Source: a virus
Direction: 5' to 3' (one strand)
IMG/VR virus record: IMGVR_UViG_3300045988_174371
Location: 128,001-192,000 of that record
DNA length: 64,000 bases
Shown: in pieces, positions 1 to 64,000 of the stretch
Layout: each line of letters opens with the position of its first letter
Numbering within the stretch: position 1 is the first letter of the stretch
Program-made: the position numbers and the translations under genes
The notes under the pieces: model-generated
Told to the model about the DNA's origin: nothing
The model's database searches: none
The model's input: the letters and a program-made list of their open reading frames with translations, nothing else

Positions 1-41
1 GCCCCTCTAGAACCTGGGAAGTAGTCAGGTTCTAGAGGGGC
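1..41. terminator. GC-rich hairpin (14-bp stem)
   Basis: gcccctctagaacc (1-14) pairs with ggttctagaggggc (28-41). It lies downstream of minus gene 162..641. Confidence 0.5.
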
Positions 42-161
42 GCACCTTGTGCATCTTGCGACGCACTATTTGCAATGAAGATGCTACCAGTTTAGCAGTG
101 TCACGACTAGTATGCAAGCCATCCAGCGAGTGACCTTAAACACGTCCATATTTCTTCTCTG

Positions 162-641
162 CTAGAGGGTGCCTGCGATAGCGTCTGCCTGCTTGAACTT
201 CTTGCCTCGAAGCGTGAAGTAGGTAGCGGCTCGGTCAATAAATGCCTGGTCGCCCTTATTGCGTGAATCTAGCACCTCTCCAAGCTCTCGCAGGTGTACG
301 TCATAGTGAGCCTCAACGCTAACGTATTCGCGCTTGAGTGCTTCGAAGTCGCAATTATGACTTGCCAGCTTTTGGGCGAAGTAGCGGCGAGTGTTAGTCA
401 GGTTGTGCTCCGCATCTGACATGACTTCATCAATAGCCCATACCACATCCCACACACTCCGGGGTTCGGGGTTTTTAACACCATTAACATGCGGGGTGAG
501 CTTCTTCTCAGCTCGTTTATCGCTATTCAGAGCGTCCACCATATTGTCCACTCGAACATAGAGTCTATCCATCTGGGCATAGAGGCTCTTCAGCCTGTCC
601 TTGATGCGCTCCGGGGTCAGGTGGCTGTAGTATGTGGTCAT
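162..641 (-). CDS. hypothetical helical protein (159 aa)
   Basis: ORF 162..737 trimmed to the ATG at 641, which sits behind a GAAAGG SD. Cassette promoter at 708-737. Confidence 0.6.
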   Translation of the reverse strand: MTTYYSHLTPERIKDRLKSLYAQMDRLYVRVDNMVDALNSDKRAEKKLTPHVNGVKNPEPRSVWDVVWAIDEVMSDAEHNLTNTRRYFAQKLASHNCDFEALKREYVSVEAHYDVHLRELGEVLDSRNKGDQAFIDRAATYFTLRGKKFKQADAIAGTL

Positions 642-707
642 GATAAACGCCCTTTCGGTAAGAGAGTGATTTCCGCCTTTCCGGTGCCTCCGGCGGCTTA
701 TATGAAT

Positions 708-737
708 ATCGTACCACAGAATTACCCCTCCACGCAA
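708..737 (-). promoter_or_regulatory. cassette-family promoter
   Basis: Minus-strand read: TTGCGT, 18 nt, (TGTGG)TACGAT. Confidence 0.55.
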
Positions 738-787
738 GCCGGTTTTGTATGTGCTGGCTCACATAGAGGGGTAACGGGCATGGCTCA

Positions 788-1183
788 CTACGAAAGCGGC
801 GACCCTGCGCGGTAAGGGAAGCGGGCAACTTCTACCGTGATAGATTCGCCGTCGGTTGAGATAGATTCGACCTCACCGACTGCATCGAAGTTTCGCATTG
901 CCCAAAATGCGACGTGCTGTTCGCTCTCCACGTCATACACGCTATCGTCAAGCTTTCCGTAGAGCATATCATTGTCGCCTTCTACAGGCTCTACAGCTGA
1001 GCCGTCGCCCATATAGAAGTAGAGTTCCAGGTTCTCAGTTCCGGGGAAACTGGGCTCAATATAGAGCTCTTCGTATTCGATACGCTCTACAAGCTCTTCC
1101 AGGTCTACGCCTTCAAGGTCAGGGGTGACGGTAAACGCAATGCTTTCACCAGGGGTAAAGGGCGAGGGCTTAAGTCCATACAT
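788..1183 (-). CDS. small acidic protein (131 aa)
   Basis: ORF trimmed to the ATG at 1183 behind GAAAGGA. The protein is D/E-rich. Confidence 0.6.
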   Translation of the reverse strand: MYGLKPSPFTPGESIAFTVTPDLEGVDLEELVERIEYEELYIEPSFPGTENLELYFYMGDGSAVEPVEGDNDMLYGKLDDSVYDVESEQHVAFWAMRNFDAVGEVESISTDGESITVEVARFPYRAGSPLS

Positions 1184-1290
1184 CGTTAGGTGTTCCTTTC
1201 GGGGGGGGGTGGGCAACTATTGTTTGGTGTTGCCGGTGGTGGGATAGGTTGCCGCGCGTCTAGGGGCGGGTTTCTCTCGGTGTGAGAGTT

Positions 1291-1329
1291 CCCCCTCACC
1301 CCGCCAAAAACACCGGCGGGGTGAGGGGG
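1291..1329 (-). terminator. hairpin terminator of 1342..1713
   Basis: ccccctcaccccgcc pairs with ggcggggtgaggggg (15-bp stem). Confidence 0.6.
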
Positions 1330-1341
1330 TGGGTAAGGGTG

Positions 1342-1713
1342 TTAGTTCATCTGTCCACGCTTTGCCTCCATGCCCTCGTTGAAAATCTTAATTTCGCTTG
1401 CTACCGCGTCCTGCCAGTACTTGATGTTCACATCGCGCTTGATGAGTTCTTCATCTGCGATACCTTCTTCCTTCTGCCATTCGCGGGACTCTTCGCGGTG
1501 CTCGATGCAGTCAGTTTCGTTGTATGCGAAGTTTTCGTATGCCTTATCCAGTGCGACTTCCTGCTCATTGGTCATGGAGCGCTGGTTCTTCTTGATGTAC
1601 TTGAAGACTTCGCTCTTTTCCTTCTGGGCGGCTTCGAGAATGGTCTTGAATGCCTTACGGATAGCACCGTGGGTCTTGAGGTCTGCAACATTGATAGTGG
1701 AAACGGTCTGCAT
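1342..1713 (-). CDS. hypothetical helical protein (123 aa)
   Basis: ATG at 1713 lies 9 nt after GAAAGG. The track ORF began at an upstream TTG. Confidence 0.65.
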   Translation of the reverse strand: MQTVSTINVADLKTHGAIRKAFKTILEAAQKEKSEVFKYIKKNQRSMTNEQEVALDKAYENFAYNETDCIEHREESREWQKEEGIADEELIKRDVNIKYWQDAVASEIKIFNEGMEAKRGQMN

Positions 1714-1743
1714 GATTGGCAACCTTTCGGTAGATGATTTACT

Positions 1744-1762
1744 GTAGCATTCCTTGGCTACA
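1744..1762 (-). promoter_or_regulatory. 5' leader stem-loop (short variant)
   Basis: TGTAGC-CAAGGAAT-GCTACA starts about 7 nt after the -10 element. Confidence 0.45.
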
Positions 1763-1767
1763 TTTAT

Positions 1768-1797
1768 AGTATGCCACAGATTCTATCATGCGTGCAA
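1768..1797 (-). promoter_or_regulatory. cassette-family promoter
   Basis: TTGCAC, 18 nt, (TGTGG)CATACT. Confidence 0.55.
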
Positions 1798-1874
1798 GTC
1801 GATACGGCATGGGGTGCATCACATGCTTAATTAGGGGAACATCTTTCATGGCATTTGCCTATGAGGTCACATAA

Positions 1875-1926
1875 AAGCCACCTATCCCGCCGTGCTGTAT
1901 TTGCGCAGGTAGGGTAGGTGGCTTTC
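1875..1926 (-). terminator. hairpin terminator of 1995..2426
   Basis: aagccacctatccc pairs with gggtaggtggctt. Confidence 0.45.
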
Positions 1927-1994
1927 TTGATGCAGGCGCAGGCGGCAACGTAGGCAACCGTCAAAGGCACTACAGATTGCCACCATGCCACATG

Positions 1995-2426
1995 CTACTT
2001 CTTAGGAATGCGCACGCCATTCTTAATCTCATAGAGGGTGAACTGAGCCTCTTTGTCTGCCGGGTCACTAAGGGTTAGTTTCCAGTCGGTTGCGTAGCCA
2101 TCTCGCCATGAAGCGCCTTCGAATAGGTGGCGGTTGCCGTCACCGGGGTTGAGGAACTTAATTCTGCCGACCTTCTCACCCGTCTCAGAGTAGATGGTTA
2201 GACCGCATTCAGTAGTCCATTCCTCGCTGGTGTATTCATAGCCGGAGTATGGGGCAGTATGTTCAGTTTTCTTAATCCAGTCGTCACTGTAGACCTTGGC
2301 GTACTTGCCTTTGCGGTTGATGCGCCCTACAGCTTGAGCGAGGGTCTTCTCACCCTTATGCAGGGGCACTTCGACCTTGAGGTCGAGCCCATCGTTACCG
2401 AATCTAATTGACAGGTTTTCCGTCAT
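1995..2426 (-). CDS. hypothetical protein (143 aa)
   Basis: Full ORF with ATG behind GGAAAGGTGAAGGA. Confidence 0.65.
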   Translation of the reverse strand: MTENLSIRFGNDGLDLKVEVPLHKGEKTLAQAVGRINRKGKYAKVYSDDWIKKTEHTAPYSGYEYTSEEWTTECGLTIYSETGEKVGRIKFLNPGDGNRHLFEGASWRDGYATDWKLTLSDPADKEAQFTLYEIKNGVRIPKK

Positions 2427-2568
2427 TATTCCTTCACCTTTCCTTTAAGGCGCGCTTAGGTTTCACGGGTTAAAAGTGCGCCTCGTCGCGCGCGTTTAAA
2501 ACAAATAGCCCTAAGGGGCTTTCCAGGGGCACAATCCCTCCAGAAGCCCCTTAGTGCTATTGTATAGC

Positions 2569-2862
2569 TTATTCAGCGTTGATGATGAGCTTTCCAGCCT
2601 CCCAATCGACAGAGTGAACCATTTCGTCCACCTCAACGCCTTCAACGATACCATTACCGAGGCGGCGCATTACAGCGTCTTCATCGGCAGTATCGACATC
2701 AAGGTCTACAGTAACAGGTGCTACGTAGGTGTCGATAGATACATCCATGACGACCATTCCCTCTAGCGCGTAATAGATGGTGGAGATGACAACCTCAGTA
2801 CCTTCTTCGATAGCTTCGAGAATTTCAGTGTTAGGGTCGAAGGTGAGTTCTACGTGTGCCAT
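2569..2862 (-). CDS. small acidic protein (97 aa)
   Basis: Trimmed to the ATG at 2862 behind GAAAGG. The upstream part of the track ORF is the translated leader. Confidence 0.6.
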   Translation of the reverse strand: MAHVELTFDPNTEILEAIEEGTEVVISTIYYALEGMVVMDVSIDTYVAPVTVDLDVDTADEDAVMRRLGNGIVEGVEVDEMVHSVDWEAGKLIINAE

Positions 2863-2895
2863 GATGTGAACCTTTCGGTCGAGAGTGGGTATCTT

Positions 2896-2925
2896 TATAG
2901 CCTTCAGGGAGTTCCCCTCGCTACA
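2896..2925 (-). promoter_or_regulatory. 5' leader stem-loop
   Basis: Outer stem TGTAGC/GCTATA, inner stem AGGG/CCCT. Confidence 0.5.
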
Positions 2926-2930
2926 TTTCC

Positions 2931-2960
2931 AGTATGCCACAGATTAAGCCCACTACACAA
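2931..2960 (-). promoter_or_regulatory. cassette-family promoter
   Basis: TTGTGT, 18 nt, (TGTGG)CATACT. Confidence 0.55.
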
Positions 2961-3021
2961 CTCAGACTTGTGTTAAGTGAGTCACACAATAGAGCGCAAG
3001 TATAGCGCCCTAGCACAGGGC

Positions 3022-3390
3022 CTATTTCTCAACCTTCTTGAAAGATGCTCTAACCGCGTACATGAGAGCCACCATAAAGCAGGAAGCAATGGAGTTCAAG
3101 ACGAGTGAAGCAATTACTGCAATAACGATAGGGAACCCGCCGTTAATGCCAGCCCTAGTGCAAACGTCTGTGGTAAGACTGCCCAGGAAGCATAGCCAGA
3201 AAACATAGGTGAATAAGGTTATGATACTAGCCGCAGGTGCGTCATCATCATCTTCAAAGAACGCAATGAGGCAGTACAAGGCAAGCAGGATAGCGCCCGC
3301 AATAATGCCAGGGACGAAGAACAGCAGGAAGAGCGGAGCTTCGGCAAAGAACTTATACGGGTCGAGGGAATTGAAGAAATCAACAAGCAT
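3022..3390 (-). CDS. small polytopic membrane protein, paralogue 4 of 4 (122 aa)
   Basis: N-terminal motif DPYKFFAEAPLFLLFFVPG is shared with three upstream neighbours. About 4 hydrophobic helices. Confidence 0.65.
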   Translation of the reverse strand: MLVDFFNSLDPYKFFAEAPLFLLFFVPGIIAGAILLALYCLIAFFEDDDDAPAASIITLFTYVFWLCFLGSLTTDVCTRAGINGGFPIVIAVIASLVLNSIASCFMVALMYAVRASFKKVEK

Positions 3391-3432
3391 ATATGCTTCC
3401 TTTTACTAGTATTGAATCGGTGGCTTGCGTAG

Positions 3433-3843
3433 CTACTTACTCTCGCGGCTACCGCCTACCGCCTCTTGTACTTGGCTACTAGGGAACAGGAAGCCGCCTA
3501 CGCTAAACACTGCACGTGCCGCAATGAGTGCCGTAACCACATTGGAGATTGTGCCTACGGCAACCGCTAGAACCAGTGGGTATCCGTCCATGACACCTGC
3601 ACGCAAAAACACCTCAGTTAGAGTGCTTAGCATCCAAACGGTTCCACCAATGGTAGATAGAACGCCAAGCGCGAGTGTTAGCCCCTCAGCCGCCCCACTG
3701 CGACCAAGAACCACTCTAAGCAAAGCGTAGATGGCGGATAGGGTGATAATGTAGGTAATTCCAGGGGCAACGAATGACACCCACAGGGGCGCATCAATGA
3801 GGAACCTTACGGGGTCGAAGGCGTTAAACAAATCAATGAGCAA
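3433..3843 (-). CDS. small polytopic membrane protein, paralogue 3 (136 aa)
   Basis: TTG start behind GAAAGGA. Motif DAPLWVSFVAPG. Confidence 0.6.
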   Translation of the reverse strand: MLIDLFNAFDPVRFLIDAPLWVSFVAPGITYIITLSAIYALLRVVLGRSGAAEGLTLALGVLSTIGGTVWMLSTLTEVFLRAGVMDGYPLVLAVAVGTISNVVTALIAARAVFSVGGFLFPSSQVQEAVGGSRESK

Positions 3844-3864
3844 CGAGGTTTTTCCTTTCGGTAG

Positions 3865-4260
3865 TTAGTTATCCGTGGCGGCTTCTACCCTACGTAGAAG
3901 CTTTGGGATGTTGGTGAAGGTGATGGCGACTGTAAAGAATGTGAGAGGTAGGGCGGCAACATTGGTGACAATAGATAGTAGGTGCGGGACTACCCACGTT
4001 TCATCAATGAGCCCCTTAGATTGAAACACGGGAGGGAGGCTACAAAGTGTCGCAATGAGGGCGAAGAAAATAGCGATGCCTGCGAGCGCTTGCGCCCCGC
4101 TATCCTTGAAGTTATTGCTTTCGTTTGCGCCAGCAAATACGGCGCAAATAGCACAGAGCAGAATGCCTGCAACTACTCCAGGCGCGACAAACAACACCCA
4201 GAGAGGCGCGTCAGCGAATACATGCTGGAGCATATCGGCAATACTTGCGGTGAAGAGCAC
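3865..4260 (-). CDS. small polytopic membrane protein, paralogue 2 (131 aa)
   Basis: GTG start behind GAAAGGA. Motif DAPLWVLFVAPG. Confidence 0.6.
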   Translation of the reverse strand: MLFTASIADMLQHVFADAPLWVLFVAPGVVAGILLCAICAVFAGANESNNFKDSGAQALAGIAIFFALIATLCSLPPVFQSKGLIDETWVVPHLLSIVTNVAALPLTFFTVAITFTNIPKLLRRVEAATDN

Positions 4261-4286
4261 GTTAGGGGTTTCCTTTCTGTGGGTGG

Positions 4287-4649
4287 CTACTTATCGCTAG
4301 TAGCATCTACTTTGTGTAGTAGCTGGATGATGTGAGGGGCGGTCATCTCAAGTAGGGCGAATAGGGGGAGTGAAAGAACTAGGCTTGCAACGAGTACGCC
4401 CAGACTCATGTTTAGAACTTCTGTCCCTTCGAATCCCTTTTTCTCAAACACGCTAGGGGCAATTATGAGAACTGCCGCGATGCCTGGGATAAAGGTAAGT
4501 AGGCAAGCCACCTCCTCATCCATGACATTAGAAAGCCTGTAGCCAATTGAGATTAGGGCGGCGAACATGAACCCAGGGGCGATGAATACCATCCATGTAG
4601 GTGCGGTAACTAGCACCTGCGGAACTGCAATTGTTGCGACCGTGAGCAT
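4287..4649 (-). CDS. small polytopic membrane protein, paralogue 1 (120 aa)
   Basis: ATG behind GGAAAGGA. Motif APTWMVFIAPG. Confidence 0.6.
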   Translation of the reverse strand: MLTVATIAVPQVLVTAPTWMVFIAPGFMFAALISIGYRLSNVMDEEVACLLTFIPGIAAVLIIAPSVFEKKGFEGTEVLNMSLGVLVASLVLSLPLFALLEMTAPHIIQLLHKVDATSDK

Positions 4650-4739
4650 TGGGGAATCCTTTCCTAGAGAGCGGTTATAGTGAAGTGCATACTGGACGCA
4701 CTCTTTTTAGGGGCTTACCCCCTTATTGTTGCAATCCCC

Positions 4740-4768
4740 ATTATACCCCATAATCCGTTTTGGCAATT
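4740..4768 (-). promoter_or_regulatory. possible promoter of the 4-gene membrane operon
   Basis: Minus-strand TATAAT at 4740-4745 preceded by TATGGGG. The -35 element is poor. Confidence 0.35.
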
Positions 4769-4829
4769 GGTGGCAAGCTCGAAGACTTCCTCTTACATTG
4801 CCTTGTGGCACACCTCACGCAAATCCAAC

Positions 4830-4859
4830 TTGCATACAGTTTTAAATCTGTGATAGACT
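4830..4859 (+). promoter_or_regulatory. cassette-family promoter (only plus-strand copy)
   Basis: TTGCAT (4830-4835), 18 nt, (TGTGA)TAGACT (4854-4859). Confidence 0.6.
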
Positions 4860-4927
4860 ATAGATATAAGGCGAGGGAATGAAGCCCTAGCTACTAAACC
4901 ACAAACCAACCGAAAGGTCTATCAATT

Positions 4928-5308
4928 ATGGGTCACATGCCTAACGGAATTGCTCTCGCTTTCCCCGATGACGAGCCCATTGTTTCCGAGTTCACCCCTG
5001 ATGCAATTGAGGGTGTTACCTTCCAGGAAATCCTCAAGGAAATTCAGGAAACCACCACCGAGTTAGCTATCGACACCCGAAGCGGCAGTGATGAACTGTT
5101 CCTCATGCCGCGAACCAGCGACGGTCCCGTCGAGATGGGCGGCAAGTTCATCATCGGCAAGGTGACCCTCCCCAATGAGGATAATAACTCTATTCTCCAG
5201 TTCGCCGCCAACTACATGGTGTTTGATTTCTCCCCTGAGATTGAGGAAAACCCCGACATTCCCGGTAGTATCCTGTTCACCGTAGACGCTCTCCGGTGGG
5301 GAATGTAA
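4928..5308 (+). CDS. small acidic protein (126 aa)
   Basis: ATG behind CCGAAAGG. It has its own promoter and a shared bidirectional terminator. Confidence 0.65.
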   Translation: MGHMPNGIALAFPDDEPIVSEFTPDAIEGVTFQEILKEIQETTTELAIDTRSGSDELFLMPRTSDGPVEMGGKFIIGKVTLPNEDNNSILQFAANYMVFDFSPEIEENPDIPGSILFTVDALRWGM

Positions 5309-5319
5309 CTGTAGACCAT

Positions 5320-5365
5320 AAGGAGCCGCCCCTCACATTGCACTTAATGTGAGGGGCGGCTCCTT
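5320..5365. terminator. bidirectional hairpin terminator
   Basis: 20-bp stem: aaggagccgcccctcacatt pairs with aatgtgaggggcggctcctt. It lies between convergent genes. Confidence 0.7.
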
Positions 5366-5492
5366 GTTGCGCCGTATTATGCTAAATGGTGTGCCATACC
5401 TACACCTCGCCTGTGAGAGACACGGCGGGGTGTTTACTCTATCCAGGATAGCGTATTCCACTTATACGCAGAGATGGCTCTCGGTCAGAAGC

Positions 5493-6629
5493 CTACAGGT
5501 ACGGGAAAGGTTTGTACGTCTCATATTGCGGGTCGTCAGGCATTACCTGGAAATGGGTGGGCGCACAATCGCACCTATCGCGTTCTTCCTGCCTCCAGAT
5601 GGCTACTTCGCTCATGTGGTAGCGAACCTCAGATTCGCCGCCACATACAATGTAGCCGCCATCGTCAATTCTGGGGTATTCATCGAAGTGGTAGACATCC
5701 GTCATGTATTCATCTTTCGGGTTGCCAATCACCACTACAGTAAAGCCCAGCGTTCTGCCGGGCTCTGCGCAAATCTTGGGTAGAACCTCAAGCTTATTGA
5801 TGGTGTGGACGCACTGGTTTCCGCCCAGCAGGGGGTAGTAAGCCCCAAAGCTGAGCTTGCCGCCATCAACCATGATGACACCCTCTTTGCCATTAGGGAG
5901 CTTGACGTTGATACCACTAGCGCCTGCGGCTGAGTCTACCACCACGTCCACGTCGGCTATGGGTGCGCCTGCAAGGGCTAGGCGCACACGCTCACCCTTA
6001 TGGAAGCCTATAAGCAGGTTATTGTTGGTGGGGTTGGTGAGCTTGAGGAAGTTGCGCTGTTCGCGAGGTTGCTTTGAATGGTATGCCTTTGAAACTTGGT
6101 TCATCATTAGGTGCTGAAGGCTTCCAATGATTCCAGTAAGCGCGGCAGTCGCCTTTTCAGAACCAAGGTTACAGACTTCGCTAGTTTGAGCTCTGTTGAT
6201 GATGTGGTTGAGCTGTTCCTTGGATAGTTCGTGTGGCTCGCGGGCGGCGATACGGCAGAGTGCTGAGATGTCCGTTGCCGTAAAGTCGATACCTTCAAGA
6301 TGCTTCATGATGTCGTTGAGGGCACAAGCAACGCTTTTGTCGTGCTCATACGTCGCTTGGGTGGCGCTGAACACTGTCTCCCACTTAAAAGCAGGCACAC
6401 CATCGCCTAGCGCGTCGCCAGACATTGCTACCGGGTATTCCCAGACTGAGCCGCCCAGCTCCCAGGTAATTCGCTTACCATCTACGGGCTTCGTGGTGAC
6501 ATACCTCATGTCGCCGTCAATGTCTCGATACTCTACGTCGTATTCTTCGTAGGTTGGTGAGTTTTTACGGCGGGCAACGAACATGGCGCAGGGGCTTGTG
6601 AGCAGGTGGTTTTCGTTGAGTGCAAGCAT
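5493..6629 (-). CDS. hypothetical protein (378 aa)
   Basis: Long ORF with ATG behind AGAAAGAAAC. Promoter at 6682-6711. Confidence 0.65.
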   Translation of the reverse strand: MLALNENHLLTSPCAMFVARRKNSPTYEEYDVEYRDIDGDMRYVTTKPVDGKRITWELGGSVWEYPVAMSGDALGDGVPAFKWETVFSATQATYEHDKSVACALNDIMKHLEGIDFTATDISALCRIAAREPHELSKEQLNHIINRAQTSEVCNLGSEKATAALTGIIGSLQHLMMNQVSKAYHSKQPREQRNFLKLTNPTNNNLLIGFHKGERVRLALAGAPIADVDVVVDSAAGASGINVKLPNGKEGVIMVDGGKLSFGAYYPLLGGNQCVHTINKLEVLPKICAEPGRTLGFTVVVIGNPKDEYMTDVYHFDEYPRIDDGGYIVCGGESEVRYHMSEVAIWRQEERDRCDCAPTHFQVMPDDPQYETYKPFPYL

Positions 6630-6681
6630 TGATTACGGGTTTCTTTCTGTAGCTGTTTGCGTAACGTAACGGTCGCATTCA

Positions 6682-6711
6682 AGTGTAGCACAGATTAGTG
6701 GTAGTGCAGTG
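6682..6711 (-). promoter_or_regulatory. cassette-family promoter (weak -35)
   Basis: AATCTGTGC-TACACT. Confidence 0.45.
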
Positions 6712-6747
6712 TATTCGCCTAGGATTTTCAGGGATAGGGTATAGATA

Positions 6748-6794
6748 AAGCCCCGCCGGGTAGTGGGAGATGTATCCCAGCCCGGCGGGGCTTT
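6748..6794 (-). terminator. hairpin terminator
   Basis: aaagccccgccggg pairs with cccggcggggcttt. Confidence 0.6.
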
Positions 6795-6818
6795 ATTCCT
6801 CAAATGACAACAAAATCA

Positions 6819-6847
6819 ATTATACCCATAACCGCGCCAGATTGCAA
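6819..6847 (-). promoter_or_regulatory. near-consensus promoter feeding directly into the 6748-6794 hairpin
   Basis: TTGCAA (6842-6847), 17 nt, TATAAT (6819-6824) on the minus strand. Confidence 0.45.
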
Positions 6848-6916
6848 CCCAGCTACCGGGTAGCTTGTTGCTGGTCTGGCTTCCTTTTCGTTCGTGCTGG
6901 GCTATTGGGTGTGTGG

Positions 6917-7864
6917 TTATTGGCGGTTGATGTGTAGCACCGGCTCTTCCCTGTCTGTCCAAATGAAGTACCTGGGTTCGTTGGTCATTGCTGGGTATTT
7001 CAGCTCTACAATGCCCCAGGCATTCGATTTCCTGTATTCGTCCTTGGATAGCCCGTGGAGCTTATGCATGTGGTGTTCTGCCGTGCCTCGTTTGGTGAAC
7101 TTTTCGCCTGCAACCATGTCCGCATACTCTAGTAGGGAGGTGTCGCCTTCAGGGATGGTTAGGATGAGCGGGACACATGGGTTCTGCTTGTTGATGTATG
7201 CTAGTCCTTCGCCGTTTATTGTCGCTGACTCTTCAGATGGGGTGATGGTGAGGTCGCCTATGAGGGTGGAGCCGCCGCCTACCTGAATGTCACCTGCGAT
7301 AGTTACGTTACCCTCCAGGACTGACAGTTCGCCTATTTGAGCGCCTGCGGCGACGTGGCAGGTGCCTGTGATGGTTGAGAAGCCGGAAATGATGGTGTCA
7401 CTGTTGCCGCCGCCAGTGACTCGCGCTGAGTCGGTTACCGCCGCCGATTCAATTAGCACGCGCCCGCCCTGTGAATCGTGGGTTAGCGGGTCGCCTACAC
7501 GCGCCATGCCGCTTACAGCAGAGCACCCGCTCACAATGGCGGTTTCATCCACGAAAGCACCATCACGCACCTGTGCATCATCGGTTACTTTGCCTAGTAC
7601 TACGGCATCGCCTTCAACCCAGCAGTCGCCGTCTTGGGATAGGCATTGTTCGCTTGAGATGTATCCGCCAAGCGCTCCTGGCTGGACGACGGGGAAGCGA
7701 AGCCCTCTGTAGATTGGGCGGAGTGCTTGGATGCGGTATACCGTGTACCCGCCTGGGTATGTGCGAGTATGCGCCGCATCGCGTAGGATGCGGTATTTCT
7801 TCTTCCCTGCCAGCATGTTTGCGGCAACGACTGGAACGGTGGTAATGGGGGTTGCAGAACTCAT
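6917..7864 (-). CDS. YdcK-like left-handed beta-helix repeat protein (315 aa)
   Basis: YRIQAL..PGALGGYISSEQCLSQDGDCWV resembles the E. coli YdcK N-terminal pattern (YQIIAL..GDLGGW..NLSQ.GNCWI). Hexapeptide-like repeats follow. Confidence 0.65.
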   Translation of the reverse strand: MSSATPITTVPVVAANMLAGKKKYRILRDAAHTRTYPGGYTVYRIQALRPIYRGLRFPVVQPGALGGYISSEQCLSQDGDCWVEGDAVVLGKVTDDAQVRDGAFVDETAIVSGCSAVSGMARVGDPLTHDSQGGRVLIESAAVTDSARVTGGGNSDTIISGFSTITGTCHVAAGAQIGELSVLEGNVTIAGDIQVGGGSTLIGDLTITPSEESATINGEGLAYINKQNPCVPLILTIPEGDTSLLEYADMVAGEKFTKRGTAEHHMHKLHGLSKDEYRKSNAWGIVELKYPAMTNEPRYFIWTDREEPVLHINRQ

Positions 7865-7936
7865 GCGGGGTTCCTTTCAAGAGTGTGAGCGGTACCCAGC
7901 AATGATGCGTGGGCGCTCTGATGCTCATATGACTCC

Positions 7937-7966
7937 ATTTTAGCATGTGGTGAGTTGCATGTCTCC
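7937..7966 (-). promoter_or_regulatory. extended -10 promoter
   Basis: Minus strand ATGC-TAAAAT. The -35 element is poor. Confidence 0.4.
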
Positions 7967-8020
7967 TGCTGACCGCTGACAAGGTTTGTGTTTTGGGTGG
8001 GTGATGCCTGCGGGAATGCG

Positions 8021-8058
8021 AGCGCCCCGCCAGGCTTCTAGGGCTCTGGCGGGGCGCT
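8021..8058 (-). terminator. hairpin terminator of 8068..8394
   Basis: agcgccccgccag pairs with ctggcggggcgct. Confidence 0.6.
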
Positions 8059-8067
8059 TCAGGGGCT

Positions 8068-8394
8068 TTAGGCGGTTACGGTGAAGGTGACCGAGTTTTC
8101 TACCTCATCGTACTTCATATTCTCAACCTTGAGGAACTTGTCCTCTGCCTTGGTGAGGAAGCTCTTCTCTTCTTCATCGTTGGTGATGCCGGAGAACATT
8201 GCCGCCCATTCGGGGGTGATGCGCTTTCCAGCGGGGTAGAAGACAGCATCCCAAGCCAGGTCGCCATCTACTTCCTCGGTGTGGATGTAAACGCTCTTAT
8301 CAGAAAGCGTCTCGAAGCCGTTCGGGACTGCGTTGATTGCCTTGAAGCCGTGGATGTTGCCTGCGAGGTTGCCGGTGAACTCGAACTTTGCCAT
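8068..8394 (-). CDS. small acidic protein (108 aa)
   Basis: Trimmed to the ATG at 8394 behind CCGAAAGG. Confidence 0.65.
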   Translation of the reverse strand: MAKFEFTGNLAGNIHGFKAINAVPNGFETLSDKSVYIHTEEVDGDLAWDAVFYPAGKRITPEWAAMFSGITNDEEEKSFLTKAEDKFLKVENMKYDEVENSVTFTVTA

Positions 8395-8430
8395 GATTGA
8401 TAACCTTTCGGTTGATGGGAAACTGTGGCT

Positions 8431-8466
8431 TATAGCTTTGCGGAAGTTTTCCTCTTCCTCGCTACA
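8431..8466 (-). promoter_or_regulatory. 5' leader stem-loop
   Basis: Outer stem TGTAGC/GCTATA, inner stem GGAAG/CTTCC. Confidence 0.5.
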
Positions 8467-8471
8467 TTTAT

Positions 8472-8501
8472 AGTCTAACACATATTTCAAACTGTATGCA
8501 A
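8472..8501 (-). promoter_or_regulatory. cassette-family promoter
   Basis: TTGCAT, 18 nt, (TGTGT)TAGACT. Confidence 0.6.
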
Positions 8502-8577
8502 GTCGATTTGTGGTGAGGTGTGTCACATTGCCCGCAGCCCTTCTTCCCTGCCTGCATGGTACCAATAGCGTAGGCGC

Positions 8578-8618
8578 GGCAAACCCCCACCTCACGATGT
8601 AGCAGGCGGGGGTTTGCC
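8578..8618 (-). terminator. hairpin terminator of 8691..9611
   Basis: ggcaaaccccc pairs with gggggtttgcc. Confidence 0.55.
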
Positions 8619-8690
8619 GTAATCGTTATGGGGTTCTTCTAGCCCTCACGGGGTAGCGGCTCCAGGTAGCCACTACGTCAATAGCCTACC

Positions 8691-9611
8691 CTAGCTGGAT
8701 AGGTGGCGAAGCTCCTTGGCTACCGCGTCAAGCAGAGCGGAAGCTTCTTCAACGTCAAGCGCCATACGTCCAGCGTAATACGGCATCACGACACGTTCAA
8801 CAATACCGCGAGCAGTGAACTTGTCGCCCGCTTCCTTTTCGGCATAATCCACAAGGGACTCACATTCAGCAGGAACATTGAGCACTAGCGGGACGTGGTG
8901 GTGTTCCTTATTCCAGTAGGTGACAGCTTCGTTATGCATCTTTGCTGACCCTTCGGGACACGCTACCAGTAGGTCGCCTTCCAGCTCTGACGCGCCGCTA
9001 ATCTCAACGTCGCCAATGACCTGAACCCTGCCATGTAGCCTTGACGCGCCGCGAACCTTAACGCCAGCAGAGATGTTAGACGCGCCGCTAAGGGTAGAGA
9101 ACTCAGAAACCACCGTTTCCATACCGTCGCCACCCAGTACGCGGCAAGAGTCAGTAACCATAGCTGAGTCAATCAGCACGCTACCACTGCCCAGCAACCC
9201 ATCATTCGACAGCGAGCCGCCAATATACGCCATACCAGAGACGGAAGCGTAACCGCTCACGACAGCGTTGCCTGCAACATAGGCGCTACCGCTGACTTCT
9301 GCGTCACCCTCAACGCGCCCGGTTACGATTGCATCATCCGCAACCCAGCAGGCACCTTCCTGCGAGAGACACCCTTCATGTAGTACGTAGCCGCCAATCT
9401 CACCAGGCATAATGTCCGGCTGAGCGCCAATACGCTCGATACGCCTTAGTGCCTGAATACGGTGAACTGCCTGACCGTCTACGGTAGAGCGGGCGTACTT
9501 CTCATCCTTGAGTACGCGGAACTTCTTGTCGTCGCCCTTGAGCTTGTTCGCAACAATGGCAGGCGCGGCGGCGATACTAGTGATAGCGGGAGCCTCGGAA
9601 ATAAACGGCAT
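8691..9611 (-). CDS. YdcK-like beta-helix repeat protein (306 aa)
   Basis: HRIQAL..PGEIGGYVLHEGCLSQEGACWV plus repeats. Trimmed to the ATG at 9611 behind CCGAAAGGG. Confidence 0.65.
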   Translation of the reverse strand: MPFISEAPAITSIAAAPAIVANKLKGDDKKFRVLKDEKYARSTVDGQAVHRIQALRRIERIGAQPDIMPGEIGGYVLHEGCLSQEGACWVADDAIVTGRVEGDAEVSGSAYVAGNAVVSGYASVSGMAYIGGSLSNDGLLGSGSVLIDSAMVTDSCRVLGGDGMETVVSEFSTLSGASNISAGVKVRGASRLHGRVQVIGDVEISGASELEGDLLVACPEGSAKMHNEAVTYWNKEHHHVPLVLNVPAECESLVDYAEKEAGDKFTARGIVERVVMPYYAGRMALDVEEASALLDAVAKELRHLSS

Positions 9612-9638
9612 GAGCACAGCCCTTTCGGTTGGGTAAAG

Positions 9639-9670
9639 CTTGAGGGGCGGCAAAACAGCCGCCCCTCAAG
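9639..9670 (-). terminator. terminator-like hairpin inside the leader of 8691..9611
   Basis: 13-bp stem cttgaggggcggc/gccgcccctcaag. It lies between the promoter (9727-9756) and the RBS. Confidence 0.5.
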
Positions 9671-9726
9671 GGATTTAATGTATGCAGGTGAGGCGCTTAT
9701 GCGGGGAGCCACAACCTTACGTGTTC

Positions 9727-9756
9727 ACTATATCACACCGCTTGGCAGGTGTTCAA
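9727..9756 (-). promoter_or_regulatory. cassette-family promoter
   Basis: TTGAAC, 18 nt, (TGTGA)TATAGT. Confidence 0.55.
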
Positions 9757-9785
9757 TTGACCTGTAGCGGCTATCGGTGGTGCGC

Positions 9786-11054
9786 TTATGCGTCTTCTGC
9801 CTCGGTTGCAGGGGTGCTAACCTCAGTATCGCCGGGCTCTTCGTCAGCCTTAGCAGGCGTGGGAGGCGGGACAATGGCGGGAGTGTCTGCATTGTCAGCA
9901 GTGTCTACGATATGCTTATCCTCTTCCTTGGCGCGCTCCAACCGCTTCTTATCCCATATCGCCTCCTGCCTCATTGCCAGGTGGTCCATGAACTCTTCGT
10001 ACTCGTCCTTATCGGGGCGCTCTAGGTATTCGATGCCGGTTACAGGGGAGGTCTGCACGTTACGCGGGTAGCCTCCCTCCTTGTCGAAGGATGACGCATA
10101 CGCGCCGGGTCCAGCATCCCCAATTTCCAGCTTTACACCGTAGATGTCGGCAATTTCCTGAGCCGCCTCAAGGACGCGGGGGTAACCAATCTTCCAGTGA
10201 GGGAGCACTGAGCCGTACTCTTCGTAACCGAATGCCTCGGCTGAGTGTGCCCAGTCGTCGTTTGCTCGTAGAAGAAGGGTGGTGGGGAACCCCCACATGT
10301 TCATTGGCTCGTCAATGACTTCACCTGATAGGTCGGTGAAGCCGCGTTCACTCACTAGCACAACTCCGCCGGTAACGATGGAACCCTTACGTAGCTGTAC
10401 GTGCCCAGCAACGACAGCAGAACCACTCACGCGGCTAAAGCGGATGACCAATGCGCCATCTGAGACGCGGGCGCGACCAGAAACCCAGGAATGGTTATCT
10501 ATGGTGGTTTGGCGGCGGTCGAAGATGAGGTCTTTATCCACCCCCACGAAGTTACGACCAACAACCTGCGCGTAGTCGGTCACCATAGACTCGGTTACTT
10601 CTGCGCCGTCAATCACTTGTGCGAAGTCAGAGATGAGCGACCGACCGTTTACCTTGGATGGATACCCTACATGGGCGTGACCAGTTACCTGGCTATCATC
10701 TGACACATAGCCGGAGATAAGTGCGTCGTCTGCTACCCAGCATGACCCGCGATGGCTGAGGGTTATGCCGTGGCTAGGGTTGGTGGCGATGTAGCCGCCC
10801 AGGTCGCCAGGTTCAACCGGCGGTAGCCCAAAGGGGCGTTCAATGCGGCGTAGCGCGCGGATGCGCTGATAGGTGGTGTCGCCTATGGTGATGGTGTGCT
10901 TGTCGCCACTCAGCACCTCGTATTTACTGTTCTGCCAGTCGTGTATTGCTGAATTGAGTACAGTTTCGTTGCTGTACGTCTCGCGGATACCGGCGCGAGC
11001 GCGCAAAGCAAGTTCTTTGGCGTTGCGGGTGAGGTTGCTAATGTTGCTAGGCAT
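9786..11054 (-). CDS. YdcK-like beta-helix protein with C-terminal extension (422 aa)
   Basis: QRIRAL..PGDLGGYIA...GSCWV plus repeats, followed by about 170 aa more with an acidic P/T/E tail. Confidence 0.65.
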   Translation of the reverse strand: MPSNISNLTRNAKELALRARAGIRETYSNETVLNSAIHDWQNSKYEVLSGDKHTITIGDTTYQRIRALRRIERPFGLPPVEPGDLGGYIATNPSHGITLSHRGSCWVADDALISGYVSDDSQVTGHAHVGYPSKVNGRSLISDFAQVIDGAEVTESMVTDYAQVVGRNFVGVDKDLIFDRRQTTIDNHSWVSGRARVSDGALVIRFSRVSGSAVVAGHVQLRKGSIVTGGVVLVSERGFTDLSGEVIDEPMNMWGFPTTLLLRANDDWAHSAEAFGYEEYGSVLPHWKIGYPRVLEAAQEIADIYGVKLEIGDAGPGAYASSFDKEGGYPRNVQTSPVTGIEYLERPDKDEYEEFMDHLAMRQEAIWDKKRLERAKEEDKHIVDTADNADTPAIVPPPTPAKADEEPGDTEVSTPATEAEDA

Positions 11055-11353
11055 GTTTGATTGCCTTTCTCTATGTGTTTCATCCTGCTTTGCCTGCTTC
11101 GGCTTACGGTTAGAGCTTTAGCGGGGGTGCAGGGAATGGTATTGCGCATGTGGTGAAAGTTATGCGCTTTACATATATAGCCCGTAGGTCGCCCTATGCG
11201 TCACAAGGGTTATTAAAAGCCCCTGGAGGCGATTCTAGGGCTTCCATGTCGCCCTGTGTGGAATTTATCGACCATTGGGCGCTTATCGCCTCTGCGGGGC
11301 GCTCAGGGGCTTTCAGGATATACTAGAGCCCGCCTTACTGAGTGTAGACATAA

Positions 11354-11390
11354 GGAAGCCCCCTACAGAGGCTCTGTAGGGGGGGTTCCT
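11354..11390 (-). terminator. hairpin terminator of 11401..11724
   Basis: ggaagccccctacagag pairs with ctctgtagggggggttcc. Confidence 0.6.
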
Positions 11391-11400
11391 CAACTAGGGG

Positions 11401-11724
11401 CTAAATGCCTTCAAAGTATTCAATAAGCTCTCGAACTTCGTCGGTTGCTACCACATCGAGGGTGAGTTCTTCCTCCGGGTCATAAGCAGAAATCTCTACG
11501 AAGTCCTTACCCAGAGTGATAGATGCTTCAATGCCACCATCAAGCTCGACATACATGATGTCATCCTGAATGTCCTTCGGGCGGGTAACGATGGAGCCGT
11601 CTGCCGCGCGATGGTAGTTGTGGATAAGGGTAGTCAGTTCCTCCATATCCTTAATGGAATCCTTGGTAACTTCAACCTTTGCGGAGGTGGTCACGTAGTA
11701 CGCGGTGGTGTAGGTGGTCTGCAT
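11401..11724 (-). CDS. small acidic protein (107 aa)
   Basis: Full ORF with a GAAAGG SD. Confidence 0.65.
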   Translation of the reverse strand: MQTTYTTAYYVTTSAKVEVTKDSIKDMEELTTLIHNYHRAADGSIVTRPKDIQDDIMYVELDGGIEASITLGKDFVEISAYDPEEELTLDVVATDEVRELIEYFEGI

Positions 11725-11757
11725 GATTCGCGCCTTTCGACTGATGAGGTAACTGCT

Positions 11758-11792
11758 TGTAGCTTCTTTCTGGAGTGTATCCCCTCGCTACA
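11758..11792 (-). promoter_or_regulatory. 5' leader stem-loop
   Basis: Outer stem TGTAGC/GCTACA, inner stem GGGG/CUCC. Confidence 0.5.
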
Positions 11793-11797
11793 TTTAT

Positions 11798-11827
11798 AGT
11801 CTAGCACAGATTTAACCCCCTATACAA
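11798..11827 (-). promoter_or_regulatory. cassette-family promoter
   Basis: TTGTAT, 18 nt, (TGTGC)TAGACT. Confidence 0.6.
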
Positions 11828-11894
11828 CTCAGTTTCGCATTAAGCGAGTTGCATAGGGGGTGTCGTATGCGGAGGGGACACGGCATCCACCGTC

Positions 11895-12143
11895 TTAATG
11901 CCGCAGTGACACTGCCACCGCTATTGCGGCAACGACTAGGGCAATGTCAATGGCGGTAAGCGCCACTAACGCCAGCCTACGCTTACCAGGTGAAAGGTCT
12001 ATCATAATAAACTTTGCCACGTAGCAAGCTAGGGCGATAGTGGCGGCAAAGCCTAGAAGGAAGAGGATGGTATGCATTGCAAGTGCAACCACAGCCAGAA
12101 CAACTAGGAATAAGTTTTCTAGCTCAGCAAAATAAAAATCCAT
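11895..12143 (-). CDS. small membrane protein (82 aa)
   Basis: Three hydrophobic segments. There is no own promoter and the SD is weak. It sits 24 nt after the 12167-12207 hairpin. Confidence 0.45.
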   Translation of the reverse strand: MDFYFAELENLFLVVLAVVALAMHTILFLLGFAATIALACYVAKFIMIDLSPGKRRLALVALTAIDIALVVAAIAVAVSLRH

Positions 12144-12166
12144 ATCAACACCATAAACCAGACATT

Positions 12167-12207
12167 GCGTTGTCCCTCAGCCTAAACGTATGACTGAGGG
12201 ACAACGC
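12167..12207 (-). terminator. hairpin terminator of 12215..12988
   Basis: gcgttgtccctcag pairs with ctgagggacaacgc. Confidence 0.55.
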
Positions 12208-12214
12208 CATATCG

Positions 12215-12988
12215 CTAGATAGAAAGCTTATCCACTACTTCCCAGCAGGCGGGGTCGAACTCGCGCCCCAGCTCATCATAGAAGGTGTTGAGCTCACTAT
12301 GCGCCCACTGCACATAGTTAATGCTCTTGTCAATGTCGAACGTCATTTCGAGGGTGACCTCCATCAGTCGAGCGGCGCACTCTTCATAGGTCTTACCGTA
12401 AATGTTATATTCCTCAGCAGGAGAGGGGAGGCAGAGGGGCTTACCTTTCTCGAAGCTGAACATTTCGGCGTAGACCATACCCAGCACTACACTCAGAGGC
12501 TTATCAGGCGCTTCTGCCTGATAGTCAGCATAACGCTCGGCAAAAGCGTCTAGGCATTCGTGACGCTTTTCCAGCACCCAGCCCCGCGCCTGAGTAAGAG
12601 CGTCCTTAGCGTCAAGCAGGAGGCTGGACAAGGTGTTGGCGGGATTACGGTCGGTTAGCGACAAGCTTAGGTGGTGTCGAGGAATGTCGCTACGTTGGCG
12701 ATAGTGATAGTATGCCGCCGCTTCGTCTTCACTGCTGGCAAAGATGGCGCGGTCGAGCTGGCGAAGACGGTATTCGCGGTCAAACCACATTCGAACATCG
12801 TATTCAGGTGCTTCTTCTTGCAGTACGACGAGTTCATCTTCCCGCATGGGGTAGTCTTCGTAGTATTCACCGTCGGGGAAGATGCCGGACACGGAGAGAG
12901 ATTCGCCATTTAGGGTCTTTTCTGACTTTACGGCGTGAACGTAGAAGGGGGAGTTGATGTTAATGATGTCGCGGGGTGAGACGGGCAT
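12215..12988 (-). CDS. mosaic-family protein, short member (257 aa)
   Basis: Shares MPVSPRDI, WFDREYRL and ECLDAFAERYADYQ with 13233..14312. Its C-terminus (GKPLCLPSP...FDIDKSINYVQW) matches 21011..22090. Confidence 0.65.
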   Translation of the reverse strand: MPVSPRDIININSPFYVHAVKSEKTLNGESLSVSGIFPDGEYYEDYPMREDELVVLQEEAPEYDVRMWFDREYRLRQLDRAIFASSEDEAAAYYHYRQRSDIPRHHLSLSLTDRNPANTLSSLLLDAKDALTQARGWVLEKRHECLDAFAERYADYQAEAPDKPLSVVLGMVYAEMFSFEKGKPLCLPSPAEEYNIYGKTYEECAARLMEVTLEMTFDIDKSINYVQWAHSELNTFYDELGREFDPACWEVVDKLSI

Positions 12989-13044
12989 GTCTAGAACCTT
13001 TCGGCAGGTAGTCATTGCGGGTATGGTATTTACTAAACATTTAC

Positions 13045-13074
13045 AGTGTATCACATATTTCTAGAGGGTGTCAG
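13045..13074 (-). promoter_or_regulatory. cassette-family promoter
   Basis: CTGACA, 18 nt, (TGTGA)TACACT. Confidence 0.55.
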
Positions 13075-13144
13075 GCTCTCTGTTTGGAATACGCCCAGCC
13101 CACGCTAACGCCTAGCTCTTCTAGCTAGTTGGTGTGACCATAGG

Positions 13145-13190
13145 TGAACGCCCTGCGGTAGACCTTGTGTGCCTTACCGCAGGGCGTTCA
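13145..13190 (-). terminator. hairpin terminator of 13233..14312
   Basis: tgaacgccctgcggta pairs with taccgcagggcgttca. Confidence 0.6.
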
Positions 13191-13232
13191 AGCTTTTCGT
13201 TATGCATCACCCCAGCATGGGCGCGCGGGGCT

Positions 13233-14312
13233 TTACAGCCCTGCTTCGTCGTAAATCGCCGCCAGTCGAGAGCGCAACTCACGAACCGCAGTGACCTCAC
13301 CCCTAATGCCCACGATAACGCCATCCACTAGTTGCAACATCTTATTGCGTCGGAAAGCATAGTTATCGCGCTCATAGATAGGCACGTCACCCACACCCTT
13401 TAGTAGCGACTTGAGGCAATCAGAGCCGTCACGGATAGAGCCAGTGAACACATCCCTAAAGATGCCCTCTAGTGAATTGCCTAGGCGGTCGTAGTACCGA
13501 GTTAGCTTGAGGTAGTCGTCAATATCTTTAAGGGAGCCGATAGGTAGAAGCTTTACGGAGGCGGCAAGGATACGGAAAGTATCGTCGCCGGACACTAGCA
13601 ACAAGTGGTTAGGGTTATTAGAGGTGGAGGAAATTACGCCACGGCGTACATCATTCCCACCAATACGGAAGTTCGCCCTAGCTTTCCCATCCACAGTTCC
13701 TAGAACCTTCATGTAACCATCCTGATTACCTTCATAGTAACCAGCGGAGGTCATTTCATAAATACCGCCGCCACGGAGCAATATACCCGGTAGTGCAACA
13801 CAGTCGCTAGTGAACTCAGGGGTAGACACGACAATCTGCTGTCGTGCCTGGTAGTCAGCGTGACACTCTTCAAACGCTTTCAAACATTCGATGCGCCTAC
13901 CCTCAAACCATTCACTTTCATGCAAGAGGATACGCTCTGCTTCATTCAGGAAGTCAAAGGCGGCTTTGGCAGAGTCACGACTCACCACAGACACCCCTAG
14001 CGGGCGCATCCGCGAATCCCCATACCTGGAGTTATTCACGAACGATAGCATCCGACTAAGCAAGGCGCGCATCTCACCAATAATGAGGTTTAGGCGGCTT
14101 TCACGGTCGAACCACTCCTGAGCATCACCCCTGGACACGTTCGTCGCAACCTTCTTAACCTCATCACCCTCATGCAGGGCGCAGGTCACCATCTGGTCGG
14201 TAGCGCGTACCCCCTCAATGGTCACATTGCCGAACTTGTCGGGATTAGAGATGGAATGTACATAAATCAAGCCGCCGCTTACATGCACAACGTCACGCGG
14301 GGAAATATTCAT
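13233..14312 (-). CDS. mosaic-family protein (359 aa)
   Basis: Paralogue of 21011..22090. Shared blocks: WFDRESRLN, EWFEGRRIECLKAFEE, GGIYEM, VKLLPIGSLKDIDDYL. Confidence 0.7.
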   Translation of the reverse strand: MNISPRDVVHVSGGLIYVHSISNPDKFGNVTIEGVRATDQMVTCALHEGDEVKKVATNVSRGDAQEWFDRESRLNLIIGEMRALLSRMLSFVNNSRYGDSRMRPLGVSVVSRDSAKAAFDFLNEAERILLHESEWFEGRRIECLKAFEECHADYQARQQIVVSTPEFTSDCVALPGILLRGGGIYEMTSAGYYEGNQDGYMKVLGTVDGKARANFRIGGNDVRRGVISSTSNNPNHLLLVSGDDTFRILAASVKLLPIGSLKDIDDYLKLTRYYDRLGNSLEGIFRDVFTGSIRDGSDCLKSLLKGVGDVPIYERDNYAFRRNKMLQLVDGVIVGIRGEVTAVRELRSRLAAIYDEAGL

Positions 14313-14388
14313 GAGTAAGACCTTTCAGTAGATTTGAAGCTTGAATGAGTGGCTGGCGTGCCATGTACCCCACTCATGTTATATACAT

Positions 14389-14418
14389 AGTGTATCACAT
14401 ATTATGGATTTACGGCTT
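14389..14418 (-). promoter_or_regulatory. cassette-family promoter (weak -35)
   Basis: AATATGTGA-TACACT. Confidence 0.45.
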
Positions 14419-14868
14419 TCACTGGAATGAGCATTAGGGATTAGCCATAAAGCGTATGAGGAGCCCATAACCGCATCAGTACGGTTATGGACTCCTCATG
14501 TAGCATGGTAATCATGCCGAGCCATAGCCCCTATATGAGAGGGCTAGAAGCCACCGCTAGATGTAAAAACTGAATACTTCCCATTATGCCACTATTCCGT
14601 GTCGTCCGCATCATCCCACACAGGGAGCCAGTCAGGAATGAGCATAAGAACGGCAGACAGCAATATTTGGCGAGTGCAGGTATAGAGGTAGCCCCTTACG
14701 AGATGAGGTTAATACTTTATCTCGCAAGGGGCTACCACCTGAAAGAAGAATATGGAAAGCATTATACCTGCACCCTGGCAGGAAAGCAACTCACCCCTAA
14801 TTCGTGGCGGCAATGCTTGATGGTTGCCGCCTGCGTGTCGCCGTGAGGGTATCAAATGTGAGCCGCAT

Positions 14869-14919
14869 ACAGTAGAGCCGCCTGCATATCCTTAGTGATA
14901 CGCGGGCGGCTCTACTGTA
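14869..14919 (-). terminator. hairpin terminator of 14931..15326
   Basis: acagtagagccgcc pairs with ggcggctctactgt. Confidence 0.6.
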
Positions 14920-14930
14920 CTAGATGTTAG

Positions 14931-15326
14931 CTAGATTCCAAGCTGGTTGGGTACAGCATACTCGATAGAAACGTCAATGAAGTTGATGCCCTGGAAGATG
15001 GATACCTCTTCACCCAGCAGACCCAACGCACCCATGAGCTGTAGGATAAGCTTGTCGGTGTAGTTGATGCGGCTCAGGTCTACGGTTGCGGTAATCTCGG
15101 CAACGGCGTTACCTTCTTCGTCTTCAGCCTCAACGGAGCGCTGTTCTTCATCGAAGAAGTAGAGGGTTGCCTCCGTGTCACCTTCACCGCAGGCAATGGA
15201 GATGGTGCGTGCCTTCTCGCCAAGGGTTTCTGCAAGGCTGTCGGCAGTAAAACCGTCGATAGGGTCGATGTGTGCGGTGAAGCTCTGGGTTTCGCCCTGG
15301 AAGTTGAGGATGGATTCGGGGTACAT
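14931..15326 (-). CDS. small acidic protein (131 aa)
   Basis: Trimmed to the ATG at 15326 behind CCGAAAGG. Confidence 0.65.
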   Translation of the reverse strand: MYPESILNFQGETQSFTAHIDPIDGFTADSLAETLGEKARTISIACGEGDTEATLYFFDEEQRSVEAEDEEGNAVAEITATVDLSRINYTDKLILQLMGALGLLGEEVSIFQGINFIDVSIEYAVPNQLGI

Positions 15327-15358
15327 GCTAGACAGCCTTTCGGTAGCGGTAGATGGTG

Positions 15359-15398
15359 TGTAGCTTTTTCTTTGGAAGCTTTTCTCTTCCTTGCTACA
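15359..15398 (-). promoter_or_regulatory. 5' leader stem-loop
   Basis: Outer stem TGTAGC/GCTACA, inner stem GGAAG/CTTCC. Confidence 0.5.
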
Positions 15399-15403
15399 TT
15401 TAT

Positions 15404-15433
15404 AGTCTAACACATATTTCGGAACGTGTGCAA
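15404..15433 (-). promoter_or_regulatory. cassette-family promoter
   Basis: TTGCAC, 18 nt, (TGTGT)TAGACT. Confidence 0.6.
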
Positions 15434-15533
15434 GTCGAATATGTGTGAAGTGAAACACAGGGCTATTGCGCCTATCTACAGCAGGCGGCAAAGCATCCAT
15501 AGGGCTAGGTAACCCGCCAGGCAAAATGAGCAT

Positions 15534-15584
15534 GGGTAGAGCCCCTTACGCCTAAGGGGTACTTAGGCGTAAGGGGCTCTACCC
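15534..15584 (-). terminator. hairpin terminator of 15603..15995
   Basis: 23-bp stem: gggtagagccccttacgcctaag pairs with cttaggcgtaaggggctctaccc. Confidence 0.65.
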
Positions 15585-15602
15585 ATATGGGGTTTGTTGC
15601 TA

Positions 15603-15995
15603 CTATCCGTAGCGCTCAACACTTTCCTTGATGCCCTCAAGAGTAGACTCAAGGTTTCCAGCCAGGCTCTCAGCCTCACTATTCACGAGGCTAACCTGGA
15701 AGCCATACTCACTATCCTCCAGGGTGCGAAACTGGGTGAGGTTCTTCAGGGCTCGAATACGGGCTTCCATTGCGTCAGATGCGATAACGCGGAGGCGGTG
15801 AATGCTCTTTGCCTTGCTTTGTGCGCGGGCGAAAACTACCGGCGCTACAGATGCGTTTGCAAAGAATAGTTCGGTCTGTGCGTCAAGGTCGCATTCCTTG
15901 GTCAGCTTAGAGGCGGCTTCCAGCGCGTCACTTTCAATCTGAGCCAGGTTCTTCAAGATGTTCTTTGCGCGTTCGTTGATTTCAGCAGTAGACAT
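15603..15995 (-). CDS. helical protein, paralogue of 19501..19902 (130 aa)
   Basis: DLDAQTELFFANASVAPVVFARAQSKAKSIHRLRVIASDAMEARIRAL aligns with the 19501 protein. Confidence 0.65.
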   Translation of the reverse strand: MSTAEINERAKNILKNLAQIESDALEAASKLTKECDLDAQTELFFANASVAPVVFARAQSKAKSIHRLRVIASDAMEARIRALKNLTQFRTLEDSEYGFQVSLVNSEAESLAGNLESTLEGIKESVERYG

Positions 15996-16027
15996 TAGAT
16001 GCTCCTTGCATGTTTAGAGAAACTGTC

Positions 16028-16063
16028 TGTAGCTTTTCTCTGGAAGCTCTCTTCCTCGCTACA
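16028..16063 (-). promoter_or_regulatory. 5' leader stem-loop
   Basis: Sequence identical to the 18422-18457 copy. Confidence 0.5.
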
Positions 16064-16068
16064 CTTAC

Positions 16069-16098
16069 AGTCTAACACATATTTCAGACAGTACGCAA
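16069..16098 (-). promoter_or_regulatory. cassette-family promoter
   Basis: TTGCGT, 18 nt, (TGTGT)TAGACT. Confidence 0.6.
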
Positions 16099-16130
16099 GC
16101 CGAATATGTGTTAAGTGGGACACAAAGACG

Positions 16131-16170
16131 AAAGCCCCTTAGCTGATGTGTTTCAGCTAAGGGGCTTCCC
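16131..16170 (-). terminator. hairpin terminator of 16257..17525
   Basis: gaaagccccttagctga pairs with tcagctaaggggcttcc. Confidence 0.6.
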
Positions 16171-16256
16171 TGTAAGTATACGCGGGCGCTCGCTAAGTGT
16201 CACCCATACACTCATACTGTTAGCAGTGAGGTACTTACCGAGCTACCTGCAACAAC

Positions 16257-17525
16257 CTATTGCTCATTGAGTTCTGCCACCGCTTCGAGAGCTTCACGCA
16301 TCTCATTTAGGTACTTATTGCCTTCGTATCGGGCGTTTCCAACCCTGATGCCCACAATCCGCATTACGGTGTCCTTGAGGTACTGTAAACGCAGGACGCT
16401 ACGGCTCTTCTTAGCGTCGAGCGTCATAGAGCTGAGTTCTTCCAACAGTTCAAGCCAGCGGGGAGTCTTTCGATTTGCAGGCTTTGCCTTCTCTACCTCA
16501 ATTTCATCCTCAAGAAGGCTAATAAACCTGTTGAGGGGTTCCTCCTGTGCTTCGTAGAGCGCATGAATCTCACTCACCGCGTCAGGGTTTCGAGTAGGCA
16601 GAACAGCAAAGCTATTCACGTACACAGGCTCCACAGAGCCGCCCGCCTTCACTAGATGTAGAGCCAGGTCATACTTCACCTCTTCGTCATCGTACCAGTC
16701 TTCAACGTGGACAGCCTTAACGCGAAGGGTACCCACTTCATTGGCAGTAAGGTTCTGCACCTGAAGCTCAGAGTCAGAGCCGCCGGTCACCTGCAAGTAC
16801 TGCACGCCCGAAGCAGTCTCGACAGTCACAATGTCTCCAACGAAGCAACCAATGACAGAGCCGCCGCCCAGCGCGGCACTCCTTAGCTGAATAAACTTTG
16901 CCTCGCTGAGGTCTACTCCTTCAGCCGCGCCGTCCGCGTACTTCTGAACAGCTTCACGCTCATCACGGCTCAACAGACAAATAGCACTAGCCACCGACTC
17001 ACTATGCATATCGAGTGAAGTAACCCAGTGGTGATGTTCACCAGTAATGTAAAGATAGATGCGCTCAGCGTCGCCTAGGCGAATGACATGCGGGTTATTT
17101 CGACCTTCATTTAGGGGTGCAACATCGCACCAATCGCTGAAAGCAGACACACCCTTAGGTAGAGCCAAAGACTTACGAGCACGCACAAGCGCCGCGAAAT
17201 AATCCTTCGTCTCATACACAGCGCCATCCGGGAAAGCACGCACAATCTCAACAACCGCCTCAGGCTTGAAAGACTCACCATCCCTCTCACACGGCGACAG
17301 CTCACCCCAGGTAACGACCTGGCTAAGCGTGAAGCGCGGCGCGCCCGCTTCACCCTCGCAGGCAGTCAGTACACAGCGGGCGCGTGAAAAACCGGCAGGC
17401 TTCAAGATTGCGATACCAGCGCCATCATCCATAGAAAGTACCGTGTACAGACCATACTCACCGCCTTCAACCTCGGTAGTGATGATGACATCGCGAACCT
17501 TGAGGTCAGCAATAGTGATAGTCAT
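16257..17525 (-). CDS. hypothetical protein (422 aa)
   Basis: Long ORF trimmed to the ATG at 17525. The SD is weak. The C-terminus looks like a coiled coil. Confidence 0.6.
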   Translation of the reverse strand: MTITIADLKVRDVIITTEVEGGEYGLYTVLSMDDGAGIAILKPAGFSRARCVLTACEGEAGAPRFTLSQVVTWGELSPCERDGESFKPEAVVEIVRAFPDGAVYETKDYFAALVRARKSLALPKGVSAFSDWCDVAPLNEGRNNPHVIRLGDAERIYLYITGEHHHWVTSLDMHSESVASAICLLSRDEREAVQKYADGAAEGVDLSEAKFIQLRSAALGGGSVIGCFVGDIVTVETASGVQYLQVTGGSDSELQVQNLTANEVGTLRVKAVHVEDWYDDEEVKYDLALHLVKAGGSVEPVYVNSFAVLPTRNPDAVSEIHALYEAQEEPLNRFISLLEDEIEVEKAKPANRKTPRWLELLEELSSMTLDAKKSRSVLRLQYLKDTVMRIVGIRVGNARYEGNKYLNEMREALEAVAELNEQ

Positions 17526-17574
17526 AATGGGGGTACACCCTTTTCTGGAAATCATAGTAGTAAATAATAGGTCT

Positions 17575-17604
17575 AGTGTACCACATTATCGGCGGCAGGC
17601 AGGG
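17575..17604 (-). promoter_or_regulatory. cassette-family promoter (weak -35)
   Basis: AATGTGG-TACACT. Confidence 0.4.
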
Positions 17605-17983
17605 GCACCCCTAGCCAGCAAGCGCGAACAAGGCGACCTAAAGAGTGATAATGAGCAATGGCAGGTGGTAAGCATACAGTAACAGCTCACCGCCTATCAG
17701 CGCTCGCATACCCCCCCCAGCAGTGAGTAGTAGGTGTGCATCATGCAGTGAAAGTCCCATTGGGCGGCGGCTCAGCCTGGCAATAGCCGCGCTACAGCTA
17801 GACTCTAAGGCGACAGTAGGAAGCTACCACCGCATCCCTGGCAGGCAGTCAGCACCCCTAGCAAGGGGTGGCATGTGACAATCATCCAGCAGGCGGCAGA
17901 GTCGCTAGGGCAGGGCGTAGATAGAGACACACCCGCTCACCTCTTCCACCGCTGGCAGTGAAGTGTTTTTCAGGGCGCAAAGA

Positions 17984-18006
17984 AGCCCCTGCTACATGCA
18001 GGGGCT
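17984..18006 (-). terminator. short hairpin terminator of 18041..18388
   Basis: agcccctgc pairs with gcaggggct. Confidence 0.45.
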
Positions 18007-18040
18007 TTCATCTAGGGGTACTTGTTATGCGGTAACCATG

Positions 18041-18388
18041 TTAGAGGTTCTTAGTCAGCTCCTTACCAAGCTTGATGGTGTCGATAATCAGCTTTTCGTT
18101 ATCGAATACATACTTGAGTTGCCAGGGCGAAATCTCGAAGCCGTACTCAGTATGGGGGCGCAAAGTGTCGGAAAGAAGCGCTTGCACCTGGTAACCCTTA
18201 TAGGTGTTGTATGCCTTGAGTCGGATTGCCAGCGGCTTGTTCGGGTCGTTGATGTACTCAGCCTTAGCGGGCATGATGGGTTCTTTCACCTTTGCCTGGT
18301 AAGCGTCGGACTCCATGAAGGAGTTAATCTCCTTGAGGTACTGCTGAAGCTTTGCAACTGCTTCGTCGTAGTTCTTGTTGAAGTCCAT
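18041..18388 (-). CDS. small helical protein (115 aa)
   Basis: Trimmed to the ATG at 18388 behind CCGAAAGG. Confidence 0.65.
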   Translation of the reverse strand: MDFNKNYDEAVAKLQQYLKEINSFMESDAYQAKVKEPIMPAKAEYINDPNKPLAIRLKAYNTYKGYQVQALLSDTLRPHTEYGFEISPWQLKYVFDNEKLIIDTIKLGKELTKNL

Positions 18389-18421
18389 GATGGCAACCTT
18401 TCGGTCTAGGGAGAAACGGTC

Positions 18422-18457
18422 TGTAGCTTTTCTCTGGAAGCTCTCTTCCTCGCTACA
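18422..18457 (-). promoter_or_regulatory. 5' leader stem-loop
   Basis: Outer stem TGTAGC/GCTACA, inner GGAAG-AGAG-CTTCC. Confidence 0.5.
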
Positions 18458-18462
18458 TTTAT

Positions 18463-18492
18463 AGTCTAACACATATTTCAGACCGTCTGCAA
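18463..18492 (-). promoter_or_regulatory. cassette-family promoter
   Basis: TTGCAG, 18 nt, (TGTGT)TAGACT. Confidence 0.6.
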
Positions 18493-18776
18493 ATCGAATA
18501 TGGGTGAAGTACATCACATCCCATCAATGCACCCCACCCACACCTCATGACAGTAAAGGGCAAGAGCGCTACCCTAGCGCTCGCAAACCTATACAGCAAG
18601 GTAAGCAACCAGTAGTCACTGTAAGCCAGCGGCTCGCTACGGCAACTAACCTGCGGATAGCAAGCGCCCGCCATGCCGCCCAATAACCATTCCTGCACAC
18701 ATAAGCAAAGCGGGCGGGCAATCAGTGGAACACTCCATCTGATTACCCGCCCGGCTATTACCAAGCGCGTTACATG

Positions 18777-19163
18777 CTACATCCCAAAGTCGAAAGGCAT
18801 ACTGAGGGCAAACTCATACGTAGCCGTACCATTAAATACCTCAGGGGCACCAATAGGCTTATCACCCATTGCTCGAACAATTGCATCACTGATGCACAGA
18901 GCCACCTGACGCACAGCAGGGGAGTACAGAACGAACTCCACAGAAGGCTTAACGTCACCCTCCACCTGCACACCCTCGCCATCATCAACAGCGGGTGACT
19001 CTTCAATGGAGAACTTTACAACCCAGCTACCATACTCATTCGGAGCTTCAACCTGTTCTACCTGAACATCCTTAACGCTGAACTTGCTACCCTTCCAGAA
19101 GTTGCTAGACTCAGCGGGAAGGTCAGTAACAGACTTGAACTTGTGCCAAGAGGTGAGAAACAT
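18777..19163 (-). CDS. small acidic protein (128 aa)
   Basis: Trimmed to the ATG at 19163 behind AAGGAG. Confidence 0.6.
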   Translation of the reverse strand: MFLTSWHKFKSVTDLPAESSNFWKGSKFSVKDVQVEQVEAPNEYGSWVVKFSIEESPAVDDGEGVQVEGDVKPSVEFVLYSPAVRQVALCISDAIVRAMGDKPIGAPEVFNGTATYEFALSMPFDFGM

Positions 19164-19219
19164 GAAAAGCTCCTTAGGTGAACAAGCGGGCGATAGTACC
19201 CAAAAACGATTACACGTAT

Positions 19220-19249
19220 AGTCTAGCACATATTTCAGACCGTATGCAA
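19220..19249 (-). promoter_or_regulatory. cassette-family promoter
   Basis: TTGCAT, 18 nt, (TGTGC)TAGACT. Confidence 0.6.
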
Positions 19250-19500
19250 GTCGAATAGGGGTGAGGTGGGACACACTCGTATTCTATCCGCACATGGCGC
19301 TCGCATATAGCCGCCGCACACACGCGCTCACATGTCCCTCACCAGCAACCGGAAGCACCTCAATAAGCCACCCCTTAGCTCACGCGATAGTAGCCGCCGC
19401 GCAGGTAAGCCACCCTACACTCCAGCCATTGCGCATATTGCACAGCTGGACATAAAAGAGAGGGGGTAGAGGCTTGTGACACCCCTACCCCTCAATGGGA

Positions 19501-19902
19501 TTACTTGCCGAACTGTTCGTTATCGGCTTCAATGTCCTTACGACACTCTTCCAGTCGTCGCGTCAGACTATCGCTCTTATCGACAGTGTGCAAGGCGAAA
19601 GCGAACTCCTTTGCGCTAACGTCAGCGGCACGCATCTCATTAAGCAGATGCAGAGCATACACACGAGCACTCATCGCCTCAGAAGCAAGAACATGCAGGT
19701 ATGCAACGCGGTCAGCCTTACGGTCATTGCGGGCAAACACAATCGGCTCTACCGGCTCATACGACTCAGCAAGAAACAGCTTAACCTGAGAGTCGAGGTC
19801 AGCCTCAGCCGCCAGCTCATCAGCAAGGGCGCGAGCCTCACGCTCAACAGTGGCGAAAGTATTCAGAACTTCCTCTGCACGTTCCATAAGTTCACGAAGC
19901 AT
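19501..19902 (-). CDS. helical protein, paralogue of 15603..15995 (133 aa)
   Basis: Trimmed to the ATG at 19902 behind CCGAAAGG. Confidence 0.65.
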   Translation of the reverse strand: MLRELMERAEEVLNTFATVEREARALADELAAEADLDSQVKLFLAESYEPVEPIVFARNDRKADRVAYLHVLASEAMSARVYALHLLNEMRAADVSAKEFAFALHTVDKSDSLTRRLEECRKDIEADNEQFGK

Positions 19903-19935
19903 TGCAGGCAACCTTTCGGTAGTAAGTAAATGGTC

Positions 19936-19968
19936 TGTAGCTCTTCCAGAGGCTCCCCTCTCGCTACA
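19936..19968 (-). promoter_or_regulatory. 5' leader stem-loop (covarying inner stem)
   Basis: Outer stem TGTAGC/GCTACA. Inner stem AGAGG/CCTCT replaces GGAAG/CTTCC. Confidence 0.5.
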
Positions 19969-19973
19969 CTTAT

Positions 19974-20003
19974 AGTCTATCACAGATTTTAAATGCCATA
20001 TAA
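19974..20003 (-). promoter_or_regulatory. cassette-family promoter
   Basis: TTATAT, 18 nt, (TGTGA)TAGACT. Confidence 0.5.
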
Positions 20004-20228
20004 GCTGAATATGTGTGAGGTGAGACACATGGCGGCTAATCAGTTGCCCGCCAGGTGGCACTCACCCAATCAAGAGTAAGAAGAACGCAAGCATCACTAC
20101 CAGCATACCCAGTAGCAACCACCCCAGAATTAGCGCTCGCAAACCACCCACTAAACAGCCACAGCCAGCCCAGCGAACAGCACCCACAGACACACACTCA
20201 CAGGTCACATAGAGACACAAGGTAGACA

Positions 20229-20280
20229 GCTAAAGCCGCAAAGCAACCCCCTGCATGAGGGCTACCCTACGGCTTTAGCT
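20229..20280 (-). terminator. hairpin terminator of 20295..20693
   Basis: agctaaagccg pairs with cggctttagct, with an inner stem. Confidence 0.5.
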
Positions 20281-20294
20281 CAGAGCACTTCACT

Positions 20295-20693
20295 CTAGAC
20301 AGTAGCGAACGTCACGGTCTGCTTAAAGACTGGAACCCCGCCCTCAAACTCCACAAGAGCCTGACCCTGCGCTACGCGGTTACGCATCACGACCTTAAAC
20401 TCATCCACCATACGGCGCATAAGAACCTCACTCAGAGCAACATCACCCTCAACATCGACACTCATGGTCACACGACCAATCAGCCAACCATCATCACCAG
20501 GCTCCTTAGTCGAGTCAGTTGCCACCACCCCGTAAGTAACATGAGCCTCTTCACCTGAATCCCAGGAGACAAACTCAAGGCTCATCTTAGAAGAAGCCCA
20601 AGCCTCAATGTCGCCCATGTGGGCGGTACTGGTAGCGGTAAAGGGAAGGTTAGTGTAAGTGTAGGGCTTCATCACCTTAACAGTGCAGGACAT
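20295..20693 (-). CDS. hypothetical protein (132 aa), G/V-enriched
   Basis: Trimmed to the ATG at 20693 behind GAGGAG. It lies in the A/C-rich (plus-strand) zone. Confidence 0.55.
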   Translation of the reverse strand: MSCTVKVMKPYTYTNLPFTATSTAHMGDIEAWASSKMSLEFVSWDSGEEAHVTYGVVATDSTKEPGDDGWLIGRVTMSVDVEGDVALSEVLMRRMVDEFKVVMRNRVAQGQALVEFEGGVPVFKQTVTFATV

Positions 20694-20761
20694 TGTGCAA
20701 CTCCTCAAATCCTCAAACATGCGTATTAGCTTTGCGGGGAACATCCCCGATTGAACAATTT

Positions 20762-20791
20762 AATTATACCACAGATTCAGACAGGGGCGCA
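20762..20791 (-). promoter_or_regulatory. cassette-family promoter
   Basis: TTGCGC, 18 nt, (TGTGG)TATAAT. Confidence 0.6.
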
Positions 20792-21010
20792 AGCTATAGT
20801 GTGTGGCTTGCCCCAACAGAAACAAAAGATGGGCATGGGCGCCCTTCAAGCACTCACACCCATCACCACATTTAGCGAAGCAACCAACAAGCAACCACCA
20901 CTAAGACATAGCCACCCAAGAGAGCGCTCGCCATCAACTACAAGAGGAGTCACCCAAACCTAGTAGCCGGAGGCTCCCATACGCTACCCCATAGGCGGCA
21001 AACCTCACCC

Positions 21011-22090
21011 CTAGATAGTGAACCCCAGCTCACGATAGAAGCCCACCAACTGCTCACGCAACCACCGAACATACCCGACACTCTTCTCAATATCGAACAG
21101 CAGGTCAGCAGTAGCCGCCATCAGCACACCACGACACCTAGCATAATCATCAGCCCAACAGTAACGGTTACCATCAAGTTCCTCACGAGCAGGCAGGCAC
21201 TCAGGCTTACCCTCACCAGCACAGAACATGTCAAGGAAAATCTCTTGCAACGCATCAGGAAGAGAAACACCCTCATACTTGCTCGACTCAAGGTAAGAGT
21301 CAATATCCTCAAAAGAGCTAACAGGTAGAAGCTTCACAGTATCCGCATCAATCCAAAGGTCATCGTCACCAACCATAACCCGCAGATAAACACAGCCCCT
21401 GTCAGTATCATAAATAAGCCCCTCACGGTCACTCACACCACCAGAGCCACCATAAAGAACAACCCCAGTCTTATGCTTATTATCAACAACCTTAAAATAG
21501 CCATGCCCCTCATATTTACGCTGGAACTGATAGATACCACCAACTACAAGCTTAACACCAGCCCACTTGCGGTACTCACGGTACTCGTCCAAATCAGGCT
21601 CAACCCAAGACCTGTCCTGATACTTCAACCAGCCCGCGTAAAAATCCTCAAAAGCCCGCAGACACTCCATACGCTTACCCTCAACCCACGCGCTCGCCTC
21701 AACCAAAGAAGCCTCAACCTCACCCAGCCACCTAACAACAGCATCAACAGGCTCACGGTCAGTTAGTGACAACGCACCCACGCCCTTTGGGTAAGCAAAC
21801 CTACTCAAAGCCCTAGCACTATCACCCGGCGAAAACACAGCCGCACTCAAACGCTTTAGGCGACTCTCACGGTTAAACCACACCAACGCCTCAGCGTCAG
21901 ACGCATCAACCCCCAAGGGAACAACACCAGCCGAAACAGGGACACCCACACGTACCTCACCATCACCAGCAACACCAGACACAGCGAAAGACTCACCCTC
22001 ACGCGAACGCTCCACAATAACCGACTCCACATGCAGAACACCCACAGCGGTAGACACAACATCACCAGGAGAAACAGACACAACAGACAT
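21011..22090 (-). CDS. mosaic-family protein, skew-zone member (359 aa)
   Basis: Same length as 13233..14312. Shared blocks: WFNRESRLK, AWVEGKRMECLRAFED, GGIYQF, VKLLPVSSFEDIDSYL. The rest is strongly G/V/A/S-enriched. Confidence 0.7.
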   Translation of the reverse strand: MSVVSVSPGDVVSTAVGVLHVESVIVERSREGESFAVSGVAGDGEVRVGVPVSAGVVPLGVDASDAEALVWFNRESRLKRLSAAVFSPGDSARALSRFAYPKGVGALSLTDREPVDAVVRWLGEVEASLVEASAWVEGKRMECLRAFEDFYAGWLKYQDRSWVEPDLDEYREYRKWAGVKLVVGGIYQFQRKYEGHGYFKVVDNKHKTGVVLYGGSGGVSDREGLIYDTDRGCVYLRVMVGDDDLWIDADTVKLLPVSSFEDIDSYLESSKYEGVSLPDALQEIFLDMFCAGEGKPECLPAREELDGNRYCWADDYARCRGVLMAATADLLFDIEKSVGYVRWLREQLVGFYRELGFTI

Positions 22091-22289
22091 AACGAAAAAC
22101 CTCTTTCAAAAACTCAACAAGACAAGCAGGCAGAACACCCACCCACAGAACACAGAACGCAGGGCGCTCGCACAGACATAAGGCGCTCACCAAAGCAAGC
22201 ACCCACCCACCTAAGCAAGCAGACAGGTAGGAAAAAGGAAGGACGGAAACCCCTAATAGGAACCCGCCACTCCCGCAAGACACCACTAA

Positions 22290-22424
22290 CTAACCAAACA
22301 CGCGCTCACGCGCATAAGATACCACCTCTTCCACAGCGTTCAAAATCTCCAGAGCCAGCGCCTCATCATCCTTAGCAACAACCTCAGCCCAATCAGAGGC
22401 AAAAGAAGACGCAAGGTCACGCAA
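22290..22424 (-). CDS. possible small ORF (44 aa, TTG start)
   Basis: Hand translation gives MRDLASSFASDWAEVVAKDDEALALEILNAVEEVVSYARERVFG. It abuts the stop of 22426..22635 and is below the track cutoff. Confidence 0.3.
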   Translation of the reverse strand: MRDLASSFASDWAEVVAKDDEALALEILNAVEEVVSYARERVFG

Positions 22425-22425
22425 C

Positions 22426-22635
22426 TCAGCCTATCGCCCTAGACAAGTCATACACCTTCTTGTCCAGCGCGATAGGCTGAGCGGACGTAGCGCTCGCATC
22501 AAACGCCGCCAAATCCAAAACAGCCGCCTTCACGAAACTACCAGTGCCAAACAAGGCACCAACCTCAGACAAAGAATATACCAACAAAGCGTAAGTGTTC
22601 TTAGCCTTAACCTGAGTCTCAACACTAAAAGCCAT
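22426..22635 (-). CDS. small protein (69 aa)
   Basis: Trimmed to the ATG at 22635 behind GGAGGG. Confidence 0.5.
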   Translation of the reverse strand: MAFSVETQVKAKNTYALLVYSLSEVGALFGTGSFVKAAVLDLAAFDASATSAQPIALDKKVYDLSRAIG

Positions 22636-22711
22636 AACTAACAATCCCTCCAAAGGAACAAAATAAGAAACGACAGCAGGTAACGATTACCCACCAGATG
22701 ATTACCCTATA

Positions 22712-22741
22712 ACTATACCACAGAAAACAGGTGGTGTACAG
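22712..22741 (-). promoter_or_regulatory. cassette-family promoter (weak -35)
   Basis: TTTCTGTGG-TATAGT. Confidence 0.45.
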
Positions 22742-22935
22742 ACCGTCCACCAATACCACACCAGAAACAGAGACCCACGCCCCAACAACAGGGACACATA
22801 GACGAATAGACGATAGGAATAACAACCACACCCCATGAACCATCCACAGAAGGCAACTCACCACCCCCACACCCGACCATCAACCCACCAAAACGCGCTC
22901 GCACCCACACCACAACCCCAAAAACAACCCCTAGA

Positions 22936-22950
22936 GGTTGATTTTCAACC
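22936..22950. repeat. palindrome GGTTGA-TTT-TCAACC (copy 1)
   Basis: Perfect 6-bp arms. It is a G/T-containing island in otherwise A/C-only sequence. Confidence 0.8.
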
Positions 22951-23182
22951 CCTAAAAACAGAAACTTGCACCAAAGTGCATAACGCACTGACAAGGACAA
23001 ACATTGCCTTCCCCCACATACCGAAACACCCCGAAACCCACCCCACACCAAACACACCCCGCACCACCCCCAAAAACCCCGAAAAACAGCCATATGCACC
23101 CCGCACCAGCCCACCCAGGCACCCAAAACGCCGACACAGACCCCAAAACAGCACTAAACCCACCCCAAAAACAACCCCTAGA

Positions 23183-23197
23183 GGTTGATTTTCAACC
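23183..23197. repeat. palindrome GGTTGA-TTT-TCAACC (copy 2)
   Basis: Identical to copy 1, 247 bp downstream. Confidence 0.8.
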
Positions 23198-23305
23198 CAC
23201 AAACAGCCACCCACCCCGAAAAACACAAAACGCACCGACAAGGGCAAACATTACCCTCCCCCACATACCCAAACACCCCGAAACCCACCCCGCACCAAAC
23301 ACACC

Positions 23306-23346
23306 GAAAAGAAAACGAAAAAAGGAGAGCGGAAAAGAAAAAAGAA
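23306..23346 (+). other. polypurine tract (39 of 41 nt purine)
   Basis: gaaaagaaaacgaaaaaaggagagcggaaaagaaaaaagaa. Confidence 0.8.
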
Positions 23347-23399
23347 CACCCCACCGCGTGAGCAACGTGACCCGCACCACACCCGGCACCCCGCCCACC

Positions 23400-23575
23400 A
23401 CCTCGCCGCCTACCACTACCCATCCCTACACTTACCACCTCTAGCCCTACTGCCCTACTACTACCCGTATCCCCGTGCATCATTATGTTACCCGTCTAGT
23501 TAGTTAGTGTCCCTACCGTCCCTCTAGCTTGTTGGTGTATCTAGCCTTATCCCTTTGCCTTTACCTTTATTGCTT
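23400..23575. other. pyrimidine-rich switch tract with CCCTAC x4 and CTAG x4
   Basis: CCCTAC at 23424, 23445, 23453 and 23511. CTAG at 23441, 23496, 23524 and 23541. Composition changes A/C, then C/T, then G/T. Confidence 0.75.
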
Positions 23576-24129
23576 GGTGTGTGGTTCCCCTTGTTTCTAG
23601 CTTGTGTGTCTCTTATGGTGGTGTGTCTGTGTGTTGTCTCTGTTGTGCCTCTCTCTTTCTCTCTGTATGTGGTCTGTTGGTTACTGCGTTCTTCTGTCTT
23701 GGGTGTGTGTGTTCCTGGTGTCTTTCTTCTATGTGTGTCTCTGCGTGTGCCGTGTATGTCTTATGTGTCTTGTTTGTCTGTGTTGGTTGGTATTGTTGCC
23801 CTGGGTGTCTGTGTCTGCTTTCTTTGCTGGGTGTGTTCCTGGTGTTTAGCTTGTTGGTGGTCTGTGTGTCTCTTGTGTCTGTGTCTTAGGTCTGTGTTAG
23901 TGTGTTTTGTTTTTCTTCTTTTCTGTTTTTCTTTTGTGTTGTTGTGTGTGAGCCCAGGTTCTGTGTGTGGTTCTGGGTTTGTGGCGGTTTGTTTTTGGGG
24001 GTTTGCTTGGGTGGGCTGGGGTTTGGGGTTGTTGGTTTTTGGGTTTGGGGTGGGGGTTTTGTTTTGTGGGGTGGTTGTTGGTGGTGTTGTTTTTTTGGGG
24101 GTGTTCTGGGTGGGTGGTGGTTTGTGGGC

Positions 24130-24135
24130 TATACT
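24130..24135 (+). promoter_or_regulatory. possible -10 (TATACT) for the Gly/Val-rich ORF
   Basis: The only four A residues in 24061-24213 are at 24131, 24133 and 24139 (in or beside TATACT) and at 24171 (in GGAG). Confidence 0.35.
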
Positions 24136-24179
24136 GTTATTGTTGTTCTTGTTGTTGTTTTTCTGTTTGGAGTGTGGTT

Positions 24180-25889
24180 TTGGTGGTTGTTGGGCGTGGT
24201 GTTGTTGTTGGTGAGGGTGTTTCTTTTTCGTCTTCTGGTGTTGGGGGGTTGTTGTCTTCTGGTGTGTCTGGGTCGGTGTGTGGTGTTTGGGTTCCTGGTG
24301 GTGTTGGTGTTGATGTGGTGTCTTCTGGTGTGTTTGCGGGTTTGTTGGGTGCTGGTGGTGTGGGTGCTTCTTCTTTGGGGGGTGGGGTTGGTGTGTCTGT
24401 TGGTTGGGGTTCTGGTTCGGGGTTTGTGGATGGTGGGGGTTTTGGGTCTGTTGGTGTTGGTGGTGGGTTTGTTGAGGGGTTTTGGGGTTCTGGTTCGGGG
24501 TTTGTGGAGCCTTCACCTGTGGGTGCGGGTGTTGGTGGTGTGCCTGTGGCGGAGGGTGTGCCTTCTTTGGGGTCTGACGGGGCTTCTGCGGGGGTTTTAG
24601 ATGTTTCTGGTATGGTTTTGCCTTCTTCTGGTTTTGGTGGCTCTGAGGGGCGTTTTGGGGTTGTGGGTGGTTCTGGTGTGAGGTTTGGTTCGTCGCCTGG
24701 GTTTGGTGGTTCTTTTGGTGGGGTTGATGGGTTGTTGGGGGTGTTGGGGTGTTCGCCTGTGGGGTTCTTTCCTGTGTCGGGGGTGTGTGGTGTTGGCGGT
24801 GTTGTGGATGGTGGTTGGGTTGGTGGTGTTGATTTTTCGGGGGTTGGTGTGTCTGGGTTTGGGGGTGTTGGGGTTGGGTCTGGTGATTTTGTGGGTGGTT
24901 CTGGTGTGAGTGTTTCTGTGCCGTGGTTGGTGTCTGGTTTGTCGGGGTTGGATGTTTTGGGGTCTGTGGGGTTTGGTGTGTCTGGGTTTGGGGTTGGTGT
25001 GTCTGCCGTGGTTGGTGTGTTTGGTTTGCCGGTGGGGGTTGGTGTGTCTGATGTTGGTGGGTTGGGTGGTTGGTGGGGGTTGTCGTCTGCTGGGTTGGGT
25101 GTTTTGGGTGGTGGGGGTTTTGGGTCTGGTTTGGGGCGTGTTTTGGGGGTTGGCGGTTTGGGTTCTGGTGGTTTTGTGCCTGGTGTTTCGGGGTTGGGTG
25201 ATGGTGGTGGGGTTGTTGGGTCTGGTGTTGGGGCTGTGGTTGATGTGGATGGGTGGTTGTGGCGTTCGCTTGTTTTTGGGGCGGGGTTGGTTCCTGCTGG
25301 GTTTGAGGGTGTTTCTGGGGTTGGTGTTGGTGCTGTTGGTGGTGTGTCTGGTGGTGCTGTTGAGGGTGGCTTGTGTGGTGTGGGTGGTGTTTCTGGTGTT
25401 TTTGGTGGTGGGGCTGTTTATGGTGGGTGTCCTGTTGGGTTGAGGGTTGGTGTTTTGGGTTCTGCTGGGTCTGTGGGTGATGTGGTTGATGGTTTGTCTG
25501 GTGTTGGTGGTGTTTTGGGGTTGAGGGGTGTTTGTCCGGTGTTTGGGCGTGTTGCTGGGTTGGGGTCTGGTGTGTTGTGGGAGTTGTTGCGTGGTGGTTT
25601 GGTTGGTGTTTTGGGTTCTGTTGGTGGGCGTGTTTTGTCTGGTGTGGTTGGTTCGGTGTTGTCTGGGCGTGGTGGTGTTGATGGTGGTTTGGGTTTGGGG
25701 TTTGTGGCTGGTAGTGAGGGGTTTGGTTCGCCGGTGGGTGAGGTTGTTGGTGGTGGTGGTTCTGCTGGGTTGCTTGGTCGTTCTGGTTGGGGTGGTGTTT
25801 GTGGTGGTTGGGTTGATGTGCCGGTTGGTTCGCCGGTGTTGGGGTTGGGTGTTTCGGTGAGTGAGGTGGTGGCTGTTTTGGGTGGGTAG
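24180..25889 (+). CDS. possible Gly/Val/Ser/Leu-rich low-complexity protein (about 569 aa; start uncertain)
   Basis: Frame open for 1.9 kb. It shows codon phase (G-rich position 1, T-rich position 3) and the rare A sits mostly in GAT/GAG codons. GGAG at 24169-24172 lies 7-10 nt before TTG 24180 or GTG 24183. A hairpin follows the stop. Caveat: A-poor DNA is stop-poor in every frame. Confidence 0.4.
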   Translation: MVVVGRGVVVGEGVSFSSSGVGGLLSSGVSGSVCGVWVPGGVGVDVVSSGVFAGLLGAGGVGASSLGGGVGVSVGWGSGSGFVDGGGFGSVGVGGGFVEGFWGSGSGFVEPSPVGAGVGGVPVAEGVPSLGSDGASAGVLDVSGMVLPSSGFGGSEGRFGVVGGSGVRFGSSPGFGGSFGGVDGLLGVLGCSPVGFFPVSGVCGVGGVVDGGWVGGVDFSGVGVSGFGGVGVGSGDFVGGSGVSVSVPWLVSGLSGLDVLGSVGFGVSGFGVGVSAVVGVFGLPVGVGVSDVGGLGGWWGLSSAGLGVLGGGGFGSGLGRVLGVGGLGSGGFVPGVSGLGDGGGVVGSGVGAVVDVDGWLWRSLVFGAGLVPAGFEGVSGVGVGAVGGVSGGAVEGGLCGVGGVSGVFGGGAVYGGCPVGLRVGVLGSAGSVGDVVDGLSGVGGVLGLRGVCPVFGRVAGLGSGVLWELLRGGLVGVLGSVGGRVLSGVVGSVLSGRGGVDGGLGLGFVAGSEGFGSPVGEVVGGGGSAGLLGRSGWGGVCGGWVDVPVGSPVLGLGVSVSEVVAVLGG

Positions 25890-25908
25890 TGTGTTGTGGG
25901 TGGTGTAG

Positions 25909-25963
25909 GAAGAAGGAGCCTCTGGTTTCCCGTGTTTGTGCGGGTTGCCAGGGGCTCCTTCTT
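25909..25963. terminator. bidirectional hairpin between convergent ORFs
   Basis: gaagaaggagcctctgg pairs with ccaggggctccttctt. Confidence 0.55.
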
Positions 25964-25978
25964 GTGTTTGGGGGGGGG

Positions 25979-26803
25979 TTATTCTTCGTAGTCGGGGTGG
26001 TTGGTGATGGTGTTGATGTGGTGGTGGGTTTGGTTGGCTAGGTTGGTGTGTCCTTCTTTGGTTGCGATGTCGTGTACGGTGGTGAGGTAGTCTTTGGTGC
26101 GCCAGAGGATTTCGCTGTCGGATACCCAGTGCATTTCGCCTTCGATTGCGTAGTAGTCGGAGATGTTTTGCCAGAGGGAGGTTAGTTCTTCTTCGAGGGT
26201 TTCTTGGTGTTTGGGGTTGTTTAGGAGGGTGTGGTATTCGGGGTGGGTGAGGGTTTCGTGGAGTGCTAGTGCGGTTTCGGGGGTGAGGGGTGCGGTTTCG
26301 CTTTCGGGGATGTTGAAGGTTTCGGGTAGGGGGTTGGTGTAGGTGAGGGTTGCGTTGAGGACTGCCCAGATGTTGTAGCCGTCTAGGAGGGTGGTGTATT
26401 CGTTGGGTTCGTCGGGGATTGCGCGGGTTGCGTCTCCGTTGAGGGTGTGGGCGATGCTGATGTCGTGGTAGTGTTCGGTGCTGTGCCAGATGGTGATGTC
26501 GCCGTCGTTTTCGATGGCATAGTAGATGGGGGTGGGGGTGTCTTTGCGGGTGCCGATGTTTACGGCTTTGAGCTCTTCGAGGTCGGGGGTGGTGAGTTGT
26601 CCGTTGGTGCGGGTGATGTTGATGGTGTGGGGTGCGTTGAAGCTTGCATGGCGGAGGGTTGCGGTGGCGTGGTTGGTGTCGGTTACCTGGTCGATGGCGT
26701 AGATTGCCATGCGGTCGTCGGTCTCTTCGTTGGTGGGGGTGAAGAGGATTCCGTCGTTGGTGTTGAGGGTTTCCCAGTAGAGGAAGGGGGTGATGGTTCG
26801 CAT
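25979..26803 (-). CDS. hypothetical T/N/H/P/E-rich protein (274 aa)
   Basis: ATG behind GAAAGAGAG. Promoter at 26907-26936. It is encoded on the A/C-rich strand. Confidence 0.6.
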   Translation of the reverse strand: MRTITPFLYWETLNTNDGILFTPTNEETDDRMAIYAIDQVTDTNHATATLRHASFNAPHTINITRTNGQLTTPDLEELKAVNIGTRKDTPTPIYYAIENDGDITIWHSTEHYHDISIAHTLNGDATRAIPDEPNEYTTLLDGYNIWAVLNATLTYTNPLPETFNIPESETAPLTPETALALHETLTHPEYHTLLNNPKHQETLEEELTSLWQNISDYYAIEGEMHWVSDSEILWRTKDYLTTVHDIATKEGHTNLANQTHHHINTITNHPDYEE

Positions 26804-26906
26804 TGTTGGTGCTCTCTTTCTGTGTTTAATGATTGGGGGGTAAGCCTTGTGGGGCTTGTTGGGTTAGGTGGTGGGTTGAGGTTTTCTCTCAACTCCTTAT
26901 GTTTAG

Positions 26907-26936
26907 ATTGTACCACATATTTGTGATGTATGCACC
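26907..26936 (-). promoter_or_regulatory. cassette-family promoter
   Basis: GTGCAT, 17 nt, (TGTGG)TACAAT. Confidence 0.5.
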
Positions 26937-27050
26937 TTATGGGGTGTGTTTTAGCTCTCTCTTCTATAGGGGGGGGTGGGGCTTTGCTTCTGCGGTGGCA
27001 TGGTGTAGTGTTGGTGGTGTTATTTCCTTTTGTTTTTGGAGGTTTTCCTG

Positions 27051-28052
27051 ATGATTTACGATGTTTTTTCGGCGCGACCTGGGTTTAAGTTTTTTGGGGT
27101 TGATGATGTTCTTCGTTTGCGGTCTTTGGGGGTTTCTAAGTCGTGGGATGAGGTGTGGGACGCTAAGTGTGTTGATGTTGCTGTTGAGGTGTTGGGGGTT
27201 GATGAGGGGTTTTGTTATGGGCGGCTTGAGGATGCTTTTGGTGAGGGGCGTGATGACTGGGAGTATGAGTGTGATGTACTGGATGGTTTCACGTTGGCTG
27301 ACCTTGAGGCTGAGGGGTTGCCTGCTGGTGAGGTGATGAGGTTGTGGGAGTCTGGTCGCCTTGTTGGGGATGATTTTGGTGGCGAGTTGAGGTTTACTCG
27401 GGCTCAGTTCTGGGGTGGGGTTGGTGTGTCTGAGCTGGTGGTGCATGAGGAGTTTTTTGAGGTGTTGGGAGTGTTCCGGCGTTTGGGTGTTCCGGCGGCG
27501 GATGCGGGTGTTTTCCTGTTTGAGCCTAGGGATAATTATGGCTTCCTGGCTCCAGCTGAGTTGTTGCTGTCTGGGGTTGATGAGTTGCGTGATTTGGTAG
27601 TTGCGGATGCTCATGGGTGTGCTATTGAGCGTAGGGGTGTTGGTGTTGTTGATGAGTGGGTGCGTGCGTCTGTGGGTACTGTTCCTGCGCCGGGTGTGGT
27701 GGTTGGCTTGGTTGGTAAGGGCGTTGATTTTGGTGCTGTTTTTGGTGGGGGTTTTGGTGAGTTCCCTTATGAGGTGGTAGGTAGGGTTGCTGAGGGTTTG
27801 GGTATTCCGGTGAGTGTGTTGATGTGTCGTGTGAAGGGTATGCGTTATGGGTTGGGTCGTCGTAGGGAGGGTACGGGCGGGCTTATGGATGAGTTGGAGG
27901 GTTTTGGTTGGTCTGATGGCTCGATTGCGGAGTTTTTGAGGGTTCCGTCGCCGTGGTTTGGTGTGGTTCCTCCGTTGGAGTATGCGCGCCTTGGTGATGA
28001 GTATGTGGGTGCTGTTGTGGCGGTTGCGAAGTTTATTGATAGCCGCCGGTAG
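27051..28052 (+). CDS. hypothetical G/V/F/E-rich protein (333 aa)
   Basis: ATG at 27051 lies 8 nt after GGAGG. The C-terminal FLRVPSPWFGVVPPLEYARLGDEYVGAVVAV weakly resembles DUF2384-type antitoxin C-domains. That similarity is not verified. Confidence 0.55.
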   Translation: MIYDVFSARPGFKFFGVDDVLRLRSLGVSKSWDEVWDAKCVDVAVEVLGVDEGFCYGRLEDAFGEGRDDWEYECDVLDGFTLADLEAEGLPAGEVMRLWESGRLVGDDFGGELRFTRAQFWGGVGVSELVVHEEFFEVLGVFRRLGVPAADAGVFLFEPRDNYGFLAPAELLLSGVDELRDLVVADAHGCAIERRGVGVVDEWVRASVGTVPAPGVVVGLVGKGVDFGAVFGGGFGEFPYEVVGRVAEGLGIPVSVLMCRVKGMRYGLGRRREGTGGLMDELEGFGWSDGSIAEFLRVPSPWFGVVPPLEYARLGDEYVGAVVAVAKFIDSRR

Positions 28053-28186
28053 ACGATGGCTATTTGTGGGGCTGGTGTATGGTTCTAGGAGCCGTGCGCC
28101 AGCCTTCCTTTTGTGCTTTATGCGGGTGTGATTAGTCCCCCGGTGTGCCTGCGTGTGCTGGTTGCCGGGGGACTATTTTGGTGGTG

Positions 28187-28849
28187 TTATTGGGTTTTAG
28201 CGGTGTTGATGATTTCTATGTTCGGTTCATTGGTGGTGGCTTTCTGGATGAGTAGGGTGCGGTTGAGGGCTTTGAGGAAGTGTTTGTGTTCTGGTTGGGT
28301 GATGGCTTGTGTGATGGGTGTTTTGTGGTTGGTGGGTGTGATGGTTATTTCGGTGTGTAGGTTGGTTTCTATGGGGTGGGTGATGGTGATGGAGTGGTCG
28401 GATTGGGGGTTGGTGTGAATGTATCCTCTTGTTAGGCTTGTGGGTTTGGTGTTGGGGCTGGTTGCAGGGGTGTGGTAGGTGTTTTCATGGATGGTGGCGG
28501 TCTTGTGGTGTTGTTGGGCGAGGTGGGCTACTGTTTCGAAGTTGGCGTTGGTGTGGTAGCAGGAGAGGGTTAGGGAGTAGGGTGCTCCGTCGAGGTCAAG
28601 GTTTAGGCTCCAATGGCTCATGTCGAATCCGAGTTGGTGGAGCTTATATTTGAGGGTGAGTCCTTTGATGCCCATGCGTTTAAACGCCTGGTTGTTGCGT
28701 TTCTTGAGTGTGGCGGGGTGTTCGATGATGTCGCCGTGTGGGGTGACTGCGAAGGTGTCGGGGGTTAGTTCGAGGGGGTCTCCTATGTTCATGTAGGCTA
28801 CTGCTATTTTGTCGCCCTTTTCTAGTTTGGTGTTGGGGTTGGCGTTCAT
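28187..28849 (-). CDS. hypothetical protein, paralogue of 29643..30350 (220 aa)
   Basis: Shares the R(N)N..(F/L)KR(M/L)GIKGL.LK.KL..LGFDMS.W core with its paralogue. The C-terminal half is T/H/N/P-rich. Confidence 0.6.
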   Translation of the reverse strand: MNANPNTKLEKGDKIAVAYMNIGDPLELTPDTFAVTPHGDIIEHPATLKKRNNQAFKRMGIKGLTLKYKLHQLGFDMSHWSLNLDLDGAPYSLTLSCYHTNANFETVAHLAQQHHKTATIHENTYHTPATSPNTKPTSLTRGYIHTNPQSDHSITITHPIETNLHTEITITPTNHKTPITQAITQPEHKHFLKALNRTLLIQKATTNEPNIEIINTAKTQ

Positions 28850-28908
28850 TTGAGTATTCCTTTCTTAGGGGCTGGTTAGGTGTTTGCCGTTTGGGGTATC
28901 TATGTGTA

Positions 28909-29592
28909 CTAGAAGCAGTCGGAGATGTCGTAGGGGTCTTCCCCTGCCGCGTTTTCCAGGTACACGCCCTGAGAGATTAGTGCCTTTGCCTCTCTAATGT
29001 TTTCGCTATCCTTTCCGAATAGGTGTTCTAGCACGTCTGAGCTGTTGCTAATAATTGTGACTGGCACTGGTTCTAGTAGGCTCTCTGCGCCGTGCCTGCG
29101 GATGAGTGTGGGGAGCTCTTGCCATGAGATGCGGTCGCCGTTGAAGTAGATATGTGGTTCTACGTTCAAGTGTTCAGACCATTCTAGCGTATCGGCGTTA
29201 GGGGTCTTGGTTAGGTGTTTGCTGATTGCATAGCACCTGTTTTCAGTGGGTGCTTCGGTTTGCGTACACCACTGGGTGACGTTCTGGTAGACCTTTTGGT
29301 TCGCGGGGATGCCGTTGATGCGAACCTCTGAGTCTGGGTGTGTAGTGAAGAATGCTATGGGGTGCCATTCGCTATCTGCGGGGGTCTGAATGTGTATCCG
29401 TTTCTGCCACCCATTTTCGGATTGTTCGCAGGCATGGATACGTTCCATTAGCTCCTTGATGGTGAGGGTAGGTTCGGTGGCTTGGGCTACTGCGCGTCGC
29501 CATAGGCGCTGTCTGTAGTCTTTCGGGCGTGGCTTCAGCATGAGGTTGATGAGCGGGTTTGACGGGGTGTATTTGTATTCGGGGTATTGCAT
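28909..29592 (-). CDS. hypothetical protein (227 aa)
   Basis: ATG behind AAGGAGAAA. Confidence 0.6.
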   Translation of the reverse strand: MQYPEYKYTPSNPLINLMLKPRPKDYRQRLWRRAVAQATEPTLTIKELMERIHACEQSENGWQKRIHIQTPADSEWHPIAFFTTHPDSEVRINGIPANQKVYQNVTQWCTQTEAPTENRCYAISKHLTKTPNADTLEWSEHLNVEPHIYFNGDRISWQELPTLIRRHGAESLLEPVPVTIISNSSDVLEHLFGKDSENIREAKALISQGVYLENAAGEDPYDISDCF

Positions 29593-29642
29593 CTGTTTTT
29601 CTCCTTAGCGGCGTGTAGGGCGGGGCGATATGGGTGGGGTAG

Positions 29643-30350
29643 TTATCTTTCGTTGATGATGACCCAGCTGTCTTCGTATGGGGGTTCTGGGTCGGTTATT
29701 TTCTGGATGTTTGCGTGTTCTTTGAGGTTGGCGTTTAGGTCTTTGAGAAACCTTTGGTGGTCTTCCTGTTTGAGGGCTGTTTCGAGGGTTGAGTGTGGTG
29801 CTGTGGGTTTGACGACTATCTCGTTAAACAGGCGTGCTCCAGGGGTAAAGGTGATAGTGAGGGATGGTTCGCCGTGCGTGTGGGTGCGAATCTGGTGTTC
29901 GGTGTGGGTTGAGTTGTTGTATGAGGTGTAGGTGTCCTCATAGATTTCTGGGTTTGTGTAGTGCAGGTGGGCGAGGGTGTCTATGATTCCTGCTGTGGTT
30001 TGGGTCGTGTTGGTGTTGAGAATGAGGGCGCAGGGGTGATTGTCGGTATCGAGTTCGATGCGCCAGCGGCTCATGTCGAACCCTAGTTTGCGGAGTTTAT
30101 GCTTGAGGATGAGCCCTTTGATGCCTAGGCGTTTGAGGATGCGGTTATTGCGCGCATTGATAGAGTTAGGCATGACAGGGTGTAGGGGTTCGTCAATTGC
30201 GGTGCCGTTAGGGGCATAGTGTCGTTTGCCGATGCCGTCGAAATAGTAGTCAATGGGGTGTTTCTTGGCGTATTCTACGGCAGTGCCTTTGACATTTACG
30301 TAGATTACTTTCACAGTCTCTTCAGTGTTGGTGTTTTTACGGGGAATCAT
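29643..30350 (-). CDS. hypothetical protein, paralogue of 28187..28849 (235 aa)
   Basis: ATG behind GGAAAGGAA. Confidence 0.6.
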   Translation of the reverse strand: MIPRKNTNTEETVKVIYVNVKGTAVEYAKKHPIDYYFDGIGKRHYAPNGTAIDEPLHPVMPNSINARNNRILKRLGIKGLILKHKLRKLGFDMSRWRIELDTDNHPCALILNTNTTQTTAGIIDTLAHLHYTNPEIYEDTYTSYNNSTHTEHQIRTHTHGEPSLTITFTPGARLFNEIVVKPTAPHSTLETALKQEDHQRFLKDLNANLKEHANIQKITDPEPPYEDSWVIINER

Positions 30351-30390
30351 GGCGTGGACGGTTCCTTTCCTTGGCGGGCTTGTTGGTTCT

Positions 30391-30420
30391 ATTGTAGCAT
30401 TTAGGTAGGCTTTTGGCGGA
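30391..30420 (-). promoter_or_regulatory. possible extended -10 promoter of the 30350-to-28187 operon
   Basis: Minus strand AAATGC-TACAAT. Confidence 0.4.
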
Positions 30421-30499
30421 GGTTCTGTAGGGGTGTTCTGTGATATTCTTATGGTACTTACTTTCCTTGTATTTCCTGGTTGTTGTGGAGGTTTTTCTA

Positions 30500-32143
30500 G
30501 TGGCTGATAGTTCAGTTGCGGCTGGTGTTGGTCGTGTTGGTCGGTCTGTTGTGGAGGGGTTGGCTCCGGGGGTGTTTTCGGGTTCTGGGTCTATTGGTGA
30601 GCTGGAGGATGCGGGGTTCAGTGTTGGGCATTTGGTAGATGGTTTCGTGTTGGCTTCTGGCGTGCCGGTTGAGGGTGGGTCGGTGTTGGAGCGTGCGCGT
30701 GGTGTGCGTGATTTTTCGCAGGTTCCTGTTGCTTTCAGGTCTTTTGTGGCTGAGTGTGCTGGGTATGTCTGGGATGGTTCGGTTGTTTCTTCTGTTGGTG
30801 GGGTGTTCCTGCATGGTGGGTTTTCGTTTGGTGTGACTCCTCGGGCTAGGTGGTCTTTTGGTGGTGTCTCGGGCGTTGATTTTGAGGCTGTTCAGGAGGG
30901 GTTTGTTGTTCCAGCTTCGGGGGTTGGTGTTGGTGAGCTTGCTTCGGCGGTCGGTGTTGAGCTGGGTGGGTTAGTTGCTCCGCCTGGCAGGTTAGGGCTT
31001 GGTGCTGGTATTGGTGAGTTGTCTTCGTTTAGGTTTGATTATGATGGGCGAGGTTCGCGTATGAGTTCGACTGAGGTTTCTAATGCTTTGGCTTTGGAGC
31101 AGGCTTCTTATTGGCTGTCTCGTGTCGGGGAGGTTGATGTTGTTTCTCCGCCGCTGGTTGGGGAGTCGCCGGATGTTGTTGCTGAGCGTTTGAAGCGTGT
31201 TAGGCGTGCTTCTAAGGGGGAGAATGGTGTTGCTCCGCGCCTGATGGGTTCACGTCGTGAGGTTGAGATTATGGGGTTCATTGGACTATTTGGCTGGGTG
31301 GACGTTCGCGCTGTAATGCTGTTGCTGGGTGTTTCTACTAGAGTTACTGCGTTGAAGTATTTGAAGGGTTTGCAGGGGCGCGGGTGCCTGGATGCAGTGG
31401 ATGTGCCTGGGCTCGGGCATAGGGTTTGGGTTGGTACCCGTGTCGGGTTGGATGAGTTCGGAATTGGCGGCGCTACGGTTTCTCGTAAGACTTTGGGCAA
31501 CAGCGAGTTTAAGCATAGGGTGTTGGTGAACTATGTGGGCGCTATGCTGGTGAACGGTTCGGTTGATGTTTTGGGCTTGGGTGGGCTTGTCTCTGGTGGT
31601 CGTCTGGTTGGCGGGCAGGTTTCGCGTGGCTTTTCTGTTATTCCTGACCGCGTGATTGACAGTGCAATTCAGGGCATGTTTAGAGGGCGTGCTGGGTATG
31701 ATGTGCGTGATGTGCTACTTGCCCGACGTGGTGAGGTGTTGCGCGAGTGGCGTGTTGCTGGTGGCGAAGGTGTTTCGCCTGAATGTTATGGCGGCAATGA
31801 GTGGATGTGGGCTGTTATGAGCGGCGCTTCGGAGGGCAAGTACCATGTGCCAGATATTGTGTGCATGATTCCTCGTGGTGAGAATGGTGAGCCGCGCAGT
31901 GTTGCCGTTGAGGTGGAGCGCGGGTTTGGCAAGAAGCCCGGCAACCTGGAGAAGATTCTGAGCCAGTATAAGGATGATAGGAGCGTTTTTGGGATGGTGG
32001 TGTGGTTGTGCACTGATGACCGTATGGTGATGAGAGTGAATGAGTGGGCGGAGGCGAACGGGTGTGCTGAGCGTATTCGCGCTGTTCGTTTGTGTCGCCC
32101 TGATGGGTCGGTGTTTGAGGGTATCTCGTCGTTTGAGTTTTAG
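30500..32143 (+). CDS. replication-relaxation (Replic_Relax-like) family protein; candidate relaxase/Rep (547 aa)
   Basis: wHTH-like segment EIMGFIGLFGWVDVRAVMLLLGVSTRVTALKYLKGLQGRGCL, FKHRVLVNY, and KYHVPDIV...SVAVEVERG...LEKILSQY. Recognised from memory, not searched. Start moved to GTG 30500, 8 nt after GGAGG. The N-terminal about 200 aa are a G/V/S-rich low-complexity region. Confidence 0.55.
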   Translation: MADSSVAAGVGRVGRSVVEGLAPGVFSGSGSIGELEDAGFSVGHLVDGFVLASGVPVEGGSVLERARGVRDFSQVPVAFRSFVAECAGYVWDGSVVSSVGGVFLHGGFSFGVTPRARWSFGGVSGVDFEAVQEGFVVPASGVGVGELASAVGVELGGLVAPPGRLGLGAGIGELSSFRFDYDGRGSRMSSTEVSNALALEQASYWLSRVGEVDVVSPPLVGESPDVVAERLKRVRRASKGENGVAPRLMGSRREVEIMGFIGLFGWVDVRAVMLLLGVSTRVTALKYLKGLQGRGCLDAVDVPGLGHRVWVGTRVGLDEFGIGGATVSRKTLGNSEFKHRVLVNYVGAMLVNGSVDVLGLGGLVSGGRLVGGQVSRGFSVIPDRVIDSAIQGMFRGRAGYDVRDVLLARRGEVLREWRVAGGEGVSPECYGGNEWMWAVMSGASEGKYHVPDIVCMIPRGENGEPRSVAVEVERGFGKKPGNLEKILSQYKDDRSVFGMVVWLCTDDRMVMRVNEWAEANGCAERIRAVRLCRPDGSVFEGISSFEF

Positions 32144-32158
32144 TGTGTCGAGGTAAAC

Positions 32159-32209
32159 AAAAAAGCGAAGCCCTGAACCATTGATGAAGGTTCAGGGCTT
32201 CGCTTTTTT
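32159..32209. terminator. bidirectional intrinsic terminator with A/T tracts
   Basis: aaaaaagcgaagccctgaacc pairs with ggttcagggcttcgctttttt. Confidence 0.75.
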
Positions 32210-32368
32210 GTTTTGGGTGCAATGCCTCAATGTCCTTAGGGTTTGGCGCTCGAATCCTTACCCATTGGGAGCCTGCCTAGTGGCGCTGGTGAGGTTTTAA
32301 TTGTCTTTGTTGGTATATCAGAGGTTACTGAATTTCAAGGCGGCTTAGAGGGGTGTTTTGGGGCGCGT

Positions 32369-32419
32369 GTAAAGGTGGTATCCATACCAAATTTTGGTTA
32401 GAGTGGATACCACCTTTAC
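32369..32419 (-). terminator. hairpin terminator of 32430..33989
   Basis: gtaaaggtggtatcca pairs with tggataccacctttac. Confidence 0.6.
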
Positions 32420-32429
32420 TTATGAGGTG

Positions 32430-33989
32430 CTAGATTTTCTCTAGCTCCTCCGGCGGGTAGTTGAACTGCTCACCGTTTGCCTCTGCTGTGCGAATGAGGG
32501 TCATGAACCTGTGGGGGTCAGGGGCGTGCTCTAGGGCATCCTTGACGTAGCAGGGACCTGTTTCTGCGCGGCAAAGTTCCATTAGGATAGAGCACATGTC
32601 TTTACCTACAGATTGTAGGTCTCGGCGGATGTACTCGAAGTTTCCAGTCTTAATTGCTTCGATGAGCTCCCTGTCGGATTGTAGAATTTCCAGCACTTCG
32701 TGGGCGGGAATCATTCCGCCGTCCATGCGCTTCACCAAGGCTTGCGTCATGAAGACTCGTCCCACGGACGCGATGGATGAGAGTGAGTTCATTCGGAGTG
32801 TACCGTCGTCGTTGGTAGCGAGACGTTCCACAATACCTGCGCAGTCCTGAGCGTGAACGGTGGTTAGGGTGAGGTGCCCGGTTTCAGCCGCACGAATGGA
32901 TGCTTGAATTTCCTGCTCGGTACGAACCTCACCAATAAGGATGATGTTAGGGTTCTGGCGCATTGCGGACTTAATGCCATTAAGGAATGAGAAGGTGTCG
33001 GTATTTACCTCACGCTGAATGAAAAGGGTTCCGTTGCCGCGCGGGTTGTTACTATCGAAAAGGTATTCGATAGGCTGTTCGATGGTTACGATGGTCATAC
33101 CCATAGGTTCGCCGGTTACAGGGTGCGGCGTTGTAATGTGAAGCTGTATATGCAGGAGGCAAGCCGCCATTGTGGTTGATTTACCACTGCCGGTTACACC
33201 CCCGATGACGAGCATACCTGACTTCTGCCTAAGCGCCGCGATGAACGCTTCGGGGATGTTGTAGTTCTCAGGCTCCAAGATGTCTGTTGCCAGGAGACGG
33301 AAAACCAAGTTGATGCTGTCGCCAGGAGACACGTAGGTTACGCTGAGGCGGCAACGTCTGCCGGTGTACTTTCCTTTGGGGATGGTGTACGAGATGTCTA
33401 GTTCTCGGTCTGCCATGAACGTAGTCTTGGATGCGGTGATGGTTGCCGCCGTGAGGATTCTACCGAGGTCGCTACGGCTAGGTTCTGGTAGCTGTCGGTA
33501 AGGCATAAGTCCGTTATTGATTTTAAATCGGATAGCGGTCTCTGGCTGAATGTATACGTCACTAGCACCCATGTCGTATGCGTCGCTGAGGATACTACTA
33601 AGCGGGAAGCCGGGAGCTTCTTCATGGCTAACGGGTATGGACTTGCGAAGGTTGCTACGTTCCCCTTCACGCTCAACTGCCCCATATTTATCAATGGTTG
33701 CGGCGGCGATGTCTTTACTGGTTACGACGCTTACCTTCGCCTGAGATGAGGTTTCCTGCTTTACTTTCTGGAGGATTTCTTCAAGGAGCGCTTCGTGGTC
33801 GATGGGAGTGGCGACCACCTCCGCGCTTTCGGCAGAGCTAGGCTCTTCGGCAGGCGGAGGGGTGGGGTCTTCAGCGTATTGGGAGATAGTGGAGCTGAGG
33901 TTTTTAAGGCGTGCTTCCTCAGCGTTTGCGTCTCTTGAAGGGTTGAGATTATTCTGCTTGAGCGCAGATAGGGAGATGGGGGCAGGCAT
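32430..33989 (-). CDS. PilT/VirB11-family secretion ATPase (519 aa)
   Basis: Walker A GGVTGSGKSTT, IEQPIEY, Walker B PNIILIGEVR, His-box TGHLTLTTVHA. N-terminal extension of about 150 aa. Confidence 0.85.
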   Translation of the reverse strand: MPAPISLSALKQNNLNPSRDANAEEARLKNLSSTISQYAEDPTPPPAEEPSSAESAEVVATPIDHEALLEEILQKVKQETSSQAKVSVVTSKDIAAATIDKYGAVEREGERSNLRKSIPVSHEEAPGFPLSSILSDAYDMGASDVYIQPETAIRFKINNGLMPYRQLPEPSRSDLGRILTAATITASKTTFMADRELDISYTIPKGKYTGRRCRLSVTYVSPGDSINLVFRLLATDILEPENYNIPEAFIAALRQKSGMLVIGGVTGSGKSTTMAACLLHIQLHITTPHPVTGEPMGMTIVTIEQPIEYLFDSNNPRGNGTLFIQREVNTDTFSFLNGIKSAMRQNPNIILIGEVRTEQEIQASIRAAETGHLTLTTVHAQDCAGIVERLATNDDGTLRMNSLSSIASVGRVFMTQALVKRMDGGMIPAHEVLEILQSDRELIEAIKTGNFEYIRRDLQSVGKDMCSILMELCRAETGPCYVKDALEHAPDPHRFMTLIRTAEANGEQFNYPPEELEKI

Positions 33990-34116
33990 TGTCTGGCGTG
34001 TCCTTTCAGGCGGTGTGCAGGTGGTTAGTTTTCAGACCTACATAACGTATATCTGAACACTCTTTTTTGCTATGGCTTCCATGTAGGTTTCCGTCTAGTT
34101 TTGGGGGCGTTTCGGC

Positions 34117-34590
34117 ATGTTGAGCAGGTTTTTGGGGCTTTGGTGGGTGCGTTCTAGCGCCCTATTTTTTGTGCCTAAAGAGGGCGAGAAGTGGGGTACT
34201 TTCTGTGGGAGGGTAGGACTTATTGCAGGGCTAGGATTAAGTGTTGCTCTTGGGGGTTTGGGGAAGCTGTTGGGGATGTCTGGCTGGGTTGATGCTTGGG
34301 ACTTCTTGGGCGGCTGGAGTGTGGTATTTTTCGCTGTCGCTGTCGGGTTAATTGGCATTGGGGCGCTATTTAGCCCCGCTGAGGAAGCTATTGTTCCTTC
34401 TAGCGGGGCTAAATCTGCGGGCAATACTGCGCGGAAGCGTAAGAAGAGCCGCAAAGTTCCGCCTCAGCAAGCACAAGTTGTTCCTCCGCACAGCATTGCT
34501 GATGACGAACCTACTATTCCGCTAATGTATGGCGAGGTGGATGCAACTATCCCTCTTCCTGCGAACTATAGGTTTGACATGCTGAAATAG
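34117..34590 (+). CDS. possible membrane protein (157 aa)
   Basis: Two hydrophobic helices and a basic K/R patch. It is the only plus-strand ORF in this block and overlaps the convergent 3' end of 34566..36311 by 25 nt. Confidence 0.35.
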   Translation: MLSRFLGLWWVRSSALFFVPKEGEKWGTFCGRVGLIAGLGLSVALGGLGKLLGMSGWVDAWDFLGGWSVVFFAVAVGLIGIGALFSPAEEAIVPSSGAKSAGNTARKRKKSRKVPPQQAQVVPPHSIADDEPTIPLMYGEVDATIPLPANYRFDMLK

Positions 34591-36311
34591 TCTTCCAGCT
34601 CTTTAGTGGTTTCTGGGCTGAATAGGTTGTACCCTGTCCCCCGTACAATGTCGTATGCGAGGATGGACATGCCCTCAGAGTAGCCCTTATTATTCAGCAG
34701 GTAATTGAATCCACCGGGTAGGCTGACGTTCACAGCGTCGAGGGCGGCTTCATGCAGGTAGGGCACGCCTGTGAGCACGGGGATTCCGTTGATACTGTAG
34801 TCGGCTACCTGCCAGAATCCGAGCGCAGAGCCTTTCTTGACGATATGGTCTGGCTCTATCTTGTTCACGAAGATTCTTATACGGCGCGGGTTCATGCCAC
34901 CACCGCCACGTTTTACCGACCCTAACCCATAGGTGAACTGCCTTTTCATGGTGTCCAGCGGGATAGGGTATGGTTCTGCAACATAGAACAGCTTATGCGT
35001 GAGTGGGTATGCGCACAGCGTCATGTAAGGGTCTGCAAGTTGCACTGACGTGTCAATGATGACTACATCATAATGCTCTCTGAGGATGCTGATGATGGCG
35101 CGGTAGAAGTTTGGGTCTAGGTCGTTGAGGTCGCGAGGGTCTTCAGGAGCGAGTAGCGTATCATACCCTACTCGCTCATTCTGAACGATGTACTTCTCAA
35201 TGATGCGCCAGTCCTTCTCCTTATCTTCCCCTAGAGCCCTATGCTCACCGTTCATAGTCGCTTCGTACAGCTCATTGAAGATGCCCACTACTGTCTTGCT
35301 TTGGTCACTAGTATTGAAGCCTACCTGACCGTCTTGCAGGTCGAGGTCTACTACGATAACTTTCAATGCGTGTTTAGCGTATCCGTAAGCTTCCGCTTCT
35401 TTACCCCATGTGGTGAGGGCGTGGGCGATACCTAGCGATGTGGTAGTTTTACCTGTACCACCCTTCTTAGATGTTACGGTGATGACTCGCCCAAGATAGG
35501 GGGAACCGTCGATGTGCGTCTCATCAGGGTCTATTTCGTCCTGGATAGCCGCCAAGTCTGGATTGGTACGGGACTCTAGGATGCCTCGGAACGCTAGTAC
35601 GGGGTCTGCGTAAGAGGGCGGGTTTGCGAGAAACAGCTGAAGCATCTCGTAGAATTGCATTGCGATGTAGCTCTCAGGGACGCTCTCCCAGGGTGCTTCA
35701 GGGTTACCGGGAACCATGCGCGTCATTTCGATGTTGTACGTGGTGTAGGGTAGACCTTCGTTGTACAGCATGTTCTTCACGGCAGTGTTGATGGCGTAAA
35801 GCTGGCTGTGTTCGTTTGCGTCGCTAGGCTCTTCAAGCACGAATATTGGTGTTTCTACCATGATGTCTGCCATGATGCGTAGAACATTAGGCACCTGCTG
35901 AGGGTTGCGGAGACTGTTTCGGCGTAGTTCGATGTAGTAATCCGAATGCACAACAATAGCGTCCATAGTGTTAGAGATTGACGGCAATTCGGAGTGAATA
36001 TCGTTCCAGAGGTATTCAATGGTAGGGCATACACCAATGATTTCAGGGAACAGCAACTTATCCACGTCTTCAGGAGTTACCCCATAGAGGCTTGGTGAGT
36101 CTTTCAAGGGCGCTAGAGGTCCTTCGCCAGGGACAACCGGAGGCATTAGGAGCTTCAGCGTCTCACGGTAGAAAGCGGCATCTAGAACTTCGTCGGAGGC
36201 TTCAGAATCTAGCGGCTTGCGTGGGTTCTTGAGCTTGCTAAACTGTTCCGTACCAGAGATGTAGACAATGTTTGGCTTCTGGTAAAGCTTACGATTGGTG
36301 TTCGTCGCCAT
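34566..36311 (-). CDS. ParA/MinD-superfamily ATPase, TadZ/CpaE-like (581 aa)
   Basis: Deviant Walker A SKKGGTGKTTTS, VVDLDLQDG and VIIDTS. N-terminal domain of about 270 aa is unknown. SD AGGAGAA. Confidence 0.75.
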   Translation of the reverse strand: MATNTNRKLYQKPNIVYISGTEQFSKLKNPRKPLDSEASDEVLDAAFYRETLKLLMPPVVPGEGPLAPLKDSPSLYGVTPEDVDKLLFPEIIGVCPTIEYLWNDIHSELPSISNTMDAIVVHSDYYIELRRNSLRNPQQVPNVLRIMADIMVETPIFVLEEPSDANEHSQLYAINTAVKNMLYNEGLPYTTYNIEMTRMVPGNPEAPWESVPESYIAMQFYEMLQLFLANPPSYADPVLAFRGILESRTNPDLAAIQDEIDPDETHIDGSPYLGRVITVTSKKGGTGKTTTSLGIAHALTTWGKEAEAYGYAKHALKVIVVDLDLQDGQVGFNTSDQSKTVVGIFNELYEATMNGEHRALGEDKEKDWRIIEKYIVQNERVGYDTLLAPEDPRDLNDLDPNFYRAIISILREHYDVVIIDTSVQLADPYMTLCAYPLTHKLFYVAEPYPIPLDTMKRQFTYGLGSVKRGGGGMNPRRIRIFVNKIEPDHIVKKGSALGFWQVADYSINGIPVLTGVPYLHEAALDAVNVSLPGGFNYLLNNKGYSEGMSILAYDIVRGTGYNLFSPETTKELEDYFSMSNL

Positions 36312-36335
36312 GTGGTTCTCCTGAAATGGTTAGTT

Positions 36336-37610
36336 CTAGGTAATCTGTTGCTGGTGGGCTTCGTCGTAGGGGTTGGAGCTGAATGCCTTCACTAGGCTTG
36401 GTAGCCAGACTACGATTTGGACGTATCCACGCCGCTTTCTCATATCCTGCATGATGCAACTGCCTTTACCTGGCAAGTTTGCTATCGCATCGATGACTTG
36501 GCGGGCATCGTCGCTCAGCTCCTTCCCGTCAGTTTTGAGACCCATAGCTCTTGCGCCTACCTTTGCGTCGTCGCGCGAGTTTGCGAACGCGAAGTGGGTG
36601 CTAATGAGGGATACGTCGAGTCCGGTTGAGGCATTGAAGATATGGGCGTAGCTCTGAGTTCCAAGGACTAGCGCTAGGTTATTGGAACGCCCGAGAAGTG
36701 CCGTTGATTTGATGAGGTTAGCCCCCGACTGATTGGCAATAATTGACCACGCCTCATCGATTGCTACAACCTTCTTGATGTTCTTGGGCATCCTTGACAT
36801 GCTTTGCCTGACCAGTAGGGTAATCATGGTTAGGATTGCCTGCCCCACTGCCTTGCTTGGGTCTTTGAGGTCTACAATGGTTTTCGGAAGCTCATTGAGG
36901 CGAGAGAGGTCGATGACGGTGACACCGGGAGCGAACTTGAAGTATCGGGCAGGCTTACGGTCTGGCTCTGAAAGCAGGGTAACTCCTGCGCCTTCACTCA
37001 GAGTGTTGATGAGGGTTAGCGCGATGCCTTTCAGTTGCTCGTTGCCCGTGTCACTTGCAACCTTAATGAGCATGTTCAAGAAGACATCCATGCTTTTATC
37101 GTGCGGGCGTGACTTAATTACGTCTGTTATGGTTGCTTCTACCCAAGGGCGAACCGCATTGTCAGAGAGAGCATCTGGGACAATTGCGTGCATCATTGCG
37201 TGGACTGCGTTGCGTATGTCTGCTTTTGCATCCTCGGGTTTTTCTGCATTGTCGAAGATGACGAATGGGTCTAGGATGCCGACATTATTGGGGTCACTAG
37301 GGTCAATAGTCTTGATATTGCATGGCACGCCTAGGGTGTCTTCAATATTGATAATCTTGAGTAGGTCACCCTTCCAGTCGATGCCCACCACAGCGGCTCC
37401 TTGCAGGGCGGCAAGTGAAAGTATCCAAAGCATCCCGAAGGTTTTACCGCTACCTGGCTGTCCCGTGAATAGAGTTACGGGCGGCTTGTCGTTCAGGTTG
37501 GCGGCGTGTAGGTCGAAGAACACTGGGATGTCAGCTCTGAGGTTTGCACCAATTGCGTTAGGCTGTCCATACTTGTAGCTGTTGGTGCTCGCTTCTTCGT
37601 TGGTGCTCAT
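36336..37610 (-). CDS. VirB4/TrsE (AAA_10)-like conjugation ATPase, short form (424 aa)
   Basis: Walker A GQPGSGKT and Walker B VVAIDEAW. ATGA overlap with the upstream gene. Confidence 0.7.
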   Translation of the reverse strand: MSTNEEASTNSYKYGQPNAIGANLRADIPVFFDLHAANLNDKPPVTLFTGQPGSGKTFGMLWILSLAALQGAAVVGIDWKGDLLKIINIEDTLGVPCNIKTIDPSDPNNVGILDPFVIFDNAEKPEDAKADIRNAVHAMMHAIVPDALSDNAVRPWVEATITDVIKSRPHDKSMDVFLNMLIKVASDTGNEQLKGIALTLINTLSEGAGVTLLSEPDRKPARYFKFAPGVTVIDLSRLNELPKTIVDLKDPSKAVGQAILTMITLLVRQSMSRMPKNIKKVVAIDEAWSIIANQSGANLIKSTALLGRSNNLALVLGTQSYAHIFNASTGLDVSLISTHFAFANSRDDAKVGARAMGLKTDGKELSDDARQVIDAIANLPGKGSCIMQDMRKRRGYVQIVVWLPSLVKAFSSNPYDEAHQQQIT

Positions 37611-38116
37611 TTTTTGGGCTCCCCCTTATTCTTCCGTGGTTGCGCCTTCTTCTTAGGCTTATATTTCTTCTCGGTCTGCTGTAGCTCGTAAAGAGCGTCG
37701 TATGAGCGGTTAGATACCTGAACCATGCTTGAGATGCGGTATACTCGCTTCGCGTTGGGGTCGTATTCAATGCCGTCTAGGTAGCCGCGCGCTTGCTTCT
37801 TCCATTGGCGCTTAGCAAGCAGGTATTTACCTGCTGTCATGCCGTCAAACTTTTCGGAAGTGTCACCTAGCTTCTTGCCTGCGTAGATACCAATTACTAG
37901 CGCGGGTGCCCATGCCCAGAGTAGGGTGATGATGATAGCTATCCCGAAGAGGATGAGTAGAAGAACTGCGAGTCCTACATATATGCCGAGTGCCAAACAT
38001 GCAATCCAAATGAACTGCGTCTGAGAGATGGGCTTACTGAACGTGTAGCCGCCAAATTCCCAGAACTGGTTGTCGCGCGCGAACACTTCGGTCGCGTTAT
38101 CGATTCGAATACTCAC
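37607..38116 (-). CDS. 2-TM membrane protein in VirB3/TcpE-like position (169 aa)
   Basis: Hydrophobic hairpin LGIYVGLAVLLLILFGIAIIITLLWAWAPALVIGIY. Translationally coupled to the VirB4-like ATPase. Confidence 0.55.
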   Translation of the reverse strand: MSIRIDNATEVFARDNQFWEFGGYTFSKPISQTQFIWIACLALGIYVGLAVLLLILFGIAIIITLLWAWAPALVIGIYAGKKLGDTSEKFDGMTAGKYLLAKRQWKKQARGYLDGIEYDPNAKRVYRISSMVQVSNRSYDALYELQQTEKKYKPKKKAQPRKNKGEPKK

Positions 38117-38199
38117 AAGAGCGCCCCCTCAGGCATGTAGTACGGATGATTATAAAGGCATCACATATTACATAGCTGAGAGGGCGCTCTTTAAGAGGT

Positions 38200-38919
38200 C
38201 TACCACTTGAGCTCTACTGGCTCTGGTGTGGGGTCGTCTGGTGATGGGATGTGCACTTCTAGCGGGTAATCTGGCTCTTGTTCTGCTGTCGGGAGCAGTT
38301 TTGCGGCGGCGGTTTTAGCTTTCTTCGCCTCTGCTTTGCGCTCTTCACGGGCGATAAGCTTATAGTATTGGGTTACGCCGTCGTTGGGGTCGGTCTTACC
38401 GTCCTGGGGAACGATAGGGATTTTGTGGTCGGGGTCGATTTGCCATTGCTCGGCAATTTCTTCCAGCTCAGGTCGTTCTACTGCCTTGGTGATGTATCCT
38501 GCGGGGTCTACTTCGGTTATGGTGAGGTGGAAGCGGCGGTATCGGGTGAGGGCTCCGGGCGGGTTCTTCCACACCCCTCCGTAGGCGAAGGTGGTCTCTA
38601 CTAGGTGTTTCGCATCGTCGTCTTCCCACCAGCGCCCGGTGAAGCCGTCGAGTATTGGCTTTAGTACAGGGGCGTAGTTTGCGGGGTCTAGGTGCGTACC
38701 GCCACCCATGCCTAGTACCTCGAATCGGGCGGTATAGTGTTTCAGCGGCGTGAAGTCTGGGTGTTTCTCTAGGTACTGTGAGGCATGGTTAGAAGCGATA
38801 CCTCGTAATGCTTTGAATGCGGCGGCACGGACGAATGGGGAGATGCGCGCGTTCTCTGTAATAACCATGTGCGTTGGTATGTCGAGTACCATGTCGATTA
38901 CTTGTGGCTTGCGAGGCAT
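38200..38919 (-). CDS. RusA-like resolvase domain protein (239 aa)
   Basis: LDPANYAPVLKPILDGFTGRWWEDDD resembles the RusA D(P)xN..K...DG...(D)DD motif. C-terminal extension. Confidence 0.5.
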   Translation of the reverse strand: MPRKPQVIDMVLDIPTHMVITENARISPFVRAAAFKALRGIASNHASQYLEKHPDFTPLKHYTARFEVLGMGGGTHLDPANYAPVLKPILDGFTGRWWEDDDAKHLVETTFAYGGVWKNPPGALTRYRRFHLTITEVDPAGYITKAVERPELEEIAEQWQIDPDHKIPIVPQDGKTDPNDGVTQYYKLIAREERKAEAKKAKTAAAKLLPTAEQEPDYPLEVHIPSPDDPTPEPVELKW

Positions 38920-38985
38920 TTCACTCCTTAATATGAGAGGGAGGTGAGAAGCATTAGGTAACAGCTTCCCACCTCCCTGTTGTGG

Positions 38986-39627
38986 CTATAGCGCGTCAAG
39001 CGATACAGCGGAAATTGGCTTGTAGTTGTAGTCGTTGATGTCCTGCGAAAACTCTTCGTAATGCTGAGCGTTTTCGCCAGTATAGTACCCTTCAGGGGGT
39101 TGCGGCACCCCGGCGATAGTGTAGATGAAGTTCTGCGCTATTCTACGAAGAGCAGTGTTTGCGCGAGACTTAATGTCTTGCACCCATGAGTCGATGGCTT
39201 GCGAGTCGCCATCTTCAATATGTGGCTTAATGATGTCGTAAGTTAGCGGGTGGAATAGTTCTTGGGTCTGCCTTACGACATGTTGGATGCGCATACTGGA
39301 TGCGGAGTTCTTGAGATTACGTAGTTGCGCTTCATCTAGGGGCAGGGTAACACGCTGGTTGATGTAGAACATGTAGCCCAGCTGAAGTTCAGCGATAACT
39401 CGGATAAACTCGTTGGTCATATGGTAGACGGTAGAGTCCGGGAAGTTATCAATGGTTTTCAGGTCGTCGGGTAGCAATTCGAAGACCTTCCGTTCAAGGT
39501 CACTTCCGGTATATAGGGCAGTGGATGCGTGACCGGCGGCGGCGTTCCATGTGTCGTCGCGGTTGAATACAGAGTAGACGGGTGCTTCGTATTCTTTCAT
39601 GAAGGGTTTATGCATTAGGTTCCCCAT
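38986..39627 (-). CDS. hypothetical protein (213 aa)
   Basis: ORF in an operon context. The start is uncertain (ATG 39627 or 39615). Confidence 0.55.
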   Translation of the reverse strand: MGNLMHKPFMKEYEAPVYSVFNRDDTWNAAAGHASTALYTGSDLERKVFELLPDDLKTIDNFPDSTVYHMTNEFIRVIAELQLGYMFYINQRVTLPLDEAQLRNLKNSASSMRIQHVVRQTQELFHPLTYDIIKPHIEDGDSQAIDSWVQDIKSRANTALRRIAQNFIYTIAGVPQPPEGYYTGENAQHYEEFSQDINDYNYKPISAVSLDAL

Positions 39628-39656
39628 GTTCTATAGGTGGGTTATTACCCCATAAT

Positions 39657-39690
39657 GATAGCACACCAGATACGTATCTGGTGTGCTATC
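39657..39690 (-). terminator. perfect 17-bp hairpin
   Basis: gatagcacaccagatac pairs with gtatctggtgtgctatc. Confidence 0.6.
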
Positions 39691-39707
39691 ATTTGCCGTT
39701 TAGAGGC

Positions 39708-39842
39708 TTATACGTTAGTGTTTCCCAGTACGGCGAGAAGGCTTTGGAGGAAGTCGTGCCCTGGGGGAGTAATTAGAAGTACCGCCACTATCACCACCAG
39801 CACGAATCCGAAGATGATAACGTTCATCAGTTCGTCGTTCAT
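39708..39842 (-). CDS. possible 44-aa single-TM peptide
   Basis: Hand translation gives MNDELMNVIIFGFVLVVIVAVLLITPPGHDFLQSLLAVLGNTNV. It starts 6 nt after the stop of 39848..40462 and is followed by the hairpin. Confidence 0.4.
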   Translation of the reverse strand: MNDELMNVIIFGFVLVVIVAVLLITPPGHDFLQSLLAVLGNTNV

Positions 39843-39847
39843 TTGTG

Positions 39848-40462
39848 TTATGCCTCCTGGTATGCCTTACCTGTTTTACGAGCCTTCTCAGCCTTTGCGA
39901 TGGTTGCCTTACCATCTTTAGCCTTGCTCTCCATCCTTAGCCAGTGCTTATACTCCTCGTTATCGAGTGCTTCTAGCTCTGCCTGACTCATCTTTGCGGC
40001 GGCTTCCTGCTCCGCTCTCTGTTCTTCCTGGAACGCGGCAAGCTCCTCAGGGGTGTACGACTCTTGCAGGTGAGCTAGGTAGATGGATGCGGCGGCTTCC
40101 AACCCGCCTTCAGCAATAAGGTTCGTGCTAATGGTGACATTGCTGTGCCCGGTACTGCGCACCTTTGATGCTGAGATGGGGATTTCGATACGGTTCTTGC
40201 GGGTGTTGTAGAGGACGGGTGCCCCTGCTTTCAAGAGTCTGAGTAGGTTGTCTACTGCTTCTTGGTTTAGCGCCTGGGTTCGTTTGAATCGGCGGATAGC
40301 GTTGAGTTTCGCCAGCTTTGAGAGACTTGAGAACTCTACCAGGTCGGGGTTTCTTTCAAGGGCGGCTTCTACGTCGGATTGGTCGATGTAGTCGCTGTAA
40401 TAAGCGCGCTGTGGCGGTTTTTTACTCGCCTTTCCTGCTTGTCGTTTCGTTGATTGAGCCAT
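39848..40462 (-). CDS. hypothetical basic/coiled-coil protein (204 aa)
   Basis: ORF in an operon context. Confidence 0.55.
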   Translation of the reverse strand: MAQSTKRQAGKASKKPPQRAYYSDYIDQSDVEAALERNPDLVEFSSLSKLAKLNAIRRFKRTQALNQEAVDNLLRLLKAGAPVLYNTRKNRIEIPISASKVRSTGHSNVTISTNLIAEGGLEAAASIYLAHLQESYTPEELAAFQEEQRAEQEAAAKMSQAELEALDNEEYKHWLRMESKAKDGKATIAKAEKARKTGKAYQEA

Positions 40463-40484
40463 AGGTTGTTGCCCCTTTTTCTGG

Positions 40485-40985
40485 TTAGTATTTCTGGGTG
40501 ATGAACGGCTGTGGAAGATGCTCTACGACCTTACCTAGGATAGGGTCGTTACTTAGGATTAGAGTCATTTGGTCGCGGCGTTCTACGACTTCCCGCAATT
40601 CCCTCAGTGTTGGCTCAAGCTTCTCCTCGAACCAACGGCGGGTTTCGAAGTCCAGACCTTCAGAGGTGAAGCCCCATACGGCTTCCTCCACGGAGCTTCT
40701 AAGTACCTCATACCCATTTGATAGCGTTGCTCCACTGAACTTTTCTGAGTAAAGAGGGCATTCGTCGCTTTGGTACCATTTCGGGCGCTCTCCCTCATTG
40801 ACCGCTGGCAGGTTAGAGTGAGCATCAGCGAAGATTTTGCAGAGTTTAGCAACAATCTCGTTGTCTTTCTGCGAAATCATTCGTAGGGTAGTATTAAGCC
40901 TCTGTATCTTTGCGTAGGTAATGTATAGAGCCGCTAGGGATGCTACCACGATAGCGATTAGAATTACTCCACTGAAGAGGTTCAT
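40485..40985 (-). CDS. N-terminally anchored membrane protein (166 aa)
   Basis: MNLFSG-VILIAIVVASLAALYI is a signal-anchor or prepilin-like N-terminus without Glu5. Confidence 0.55.
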   Translation of the reverse strand: MNLFSGVILIAIVVASLAALYITYAKIQRLNTTLRMISQKDNEIVAKLCKIFADAHSNLPAVNEGERPKWYQSDECPLYSEKFSGATLSNGYEVLRSSVEEAVWGFTSEGLDFETRRWFEEKLEPTLRELREVVERRDQMTLILSNDPILGKVVEHLPQPFITQKY

Positions 40986-40994
40986 AATGTCTCC

Positions 40995-41909
40995 TTATAG
41001 TCGTTGCAGTAGTATGAGTGATGAGATGACGATGACAGCTACACTCCCCCATAGAACTCCACTGTTCAGGGCTTCGCTTTTAGCCTCAAAGGTCGCAAAG
41101 CGGTAGGTGTACCACAGCTTACCTTTTCGAGGGATGATTGGGGAGAAGAGGGGGACTCCAGCTTTGGTAAATGCGTCACCGATGATGTGGACTACCGCAC
41201 CAATACCTAGGCTATATCCTAGCCAAGTGTACTGCCCCGCCGGGATAGCGTTAAAGAATAGCAGTGTCACGGCAACTGATACGAGGAACATTAGCGTGGA
41301 GCCGATGTTCTTAACGCCCTTAACGGCTTTCAATGCTCCTACATTTAGACCTGACATGGCGATATGCATAGCCGCTAAACATAGTGTGGCGGCTATGAGT
41401 GCCCCCAGGTTGCTGATGCCTACGAACCCGAACGGCAATAGTACTGCCGTTGTGAGGGGGTTGCTGGTTAGGAAGTTCACGATGAGAGCGAGCGCACCAG
41501 CGCCAACTAGGGAATGCCAGAATCCGCGATGCACTACGTCATGTGCTTTAGCGCGGGACTTCGCATCTTGCTTAGTGTGAATGGTCTGGACAAGCCGTGA
41601 GCTTTCACGGAACGCAAAGGTGATGGGCTCACCGAAGATACCCATTGACGACTTTGCGGTTGATGAGGTGTTATCGAAGTCGGGGATAAGCGCGCCTGCC
41701 ACAAACGCAACAGCAGAGAGAACATATAGCCCCATACTTGGGCTGTTGCCCAGTACGAAGTTAATGGAGCTACTTCCGGCGAAGGCGAGAAACGCGAGGA
41801 AAGCCGCAAGACCTGTGGATGCGTGAGCTTGCCCCATGAGCGCGTCATCTTGTTCACCTATGGTATGGGTTATGCCGTGAGTCCAGCAGACGTGTTGCGG
41901 TGGTGCCAA
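40995..41909 (-). CDS. membrane-bound metal-dependent hydrolase, YdjM/DUF457-like (304 aa)
   Basis: N-terminal WTHGITH, HRGFWHS and several TM helices. TTG start behind AGGAGA. Confidence 0.6.
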   Translation of the reverse strand: MAPPQHVCWTHGITHTIGEQDDALMGQAHASTGLAAFLAFLAFAGSSSINFVLGNSPSMGLYVLSAVAFVAGALIPDFDNTSSTAKSSMGIFGEPITFAFRESSRLVQTIHTKQDAKSRAKAHDVVHRGFWHSLVGAGALALIVNFLTSNPLTTAVLLPFGFVGISNLGALIAATLCLAAMHIAMSGLNVGALKAVKGVKNIGSTLMFLVSVAVTLLFFNAIPAGQYTWLGYSLGIGAVVHIIGDAFTKAGVPLFSPIIPRKGKLWYTYRFATFEAKSEALNSGVLWGSVAVIVISSLILLQRL

Positions 41910-41967
41910 TGTGGTGGTTCTCCTGTGTAGATAAGCGGGTAAGTATCAATCTATACATTAGATATAG

Positions 41968-42015
41968 CGAGAGCGTGTGAGTCCCTAGATACTCTAAGGT
42001 TTCACACGCTCTCGC
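41968..42015 (-). terminator. hairpin terminator of 42026..42724
   Basis: gcgagagcgtgtga pairs with tcacacgctctcgc. Confidence 0.6.
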
Positions 42016-42025
42016 AGGTATTCAG

Positions 42026-42724
42026 CTATTCTGCTTCAGGTTCACTTTCAGGCTTTACGCCTAGCAGTCTATCCCTGAAGGAGGGTTTCGATGCGGCGGC
42101 TTTGCGCGCCTCTTCTTTCCGTTCAGCTACATTCGCTGAGTACGCCTCTTTCCGTTCGTCATACTTGCGTGTACGCCCATCACGCACACCAAATTCCTCT
42201 GCTTCCTTCTCTTCTTCCGTCTTATGTAGGAAGGGTAGGGAAGCGAAGAGGAACGCTATCGTGGCGTATGTAATGAATGAGCCTGCGAACATGTTTGATG
42301 ATGACATTAGTGTCACCAAAGCAACGACAAAAACGTTGGTCAGACATACAGCCCAGATGCGCACCTTGCGACTGAAAAACTCACGGTCTTTAATGGGAAC
42401 CCATGTCCCGCCGCTCTTCTCGGTAAGGTACTCCCCTGCGGCGTATGATGCCATATACATAAGCGAAGCACCAGTATAGACAGCGGGAATGCCAGCTATA
42501 AGCCATTTCGCGGTAGTCCAGAGCCGCGTATGCGGTAGCAGGAAGTCCGCGAGGGTGGTTACGACAATAGCGGCGACTAGCACAGCACCCCAGGTGAAGA
42601 TGCGTTTCTTGTCACGCGAGTTCCATGTTGCACGGATGAGGCTCACGTGGGTTCTTCCGTGGTCGTCGGCGTTGGCTCCCAGGTAATTAAGGAAGTCCTT
42701 TACTTGTATTAGCGCTTTGCCCAT
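42026..42724 (-). CDS. polytopic membrane protein (232 aa)
   Basis: 4 hydrophobic helices and a charged C-terminal tail. Confidence 0.6.
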   Translation of the reverse strand: MGKALIQVKDFLNYLGANADDHGRTHVSLIRATWNSRDKKRIFTWGAVLVAAIVVTTLADFLLPHTRLWTTAKWLIAGIPAVYTGASLMYMASYAAGEYLTEKSGGTWVPIKDREFFSRKVRIWAVCLTNVFVVALVTLMSSSNMFAGSFITYATIAFLFASLPFLHKTEEEKEAEEFGVRDGRTRKYDERKEAYSANVAERKEEARKAAASKPSFRDRLLGVKPESEPEAE

Positions 42725-42751
42725 GAGGGCTCCTTTCGTGATGTGCTACAC

Positions 42752-45475
42752 CTATTGCATATCGTCAAAGAACTTTCGTGCGTCTTGCAAGGCAACATTA
42801 TTATATTTCGGGTCACTAATGATGCTCTCTGCATGGCTAATCGCACTGGAGATAATGTGTCGATGCTTACTAAGGCGCAGGAACCTGTTGCGGGTGATGC
42901 CATGCTGGTTACTGGTAAGGACATCACCTTCACCGCGTGTCATAGTGTCTGCCTCAGCGATTGCGAAGCCGTCATCATGCGCCACGAGTGCTTCCATGCG
43001 CGCTTGAGCACTCGGGGTTTCTGCCGGGCTAACAAGCCAGCACTTAGCGTGCAGTTCATTGCGTCCAACACGCCCTCGGAGCTGGTGGAGAGAGGATGCA
43101 CCTAGACGCTCAGCACCCATAATGACGATTCGGGTCGCATTAGGAATGTCTACACCCACTTCTACGATGGTAGATGCTACGAGGACATCAGTTTCACCGT
43201 CGCGGAATGCGCGCATGGCTTCTTCCTGCTCTTTAGCCTTCATTTTGCCATGTAGCACCCCAATTCGAGCTTCGGTGAGCACATGAGTCAGGTCTTTCGC
43301 AAGTTCCTTCACGCTTGGCGCTTCAAGGTCGCTGTTCTCTTCAACTAGAGGGGCAACGATGAATGCCTGGTGTCCAGCTTTAATTTCCTTATGGAGGTCA
43401 TGCCAGACAGCGTGTTTGGGGTGGTTAAGTAGGTGGTCGTATTTCGCTTCCACCCACTCAGTTTCAACAGGCTTACGTCCAGCAGGTTTTTCCTTCATTT
43501 GAATAAAATCAACTTCGCCGTATTCAATCTGGGCGATGGTTCGAGGGATGGGGGTTGCGGTTGCCAGCAGGAAGTCTGGGGTGGCGTTATCCTTTCGGAT
43601 GCCCAATAGTCGTGAGCGCTGTTCAACGCCGAATTTCTGTTGCTCGTCAAAGCAGACAAACCCAAGGTCGTTAAATTCGGTAGCGTTCAAGAGTGTGTGG
43701 GTTCCGATGATGAGCTTTGCGGCACCTTCCTTAATGGATTTGGTGGTAGCGCTTCGCTCTGCCGCTTTCATAGAGCCAGACATGTACGTAGGCTCCAAGT
43801 CCACGTCTTTTAGCGCGGTCTGCGCGGCACTGTAAATTTGGCGTGCCAAGATTTCCGTGGGCGCTACAATTACCGCCTGCCTACCTGAGTCAATGGCTGT
43901 AAGGGCGGCTAGAATTTGGACAATGGTCTTTCCTGCACCCACATCTGCCGATAGAAGCGCATCCATAGGCTTACGCCCACTCATGCGCTTCTTAATGGTC
44001 TTGTACGCAGTCTGCTGGTCGCCAGTTAGCGTGTATGGAAGTGAATCGATAACCTTCTTCACGTAATCGGTCGCATCTCCCTTGTTCTGCACGCCCTTTG
44101 CATCTTTTCCCGCTACCTGCGAGTCTTTGATGAGAACCTGCATAAGTACTAGCTCATACCAGGCTAGAGACTCTACCGCTTTCTCAACGTCTTCCGGCTT
44201 AGTAGGGAAGTGTAGGTAGATTAGCGCCTCCTGTAGCGTGAGGATGCCTTCAGGTAGAGCTTCTTCCGTCCAGTACTCATTCTGCTTAATGCCTGGGTTG
44301 CCTTCTACGGTGAGGCGGGTCAGGGCTTCTCGAACAAGGTTAGAGATAATGTTCGTCATGATGCCGCGCGACGGAGACTGCGCATAAATGGGCACGTAGG
44401 GGTTATCCGTTGAGGAGACATCTAGCGTGTCGATAAAATCGGCAGTGAGGGTGAGCCCATTGTAGAACGTAACTTTACCGCCAACGATAACTTCAGTACC
44501 CACGGGGTACTTTTTCTCGCGCCACTGGTAGGGTCCCCAGAACGCAGTTTTAAGGCTACGCTCGGAGGTTTTGATGGTGCACCATGCGCCTTTATTCCCC
44601 TTCATAGGGTGCCAGTTACTTACTCTGCCTACGATGTAGGCGGTTTCGCCTGCATCAAGACCGTGGAGGGATGACACGGGGTTGCTGAGGTCAAGGTATC
44701 GACGCGGCATATTGTAGAGCACATCGAAAATGCTCTTGTACCCGAATCCTGCAAGGCTTTCAGCGAGCGTCTTACCCTTCTCACGCTTACTGTTCTGAGG
44801 TCGAGTGTCATACTTAGCGAAATGCAGTTCACTGATAGGAGTGTCTTTAAGGCTAAGGACTTCCCCGTCGAATGGCTCACCGATAGGCTCCACTAGGATG
44901 TTCGCTAGGGAGCGGGTGATGGCGATACCACGGTCGCCTGGGGTGTTACTCTGAATGAACTTGAATAGCTTGTTCATGGGGACGCGCCAGGTGTTGTCGT
45001 CCGCAGACTTCCAGCCACCTAGATGCCGCAGGTATTTAAACGTCTCATCATTCACACCCCAGGGGTTCAGGGGAGCGATTTTGAAGAAGCTTGCGCCATT
45101 CTTATTGCCTGTGGACGGCATGTAGTATGCGGCGGCTTTCCACGGCATCACGTTAAACAGCGCTTTCGAATCGCCTGTAAGTCGGATAGCGGGGATTGAT
45201 AGCGTGTAGCTCAGAAGCTCTGCCAGTGCGTGCATGGTCGGCGCGTGGGTCGCTGTAGTGGATAGCCTGATGATGCTTCCAGTGGTGGACACTTGCATAG
45301 TGTCGGGGGTGTAGGCGCGACGGTATAGGGCGCGTAGAAAATCCGCGCCCGTATAGTTGGTCTCTGAGGATGCGGTGAAGTGTATGTCTGACCCGTCTAC
45401 AACGACATAGACATCATAAGGTGCAAGTGTTGCAGGGTTTACGGCAGGTAGGTTCTTAGGAGATTCTGAGGTCAT
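42752..45475 (-). CDS. recG: RecG-like SF2 DNA helicase with long N-terminal extension (907 aa)
   Basis: Motif I SADVGAGKT, motif II FDEQQKFG, motif III ATATPIPRT. Also STIVEVGVDIPNATRIVIMGAERLGASSLHQLRGRVGR, as in RecG. Confidence 0.85.
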   Translation of the reverse strand: MTSESPKNLPAVNPATLAPYDVYVVVDGSDIHFTASSETNYTGADFLRALYRRAYTPDTMQVSTTGSIIRLSTTATHAPTMHALAELLSYTLSIPAIRLTGDSKALFNVMPWKAAAYYMPSTGNKNGASFFKIAPLNPWGVNDETFKYLRHLGGWKSADDNTWRVPMNKLFKFIQSNTPGDRGIAITRSLANILVEPIGEPFDGEVLSLKDTPISELHFAKYDTRPQNSKREKGKTLAESLAGFGYKSIFDVLYNMPRRYLDLSNPVSSLHGLDAGETAYIVGRVSNWHPMKGNKGAWCTIKTSERSLKTAFWGPYQWREKKYPVGTEVIVGGKVTFYNGLTLTADFIDTLDVSSTDNPYVPIYAQSPSRGIMTNIISNLVREALTRLTVEGNPGIKQNEYWTEEALPEGILTLQEALIYLHFPTKPEDVEKAVESLAWYELVLMQVLIKDSQVAGKDAKGVQNKGDATDYVKKVIDSLPYTLTGDQQTAYKTIKKRMSGRKPMDALLSADVGAGKTIVQILAALTAIDSGRQAVIVAPTEILARQIYSAAQTALKDVDLEPTYMSGSMKAAERSATTKSIKEGAAKLIIGTHTLLNATEFNDLGFVCFDEQQKFGVEQRSRLLGIRKDNATPDFLLATATPIPRTIAQIEYGEVDFIQMKEKPAGRKPVETEWVEAKYDHLLNHPKHAVWHDLHKEIKAGHQAFIVAPLVEENSDLEAPSVKELAKDLTHVLTEARIGVLHGKMKAKEQEEAMRAFRDGETDVLVASTIVEVGVDIPNATRIVIMGAERLGASSLHQLRGRVGRNELHAKCWLVSPAETPSAQARMEALVAHDDGFAIAEADTMTRGEGDVLTSNQHGITRNRFLRLSKHRHIISSAISHAESIISDPKYNNVALQDARKFFDDMQ

Positions 45476-45536
45476 AGCTTTTCGTTTCAGGTAGAGGGTA
45501 TTTTGTATTGCTGGTTATCCTATCTATTGTAGCAAA

Positions 45537-45583
45537 AATTGGGGGTAACAGCCAAGTTTCGTCATGGCTGTTACCCCCAATTT
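45537..45583 (-). terminator. hairpin terminator of 45594..46613
   Basis: aaattgggggtaacagcc pairs with ggctgttacccccaattt. Confidence 0.65.
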
Positions 45584-45593
45584 CAGGCGGGTT

Positions 45594-46613
45594 TTATGGG
45601 ATGAGGTTGTTGATAAGTTCAGCTACGCCAAATACGGTGGCTGGGGTGCTTGCGAGGGTGGTTGCGAGTGCTTCCACGATGTCCTCGGTCGCGGTTTCAT
45701 CCGTGATGGCTTCTACCCCAAGTACGGTTGCAAGGTTTCGCAGTGCGTCATCTTCGTATTTGAAGAGAAGCATTGTGTAGCGGACGGCGGCTTTAGTGCT
45801 GTCTGAGGTGTCCACAGTGGCAAGCTGTACTACCGTTTCCAGCAAGTCCTTAGTCTGTGCGGTGTCATTTACGATACCGCTAATGACTTCTGCAATGGAG
45901 CTGTCAGTATGGTTGCCAAGTAGCACCTTCAGCGATTCCATGTCGTCTTCGTTAAGCGGATGAATTGCCTCATAGAGGCTGATTACCAGCTCAACTGAAC
46001 TTGTGTCCATTGCGGCAGTTTGCGTGGCGCTAACAGCCTCATATGAGGTCTCAGAGGTGCCACGCGGAGCGCTCTCTACTTCAATTTTTGCCTCTTCCGC
46101 TTCTACCGCGTACTCGTCATAGCCTTCTTCCTCGAACTCTTCATCTTCGGGAACTTCGCTAGGCTCTTCAGAGGGCGACGTTACTTCCTCGTCTTCAAGC
46201 CCTTCTTCATCTGCCTCTTCAAACGGCTCAGGCGCACTGTAGCTGACTTCTTCGCCCTCTTCAACGAATCCAGGGTCGTACCCATATTCAATGGGAACTT
46301 CTTCGGGTGCTTCTTCCTGAACGGGTTCATCATCGTCATCTTCTTCCTCCTCATCGGGTTCCACTACGGCAGGTGCTACTGATGCGGTGTTCAGCTTGCT
46401 TTGTAGCGCCGCCAAAATTTCGTCTTGGCTTGCTTCCTGAGCAGGTTCAGCAGTTACGTCAGCAGAGGCAGTCTCGACGGGTTCTAGAAGCTCCTGCACC
46501 TCTTCAACCGCATCTTCAACAGAGGCTTCACTCTCCGCGTATGACCCCATGTTGTTGAATAGGGCTCCATAGCGTCCGGCGGGCTTATCGCCGCCAAATT
46601 TCATTCGTGGCAT
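45594..46613 (-). CDS. highly acidic protein (339 aa)
   Basis: Long E/D-rich central region. Confidence 0.6.
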   Translation of the reverse strand: MPRMKFGGDKPAGRYGALFNNMGSYAESEASVEDAVEEVQELLEPVETASADVTAEPAQEASQDEILAALQSKLNTASVAPAVVEPDEEEEDDDDEPVQEEAPEEVPIEYGYDPGFVEEGEEVSYSAPEPFEEADEEGLEDEEVTSPSEEPSEVPEDEEFEEEGYDEYAVEAEEAKIEVESAPRGTSETSYEAVSATQTAAMDTSSVELVISLYEAIHPLNEDDMESLKVLLGNHTDSSIAEVISGIVNDTAQTKDLLETVVQLATVDTSDSTKAAVRYTMLLFKYEDDALRNLATVLGVEAITDETATEDIVEALATTLASTPATVFGVAELINNLIP

Positions 46614-46629
46614 GGTTATGTGGCTCTCC

Positions 46630-47532
46630 TTAGTTGCTCATAGTGTTACGTAGGATACTATTTCCATAGCGTGACTCGATAGCTACAAGAATGTCGTGGA
46701 CTTTCTGCTCCAGCTCTGAAAGCTCCGCATGAGTTTTGTTGATTCGTTCCTGAGGGATGACTTCCAACGCTTCCTCTGCATCTGGCAGGGTGCTTGCCTT
46801 ACTGAGCGTAGTGTAAAGGTTTCGGAGGGTCGTTGCTTTGCGTTCTGTGACCTCTTCCAGCGCGTAGTCGTCTTCCTCGTCTAGCGAGTATTCGTATTCA
46901 GGCTCACTGCTGGGCTCTTCCATGCCCTCTACCGTGTACATGCCATGCTCAGCTTCGGCTTGGCGGATAATCTCGGTAGCGGCATCTTCGTACATCTGCT
47001 GTTCGGTTTCGAGCTTCTTCTGCTCTTCTGCCTTTTTAGCCTTTTCTGCTTCCTTCTGAGCGTTAATCTCTTCCAGCTTCTCATCTACGGTTTCGCGGAT
47101 GATTTCTTCGGCTTCTTCGGGGCTTTTACCGGCAGTTCGTTCAGCCACAACTGTAGCAACTTCCTCAATGACCTTCTTTAGGTCACGCGCCTGTGCCTGA
47201 GTGATGTGGATGTCCACGCCTTCGGGTGCGGCTTGGGTGATGCCTTCAATGACTGCGCCCTGTGTGACTAGTGCGTTGGCGGCGGAGCGAGAGATGCTGA
47301 AGTTCTTGTCGATGTAGTCTTTCCAGGTCTTAAACCCTTGTTTCTTGTAAACCTCGGTACTGTGAGCAATATATAGGAGTTTCCATAGCGCCTCTGAGGT
47401 TGCTGAGATGGCTTTGGTGAGTTTAGCTCCGTCGTCAGCGGTGAGCTCCTTCCCCTTGTAATAGAGCTCTACTGCGTCACTGTTTTCGCCGTTGCTGACG
47501 ACTTCAATTTCCTCGGTGGGCACTTCAACCAT
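46630..47532 (-). CDS. putative DNA-binding / coiled-coil protein (300 aa)
   Basis: HTH-like WKDYIDKNFSISRSAANALV plus an E/K-rich coiled coil. Possibly ParB/KorB-like (low certainty). Confidence 0.5.
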   Translation of the reverse strand: MVEVPTEEIEVVSNGENSDAVELYYKGKELTADDGAKLTKAISATSEALWKLLYIAHSTEVYKKQGFKTWKDYIDKNFSISRSAANALVTQGAVIEGITQAAPEGVDIHITQAQARDLKKVIEEVATVVAERTAGKSPEEAEEIIRETVDEKLEEINAQKEAEKAKKAEEQKKLETEQQMYEDAATEIIRQAEAEHGMYTVEGMEEPSSEPEYEYSLDEEDDYALEEVTERKATTLRNLYTTLSKASTLPDAEEALEVIPQERINKTHAELSELEQKVHDILVAIESRYGNSILRNTMSN

Positions 47533-47554
47533 GCGTCGTTCGTCCTTAGTGTGG

Positions 47555-48217
47555 TTAGCGGATATACATTTCTCCCATAGCAGGGAGGACGGCGTATAGG
47601 GCAGGCACCAAGAGGAATGGAGCTAGTGCGATAGGAATGAGCGGCACCTTGATAGGCTTCTTACTGGAGGTTAGAACCGCTGTGGTAATGGCTGTGACTA
47701 GGACGAAAACCATAGAGCCAATGAAGGCTGTTGATGCTTCCGGGTGTGCTATCTGTATGGGTGTGACACATGATACGGCGACGCATAGGGCTGTGGCATC
47801 TCCTGCCCACCAGCGGCGCGTTACGGCGGTTAGGACCAGTATTACGAGAGCCGCCGCCACAACCTGTGTATCGTTATTCATGGCGGCGGAGAGGACAAAT
47901 AGAGCCCACCCATACATAAGGTGTGGCTCGCTGGCTTTCCTGTACTGCAAATCCGTGTAGGACGCTTGTGTGTATACGTAGGTGAGCATCGTTGCTCCTG
48001 TCAATGCGACCACCTGACCTGAATACCAGGGGTGAGTGAGGAGCAGGACGCTGATAAGTGAGGCTATAACGACGGCGATAATGTGGCTTTGCACCCAGAC
48101 TTTGCGGGCGTGTCGCTTCGGTTTAACCCACTCCGGCGGCTGGGTTATTGCTATTGCACTCAAACAAAAAAGACACCAAGGGAAGATGATGGGTAGATAA
48201 GGGGTTATCTCATGCAT
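47555..48217 (-). CDS. polytopic membrane protein, prepilin-peptidase (A24/TadV)-like (220 aa)
   Basis: 6-7 TM helices. SYTDLQYRK and WWAGDATAL resemble the two catalytic Asp motifs. The start codon lies in the loop of the 48170-48236 hairpin. Confidence 0.45.
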   Translation of the reverse strand: MHEITPYLPIIFPWCLFCLSAIAITQPPEWVKPKRHARKVWVQSHIIAVVIASLISVLLLTHPWYSGQVVALTGATMLTYVYTQASYTDLQYRKASEPHLMYGWALFVLSAAMNNDTQVVAAALVILVLTAVTRRWWAGDATALCVAVSCVTPIQIAHPEASTAFIGSMVFVLVTAITTAVLTSSKKPIKVPLIPIALAPFLLVPALYAVLPAMGEMYIR

Positions 48218-48236
48218 CGTCTTCCCTTGGTGTCTT
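48170..48236 (-). terminator. 17-bp hairpin plus T-tract
   Basis: aagacaccaagggaaga pairs with tcttcccttggtgtctt, followed on the minus strand by TTTTTTGTTTG. Confidence 0.55.
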
Positions 48237-48255
48237 AGGTACTAGATGTACTTCT

Positions 48256-49482
48256 TTAGAGGTCTGCAACCTCGTGGCACTGGCACACTACGAAGAGTGA
48301 GCCGCCACCATCAGTAGAGGTGTGGATAGCCAAGTCCTTGATGTCTTCAATCTCGGAAATGGGCTGGAAACCGATAGTTGCAGTCCTGCTCGTCCTTGCG
48401 GTAACAAACTGGGTAAACGCTCGGTAGTCCACTCGGGCAGTAATACTCTTGGGGTTCTTGTCCTGGTTGGTTGCGGTCAGCTCGGTAACCCAGCCGCCTA
48501 GATTAACTAGGACTTTCCCAGTCTCCAGCATGTCAATGTCAGCTTCGGTTACGTCGCTATTGACGGAGGACATGGTGAGCAGGGTCTCTTTGAGGTTTAC
48601 CATGTCGATTTCAAGCTTGCGGGAAAGCTCGATAGCGCTTAGGTTCGTGAAGAAGCTTCGGAAGGACTTGATAGCTTCCGGCTTCACATCGCGGTCGGTA
48701 TAGAGTGCGATAGCGCCGGTGTTGGTATCCCGGAACCCGAAGGCGGTGAAGTTGCCGCTTTCGCCACGGATGAGCTCGGTGTGCTCGGCGGTGAAGTGGT
48801 GAAGTTCCGGGGTGATGGAGATGCCGGTTTTCAGGCTGTTGAACGCGAAGCGGCTTTCTTCGTCCATGTCTAGCTGACTGATGAACGGAGCAGTGTAGAT
48901 GAGCGCCACTGCGTTCATGGGCACACTCGCTGAGGTCATAACTTCCAGCTGGTTAGAGTCATTGAGCTTGAAGATGACATAGCGCCCGGATGGGTCGTCC
49001 CTATGGTTAATTGAACGCGCGATACGGATACCGTTGTTAATATTCTCGCTTGGGACGCTACCGATAGTGGAGATATTCGGCTTTGCGGAGCGTGAGAGCT
49101 TGGAAGTGTCGAGAATTGCGTTGTTTGCACCGGCGGTCATGCGGACAGACTGCACAGAGCCAGTGTCGCTTAGGGTGACGGTGATAGTGCAGGTCTTATC
49201 GGCGGTCTTCTCGATGTCTGCCAGTTTCAGTGCTTTACTGAGCTGGTCGGGGCTGTCAAGGTATACGGAGACCTTGCGGGGACCCTTGGTGCCTTCGCAG
49301 ATGATGGGGTGCTCACGGTAGCCGGGGATAAGCTCACCCATCTTGCTACTATGGCGAAACTCAGCCGTATTGTTTTCCGGGTCGATGGTGAGGGTTACAC
49401 TGGTAGCCTTCATGTCCAGAATCCATTTGAGGGCTACTGAGACGTTCTTAACGGTTGCGGTGAGTGAAATTTTCTGAGACAC
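48256..49482 (-). CDS. sliding-clamp (DnaN)-like protein (408 aa)
   Basis: Size and threefold segment pattern fit a clamp. RYVIFKLNDSNQLEVMTSAS resembles the clamp domain-II motif. Weak similarity, not searched. Confidence 0.45.
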   Translation of the reverse strand: MSQKISLTATVKNVSVALKWILDMKATSVTLTIDPENNTAEFRHSSKMGELIPGYREHPIICEGTKGPRKVSVYLDSPDQLSKALKLADIEKTADKTCTITVTLSDTGSVQSVRMTAGANNAILDTSKLSRSAKPNISTIGSVPSENINNGIRIARSINHRDDPSGRYVIFKLNDSNQLEVMTSASVPMNAVALIYTAPFISQLDMDEESRFAFNSLKTGISITPELHHFTAEHTELIRGESGNFTAFGFRDTNTGAIALYTDRDVKPEAIKSFRSFFTNLSAIELSRKLEIDMVNLKETLLTMSSVNSDVTEADIDMLETGKVLVNLGGWVTELTATNQDKNPKSITARVDYRAFTQFVTARTSRTATIGFQPISEIEDIKDLAIHTSTDGGGSLFVVCQCHEVADL

Positions 49483-49508
49483 TGGTCTGTCCTCCTATTG
49501 GTTAATAG

Positions 49509-50357
49509 CTATAGCCCAGCGAGGTACCTGTGGTTCGCTTGCTGGTCGGGTGTTGCGGAGCGGGCACCCCTGCGAGTGGGTGTTTTGCGTGGTGGTTCAA
49601 TAATGTTTCCCTCAAAGAGGGTTGCAATCATGGGCTGAACCTCACGCGGGAGTCGTTTGAGCCATAGTTCAAACGGTCTGGGTGAAACAAGGATGACAGC
49701 TGTCTCATTCTCCGCCCAATGCCTAAAGAGCATAGCTAGAGTAGCTGATTCGGTGGGGCTATATGCGTCCACATCGGCGGCAGAGAAAAGAACTACGTCG
49801 CTTTTAGTTGCACCAAGGTTGGCGTTCTCCTGAGTACCTGTAAAGCCTGAGCGGTTCTTGGTTAGAAGCTCGCTCTCATCTACCTTTACGAAGCGGGAGG
49901 CGATAAGTAGCCCTCGCGTAATGTATCGCATAACGACAGCCCATGCGTGTACGTTTGCGTCTACCATCACATCGGGGGTATGGATGAATAGGGGTACCCG
50001 TTTGTTGGGGTTTCTGTCGAGGGCTTCCATAAGTTTCTTAGCAAGCCCTGAAACGCCGGGGTTATCGCTGTTTGCCAGTAGGGGCATCTTGCTCTTGCCT
50101 CGGTAGAGCTTGGGGATAATCTCCGTCTCAAACTTACGCAGTGTTGCCTCAATAAGCTCTTGGTTATTCACCTCAATGCGTTTGCCGCCGCGCTCCCCCA
50201 TCTCAGTGACGACACTATTTAGCGCGTCATAGTCGATGGTGTTGTGCTTGTAGATGGGCTTCCCTAGAGCTTCGGGTTGCTGAGCTGAGTTCTTCAGCCC
50301 GGATGCCAGCGAGTCTGTCAGCTCTTGCAGGCTGAGTTTAGGTTTCCCAATCGCCAT
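49509..50357 (-). CDS. hypothetical protein, possibly a degenerate AAA+ loader-like protein (282 aa)
   Basis: NPGVSGLAKKL (degenerate P-loop) and VVLFSAADVD. Lies near dnaB. Confidence 0.45.
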   Translation of the reverse strand: MAIGKPKLSLQELTDSLASGLKNSAQQPEALGKPIYKHNTIDYDALNSVVTEMGERGGKRIEVNNQELIEATLRKFETEIIPKLYRGKSKMPLLANSDNPGVSGLAKKLMEALDRNPNKRVPLFIHTPDVMVDANVHAWAVVMRYITRGLLIASRFVKVDESELLTKNRSGFTGTQENANLGATKSDVVLFSAADVDAYSPTESATLAMLFRHWAENETAVILVSPRPFELWLKRLPREVQPMIATLFEGNIIEPPRKTPTRRGARSATPDQQANHRYLAGL

Positions 50358-50697
50358 ATGTCACCTCCCTCTCACGTTTCTTCAAGTAGTCGTCTTGGAA
50401 CTTCTTGTAGGTGTGTTCGGTGACGAGCACACCTTTTTCGTACATGCTTTTAAGGATAGCGCAAAAGTCTTCAGGATTCACCTCATTTTGAGGCAGTATT
50501 TCCTTTTCGAAGATACGAAATACCGTTCCGAAGACACGCCCATGCCCCCACCTGTTGAAGTATGCAGGATGCTCTGCTTGGGGTCTAATCCTATCCGCAT
50601 AGACGGTTTTGAAAATAGCTAGGCGCTGTTCAGGGGTACGATACTTAGGGTCATCCAGCTCTTTAATGGGCTGGTAATCCAAGCCGGGCACTAGCAT
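50338..50697 (-). CDS. hypothetical protein (119 aa)
   Basis: ORF in an operon, with a 20-nt overlap with the downstream gene. Confidence 0.55.
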   Translation of the reverse strand: MLVPGLDYQPIKELDDPKYRTPEQRLAIFKTVYADRIRPQAEHPAYFNRWGHGRVFGTVFRIFEKEILPQNEVNPEDFCAILKSMYEKGVLVTEHTYKKFQDDYLKKREREVTYGDWET

Positions 50698-50719
50698 TAC
50701 GTCGCTCCTTTCCTAATCG

Positions 50720-52156
50720 TTAGTAGTCGTTAATGCTGTATGACATTGACGGTTCGATAGCCGCCGGGTTAGCAATGTCTTCACGCCGCTGAGCCGCCAG
50801 AATCTCATTCATATCTTCAGCGAAGAAACAAATATTGAGAGCAGTATCTACAGGGATAGTGATGTCTGCGGGGCCTGAACGGTTCTTAAGGATGAGCATG
50901 TCGGTAGTGTCCGGCATTTCTTCACGGTCGCGGTGGAGCGCGATGAGGTGGTTAGCCGCCTGAAAGATAGCGTCAGAACCTCGGATGCTGGAAGCTGTGG
51001 GTGGCATCTCCCTTTCATTGGTTGTAGGACGTGCCAGCTGGCAGGTTGCCACGACGGGTACACCAAGCTCCATAGCTAGGAATTTCAGCTGATAGGTGAC
51101 GTAAGCCAAGTTATCCTGCGTAGTGCCGTTATCCTTGTCAGGCTTCACAATCTGGATGTAGTCTACAACGATAACATCTAGACCATCTTCGGACTCAGCC
51201 AGCTCTTTAGCTTTCTGGCTAATCTCCGCAACATTGATACCACTTTTCTCAACGGTGCGGAATTTCCAGTGCGAAATTTTAGGCTTGGCGGCATCAAAGA
51301 CTTCCTGCATTTGAGGGGTCAAGCCTTCTTCCTTATGGAAGTCAGGGCGGGGGATGCCGTACCTACATGAGAGGATGTTCTTCATAATTTCGGTGGAACC
51401 CATCTCGATTGAGAAGAACTGTACGCTGAGACCCGCCTCGCATAGTGGCGCGATGATGTTACAGCAGAACGTCGTCTTGCCGATTGCTGGTCGGGCGGCG
51501 ACCACCGTTAGGTTACCCGGCTGTAGACCGCCAATGTATTTGCTTAGACGAGGGAAGTTTCTAAGCGGGATACCTAGTTGCTTCTCCCCATTCTTAATGT
51601 CGTCCAGCTCTTTGGAGAGTTGTTCCATAATCTCTGCCGCCGTGTGGGTGTAATCATCCACGTTTGAGGAGTATGACACTCTGAGGTCTTGGAGCCCCTG
51701 AATAGCGTTCTCTGCGTAGTTCTGAAGTTCACTGTACGGCACAGATTCGACAGTGTTGTAGAAGCGGCTAGAGAACTCCTGCATCGCTGAATGGAACGCG
51801 GCGGCATTAAGCGTCTCATGGATGATAGAAATGTTGTTATGTTCGACAATCGCTTCTTCCCCCATGTCCACAAGGTGAGCGATGCCTTCTTCGCCACCAA
51901 CAGCTTTATACCCTTCAGCATCATTGTTCTGTAGCCAAAGAGCGATGTCTGAGCCTGTAGGGGGGTTTCCGCCATCCTCAAGAATCTGTTTAATCGCGGC
52001 ACTAATAGGCTTTAGGGAGGGCTCCTGTATGGCTTTGGGGTGAACAATGTTCACTAGTGCCCGCGCATGGTTCTCAGGGTCAGCTAGGGTGACTCCAATA
52101 ACCCAGTGCTGGAGCTCCACGTACCTTTTCTGTAGGTCATTACCTTGGCTACGCAT
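50720..52156 (-). CDS. dnaB: replicative DNA helicase DnaB (478 aa)
   Basis: GLQPGNLTVVAARPAIGKTTF, FSIEMGSTEI, VIVVDYIQIV, ATCQLAR, IRGSDAIFQAANHLIALHRD. Confidence 0.9.
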   Translation of the reverse strand: MRSQGNDLQKRYVELQHWVIGVTLADPENHARALVNIVHPKAIQEPSLKPISAAIKQILEDGGNPPTGSDIALWLQNNDAEGYKAVGGEEGIAHLVDMGEEAIVEHNNISIIHETLNAAAFHSAMQEFSSRFYNTVESVPYSELQNYAENAIQGLQDLRVSYSSNVDDYTHTAAEIMEQLSKELDDIKNGEKQLGIPLRNFPRLSKYIGGLQPGNLTVVAARPAIGKTTFCCNIIAPLCEAGLSVQFFSIEMGSTEIMKNILSCRYGIPRPDFHKEEGLTPQMQEVFDAAKPKISHWKFRTVEKSGINVAEISQKAKELAESEDGLDVIVVDYIQIVKPDKDNGTTQDNLAYVTYQLKFLAMELGVPVVATCQLARPTTNEREMPPTASSIRGSDAIFQAANHLIALHRDREEMPDTTDMLILKNRSGPADITIPVDTALNICFFAEDMNEILAAQRREDIANPAAIEPSMSYSINDY

Positions 52157-52242
52157 CTTATCCTTTAGCGGTCGGTCGTATCTTATCTAGCAGAGACAAG
52201 TCTAGCACATGACTTATGGTGCCATGTGCTAGATTTGGGGTA

Positions 52243-53175
52243 CTAATTTGGGAGCTCAATACTTGGCATTTCGAACCCGTTGCCGCCTTCTTCAGCTATC
52301 TTGTAGAGTTCATGTAGCTCTGCTACCGTGGTGACGTGACCAATTTCAATGCCTCCGTAGTTGTATCGGGAGGGGTTTGTGTACCAGTACCAGGGAAGCT
52401 TCTTGCCGTATTTCTTCGCGTACTTTCGCGTGTTCAAAAGTAGTAGGAGTTGTTGTGCGGCAAGCTGGGTGTTGTACCTGTGTTCTACCTCGGTGACGGA
52501 TGTTTCGAGGGGGTTTTCCTCGGCATCTAGCGTCTCGGGGAAGAAGATTGAGGCGAAGTCTCGGTATTTGACGGTATCCTCGGTGACGGGGCCGATAGCT
52601 TCAAGTACTCTGTTAATTGTGATGCGGAGCGCTTGAATGTCTTCAGTGTCCCCTCTACCATCCCAGGGGAGGTTCCTCCAAGTGTGGGGGGACAATGCCA
52701 TGAAGAGGTTATGTGCCGTGCAAGGGGGGTTCTTATCTGCGGGCAGGTCAGCCATATACTCCAGTACACTGATGGATTTCTTTGTGAGCTTCTTGAGCGC
52801 TCGGCGGGAATGTTTCAGCCTTTGGTGGAATAGTCTGCGGTCTGACTCTAGGATGTATTCGACAAGGTGGGTGTCGCCGTAGCTACCTACTGCGCCGTTG
52901 ATGAGCTTAACCTTGAACTGACGGGCGGGGGTATGGATAGGGAAGAGGTGGAGGATGGGTTGGATGTTATTGTCATCATCGAGTATCCAGTCGCCTTTTT
53001 CCAGGTCGCCTACGGTGACGACTTCGGTGGACTTATGAATCTCATACTTTTGGGGTAGCTTATTCAGCTCTTCCCAGGTGATGCGTGGCGGCTTACTTGC
53101 GTCGCTATTCTCTGTAGCGGAGGGCTCTTCAGGGGTGGCGGTAGTGGTGGTTGGGTTAGTGTTTTCGTGGCTCAT
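52243..53175 (-). CDS. hypothetical protein with a possible Hint-like N-terminal segment (310 aa)
   Basis: VTVGDLEKGDWILDDDNNIQPI...GDTHLV resembles intein/Hint blocks. Low certainty. Confidence 0.5.
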   Translation of the reverse strand: MSHENTNPTTTTATPEEPSATENSDASKPPRITWEELNKLPQKYEIHKSTEVVTVGDLEKGDWILDDDNNIQPILHLFPIHTPARQFKVKLINGAVGSYGDTHLVEYILESDRRLFHQRLKHSRRALKKLTKKSISVLEYMADLPADKNPPCTAHNLFMALSPHTWRNLPWDGRGDTEDIQALRITINRVLEAIGPVTEDTVKYRDFASIFFPETLDAEENPLETSVTEVEHRYNTQLAAQQLLLLLNTRKYAKKYGKKLPWYWYTNPSRYNYGGIEIGHVTTVAELHELYKIAEEGGNGFEMPSIELPN

Positions 53176-53193
53176 CGTGTGACTTCCCTGTGG

Positions 53194-54240
53194 TTAGTAG
53201 TCGCCGGTGTTGATGGTGGACAAGAAACTGTCCCACACCTCACGGTTATGGTTCTTCGTCTCTTGAATTTGCAGTGCTTTGAGTGAGATGCCGTGCCCTT
53301 TGCGGGTGTAGAGGGATGCGAGCTGGAAGGTTCCTTTTTTCTGGCTCCACACCGGCTCGTACCCTAGTGGGTATCTTCCTGCGATGGTGTCAATGACACG
53401 CACTGGTTTGCCTGTCGAGTCTTGCACTAGCGCGTCCATAACCTCGTGTATGTACGCCTTATTGCTTTCGCCTAGGAATATTGCGCGTGAGAGCATCTTC
53501 ACGAAGGTATCGGCTTTACGGGCTTCCCCTAGCACGATAAAGATGACTGGTAGGTGCATTGTACCACCATTGTCAGCGACATACTCGACTAGTTCGGGGT
53601 GATGTACGGCTAGGTTCTCCGCCTGCTCGTCTGTTAGCCAGATGAGCATGAGGTCATAATGCCTATTGATAGGGGCTGTAGCGCCTTGTGCCCGGCTCCT
53701 ATCAGCTATCTGGCGTATTGCATGGGCGATGTGCTTTAGCACGTCCACTTCTCGGTTTGCGGCTTCGGTATAGTAGGTGTTGCTGACTATTGGGCGAGGA
53801 AAATCTCTGCGTTTAAACTCGCCAGTTGGGGTGCAATCAACGATTCGCACAGGTGCTTGCCAGACACTAGCGCCATGCCTTGCGTCAGTGTCATAGGTAA
53901 GGTTCCCCATCATTTCCAGCAGTTGCTCTTCCTCGCCATCAATGAAGATGCCATAGTGAGGGTCAATGCTTGGGGTGAAGATGCTTGCTCCACCCCAAGA
54001 GGACTTTGCCACTTCTACCCCAAACCCGGCAGGCGCGACTTTCCCGGTGTTGATGCGCAGGTCAAGGTCTAGCGCACTGCCGGGGATGTGGGTGTACTTC
54101 TTCGGTGGTTTAGGCTTGCGGCGTTGTTTCACCGTGAAGGTGCGGTTGCCGATAGTGATTACTTCACCCGGCTTCACCTTCTTCTTCGGGTTGCCCCTGT
54201 GACCATTTGGGTTGGGGACGTTCTGGGTTATCTGGGTCAT
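53194..54240 (-). CDS. FtsK/TraB-like ATPase, C-terminal part (348 aa)
   Basis: ATG at 54240 lies 8 nt after GGAGAA. YDLMLIWLTDEQAENL is Walker-B-like. There is no Walker A of its own. Confidence 0.55.
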   Translation of the reverse strand: MTQITQNVPNPNGHRGNPKKKVKPGEVITIGNRTFTVKQRRKPKPPKKYTHIPGSALDLDLRINTGKVAPAGFGVEVAKSSWGGASIFTPSIDPHYGIFIDGEEEQLLEMMGNLTYDTDARHGASVWQAPVRIVDCTPTGEFKRRDFPRPIVSNTYYTEAANREVDVLKHIAHAIRQIADRSRAQGATAPINRHYDLMLIWLTDEQAENLAVHHPELVEYVADNGGTMHLPVIFIVLGEARKADTFVKMLSRAIFLGESNKAYIHEVMDALVQDSTGKPVRVIDTIAGRYPLGYEPVWSQKKGTFQLASLYTRKGHGISLKALQIQETKNHNREVWDSFLSTINTGDY

Positions 54241-55351
54241 AAGGCATGTTCTCCACAATGGTCTTTACGCCGTCGATGTATACGTAGAACTGGGTGCGCT
54301 CGATGAGGTCGGTAATTGCTTGCGCCTTACCGGAACCAGTGGGACCCATAATGAGAACCATTGGCGTTGGCGGAGCAATCATGATTAGACCATGCTTACT
54401 CGCGTACTTCTCAGCTTCACCGGACACATTTACGAAGATGACCTGAACCATAGTCTCGCTACCCTCCTTAATGGGTAGCTGTGCGCCGCCAGAGTCACCC
54501 AAACCGATAGCGAATGCGCCAGACTCGATGCCGGGAGCGAAGATATAGTACGGGTCGAAAGTTGCCATGCGAGGCATGGGCGGCTTCGCGCGGACTCTGA
54601 ATATGCCGTCCTTCTGGTCGATAGGGTTCTTGCCGTCTTCGTCATCTAGGACATAGGTGCGGGTGTTAGTTAGAACCGCGTTCAAGTTCTTGAGGAGCGC
54701 CTGGTCGGTACCTTCCGTGAAGCCGGAGCTAATGTCGAAGGTTATTCTGGTTGGCTCTAGGTTCGTCTCATCATCCCAAGATATGATAGTCCAACAGGTA
54801 GGTGCCTTATCTTTAGGGATTTTAAGTTTCTTCTCAGCCGCGTCAGTAAGTTTCTGGTTCACTTTAGCTCGTTCACCCAAGAACCATTTAGGCGAGATGA
54901 GCGACACGATTACATAGATACCTAGGAAGATAAAAGATGCGACGATAAGCGGGTATGGGATTGGTGTAAGTGGCGCAACAAAAATAGCTATCGCACCGAG
55001 AAGAAAAGCCCCTAGCGTAACCATTCGTCGTTGTACTTGTGGCAACTCGAAGGTATCCTGAGGCTCTTCTTTTCCCTCTTCCTCACTATCAGGCTTAGGC
55101 ATCATCTTCTGAATCAGCGGGTGGATTTTAAAAGCGACGTGACGCTTGTCGCTATTGGCGTATTTCAGTCGCTCTTTCCACACTGGACGCACAGGCTTGT
55201 ACACCTGCTGACTGTCCTTTTTCAGGTTCTTGTTCGCAAGAAGGACCTTGTACTCACGACTAGTATCCCACCGCTTCAAGATGAAAGATACGGTGGGTAG
55301 GATTAGCAAATATATGCATACTAGAATCGTTGGTACAGTGTAATTTCCCAT
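54164..55351 (-). CDS. membrane-anchored FtsK/TraB-like ATPase, N-terminal part (395 aa)
   Basis: N-terminal TM helices, IGLGDSGG and Walker A LIMGPTGSGKA. It ends about 45 aa after the P-loop. The 3' end overlaps the next ORF by 77 nt. Confidence 0.6.
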   Translation of the reverse strand: MGNYTVPTILVCIYLLILPTVSFILKRWDTSREYKVLLANKNLKKDSQQVYKPVRPVWKERLKYANSDKRHVAFKIHPLIQKMMPKPDSEEEGKEEPQDTFELPQVQRRMVTLGAFLLGAIAIFVAPLTPIPYPLIVASFIFLGIYVIVSLISPKWFLGERAKVNQKLTDAAEKKLKIPKDKAPTCWTIISWDDETNLEPTRITFDISSGFTEGTDQALLKNLNAVLTNTRTYVLDDEDGKNPIDQKDGIFRVRAKPPMPRMATFDPYYIFAPGIESGAFAIGLGDSGGAQLPIKEGSETMVQVIFVNVSGEAEKYASKHGLIMIAPPTPMVLIMGPTGSGKAQAITDLIERTQFYVYIDGVKTIVENMPYDPDNPERPQPKWSQGQPEEEGEAG

Positions 55352-55360
55352 AGAGTAGAT

Positions 55361-55408
55361 ATAGCAAGCCCCGGCAACCAAGTTTTCTGGTTTGCCGGGG
55401 CTTGCTAT
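55361..55408 (-). terminator. hairpin terminator of ssb
   Basis: atagcaagccccggcaa pairs with ttgccggggcttgctat. Confidence 0.65.
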
Positions 55409-55434
55409 CTATGGTATCCGTCTAAACATATGGC

Positions 55435-55986
55435 TTAGAACGGAGGGGCGTCTTCACCTACAGGGGCTCCCCACTGCTCATTGTAGTTAGGCTGAGGCTG
55501 TGCCTGCTGGTAGCCACCTGCCTGCTGGTACTGAGCTTGGTTCTGGTAGCCACCTGCCCCCTGCTGATACTGACCCTGTGCCGCCTGCTGGTAGCCACCT
55601 GCCTGCTGTGCATTAAGGGCAACGTTTACAGTCTGGCGACGGTTGAGGCGGGGCGCGATGAGTGCGTTCTCAAGGTTGTAGCTTCGCCCGATAGTGCCGG
55701 GGTTCTTCTTGCTCTCGTACTCGTTAATCACCAAGTCGCCCATAAGGATAACGGAGAGACCCTTCTGGGTAAAGGTCTTGGCGACTAGTTCCGCGTCGTC
55801 GTCCCAGAAGGTTGCGGTGTAGAACTGGGATACACCCTTGTCCTTCCATACGCCGTTGTCCTTAGTGCCAGGGGTAGTTGCGACGGTGACATCCGCAACG
55901 CGCCTGCCGTCGGGAAGAGTTCGCAGTGTTGCAGGGTTCGTAGTGTTGCCGTTGATGGTGACGGAGGGTGCGCTGAAAAACTTCAT
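55435..55986 (-). CDS. ssb: single-stranded DNA-binding protein (183 aa)
   Basis: OB-fold N-terminal domain, G/Q/Y-rich tail and an acidic tip EDAPPF. Confidence 0.85.
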   Translation of the reverse strand: MKFFSAPSVTINGNTTNPATLRTLPDGRRVADVTVATTPGTKDNGVWKDKGVSQFYTATFWDDDAELVAKTFTQKGLSVILMGDLVINEYESKKNPGTIGRSYNLENALIAPRLNRRQTVNVALNAQQAGGYQQAAQGQYQQGAGGYQNQAQYQQAGGYQQAQPQPNYNEQWGAPVGEDAPPF

Positions 55987-56065
55987 CTGAAGCCTCTTTC
56001 TGTAGTCGTAATGTCCTTAACTAGTGTAGCGTATTGGTGCCGGGTGGTCTAACGAGTTTCGGCTT

Positions 56066-59000
56066 TTATTTGCTTTGCTCATCGTCGTTACCGCGCTTGG
56101 CGTTGGGGTCTAGCTTCCACCAAGGACTATAGCCGTCGCTGGTGCGAACAATGTCATTGAGCGTTTCTTCCGGGGTGCGGTTAATCTTGTACCCTAGCTC
56201 ATTCTCAATGTACTTGTGAATAGCAAGCCCCCAATGTCGGTGCATCTTTTCGAAGTTGTCACTGTCGCGAGCAACATTGAACGCATCAACGTTGAAGTAT
56301 GGCTTAAATGCTTCGGGTAGCTCATAGACGATGACGCTCTGCTGTCGCTCGTCTAGTGCGCTTCGGTGATGCCTTGCCATACTGTCTGCCGCCGCTGTGG
56401 TTAGCGCCTTGTAAGCGGTTAATGCGTCTGCTTCGCTCTTGACGTTCTCACGCTGAAGCTCAGGCTGTGCTAGAGCCATTGTGAGGTATGTGTCCTTGAT
56501 AGGCTTCATGCGCGGCTTAGCTTTCTTCTCGTCAGCCTTATTCTTGATAGGCTTAAGCAGTTCGCTATCCGGTACGAGCCCGTCTGACTTGCACCTCTGG
56601 CAGTACATGCGGTTAGTGAGCGAGTCTACAAACATGTTTATTTCACCGTGTTTGTAGGTGCGCTTACAGTTGGAGCATACTAGCAGGTCTGGTTCATCCG
56701 CAGTAGGCGTGTGTCCTTGCGGTTTGAGCAGCCTGCTGGGAGCGAACTCGTTCGCCTTATTGGATGCGCGGGTGGTGAAGCGACCGAACTTGGACTCGTT
56801 GGCAATGTCTCGCTTCTTGTCGGCGGCGGCGCTACTAGCCGCCTTGAGGAAGGAGCCACCGGCACGTTTCGCAGTCACACCGCTAACAACGGATGCGGTA
56901 CCGATACCTGTTACACGTTTGGTAGCCAACCCAATCCTGTTGAGTACACCAACAGGCTTGGACACAAGACCGCCCGCGTAGGTCTCTGCAAGAGCCAGAA
57001 CGCGGTTCTTCATCTTCCACAAAGCGAAAGACAGGAGAGCCAACACGACAACCCCCCACCAGAAACCGGAGCTTGCCATAATCTTGTAGCCCCACAGCAC
57101 GAATACGACCGATAGGGTCAGCAGTAGACCTAGTGCTATTCGTGCGAAATACAGGTAGAGTGCCATCTTCCCGTATTTCTTGGCGAAGCTAATACCTTGG
57201 TGAGTTGAGGTCATCAAGGCGATTGCGGCGAAGGGAACGATGAGGATGTACAGCTGTAGTACTACGCTAAGGATTGCGGTCAGTAGCGCGAGGATACCGG
57301 GGACAGTGAGCGCAATAAGAGCGACGATGAGGGAAGATAGACCCACTCCAATTCGTGCACCACTTGAAGCGCCTACCCAGGTGTTCCAAGACTCAAGAGG
57401 CTTGGAGTTCATGTCCTGCGCGCCGCGAGTAATCTCTACTGCTGAGCTGGAGTTACCAGTGCTCACAGCGGCGGCATGAGGGGAAAGTCCGTCTTTCTCC
57501 TTGGTTACGTCAATATTGCGTTCTTTAAGCCACGCTTGAGGGTCAGTAACGTTGTCCTGGTTACCCCAGTCGGTGCCAGGGCGGACTTCGAAGTGAAGGT
57601 GGCAACCGTATGCGTGTCCGGTGTCGCCGCTGGAGGCAATTTCTTGTCCAGCCTTAACCTCGTCGCCAACCTTGACGCGCAGAGAGCCATCTTGCATGTG
57701 CCAGTACATCGTGCTAACGCCGTCATGCTGGATAATGATACCGTTTGCCCCGTCAGATGCTTTCTGTGCAAACACAACTTTACCGTTACCAGCGGCATAG
57801 ATAGGTGCCCCGCACTGTGCACCAAAGTCTATACCCTTGTGTACGTCACCGAGCTCTGGGCGGTTTCCATAGGGTGAAGTCATTGCGGCTTCGGCAGGTC
57901 GCGCCCATTCGCCATTGGAAACATTGCTTGGCAGGTCGCGAGCTTGCGGAACCTTAATCTCAACGTCTTTCTCGTTGTAGTTGCTGAGGGCATCTACAAC
58001 GCGCCACCAGTCAGTAGAGACACCTTGGGCTTCACGTGACTTACCGGCGGTCTCGTTGCCGGTTTGCAAGTGATTGGTGGTTTGGGTAGAGAGCTGATAA
58101 ATAGCCCAGTTGTTCAGGGTGGTTTCCGCGCCCATTGGGACAGATGCGTCCCCTACCCATTTACCGTTACTGTTGCCTAGCTTCTTGCCATCTTTCGCCC
58201 ATTCGGGTATGTCTTTACCCTCAGCCCAGAGATTATTCGGGTTCGTGCCGAACTGTCCCTGTACCCAGGGGTCAAACACGAACAGTTTCGTGAAGGTACA
58301 GGATAGCTGAGAGGCTACAATTTCACTGTAGTTCTCACTGACAACTTGAGCTACCTCGTCACCGATTACCTTTACAGGGTCTTTACCATCTTCCTTGGTA
58401 GCCTTGTAGGTGCTCTTCTTATTACCAACTTCAGTTGAACACCATTCACCCATGCTGGTAAGCTCTTCCGTGGTCGCCTTGATGGTGATGCTTTGAATCC
58501 ACGCGGCGGCACGGTTTGGTAGAGGTAGAAGCTTGGGTGATAGCGCAATAAACGACACCGCAAACAAGCCGGTAAAGAGCGCAATGGAGAAGCGCTTCCA
58601 CTTCTCCCTAGCCTGGTCGCCGGTCACGATACCCTTCACTAGGAACAGTAGACCACCGAGCACGATAAGTGAAGCGAGGGGGATAAGGAAATTATCCTGA
58701 AGGAAGCGGAGGATGCCGCCTAGTGCGTCGGGGTTGTTGCCTACAAGGATGTTAGTTAGACCCATCAGCTTAGCAATGTCCTTGAAGCTGAGGACAAGTA
58801 GGGCGAGGAAGAATCCGAGTACCCAGGTGGTTGCGCCAAGGAGAATGTTGCCAATGTAGGTACCTGCGGCAGATGCGTATCGGACACCCTGACCGTTGGC
58901 GTAAATCTGAGTTCGCGGGTCGAGGCTGGAGCTTGCCCTATCCCAGGTTGCGGTGGGGTCGAGGCGAGTCTCATAATAATGGTTCGCCTTCGGGTCTTTA

Positions 59001-59542
59001 GCTTCAGGCTTATCGGCACATGCGTCAATTCGCAAGTAGTTCCACTCGCCGGTATATGCGGTGAACTGGTAGCCGCCAAGCCCGAACCTGTCAAAGAAAT
59101 TCAGCTTATTGCCTTTGTTGAACCCTGCGCCGTTGGTCGCGTCAGTGCCGCCAATGACAAGCTGTTGGTTATTCTTCTCAATATCGACACCTACAACCTT
59201 AAGCAACATGTTAGCGCCACTTTCAGGGTTGGAGCGCCCACTTGTAGCGGCTGATTTACTGTACGCCATGAATTGCAAGTCGTTGCTCTGGCTGTACTGA
59301 TAAAGGCGTGCGGGGAGGCTGTCTTTTCCGAAAGCATCGCACATCACCCATTTATTCACGTCGAGTGCGTGGGCGGGCTGAGCTTTCCCACTATTCACGC
59401 TGAACGCAGGGTACAAGCTGAATGCTAGGAGTGTTGCAGTTAGGAGAGCGATAAGGGCGCGCCACGCCCCCCTAACGCCTTTCCTGTTGGTGTTAGGGGG
59501 GTTCACTGCTGGTGTAGCTGTGAGTCTGGTTTTTGCGCGCAT
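56066..59542 (-). CDS. polytopic membrane protein with M23 peptidase domain and C-terminal Zn-ribbon (1158 aa)
   Basis: HKGIDFGA...GDTGHAYGCHLHFEV (M23 HxxxD/HxH motifs), more than 8 TM helices and CSNCKRTYKH...YCQRC. Confidence 0.85.
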   Translation of the reverse strand: MRAKTRLTATPAVNPPNTNRKGVRGAWRALIALLTATLLAFSLYPAFSVNSGKAQPAHALDVNKWVMCDAFGKDSLPARLYQYSQSNDLQFMAYSKSAATSGRSNPESGANMLLKVVGVDIEKNNQQLVIGGTDATNGAGFNKGNKLNFFDRFGLGGYQFTAYTGEWNYLRIDACADKPEAKDPKANHYYETRLDPTATWDRASSSLDPRTQIYANGQGVRYASAAGTYIGNILLGATTWVLGFFLALLVLSFKDIAKLMGLTNILVGNNPDALGGILRFLQDNFLIPLASLIVLGGLLFLVKGIVTGDQAREKWKRFSIALFTGLFAVSFIALSPKLLPLPNRAAAWIQSITIKATTEELTSMGEWCSTEVGNKKSTYKATKEDGKDPVKVIGDEVAQVVSENYSEIVASQLSCTFTKLFVFDPWVQGQFGTNPNNLWAEGKDIPEWAKDGKKLGNSNGKWVGDASVPMGAETTLNNWAIYQLSTQTTNHLQTGNETAGKSREAQGVSTDWWRVVDALSNYNEKDVEIKVPQARDLPSNVSNGEWARPAEAAMTSPYGNRPELGDVHKGIDFGAQCGAPIYAAGNGKVVFAQKASDGANGIIIQHDGVSTMYWHMQDGSLRVKVGDEVKAGQEIASSGDTGHAYGCHLHFEVRPGTDWGNQDNVTDPQAWLKERNIDVTKEKDGLSPHAAAVSTGNSSSAVEITRGAQDMNSKPLESWNTWVGASSGARIGVGLSSLIVALIALTVPGILALLTAILSVVLQLYILIVPFAAIALMTSTHQGISFAKKYGKMALYLYFARIALGLLLTLSVVFVLWGYKIMASSGFWWGVVVLALLSFALWKMKNRVLALAETYAGGLVSKPVGVLNRIGLATKRVTGIGTASVVSGVTAKRAGGSFLKAASSAAADKKRDIANESKFGRFTTRASNKANEFAPSRLLKPQGHTPTADEPDLLVCSNCKRTYKHGEINMFVDSLTNRMYCQRCKSDGLVPDSELLKPIKNKADEKKAKPRMKPIKDTYLTMALAQPELQRENVKSEADALTAYKALTTAAADSMARHHRSALDERQQSVIVYELPEAFKPYFNVDAFNVARDSDNFEKMHRHWGLAIHKYIENELGYKINRTPEETLNDIVRTSDGYSPWWKLDPNAKRGNDDEQSK

Positions 59543-59562
59543 TAGGTTGCTGTCCTTCTTCT

Positions 59563-62500
59563 TTACCTATGCATCTTATAGCTGATAAGCTTCTCCACCA
59601 TTTCGAGAAGAAGCTTGTGCTCTTCGGGCGCGTGGCTGGTGTTGTGGTTGGTCAGCCATTTCCTGATGAGTTCAAGCTCTTCAAGTGAGCGTTCGTTGAG
59701 CTGTTCCTCAGTGAGGGTAAGGGCGTTCTTCACCTCGTCCGGGATGTCGTTGAGGGTTCCGCCGTTCATTGCTTCCATTGTGCGTTCCGCTTGCATGTTG
59801 CGGAAGAATCGCTCTTGGAACCTGTTGGCGGCTTGAGCCCCCACCGACTTTGCGGCGTACTTGAGGGTGTTTTCCTTGCCTGTTACCTTATGGATTGCCC
59901 GCTCTTCTGGTGTGAATCGAACGTCATTCTGCACGTCGAAGCGTTCGGACTTTGGGATAGCTTTCTGGTTGGATTGCTTCTCCACGGTTTCCTGTACCAT
60001 GCTGTGTGCGGCTTCGGCTGAACGTTTACGCTCTTCAAGGGCGGCTTGGACGTTCGCGGCATGAGCTTCACCTTCAGGTGCTTCCCATTTGCCGCCGAGC
60101 TGTTCGACATAGTTTTTCTGTGCTTCGTAGCGTTCCTGCACGGTCGCTTCGGCATGTGCACGTTCCTTTGCTTTAGCTTCCTGTAGGGCGGTGACAGTCT
60201 TCTTAGCGCTACGGATGTCCTTGGGGCTTCGGAGCCTATCGATGCTTGTGTCGGTTGCCTTAACGCCGTGTTCTGCGGCGTTAATTTCGTTGAGGTTGCG
60301 TGCGATGTCCTTTGCTTCGTTGAACCCTTCCATGTCCTGTACGCTCTTACGGGCTGTTTCCAGACCTGTTGCATGGGCTGTAAGTACAGTTCGTACAGCA
60401 CCCTTGCGGTTGTGCGGGTTGAACTGAGGTAGCTCAGTGGCGGACTTTGCCGCTGTGATGAAGCCGCCACGCAAACCGTTCTCAGCATAGCCGGTTGCAA
60501 AGCCACGCTTTGCCTTGCTAGGTGCCATCTCCACGAAACGGACGACGCTCTTGCCAACCTTGGTCTTAGACAGGATAGCCTTACTGTCGGTCATGTTCAT
60601 CGTTCCGGCGATGCCGTGACCTGCCATGATGCGCTTCATAATCTTACGAGCACCCAAGAGTATAAGGAGCGACATGAGCGCCTGAGCGATAAACACGTAG
60701 ATGTACTCGCTCACCGAACTTGTGAGGTTGATGAGTAGCACAGACATGAGGCATAGCAGGAAGGTCAGAATTGCAGACTGAGCGTACAGACCAAGGATGT
60801 TGGTCACGTACTTGAGGGTTGCAGTCTTAGTCTTCTTACCGAGAAGCGCCATTAGCAGGATGAATGGCAATATGACGAGCATCAGTAGCAGGATTGCTTT
60901 GATGATTGCCTTGTATATTGCGAAGTACCCTACCGTGATGCCGGTGATGCCAGCGGCTATAGGGGCGAGTGCCCCTACTGATGCGCGAGACATGGGTTCG
61001 CGCCCTGCCCAGTATTTGAGGTAGCGGGAGTCTGTGCCAGCACCGTTGTCAATTCCTGCTTGAACATCTACTATTCGGTACATGTCACGGCTGGTAATTC
61101 CAGCAGGGCGGTTGGGGTTATCTGCGGTGGTGGTGCCAGTACTCATGAGGTCTAGCTGATAGAGCGCCCAGTTGTTCACCGTGATACCTGCGCCCATCTG
61201 TACGGGTGCGCGGCTCACCTGTGCACTGTTGGTGTTGGTGAGGGTGTGCGCTGTTACAGGGCGCTTAGCGTCTACAGCGTACAAGTTGTTGTATCCGGTT
61301 CCCCATTGTGCGTAGCTCCACGGGGTGAGGACGTTCATGCGCCATACCTCGCACATTAGGGTTCGGGTTGCCGGGTCTGCGTCGGTTCGCTTAGCGGCGT
61401 ATTTGATGACTCCTGTGTTGCCGGTGGCGCTACAGATTTCGTCCCCTAGCGTGTTGGTTACTAGCGCGTCAGCGATAGCGCTGTCGAGTACGTTCACGCT
61501 CCTGTCCACGAATTTAATGGTTTCGTGGGGCTTGTTGAGCATGAGCGTGGCAGTGGTGGAGATAGCTAGGATACCTACGATGAATACGGCGATTGAGCGG
61601 ATGCCGCGCTTGCCGGTCGTGATAGTTTCGCGCGTCAGCAGTAGAACGCCTACGAATGCTACAGTGATGGCAAACGGGTAGAAAGCATTATTAGTGAATA
61701 GGGTGATGAGGTCGGCAATGAGGTTGTCTATACCGAAGGTCTGTAGAATCGGTGACATGCCGATGTTGAGGGCGGCGTTGGCGAAGCGAGTGATTCCAGA
61801 TGCGGACAGGATGCCTGCATTGGCGAAATCGGTAAATACGCCGTCTGAGCTGAACAGCATAGATGCCATGTTGGATTCGTATAGCTCACGGCGGGTATCG
61901 TTCATGATGCCGTCGCCCGTGCCGTAGATGCCGCCCTTGATGGGTGCGCGGGTGTGGGCGCAGTCGGAGTTGTATTTGCCGTCTGCGTTGAACAGCTTCA
62001 TGGGCTTGCCGTTGCCGTCCAGCTTATCGGTGCCGTCTGCGTTAAGGCAGTAGTACTGGTTGGTGGGGCTGTTGAAGTTTGCGGCAATGTTCTTCCTGAG
62101 GAAGTCTTGGAAGAACCCTGGCTGGTTTAGCTGTTCTGCGAGTTTCTTCCCTGCTTCACCTTCCTTATCCTTGGTGTACTTCTGTACGGCGGTGGTGTAG
62201 GCGTTAGGGACGCAGGAGTAGAAAGCGCTGATGGTTTCATCGCGCTTAGCTTCGTCTTCGTCTACGTTACAGGTGAGGTTGTACTTTTGGGCGGATTCGA
62301 ACCATCCCTTGTTGTGTTCCTTCCAGTCTTTGATGGTCTCAGCTTGCTTGTCGGTTGCGTCCCATTGGTAGTCGGGGTGCTCCATGTTGGCGGTCTTTGC
62401 CGCTTCAGAACATGCGTTTTCGTCAGCAAGCTTAGAGATGGTGTTCTTTGAGCCGTCGGGGTTGGTGACGATACAGGTAGTGCCGCCAGCTACAGGTTGT

Positions 62501-63585
62501 GTTGGCGGGGTTTGGAGCTTCTTCAGGTCGTCAGGGAGGCGTACTTCCTCGGGGGTTTTGCCAGCGATTGCCGCCGCGAGGGTGTTGATGATTTCCTGTT
62601 CCATTTCCGCGTTGGTTGCGGCGCGGGCGTTGTACAGGGTGTTGTCGAAGCCTACGCGAGTGTACCCGCGTGTAGCCATGACGTTAGCGTCTGAGGTGTC
62701 TAGGATGGTCTCGATGGCGGCGGCGGCTGACGATTGGGTGCTGGCTGTGAATGCGGCGGCGATTGAACCTAGCGGGTTGCCTTTAGCCCATTCTGCTTTG
62801 AAGGCGGCTACAGCACCACTAGCGCCCTCGGTGATGCCGTTAAAGATTGCTGATACGCCTAGTGCAAGGGTTTGTGATGCGCCGAAGTTAGTCATTAGGC
62901 GCGCTTGGGTTTGAACCTGAATGTGGTCGAACTCGCCATTGTAGTAGGTTACTCTGAGGTTGTAGCCGTAAAGCTCCATTGCCGTGTACTTTTCGACTCG
63001 GGCGCTGGCGGTTGCGGGCACGTTTTTAACCCCGGTGGGAAGTCCCAGCCAGGGCATATCGAGCTTATTGGACTGTGCGCCGCCGCCCTGGATACCTCCT
63101 GGAGCTACGGCGCTGTATAGGTTCTGTCCAAGGTCAGCAATGTAGTTAGGCACGTCACAGTTGTGGTACGTTAGCAACCCTCGGTTGGGGTCATTCACAT
63201 CGCATGACCATTTCTTGTTGTCATGGTAGTAGCCGTCGGTGCTGGACTTTGGGTGTTCGTAGATGTAGCCAGGAGTTAGCACGCGGGTGAGGACTTTTGC
63301 GAAGGGGGTCTTTGAGCCATCTTTCTTCGCTTTGTCTAGGGTCTGGGTGAAACCTTTGTCGCCGGTTTCAGTTACGCCTAGTTCCTTTTGTGCTTTCTGG
63401 AGCTTTTCGATGGTCTTCTTGTCACCATCGTCTGCGAAAGCTAGGTTTACGCCAGTGGGGATGAAGCTGGAAACAATAATGAGGGCAAGCATGATGGAAG
63501 CAACGAGCCTCAGAAGGAGGTTATCGTTGCTTTTAGCTCGGCTTATTGAAGGGGTTTCACCCCATGTGGTGTATGTACGTGCCAT
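59563..63585 (-). CDS. giant membrane protein, T4SS channel/surface candidate (1340 aa)
   Basis: Signal anchor, ectodomain of about 560 aa, a TM cluster and a C-terminal coiled-coil region of about 330 aa. Confidence 0.7.
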   Translation of the reverse strand: MARTYTTWGETPSISRAKSNDNLLLRLVASIMLALIIVSSFIPTGVNLAFADDGDKKTIEKLQKAQKELGVTETGDKGFTQTLDKAKKDGSKTPFAKVLTRVLTPGYIYEHPKSSTDGYYHDNKKWSCDVNDPNRGLLTYHNCDVPNYIADLGQNLYSAVAPGGIQGGGAQSNKLDMPWLGLPTGVKNVPATASARVEKYTAMELYGYNLRVTYYNGEFDHIQVQTQARLMTNFGASQTLALGVSAIFNGITEGASGAVAAFKAEWAKGNPLGSIAAAFTASTQSSAAAAIETILDTSDANVMATRGYTRVGFDNTLYNARAATNAEMEQEIINTLAAAIAGKTPEEVRLPDDLKKLQTPPTQPVAGGTTCIVTNPDGSKNTISKLADENACSEAAKTANMEHPDYQWDATDKQAETIKDWKEHNKGWFESAQKYNLTCNVDEDEAKRDETISAFYSCVPNAYTTAVQKYTKDKEGEAGKKLAEQLNQPGFFQDFLRKNIAANFNSPTNQYYCLNADGTDKLDGNGKPMKLFNADGKYNSDCAHTRAPIKGGIYGTGDGIMNDTRRELYESNMASMLFSSDGVFTDFANAGILSASGITRFANAALNIGMSPILQTFGIDNLIADLITLFTNNAFYPFAITVAFVGVLLLTRETITTGKRGIRSIAVFIVGILAISTTATLMLNKPHETIKFVDRSVNVLDSAIADALVTNTLGDEICSATGNTGVIKYAAKRTDADPATRTLMCEVWRMNVLTPWSYAQWGTGYNNLYAVDAKRPVTAHTLTNTNSAQVSRAPVQMGAGITVNNWALYQLDLMSTGTTTADNPNRPAGITSRDMYRIVDVQAGIDNGAGTDSRYLKYWAGREPMSRASVGALAPIAAGITGITVGYFAIYKAIIKAILLLMLVILPFILLMALLGKKTKTATLKYVTNILGLYAQSAILTFLLCLMSVLLINLTSSVSEYIYVFIAQALMSLLILLGARKIMKRIMAGHGIAGTMNMTDSKAILSKTKVGKSVVRFVEMAPSKAKRGFATGYAENGLRGGFITAAKSATELPQFNPHNRKGAVRTVLTAHATGLETARKSVQDMEGFNEAKDIARNLNEINAAEHGVKATDTSIDRLRSPKDIRSAKKTVTALQEAKAKERAHAEATVQERYEAQKNYVEQLGGKWEAPEGEAHAANVQAALEERKRSAEAAHSMVQETVEKQSNQKAIPKSERFDVQNDVRFTPEERAIHKVTGKENTLKYAAKSVGAQAANRFQERFFRNMQAERTMEAMNGGTLNDIPDEVKNALTLTEEQLNERSLEELELIRKWLTNHNTSHAPEEHKLLLEMVEKLISYKMHR

Positions 63586-63634
63586 TGGCGTACCTGTTCA
63601 TTTCTCAGAGTATTTTTCAGCTGGATTGTATATA

Positions 63635-63675
63635 GCAGAAAAGCGGCGTGCCATTGAGACACGCCGCTTTTCTGC
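63635..63675 (-). terminator. hairpin terminator of the partial upstream gene
   Basis: gcagaaaagcggcgtg pairs with cacgccgcttttctgc. Confidence 0.6.
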
Positions 63676-63763
63676 TAGGAGAACCGGGCGATTAAGCCTG
63701 CCCTACCCACCAAAGGGGGAACTAACCACTTACTATATAGCAGAGGTTAGACGCATCTGCCGG

Positions 63764-64000
63764 TTAGCGGCTATTGAGCTTCTGTTCTGCTTGGCGACGG
63801 ATAAGCTCTTTCGGTGGCACTGGCGCGCCTGTCTTAAGGTCGTTGAGAGCTTCAGCATAGGTTCGTGCGTTACGGCGATGGGGAACCCCGGCGGCACGCT
63901 CTTCGTCGTACCGCTTGTAGTCCCAGCCTGGAGTTTTGCGGATATGGGACCCATGCTCAAAAAGCTGTACGTACCAGTTTCTTGGGGTGATTGGTAGGTC
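63764..64000 (-). CDS. 3' end of a gene truncated by the window edge (78 aa seen)
   Basis: Hand translation of the open frame from 64000 gives DLPITPRNWYVQLFEHGSHIRKTPGWDYKRYDEERAAGVPHRRNARTYAEALNDLKTGAPVPPKELIRRQAEQKLNSR, with the stop at 63764-63766. Confidence 0.5.
   Translation of the reverse strand, partial: DLPITPRNWYVQLFEHGSHIRKTPGWDYKRYDEERAAGVPHRRNARTYAEALNDLKTGAPVPPKELIRRQAEQKLNSR

Follow-up and report, generated by a model that had tools for sequence, protein, structure and literature searches.

Relaxases of the MOBC class, i.e., those of Pfam family PF13814 (PMC5357655), are the least understood of relaxases, with no covalent intermediate seen and with binding sites that lie far from nic. 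TraX of plasmid pAD1, the prototype of the class, is the sole MOBC member described as having been experimentally studied (as reviewed in PMC12857230). That protein is restriction-endonuclease-like, possesses an N-terminal winged helix, and binds five direct repeats located 70-120 bp from nic (PMC12857230). A role in plasmid replication has been linked as well to members of Replic_Relax (PMC3424549). Leading regions of F-like and other enterobacterial plasmids have been proposed to avoid both structure and restriction targets (PMC13478746, PMC11541004). Searching the literature on strand asymmetry around transfer origins turned up nothing similar to what is described here, nor was there, in the literature searched, any description of plasmid flanks that are unable to fold or to carry palindromes.

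Here a locus is considered at which the + strand switches from almost only A and C to almost only G and T, doing so inside a non-coding stretch. It lies within positions 128,001 to 192,000 of IMG/VR record IMGVR_UViG_3300045988_174371. I use the term ‘window’ for that whole stretch of DNA, as analysed, which is 64,000 nucleotides (64 kb) long, and ‘flip’ for the switch in composition. An earlier note on this DNA had seen at the flip a candidate origin or processing core, with iteron, relaxase, resolvase, primer, and triplex roles all entertained. The present analysis, as based on sequence, narrows that list towards what would be an origin of relaxase type. That is, there is about an even chance that positions 22654-24179 are an oriT-like origin of conjugative DNA processing, one belonging to a ~300-kb uncultured, conjugative plasmid-like element and served by the protein encoded at 30440-32143. 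Observed directly are the anatomy and conservation of this site, its linkage to the relaxase-like gene as well as to an AAA_10 ATPase, and the physical properties of its flanks.

Anatomy and conservation of the core

Along the + strand the A+C fraction falls from 0.82 (23201-23400) to 0.50 (23401-23600), then to 0.21, and then to 0.06-0.15, with the alphabet going, across the core, from A/C to A/G, back to A/C, to C/T, and finally to G/T. The non-coding core spans ~22654 to 24179 (~1.5 kb), with the leftward promoter-like site as its left edge, and comparison of related sequences supports its being conserved, cis-acting, and under selection. Everything that the earlier note named is present where that note had placed it (Table 1). 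The range proposed there for the core, 22917-23575, does fall within the core but is too short, the right end actually being at ~24179. Left beyond that range were TGTATGTG (23664), the T/C-rich tract 23903-23943, the conserved G-run zone, and the promoter-like site at 24132. Nor is the ~90% G/T stretch to the right a bare flank, as a real gene is found there, one in which A/C bases fall at codon positions 1-2 and whose frame (as counted over the ORF 23967-25889) has 99% G/T at four-fold sites.

Table 1. Features of the core and its surroundings, with positions counted from the first letter of the window
Feature	Position	Strand	Remarks
Left arm	20000..23400		+ strand A+C 62-83%, with a single 200-nt bin down at 0.50
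Promoter-like site, TGTACA-17-TATAGT with TG	22712..22740	-	For first leftward gene (22426-22653)
GCGCTCGCA	22895..22903	+	22 nt upstream of hairpin A
Module 1	22915..23059	+	Hairpin A, palindrome, second hairpin, box B, tail
Module 1 hairpin A, CAACC-N6-GGTTG	22925-22940	+	Overlaps palindrome 22936-22950
Module 1 second hairpin, TGCAC-N4-GTGCA	22967-22980	+	
Module 1 box B, AACGCACTGACAAGGACAAACATT	22982-23005	+	
Module 2	23162..23306	+	Hairpin A 23172-23187, palindrome 23183-23197, box B 23229-23252
Purine tract	23306..23346	+	39/41 A/G, 70% A
Block CACCGCGTGAGCAACGTGACCCGCACCACACCC	23352..23385	+	Near-invariant in the window lineage and in the 86% lineage
Pyrimidine-rich (C/T) transition	23395..23560	+	A replaced by T before C replaced by G
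TCTAG[CT] short direct repeats, five	23440..23601	+	23440, 23495, 23523, 23540, 23596
Right arm	23560..32400		+ strand A+C 6-39%
TGTATGTG	23664..23671	+	Candidate nick or binding word
Conserved T/C-rich tract	23903..23943	+	23914-23935 imperfectly (82%) complementary to the purine tract
Strongly conserved G/T zone with G-runs	23960..24131	+	Upstream of rightward promoter-like site
Rightward start signals	24132..24182	+	TATACT (-10-like) 24132-24137, GGAG 24169-24172, in-frame TTG 24180
Gly/Val/Ser-rich protein gene	24180..25889	+	Real gene, G+T ~90%
Gene for winged-helix plus putative PD-(D/E)XK protein	30440..32143	+	567 aa; linked to the flip in all lineages

To the left of the flip are two modules, which previously had been described as a two-unit tandem repeat of about 247 bp. 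The 247-nt spacing holds for two repeated blocks, one of 42 nt (22915/23162; 95% identity) and one of 80 nt (22979/23226; 91% identity). What is repeated, however, is a 145-nt module rather than a full tandem unit. Likeness is limited to the first ~145 nt of each unit, with full 247-nt units 67.5% identical versus 52% in shuffled controls, and Tandem Repeats Finder did not report the 247-nt repeat of the core. The two-module layout is, judging from comparison of sequences, ancient and not a recent tandem duplication. Both modules have the same tail, CCCCCACATACC...CACACC, and module 2 is without the second hairpin.

The palindrome GGTTGA-TTT-TCAACC indeed is present and perfect in both modules. 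It is specific to the window lineage, however, with the hairpin that is found family-wide instead being CAACC-N6-GGTTG, which involves the upstream arm and which also is the hairpin that is predicted to fold. In all lineages that were checked, this ‘hairpin A’ lies upstream of box B at a spacing of 64 nt. Each locus has exactly two copies of box B, both on the + strand, with no further copy in the 64 kb, and with box-to-box spacings of 197-202 nt or instead 245-247 nt depending on lineage. The modules are almost the sole places within ~1 kb where a single strand can fold. A scan of the - strand for terminator patterns picks up CAACCTCTAGGGGTTG plus TTTTT at both copies of hairpin A, a combination of hairpin and T-run that resembles what may be a weak terminator. 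The stem consists of only 6 pairs, 3 of them G-C, and is identical, i.e., without covariation, in every lineage inspected.

The polypurine tract of the earlier note is the only purine run in the 64 kb that is at least 35 nt in length with no more than two interruptions. A word within it, GAAAAAAG, is common to the window lineage (W), L001, L005, and L111, and the tract likely is the easiest part of the region to melt, as it is its most A/T-rich stretch. Among the candidate nick regions is the block at 23352-23385, which is separated from the first TCTAGC by 55-90 nt. Where the composition flips, CCCTAC occurs four times (23424, 23445, 23453, and 23511) versus a shuffle mean of 0.17, and the CTAG words that had been noticed there occur as TCTAG[CT], or TCTAGY, five times versus a shuffle mean of 0.15; counts that high were reached, in either case, in 0/5000 shuffles. 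The TCTAGY repeats, which are candidate binding repeats for a winged-helix domain, are unevenly phased in the window lineage. Other lineages have different short repeats at their position, with TGTTATCT-type repeats at a ~10-nt phase found at the flip of L113, and in L188 as well as L174 the flip lies between the arms of inverted repeats. In 10 of 12 lineages TGTATGTG is found 55-470 nt to the right of the flip, doing so at +169 to +258 in seven. The word is just moderately above dinucleotide-shuffle expectation. G-quadruplex motifs are present but inconsistently placed across lineages, and Rfam has no match in or near the core.

This architecture is seen again in each of the related elements that were found, in more than 70 metagenome contigs of 200-370 kb. 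Identity of the linked protein across these contigs ranges from 100% down to 29%, with the A/C-to-G/T flip still kept at ~30% and with module order and the exact 64-nt spacing kept where that protein is just 62-66% identical. A comparison of the repeats with related elements, as the earlier note had proposed, thus finds modules, exact spacings, and skew all to be retained. Across 18 related sequences, blocks are near-invariant and adjacent stretches drift, which agrees with that note's notion of a selected core at the switch point. The repeats and words might be viewed instead as chance products of low-complexity, two-letter sequence, or as mis-assembly, and such sequence does give rise to many weak repeats, with TGTATGTG only moderately in excess. 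That explanation is left with next to no probability, however, and for the main features is rejected: motif counts are far above shuffles, conserved footprints alternate with drifting spacers, and the same modules at exact spacings recur in dozens of independent assemblies from different studies. Conservation of the core features in independent assemblies thus rules out both chance and an artefact of assembly.

Beyond its relatives, the 14-kb region has no DNA similarity in phage or plasmid collections, and sensitive blastn with the core yielded nothing but one 37-nt chance match, with no similarity to any PLSDB plasmid. Relatives among GTDB species representatives were not found, a RecG scan leading only to one Bacteroidetes contig at 35% identity. 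IMG/VR lists two relatives as viral. Identity with Inocle elements is rejected given their GC of 24-32% versus 52% here. Phage origin is rejected as well, as PHROGs matches are only of helicase and peptidase type, and none of the 25 families listed is a capsid, portal, or terminase.

The relaxase-like protein and its neighbours

In nearly every locus that reaches far enough upstream, the flip lies ~1.5-8 kb upstream of the relaxase-like gene. There are 7 kb between that gene and the core in the window lineage, in L113 the gene begins ~1.3 kb past the flip, and in L188 the order of flip, relaxase-like gene, and AAA_10 ATPase is kept.

The encoded protein, the family of which comprises 248 cluster representatives, had been labelled as Replic_Relax-like. 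That label does not stand by direct match, as Pfam returns nothing for the window protein nor for 7 close homologues, even at E<=10. It stands instead by way of relatives. Of 47 sequences that are remotely homologous to the C-terminal domain, at 23-34% identity, 22 match PF13814 (best E 3.9e-6), and remote relatives also match MarR_2, TrmB, and HTH_24, i.e., the MarR-type winged helix. Across 47 sequences there is in addition a motif, P-D...A-V-E-V-E...K, in which D, A, E, and E are invariant and K is nearly so, and which falls on strand-strand-helix elements of the predicted model. That AlphaFold model, of residues 255-567, has a pLDDT of 89.6, and ~75 of its residues superpose on MarR-type winged helices (probability 1.0, rmsd 1.5-3 A), such that a winged helix, at about residues 270-350, is predicted to be present N-terminal to the catalytic domain. 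For the nuclease part, structure search returned only weak matches (Can2 at a probability of 0.84, Nt.BspD6I at 0.13-0.16). The N-terminal half is long and of low complexity, and prediction at the full 567 aa was unusable (pLDDT 38). A PLSDB tblastn with the protein domain gave no match. By this transitive route only, then, the protein would be a remote member of the Replic_Relax/MOBC relaxase group.

Downstream of the relaxase-like gene are an AAA_10 ATPase and type IV secretion-like genes (T4SS-like at 32.4-42 kb), with a VirB11/PilT-like ATPase, AAA_10, TcpE-like, PrgI, and M23 hydrolase genes as neighbours. Neither VirB4 nor VirD4 could be recognised, in canonical form, within the 64 kb. 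As is looked for in an oriT, a non-coding site here is linked both to a relaxase-like gene and to putative mating-pore or coupling genes. Inverted and direct repeats that may be recognised by a relaxosome also are present and conserved, these being hairpin A, the two copies of box B, and the five TCTAGY or, in L113, 10-bp-phased repeats. The oriT-like reading is based on a conserved core, on a flip that is linked to a relaxase-like gene and has short repeats, on neighbouring genes of transfer type, on a skew that is local, and on the lack of a DnaA-box cluster.

Were this reading correct, then the winged helix would bind the short direct repeats of the pyrimidine-rich transition (TCTAGY, or the 10-bp-phased repeats of the distant lineage) and the nuclease domain would nick a single strand at a distance of some tens to a few hundred nt, which has been reported for TraX of pAD1. 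Two stretches are candidates for the nick, namely the invariant block at 23352-23385 and the word TGTATGTG (23664). The 145-nt modules, each with CAACC-N6-GGTTG at exactly 64 nt from the box AACGCMCTGACWAGG, may bind accessory factors or instead act at termination, and the - strand hairpin with its T-run could shield the site from leftward transcription. Unwinding then would enter complement-free, two-letter flanks, i.e., ones whose single strands are unable to fold and whose duplex is nearly palindrome-free. What I infer here are binding and nicking, the identity of the transferred strand, and the advantage that the composition would bring.

Several points count against such an origin. Pfam membership is transitive only and structure matches for the nuclease are weak. 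Canonical VirB4 and VirD4 were not recognised in the 64 kb, the TCTAGY phasing is uneven and the gene is 7 kb distant in the window lineage, and Replic_Relax has its link to plasmid replication (PMC3424549). The sign flip counts against an oriT as well, since transfer of a single strand should leave the two sides of nic with equal compositional sign. It is instead as expected from a bidirectional process.

Strand composition of the flanks

The skew is a local, DNA-level dipole reaching from ~-5 to +9 kb, and thus is confined to ~14 kb of the ~300-kb element, with a polarity such that each outward 5'->3' strand is G/T-rich. Genes of the left arm are on the - strand, and beside the core the four-fold-site G+T of the + strand drops there to 0.10-0.17. 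The right arm has genes on both strands, and its + strand four-fold sites are 76-100% G/T irrespective of gene orientation (128/128 in the - strand gene 25979-26803). Far left and far right within the 64-kb window the same measure is ~0.55-0.6. Folding energy of single-stranded DNA from the arms is ~0, and 6-bp palindromes are absent for 3 kb.

Gene orientation as a cause of the skew is rejected, as genes on both strands share it at the DNA level, and a replichore-scale skew is rejected within the 64-kb window given the same four-fold-site background at both ends. Also rejected is a view of the arms as an old inverted duplication or as mutually pairing, as local alignments of arm to reverse complement do not exceed shuffles in a consistent manner (z from -1 to 3.9). 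In L188 there is one perfect 16-nt pair between arms. Neither the arm genes nor the Gly/Val-rich protein has a family match in Pfam or NCBIfam, and no anti-defence domains were recognised among the arm genes.

The main rival to an oriT-like site is a bidirectional vegetative replication origin (oriV), as replication in both directions would give exactly the polarity that the dipole has. The modules would serve there as initiator sites, the purine tract as unwinding element, and the Replic_Relax-like or another local protein as initiator. Leading strands then would start outward in both directions, with lagging-strand templates near the origin being long single-stranded. Consistent with this are substitutions at four-fold sites beyond the arm, where, on the + strand, C>T still exceeds G>A and A>G still exceeds T>C, along with the repeated modules, the uniquely A-rich tract, the replication role annotated for the Pfam family (PMC3424549), and the encoding by the same element of DnaB, SSB, and RecG. 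An oriV nonetheless is rather improbable. The dipole is local, with no replichore-wide step and no replicon-scale switch in the 64-kb window, and L188 has a background that is rich in A/C to the left as well as to the right. Nearly all genes to either side are on the - strand, so that those to the right would meet forks head-on, and replication genes are 20-32 kb off, the adjacent genes instead being of transfer type. DnaA boxes show no enrichment, and the core is without any. Measured by the parts of an oriV, the core offers two large modules, five unphased short repeats, and, as sole A/T-rich stretch, the 41-nt purine tract. Recent mutation input, as seen in young variants, is in addition close to strand-symmetric, which argues that long single-strand exposure is not now driving the skew. 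These population data suggest that the skew is kept by fixation bias rather than by current mutation bias.

Outward promoter-like sites are found at both edges of the core (22712-22740 on the - strand, 24132 on the + strand). There are 7 exact + strand copies of GCGCTCGCA, from 17700 to 22895, and that word, which recurs between leftward genes, is operator-like in that several copies sit directly upstream of such genes. The core thus could be a mere divergent promoter/operator region, with its boxes being transcription-factor sites and terminators for early genes in both directions and with composition a by-product of strong outward transcription, i.e., of non-template-strand damage or R-loops. 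The terminator-like score of hairpin A plus T-run on the - strand would fit, as would the G/T-rich coding strands of the first genes on both sides. Little likelihood is given to this explanation, however. Four - strand genes of the right arm share the DNA-level skew, opposite to the effect expected of their own transcription, and equal skew is found in the 1.4 kb that separate the two promoters and that neither of them transcribes, being upstream of both. Transitions alone cannot give rise to purine-only and pyrimidine-rich tracts. Linkage to a relaxase-like nuclease gene across ~30%-identity lineages also would be unexpected.

Returning to the oriT-like reading, the flanks may, as a tentative and somewhat doubtful proposal, be purposely complement-free two-letter DNA, kept by selection that extends to synonymous sites and comes at the price of degraded protein sequences, resulting in a structure-free, restriction-proof leader. 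The DNA that enters the transfer or processing machinery first, and also that which goes through it last, then conceivably would be without hairpins as single strand, and the duplex might be almost without palindromic or mixed-letter recognition sites. Possible side-effects are inward transcripts that are C-rich and G-poor, i.e., ideal for Rho termination, and outward transcripts that are G-rich.

If such a leader exists, then it would be a new design principle of plasmid genomes, common to a clade of MOBC-like elements, across which the extreme flank composition indeed is found, and if selection is for structure-free, restriction-proof entry DNA then target avoidance in leading regions, long a matter of debate, becomes directly testable. 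If the skew instead is mutational, then it points to a single-stranded intermediate that persists unusually long at a defined site of a bacterial replicon. The element family is, in addition, a large natural comparative set for MOBC-type relaxases, and its cis-acting site is unusually easy to read, as nearly each base that is off the two-letter background is a candidate functional base.

Comparison with known systems

IncQ oriV, as of RSF1010, consists of iterons together with two oppositely oriented single-strand initiation hairpins, with displacement outward both ways. The locus here resembles iteron and IncQ origins in its repeated modules, its A-rich tract, and its hairpins, which would stand out on displaced single strands, and it may share with them an outward strand displacement in both directions. 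It differs in having only two large modules, no enrichment of DnaA boxes, no recognised Rep, primase, or IncQ-type protein adjoining the core, and all of its hairpins on one side of the flip.

With replication strand asymmetry, both bacterial leading/lagging and vertebrate mitochondrial, there is shared a polarity in which the displaced or lagging-template strand, putative here, is G/T-rich. The magnitude of four-fold-site skew here is comparable to that of vertebrate mitochondrial DNA. The skew here, however, involves ~14 kb of ~300 kb, decaying to an equal background on both sides, and mutation input is near-symmetric, with tracts that need more than transitions.

Leading regions of F-like and enterobacterial type likewise have small genes of unknown function beside the presumed nick site and, if it is the + strand that is transferred, then four - strand genes here (25979-30350) would be templated by the entering strand. 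Palindrome depletion in leading regions is weak and inconsistent (PMC13478746), whereas here there are no 6-bp palindromes for 3 kb, folding energy of single-stranded DNA is ~0, and the effect extends to either side of the core, its sign being reversed between them.

From oriT2/TraX of pAD1 (Enterococcus faecalis, MOBC) the locus differs in that its core is without detectable similarity to PLSDB plasmids, in that its protein misses the Pfam model and has a long low-complexity N-terminal half, and in that its element is ~300 kb in size, with binding and nicking that are putative. An extreme strand-composition dipole also is centred on the site here, with none reported for pAD1 in the literature searched. 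What the two have in common is a relaxase, here putative, that combines a winged helix with PD-(D/E)XK (PMC12857230, PMC5357655), short direct repeats for relaxase binding, again putative here, that are apart from the cleavage site, and transfer genes of Gram-positive type.

Composition and anatomy of the switch region

The composition switch, i.e., the point at which the + strand turns from A/C-rich to G/T-rich, lies where the earlier note had placed it, with + strand A+C going from 0.82 through 0.50 to 0.21 in three consecutive 200-nt bins and then remaining at 0.06-0.15 over the next 2 kb. The non-coding core around this switch can be taken as approximately 22654-24179, since the G/T stretch on its right is coding (the ‘Gly/Val gene’, first of the rightward genes); promoter-like sites enclose it on both sides. 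The two-unit tandem repeat of about 247 bp that had been described does recur at 247-nt spacing, as blocks of 42 nt (95% identity, 22915/23162) and 80 nt (91%, 22979/23226), but global alignment limits the relatedness of the ‘units’ to their first ~145 nt, with full units being 67.5% identical versus 52% in shuffled controls. The object, that is, is a repeated 145-nt module. Both copies of the palindrome GGTTGA-TTT-TCAACC (22936, 23183) are perfect, but it exists in the window lineage only. The purine tract (23306-23346), which comes after the second module, is with 39 purines of 41 the sole such run in 64 kb, and CCCTAC x4 along with CTAG words (TCTAG[CT] counted x5) are indeed present at the switch; none of 5000 transition-zone shuffles came up to either count.

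On the - strand, the modules look to a pattern scan like weak terminators. At 23480-23960, a T/G/C zone, T precedes nearly every A, giving words like TATG, CTAG, and TTAC, and GA, CA, and AA are nearly missing there as well as in L001 (6930-7480) and L005 (2400-3000), two related metagenome loci.

Almost every window gene is on the - strand, both left and right of the switch. Near it, three on the + strand are exceptions, namely the Gly/Val gene (its product is Gly/Val/Ser-rich) and the genes for the 567-aa relaxase-like protein and a protein of 340 aa. G+T at four-fold degenerate sites, always scored per gene on the + strand, has a background of ~0.5-0.7, far left and far right alike (values nearer the switch are tabulated). 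The skew thus belongs to the DNA and not to transcription, with genes of both orientations sharing one DNA-level bias, and this bias is a local dipole spanning roughly -5 to +9 kb. That the core is instead purely regulatory, with the skew driven by transcription, is improbable, as - strand genes carry the ‘wrong’ skew and as DNA between promoters is skewed as well.

Folding energy of single-stranded DNA at 23.5-25.5 kb averages -0.1 to -3 kcal/mol per 150 nt versus a background of -16 to -22, four-base palindromes go from ~25 to 0-1 per 500 nt in skewed DNA, and no 6-bp palindromes are found at 23501-26500. Four complement-free alphabets are seen in sequence (A/C, A/G, A/C, C/T, G/T); transitions alone cannot yield the purine-only and pyrimidine-rich tracts. 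Two - strand genes of the G/T arm, 28187-28849 and 29643-30350, are paralogues (common block KR.GIKGL.LK.KL..LGFDMS.W), and G/T is nearly missing from the synonymous sites of their own coding strands. The skewed domain has at its right end, directly after the relaxase-like gene, a highly structured element (32154-32233; mean single-strand folding energy -25.7 kcal/mol, the minimum of the scanned 20 kb) which has sub-threshold matches only in Rfam and within ~100 nt of which metagenome contigs L115, L116, and L137 terminate.

Features of the window, with homologues of one gene in related loci
Feature	Position	Strand	Detail
9-mer GCGCTCGCA, exact copies	17700, 18577, 19297, 20133, 22164, 22490, 22895	+	
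Gene	21011-22090	-	four-fold G+T 0.10
Gene	22426-22653	-	four-fold G+T 0.17
Leftward promoter-like site	22740-22712	-	left border of non-coding core
TATACT/GGAG/TTG set	24132-24182	+	rightward promoter-like set; right border of non-coding core
Gly/Val gene	24180-25889	+	homologues L001 7843-9744, L005 3585-5177
Gene	25979-26803	-	four-fold G+T 1.00 (128/128)
Gene	27030-28052	+	four-fold G+T 0.92
Gene (paralogue)	28187-28849	-	four-fold G+T 0.95
Gene	28909-29592	-	four-fold G+T 0.76
Gene (paralogue)	29643-30350	-	four-fold G+T 0.83
Relaxase-like protein	30440-32143	+	four-fold G+T 0.84
T2SSE/PilT-like ATPase	32430-33989	-	four-fold G+T 0.60
ParA/TadZ-like AAA_31 protein	34566-36311	-	
AAA_10 protein, short	36336-37610	-	424 aa
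RecG, full-length	42752-45475	-	NCBIfam E = 2e-162
DnaB-family helicase	50720-52156	-	
SSB-like protein	55435-55986	-	acidic ...DAPPF tail

Conservation among related loci

Homologues of the 567-aa protein are found in metagenomes only, on contigs of 200-370 kb. Two such contigs are in IMG/VR, and a metagenome scan supplied 79 further loci, with no similar elements found in phage collections, plasmid collections, or GTDB representatives. IMG/VR classes its two, L110 and L111 (IMGVR_UViG_3300045988_174689 and _179268; 306 kb and 319 kb), as viral genomes. No capsid, portal, or terminase is among the 25 PHROG families listed as most matched by the 60 window ORFs, and ‘tail’ and ‘endolysin’ matches are most likely owed to an M23 peptidase domain.

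In nearly all loci reaching far enough upstream, the flip from A/C to G/T lies ~1.5-8 kb upstream of the relaxase-like gene, with a contrast over 600 nt of mostly 0.4-0.62 (0.30 in L182), and it persists where the linked protein is ~30% identical, L180 being the sole exception. In G+C-rich L188, A/C predominates on the + strand to the left and right alike, and the G/T domain extends over a short distance, which again favours a local dipole.

Core anatomy was compared across L001-L005 and L112 (linked protein 62-66% identical to the window's) and L111 (86%). All keep hairpin A (AAAAWCAACC-N6-GGTTGAT), a box, AACGCMCTGACWAGG, exactly 64 nt from that hairpin, an A-rich tract with GAAAAAAG, and a C/T zone with CCCTAC-like words, then short TA-containing repeats, then G/T. 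The comparison with related elements that had been proposed finds the repeated boxes conserved, at both levels of protein identity, in lineages keeping the skew. Each locus has precisely two boxes, both on the + strand, with no other copy in the window; the second follows 197-202 nt on, except in L111 and the window group, where the distance is 245-247 nt. The family-wide hairpin, CAACC-N6-GGTTG, is predicted in minimum-energy and centroid folds alike. Over 18 sequences the modules, block 23352-23385, parts of the transition, and a G-run zone (23905-24180) are near-invariant, with spacers drifting at 22740-22880, 23040-23140, and 23640-23900.

More distant lineages display the same plan with different sequences. 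L113 has a relaxase-like protein that is 33% identical, with the relaxase-like domain making up the C-terminal portion of a 934-aa ORF starting ~1.3 kb past the flip. This locus carries a pair of ~200-nt modules, spaced 633 nt apart, and directly to the right of its flip (2175-2298) a series of about ten TGTTATCT-like repeats at ~10-nt spacing, i.e., one per helical turn. L188 has four ~40-nt modules along with a perfect 16-nt inverted repeat spanning the flip, and L174 an inverted repeat with an 8-bp stem at the flip. Of 12 lineages, 10 carry the word TGTATGTG to the right of the flip, at a distance of 55-470 nt (seven of them at +169 to +258), a tally of 10 reached by none of 300 dinucleotide shuffles, though support from this is moderate as the lineages are not fully independent. 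GCGCTCGC is seen near the flip in 7 of the 12. Separately, the left arm has within 5.2 kb seven exact + strand copies of GCGCTCGCA, ~0.5 being expected in the whole window, several of them 20-150 nt upstream of leftward genes, so that by placement this 9-mer looks like a shared operator; L001-L004 carry its counterpart as a palindrome, TGCGAGCGCTCGCA.

The Gly/Val gene and possible maintenance of the skew

The right-hand 90% G/T stretch is no empty flank, as it has both coding signal and a homologue in L001 (37.5% identity over 640 residues, E = 3e-59, this homologue being less biased). Rare A/C bases occupy codon positions 2 and 1, hardly ever 3, from ~24117 on, and are even over all three phases 5' of 23967. 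The Gly/Val protein, for which no family is recognised in Pfam or NCBIfam, has a sequence pushed almost wholly towards amino acids that G/T-only codons specify (Gly, Val, Ser, Leu, Phe, Trp, Cys). In the L001 homologue, aligned positions retain Lys, Asn, Gln, Thr, His, Ile, and Tyr; a C-terminal motif, GLGLGFVAGSEG.GS, is conserved.

Fourteen close relatives were aligned with four outgroup sequences; low-complexity DNA aligns imperfectly, although sites were taken from gap-free neighbourhoods alone. Variants were classed as young singletons or older shared-derived. Among young singletons in the Gly/Val gene, 21 are transitions introducing A/C and 23 are G<->T changes, versus 14 and 65 among the older (Fisher's exact test, p = 7e-4). 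Counts of singletons going away from versus towards G/T are 24 to 2 here and 111 to 50 across the other right-arm genes, with parsimony being biased in skewed sequence. Singleton rates per site, which pool all sites, are near strand-symmetric (C>T 0.051 vs G>A 0.038, p = 0.19; A>G 0.030 vs T>C 0.028, p = 0.76) and predict an A/(A+G) of 0.56, with 0.23 observed. In a four-sequence comparison of the core, G<->T occurs at the neutral four-fold rate, and G>A and T>C are ~six-fold lower. The singleton versus shared-derived contrast, the near-symmetric rates, and these core rates together point less to strand-specific deamination still under way than to a fixation bias preserving the two-letter alphabet, or instead to a skew now in decay.

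The relaxase-like protein and the proposed role of the core

The C-terminal ~290 residues place the relaxase-like protein in a family with 248 cluster representatives. The label ‘Replic_Relax-like’ holds only transitively, in that 22 of 47 aligned family members match Replic_Relax (PF13814) but the window protein itself matches nothing; several of the 47 match MarR-type winged helices in Pfam. That alignment contains a PD...AVEVE...K motif with D, A, E, and E invariant and K nearly so. In a confident structure model based on it (pLDDT 89.6), the first ~75 ordered residues find MarR-type winged helices with probability 1.0, the nuclease part giving weak matches only (Can2 0.84; nicking endonuclease 0.13-0.16). 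PF13814 has been placed in the PD-(D/E)XK superfamily (PMC3424549) and represents MOBC relaxases (PMC5357655).

Downstream are genes for VirB11/PilT-like, ParA/TadZ-like, and AAA_10 ATPases, TcpE-like and PrgI-like proteins, and an M23 hydrolase; in L188, too, an AAA_10 gene comes after the relaxase-like gene. No canonical VirB4 or VirD4 is recognised in the 64 kb, and the transfer apparatus may be atypical. RecG, DnaB, and SSB-like genes lie 20-32 kb to the right of the core. RecG is unusual on a plasmid, and that of this element could be connected with R-loop or branched-DNA processing.

Chance as the origin of the main features is excluded. The best-supported reading, with about even confidence, makes the core a processing origin, oriT-like, at which a MOBC-type relaxase would act. 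The winged helix would bind short repeats at the transition and the nuclease domain would nick nearby, with A/C-side modules binding accessory factors or instead being the only landmarks able to fold on a strand that is otherwise free of structure. The sign flip is the main difficulty, as it does not follow from the transfer of one strand. A bidirectional process does predict it, and a vegetative replication origin therefore stays the main rival, albeit an unlikely one given a skew that is only local, a background that is the same on both sides, uniform gene orientation, and DnaA boxes that are not enriched and absent from the core.

For an oriT-like origin, a point of comparison is TraX of pAD1, the only MOBC member that a review describes as studied, which has a winged helix, shows no covalent intermediate, and binds a set of five direct repeats at 70-120 bp from nic (PMC12857230). 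For leading regions, weak palindrome depletion at most is described in the literature searched (PMC13478746), and nothing similar to the complement-free flanks was found in literature on strand asymmetry around transfer origins. Tentatively, these flanks might be a selected, structure-free, restriction-proof leader common to the whole clade.

Follow-up and report, generated by a model that had tools for sequence, protein, structure and literature searches.

Stop codons need A, so long open reading frames in DNA that nearly lacks A are not in themselves evidence of a gene. The locus considered here raises two questions: whether one such frame encodes a functional protein, and how its DNA came to have such a composition. 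Within the window (the whole 64,000-nucleotide stretch that was analyzed), positions 23576-25963 consist of 2.6% A, 9.4% C, 44.6% G and 43.4% T. The fraction of A+C is 0.121, compared with 0.460 +/- 0.035 in control windows of equal size taken outside 20-33 kb (z = -9.7). The initial annotation, a sequence-only inspection of this DNA, was therefore right to call the tract nearly free of A. It proposed that the tract either encodes a protein rich in Gly, Val and Ser or is a former gene driven to compositional saturation. It also reasoned that the plus frames are open for a trivial reason. All three are indeed long and open across the tract, and minus frames are stop-free too (759 and 743 codons from stop to stop), such that each of the six frames runs for hundreds of codons without a stop.

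A very probable protein-coding gene

The features in and around the predicted gene are as follows.

24183 (GTG) or 24180 (TTG) to 25889, plus strand: predicted G/T-rich protein-coding gene, based on periodicity, indels, dN/dS and homologues
24169-24172, plus strand: Shine-Dalgarno sequence GGAG, 7 nt before the TTG and 10 nt before the GTG
24130-24135, plus strand: TATACT, candidate -10 hexamer, identical in all four strains
23951-24179, plus strand: nearly pure G/T non-coding block with many G-runs, based on absent 3-base periodicity, 1-nt indels and conservation
25910-25963, plus strand: terminator hairpin with a 17-bp stem and a 5-bp inner stem, followed by GTGTTTGG

The frame that was initially marked, 23967-25889, is open and corresponds to 640 amino acids. 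However, no 3-base periodicity was detected in 23500-24182, and the first 216 nt of this frame are therefore non-coding. Coding begins at 24180 or 24183 and ends with TAG at 25887-25889. The product has 568 amino acids if translated from the GTG or 569 if translated from the TTG; the latter agrees with the length of about 569 originally given, and a public gene call has the identical extent.

Codon positions differ strongly in composition, as expected from the coding-like phase that the annotation described. In 24213-25889, G accounts for 0.65 of position 1, and 98.3% of position 3 is G or T (A 0.004, C 0.013), whereas position 2 retains C at 0.19 and A at 0.05. The A+C content of positions 1, 2 and 3 is 6.3%, 24% and 1.7%, respectively. 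The gap between positions 2 and 3 implies selection on the protein, since it could not last otherwise. Codons that contain A are mostly GAT (16) and GAG (11), and those that contain C are mostly TCN (66), GCN (20) and CCN (18), in agreement with the earlier description. An earlier count over 30 codons had the correct direction of bias, but not the exact values: from 24600, 17 codons start with G and 21 end with T, rather than 16 and 19.

Three checks suggested with the annotation, on periodicity, indel phase and dN/dS, all favor the proposed frame. The Fourier power at period 3 is 33.7, or about 60 times that of 500 shuffled sequences (0.56 +/- 0.45, maximum 3.35). Indels between diverged orthologues within 24180-25889 measure 3, 9, 3, 45 and 21 nt (five of five are multiples of 3), compared with 1, 2, 4, 8, 12, 16, 30 and 31 nt upstream of the gene, and 1, 1 and 3 or 4 nt downstream. 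The dN/dS ratio is 0.22-0.44 in this frame versus 0.75-1.58 in the other five, and orthologues differ at 15-18, 13-21 and 34-39 of about 569 sites in codon positions 1, 2 and 3, respectively. Together with a family of homologues at about 47% identity, these comparisons of sequences make it very probable that the tract contains a real gene under selection.

The predicted product consists of 35% G, 22% V, 12% S, 8.5% L and 5% F, and lacks K, N, Q, H, T and I. Base composition alone would predict more C and W, and less S, than the product contains. With a pI of 4.1 and a GRAVY score of +0.9, it is probably an acidic, hydrophobic, low-complexity and disordered protein rich in Gly, Val and Ser. AlphaFold, given an alignment of 40 sequences, returned a pLDDT of 38.9 and no secondary structure. 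Profile searches of Pfam, NCBIfam and PDB produced no match (for Pfam and NCBIfam, at cut-offs of E <= 0.01 or 0.1).

Signals flanking the gene

Only four A residues occur in 24061-24213 (positions 24131, 24133, 24139 and 24171), and, as first observed, they lie in or beside TATACT or in GGAG. The spacing of GGAG from the two candidate starts was also correctly reported, and this sequence is invariant in four strains. A promoter at TATACT is plausible given the conservation of the hexamer, with one strain (L005) differing just downstream of it. However, this assignment is unproven: no -35 match was found, and a promoter scan called no plus-strand promoter. The non-coding block at 23951-24179, which includes a G-quadruplex-type motif at 23997-24021, is 94-98% conserved among strains, which is above its flanks. 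This block is a leader/promoter region or part of an initiation region.

The hairpin that was predicted to follow the stop codon is strongly supported. The stretch that includes it (25880-25990, 111 nt) folds with -47 kcal/mol (z = -6.3). The hairpin is located between convergent genes and forms an island of A and C within the G/T tract. Two distant relatives (L011 and L012) carry an equivalent hairpin of different sequence 3' of the stop.

The protein family and the element that carries it

We found 52 homologues of the product, with about 47% identity, on contigs of ~250-372 kb from human oral metagenomes. In the 40-sequence alignment, mean column identity is 57%, and 69 columns are invariant, including positions with W, F, P, E, D or S. 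When 1.84 billion cluster representatives were searched with a profile, eight matched, all from the same family, and no outside relatives appeared. The protein is thus confined to one family of elements, ~260-370 kb in size and found in human oral metagenomes; the present element has roughly 360 kb. Distant relatives retain the Shine-Dalgarno site, the start and the terminator. They start with ATG where the present copy has GTG or TTG, which corresponds to an A>G change, and their Shine-Dalgarno sequence is GGGAAAGGG or GGAAGGA ahead of the ATG. One homologue was automatically named PE_PGRS3 by JGI. We reject membership in the PE-PGRS family, because there is neither a PE domain nor a mycobacterial GGA/GGN repeat domain and no Pfam or NCBIfam match, and the likeness is compositional only.

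IMG/VR lists one of these elements as viral despite its conjugation genes of Gram-positive type. Genes of T4SS type adjoin the unusual DNA and encode a PrgI-like protein, an AAA_10 protein, a CD3337/EF1877 domain and an M23 peptidase. Matches to AAA_10 (6e-32) and T2SSE (4e-32) are strong, whereas those to the CD3337/EF1877 domain (4e-9) and PrgI (1.6e-4) are below curated cut-offs. In the window, where most proteins lack a family match, no relaxase, oriT, nick site or single-strand promoter was recognized, and neither was an initiator or iterons. A DnaB gene is 27 kb away. A search for origin elements found only two copies of the palindrome GGTTGATTTTCAACC. We considered a neighboring 567-aa protein as a relaxase or initiator and rejected it: its homologues are specific to this family, it has no Pfam domain, its AlphaFold pLDDT is 39, and Foldseek matches it only to a MarR-like winged helix.

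The element is not an Inocle, as its GC content here is 52% compared with 24-32% in Inocles. Phage and plasmid collections contained no near-identical DNA, tblastn with DnaB and AAA_10 found only 23-28% identity, and no close relative was present among GTDB species genomes. The window has no tRNA or Rfam match.

A strand-composition zone and its switch

The following features extend beyond the gene.

23400-23560, no strand: strand-composition switch, at which the plus strand changes from A/C-rich to G/T-rich
23500-32200 (~8.7-9 kb), genes in both orientations: plus strand nearly free of A and C, based on four-fold sites
18700-23400, no strand: weaker mirror zone in which the minus strand is G/T-rich, based on four-fold sites and skew
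25979-26803, minus strand: neighboring real gene (274 aa), based on homologues and codon-position composition
22426-22653, minus strand: first gene left of the switch (75 aa), based on the ORF list and promoter scan

The two-letter composition belongs to the DNA strand and not to the G/T-rich gene, whose odd appearance results from its being the first gene in a zone where A and C have nearly vanished from the plus strand. Across seven successive genes, the fraction of plus-strand G+T at four-fold sites is 0.99 (plus), 1.00 (minus), 0.92 (plus), 0.95 (minus), 0.76 (minus), 0.83 (minus) and 0.84 (plus). It thus falls roughly with distance, and then drops to 0.60 in the next gene beyond ~32.2 kb; a strong bidirectional terminator at ~32160-32215 marks the right end. 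The minus-strand genes within the zone are real genes. For example, the gene at 25979-26803 has 31 full-length homologues with 65-92% identity, and the plus strand carries G or T at 128 of its 128 four-fold sites. Since genes in both orientations are saturated, the bias is one of the DNA strand, not of the coding strand. Non-coding DNA at 23500-23950, which is poorly conserved, still has 18% C.

To the left, the mirror zone has plus-strand four-fold G+T values of 0.10 (21011-22090) and 0.31-0.35 (18777-20744). Both GC and AT skew change sign at the switch, and on both sides the G/T-rich strand runs 5'>3' away from it. The cumulative GC-skew minimum of the window is at 23-24 kb; skews reach +0.7 (GC) and -0.9 (AT), and are back at background level by ~33 kb to the right of the switch and ~17 kb to its left. 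Far from the switch, genes on either side lie on the minus strand, so the switch brings no reversal of gene orientation. Along the plus strand, an A/C-rich region gives way to a purine patch (23300-23349), followed by C-rich, C/T-rich and finally G/T-rich DNA. The switch lies in a 1.5-kb non-coding region bounded by the G/T-rich gene and the gene at 22426-22653, for which there is a promoter-like sequence, TGTACA-17-TATAGT, at 22740-22712.

Relatives with only ~47% protein identity exhibit the same architecture and saturation, and L011 and L012 retain the switch at about 1 kb ahead of the G/T-rich gene. Their skew is patchy; in L012, values of 0.48-0.57 occur between 0.94 and 0.93. A search for inverted terminal repeats or true repeats around the switch found low-complexity matches only. 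Linear ends joined by the assembler are unlikely to have created the switch, because four independent contigs that start at different points all have it in their interior.

Proposed origin of the strand bias

The best overall explanation, which we consider reasonably probable, is a functional gene combined with a deamination-type purge of a plus strand that is repeatedly single-stranded. For the strand bias taken by itself, we lean slightly toward a mutational origin of this type. The strand running 5'>3' from ~23.4-23.5 kb would repeatedly be left single-stranded when DNA synthesis, in replication or transfer, or R-loop-forming transcription begins there. A replication or transfer start is our tentative suggestion for the source. 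The exposed strand would accumulate A>G and C>T changes of deamination type until silent sites were saturated in genes of either orientation. Purifying selection would spare functional A and C: the position-2 C of Ser, Ala and Pro codons, the A of Asp and Glu codons, and those in the Shine-Dalgarno sequence, the -10-like hexamer and the terminator hairpin. The loosely constrained G/T-rich protein may have drifted further than its neighbors into the vocabulary of eight G/T codons. The sequences themselves show the gene, the strand-specific saturation and the conservation of the latter; we infer the single-stranded intermediate, its source and the role of the protein, rather than seeing them directly.

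A and C are the two bases that undergo mutagenic deamination, and they are exactly the excluded set. The polarity of the G/T-rich strand is that of a displaced or leading-sense strand. Established asymmetries of this kind include Lobry-type replication skew and the heavy-strand gradient of vertebrate mitochondria. However, keeping neutral sites at no more than 1% A+C requires a mutation asymmetry of about 100:1 or more, which to our knowledge is well above the values for mitochondria or bacterial chromosomes. Also, the limits of the zone coincide with gene and terminator boundaries, which a transcription unit would fit as well. Further points against this reading are the 18% C kept at 23500-23950, the patchy rather than smooth skew of relatives, the lack of a flip in gene orientation at the switch, a skew that stops short of whole replichores, and the failure to identify an initiator, relaxase, nick site or iterons in the window. 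Single strands could instead arise where a double-strand break or a genome end is resected 5'>3', but we rejected this source, because by strand geometry it predicts the opposite polarity. Strain divergence is uninformative regarding hypermutation, because it is mosaic through recombination.

Alternative explanations

The two-letter strand might itself be selected, in a zone that enters a new host first, such as a conjugative leading region; the gene would then be real and its codons constrained. Since a strand of only G and T has neither palindromes nor Watson-Crick hairpins, the DNA would evade almost all restriction sites and remain unstructured when single-stranded. Palindromes are indeed scarce in 23950-25899 (6 of 4 bp versus ~93 expected; 0 of 6 bp versus ~14), but their loss is an automatic consequence of the composition. 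The adjoining T4SS genes fit this idea, as do the small, fast-turning-over genes of the zone, of which four of the seven could be read with the plus strand as template. However, three of the seven, including the G/T-rich gene, are wrongly stranded for early expression from a transferred plus strand (compare PMC11541004), relaxase and oriT were not found, and leading regions of Enterobacterales plasmids are not consistently depleted of palindromes (PMC13478746). In favor of selection, silent sites exhibit a choice within the allowed alphabet that tracks codon preference (plus-strand genes take T rather than G, and minus-strand genes C rather than A); selection at silent sites is therefore effective. 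The center of the switch uses other alphabets that are not self-complementary, namely A/G and C/T. Yet four alphabets would serve equally well, while the bases actually excluded are the deaminable ones, and selection does not predict a polarity flip that is symmetric about a point. We regard a selected strand as the main rival, but an unlikely one.

It is quite improbable that transcription alone produced the bias, through strong divergent transcription from 23.4-24.1 kb that exposes non-template strands to deamination. The effect would reinforce itself as the G content of the strand rises, because G-rich RNA binds a C-rich template tightly and so forms stable R-loops. Established precedents are the excess of coding-strand G+T that accompanies transcription and the immunoglobulin switch regions. 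Here, the first gene on either side of the switch has the G/T-rich strand as its sense strand, motifs of G-run or G4 type flank the switch, each time on the strand that is G-rich there, the right zone stops at a strong bidirectional terminator, and in all three lineages saturation is most uniform among plus-strand genes (0.84-0.99). Against this, minus-strand genes of the zone are equally saturated (1.00 and 0.95) despite the strong terminator after the first gene. In addition, the most skewed DNA on the left (22750-23400) is upstream of the sole promoter-like site that the scan found for leftward genes.

The reading of the tract as a non-functional relic, a former gene at saturation that is open only since stops need A, is highly improbable and largely refuted. 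It accounts for the trivial absence of stops in six frames and for the lack of a fold, domain or outside homologue, but not for an A+C content 14 times higher at position 2 than at position 3, for dN/dS below 0.45 in the proposed frame only, for indels that are all in frame, or for invariant residues, start signals and a terminator kept across relatives with ~47% identity.

Scarcely credible is a minus-strand gene for a Thr/Asn/Pro/His-rich protein, or a purely non-coding tract (an origin or G4 array): stretches of 743-759 codons lack stops in minus frames, adjacent minus-strand genes are rich in T, N, H and P, and the complement of plus position 1 resembles position 3 of the adjacent minus-strand gene, but the most saturated position would then be codon position 1, dN/dS in minus frames is 0.75-0.99, protein homology, Shine-Dalgarno sequence and start are all on the plus strand, the strong 3-base periodicity contradicts a non-coding tract, and the absence of minus-strand ORFs of at least 60 aa over 24517-25978, correctly stated in the annotation, reflects a lack of start codons there rather than the presence of stops.

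Implications

Saturation in both orientations, mirror symmetry and conservation throughout the family together point to an undescribed DNA process, which would be either a single-stranded state that persists or a two-letter strand that is selected. We found no report of an equivalent zone in the open-access literature that we searched. The gene amounts to an experiment of nature with reduced alphabets of codons and amino acids, as its family is under purifying selection even though the gene is ~99% G/T at silent sites and encodes mainly Gly, Val, Ser, Leu and Phe. A distinctly unlikely extension is that a giant oral conjugative element has a programmed system, specific to this locus, for hypermutation or alphabet reduction, and that the zone is its footprint. 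Such a system may involve enzyme-driven deamination of both A and C on a displaced strand, to which laboratory base-editor mutators are a counterpart, or the zone may be leading DNA that has evolved toward two letters, lacks palindromes and goes unseen by restriction enzymes. If either were true, the Gly/Val/Ser-rich protein would be a natural functional protein built on a vocabulary of almost only eight codons.

The locus also has practical consequences. Gene callers over-extend or invent ORFs where DNA is free of stops, and public data include 640-774 aa versions of this gene and an upstream 199-aa ORF rich in Cys, Val, Leu and Phe, all of which are artefacts. Names such as "PE-PGRS" that are assigned automatically from composition are misleading.

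Comparison with known systems

Mycobacterial PE-PGRS, elastin-like and silk-like proteins resemble the product in their very high Gly content with Val, Ser or Ala, the lack of a stable predicted fold, and length variation through in-frame indels. In contrast, the G/T-rich protein has no regular repeat unit, is confined to oral elements, and owes its composition largely to the bias of the DNA strand.

Conjugative leading regions (PMC11541004, PMC13478746) are similar in that the zone adjoins T4SS genes, has small, variable genes, and could have a strand-specific history left by single-stranded entry. However, leading-region genes are expected to be uniformly oriented with the transferred strand as template (PMC11541004), whereas orientation in the zone is mixed and no relaxase or oriT was identified in the window. 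Published leading regions are GC-rich, are not consistently palindrome-depleted, and none is reported to have a two-letter strand (PMC11541004, PMC13478746).

Transcription asymmetry and R-loop switch regions share the non-template excess of G+T and the G-runs, and exposure and G-richness would reinforce each other. They differ in that oppositely transcribed genes of the zone have the same plus-strand bias, and therefore either dominant read-through or a process other than transcription is needed. Bacterial replication skew is comparable in that GC and AT skew change sign at a single point, to either side of which the G/T-rich strand has leading-strand polarity, but here the skew fades within 5-9 kb rather than across replichores, and gene orientation does not flip.

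For the heavy-strand gradient of vertebrate mtDNA, the differences are that the bias here is far stronger (0-1% A+C at four-fold sites), is local (~9 kb plus a mirror zone of ~5 kb in an element of ~360 kb), extends to both sides of a point, is patchy among relatives, and involves a single-stranded intermediate that we only propose. In both cases, however, one strand is G/T-rich, in mtDNA through C>T and A>G changes while single-stranded, the effect is clearest at four-fold sites irrespective of gene orientation, and the amino-acid content of the proteins is shaped by it.

A protein-coding gene in a near A-free tract

The stretch at 23576-25963 consists of 44.6% G, 43.4% T, 9.4% C and 2.6% A, and so is the near A-free G/T tract that the initial annotation had described. 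Windows of equal size outside 20-33 kb have an A+C fraction of 0.460 +/- 0.035, whereas that of the tract is 0.121 (z = -9.7). An open frame is by itself no proof of coding: between stops, the plus strand stays open for up to 646 codons, and the minus strand for 759 and 743. Across 24517-25978, the minus strand indeed has no ORF of at least 60 aa, because start codons are missing.

Five independent lines of evidence establish that the tract holds a real protein-coding gene (hereafter, the G/T gene) on the plus strand, whose coding region runs from 24180 or 24183 to 25889. The coding-like phase proposed initially is evident: period-3 power over 24183-25886 is 33.7, against 0.56 +/- 0.45 (maximum, 3.35) in shuffled sequence, whereas 23500-23950, 23951-24182 and 22740-23400 are no more periodic than the shuffles. 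Codon position 3 contains 0.4% A and 1.3% C, position 2 contains 5.4% A and 18.6% C, and position 1 is 65% G. Without selection, all three positions would decay alike; their unequal decay therefore means that selection on the protein persisted. As had been noticed by eye, A-containing codons are mainly GAT and GAG, and C-containing codons are mainly TCN, GCN and CCN.

Orthologous loci of close strains were taken from public assemblies; two are identical to the window (L001 and L003), one is ~95% identical (L005), and two are ~89% identical (L002 and L004). Indel phase and dN/dS, both named in the initial annotation as checks, agree with coding. Indels within 24160-25889 measure 3, 9, 3, 45 and 21 nt, all multiples of 3. 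Upstream, they measure 1, 2, 4, 8, 12, 16, 30 and 31 nt (four 1-nt indels lie within 23979-24157), and immediately 3' of the stop, 1, 1, and 3 or 4 nt. Substitutions affect 15-18, 13-21 and 34-39 of ~569 sites at the first, second and third codon position, respectively, and dN/dS (Nei-Gojobori) is 0.22-0.44 in the gene frame, compared with 0.75-1.58 in the five others.

A search of 5.8 billion proteins recovered 52 homologues, which are 470-770 aa long and are encoded on contigs that span 250-372 kb. In a 40-sequence alignment, homologues are ~47% identical to the window protein, with invariant W, F, P, E, D, S and G positions from the N-terminus through the C-terminus, which is strongly conserved in the family (GLGLGFVxGSEGxGSPVG...VDVPxGSPxxGLGV). 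Distant homologues are less saturated, in that T, I, N, Q, H and Y are present; their genes have a Shine-Dalgarno site followed by an ATG start, and a 3' terminator hairpin that differs in sequence. Relative to this ATG, the GTG/TTG start of the window copy is an A>G change.

In public data, the G/T gene is called as 24183-25889 (568 aa). The ORF originally listed, 23967-25889, is open for 640 aa, but its first 216 nt are non-coding; public calls that extend to 640-774 aa are artefacts, produced by the absence of stops. The positions given for the putative expression signals are correct: the four A residues of 24061-24213 fall at 24131, 24133, 24139 and 24171, with TATACT at 24130-24135, GGAG at 24169-24172, TTG at 24180 and GTG at 24183. 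The hairpin reported after the stop lies at 25910-25963, and the surrounding 111 nt (25880-25990) fold at -47 kcal/mol (z = -6.3).

Two other plus-strand ORFs, rich in Cys/Val/Leu/Phe or Gly/Val/Asp, exist because stop codons are lacking, and were rejected. The first (23555-24214, Cys/Val/Leu/Phe-rich, with a public call of 199-217 aa) has no periodicity and carries frame-breaking indels, and the second (26447-26926) is antisense to a real gene.

The encoded protein

The protein of the G/T gene is 35% G, 22% V, 12% S, 8.5% L and 5% F, and K, N, Q, H, T and I are absent. It has 28 D+E residues versus 12 R, a pI of 4.1 and a GRAVY of +0.9. Compared with expectation from base composition, C and W are ~5- to 8-fold depleted, and S is ~3-fold enriched. 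Among strains, the N-terminal half is 90-95% identical and the C-terminal half 98-99.7%.

Searches of Pfam, NCBIfam and PDB returned no relatives, and a profile search of 1.84 billion cluster representatives returned eight proteins, all of this family, which is new and unannotated. The name PE_PGRS3, given automatically by JGI to one homologue, mirrors composition only. An AlphaFold model with the family alignment has a pLDDT of 38.9 and no secondary structure; the product is a low-complexity orphan and is probably disordered. By analogy with elastin-like Gly/Val sequences, and given the conserved aromatics, we speculate that it might self-associate or form condensates.

Strand bias across neighboring genes

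At 24-26 kb, GC skew is as high as +0.70 and AT skew as low as -0.90; both are strong until 32 kb, and both are reversed in sign at 20-23 kb. Strand bias was measured gene by gene at silent sites, as listed below.

Plus-strand G+T at four-fold degenerate sites, by gene
18777-20744, minus strand, three genes: 0.31-0.35
21011-22090, minus strand, gene: 0.10
24183-25889, plus strand, G/T gene: 0.99 (439 sites)
25979-26803, minus strand, gene: 1.00 (128/128 sites)
27030-28052, plus strand, gene: 0.92
28187-28849, minus strand, gene: 0.95
28909-29592, minus strand, gene: 0.76
29643-30350, minus strand, gene: 0.83
30440-32143, plus strand, gene: 0.84
32430-33989, minus strand, gene: 0.60
Most other window genes, mostly minus strand: about 0.45-0.75

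The minus-strand genes inside the zone (23.5-32.2 kb, where the plus strand is poor in A+C) are real; that at 25979-26803 has 31 full-length homologues (65-92% identity), and those at 28187-28849 and 29643-30350 are paralogues (39% identical, E = 8e-30). Saturation is found in genes of both orientations, and therefore the pressure acts on the DNA strand; the composition is not specific to the G/T gene. Within the allowed alphabet, plus-strand genes favor codons ending in T and minus-strand genes codons ending in C, so pyrimidine-ending codons are chosen on both strands. The zone's genes stay under purifying selection in both orientations. Its intergenic spacers are 71-78% G+T, and A and C are kept only where functional, namely, at second codon positions and in the Shine-Dalgarno site, the -10-like hexamer and hairpins. 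On either side of the change point in strand composition (the switch, ~23.4-23.5 kb), the strand rich in G/T is always the one whose 5'>3' direction leads away from it.

Relatives with only ~47% protein identity share the window's layout, consisting of minus-strand genes, a gap bearing the switch, the G-rich gene, variable small genes, a plus-strand gene of ~540 aa and a T2SSE ATPase gene. At four-fold sites, the G-rich genes of these relatives are 94-95% G/T. The inner genes vary by lineage, and those between the G-rich and ~540-aa genes are entirely different in distant relatives, which indicates cargo turnover. Some inner genes are unskewed (14428-15733 in L012, the locus of a distant relative; four-fold G+T 0.48-0.57), which fits recent cargo that is still unworn.

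The switch and the end of the zone

Two divergent genes, 22426-22653 (minus strand, 75 aa) and the G/T gene, enclose a non-coding gap of 1.5 kb in which the switch sits. The center of the switch, 23300-23600, runs through further two-letter alphabets: 23300-23349 is purine-rich and T-free (A 31, G 11, C 8 and T 0 per 50 nt), and is followed rightward by C-rich, then C/T, then G/T sequence. Right of the switch, A disappears ~400 nt ahead of C.

The perfect palindrome GGTTGATTTTCAACC occurs twice, at 22936-22950 and 23183-23197 (~0.12 expected by chance), each time within a ~247-bp direct repeat in an A/C-rich non-coding stretch. Both copies are terminator-like, with a T-rich run next on the minus strand, and one or two copies are kept in related loci; the palindrome may bind a protein, act as an attenuator or mark the end of a small RNA. 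The non-coding stretch 23951-24179 is nearly all G/T; it contains numerous runs of G, and a G-quadruplex-type motif lies at 23997-24021. Its conservation among strains is 94-98%, exceeding that of the gene's variable N-terminal half and of the upstream region, and it probably functions in initiation or as a leader or promoter. The non-coding region around the switch, 22430-23930, is hypervariable relative to L002, L004 and L005 (70-90% identity, many indels), whereas neighboring genes are 97-100% identical. Divergence along the locus is mosaic, suggesting frequent recombination.

Small paralogue families without a known domain flank the switch (18041-20061 and 28187-30350, both minus strand), and three members carry the N-terminal motif THIRxxxGLKYVLDYxC. 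The zone is closed by 30440-32143 (plus strand), which encodes a 567-aa protein exclusive to these elements. Foldseek, with a low-confidence model, placed a MarR-like winged helix at residues ~270-340, and a C-terminal pattern seen by eye (HVPD...VAVEVERG..K) could represent a PD-(D/E)xK nuclease. The protein is a candidate for DNA processing, for example, as an initiator or nickase. The zone ends exactly at two strong hairpins between this gene and the convergent T2SSE gene: 32160-32215 (AAAAAAGCGAAGCCCTGAACC...GGTTCAGGGCTTCGCTTTTTT), a bidirectional terminator, and 32370-32420 (arms GGTGGTATCCA...TGGATACCACC).

The element

The element is ~360.6 kb and comes from human oral metagenomes. Two independent assemblies (360,715 and 360,588 bp) have different start points, and the switch is internal in every contig compared. 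No close relative was found among GTDB species genomes, and assignment to Inocle was rejected on GC content. The window encodes DnaB, a RecG-like helicase, a ParA-like ATPase and a T2SSE ATPase. Within 32430-63585 (minus strand) lies a conjugation set typical of Gram-positives, comprising the T2SSE ATPase, AAA_10 (VirB4-like), a PrgI-like protein (weak match), a CD3337/EF1877 VirB6-like domain in a 1340-aa protein and an M23 peptidase in a 1158-aa protein, accompanied by the DnaB and RecG-like helicase genes. We regard the element as conjugative and megaplasmid-like, possibly a phage-plasmid. A 306.9-kb version is listed as viral in IMG/VR; given the conjugation genes, this classification deserves review.

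Possible origin of the strand saturation

Saturation of neutral sites is strand-specific and independent of gene orientation, its polarity is mirrored about one point, and the phenomenon is conserved through the family's history. Mutagenic deamination converts A to hypoxanthine, read as G, and C to uracil, read as T. The excluded bases are thus the two that are mutagenically deaminable, and the polarity is of the displaced or leading sense; we therefore favor single-strand deamination. It is somewhat more likely than not that the G/T strand is recurrently single-stranded and then undergoes deamination-type A>G and C>T changes. The strand would repeatedly be left exposed 5'>3' from the switch, and the candidate source that we favor is strand-displacement synthesis starting in the gap, which could be either transfer initiation or a replication origin with an uncoupled first phase, of the IncQ type. 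Two difficulties face any purely mutational model: it needs ~100:1 or greater asymmetry, and 18% C persists in the fast-evolving 23500-23950.

The main rival, which we consider unlikely, is that the first DNA to enter a host has been selected for an alphabet that is not self-complementary. Within the tract (23950-25899), six 4-bp palindromes are present where ~93 are expected, and none of 6 bp, but this loss follows automatically from composition. Published leading regions lack consistent palindrome depletion (PMC13478746), and their gene orientation is uniform (PMC11541004), whereas the zone's genes are mixed. Such selection also leaves unexplained both the polarity flip and why the excluded bases are the deaminable ones.

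If single-strand deamination is responsible, R-loop-forming divergent transcription is another candidate source of single strands. G-run or G4 motifs lie beside the switch on the G-rich strands, and the zone's right boundary is at a strong bidirectional terminator. Transcription alone, however, is difficult to reconcile with the strong terminator after the G/T gene, beyond which the next (minus-strand) gene is 100% saturated, or with the most skewed left-hand DNA lying upstream of the sole leftward promoter-like site. Resection at a break or at genome ends was rejected because it predicts the opposite polarity.

Strand compositional asymmetry as such is well known. To our knowledge, the zone's asymmetry far exceeds known cases, and in the open-access literature we found no description of a zone that is local, two-sided and conserved, that has 0-1% A+C at neutral sites and whose genes, in both orientations, are still under purifying selection. 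For molecular evolution, the zone is informative about how far mutation pressure can go and about reduced alphabets; for giant oral mobile elements, it suggests that an unknown DNA transaction takes place at a defined locus. Its polarity parallels two known systems. The G/T strand has the same leading-sense polarity as in bacterial replication skew, although a classical origin is disfavored, as the zone's skew is local, gene orientation does not flip, and no initiator is recognized. The G/T strand likewise matches the displaced-strand polarity of the mitochondrial heavy-strand gradient.
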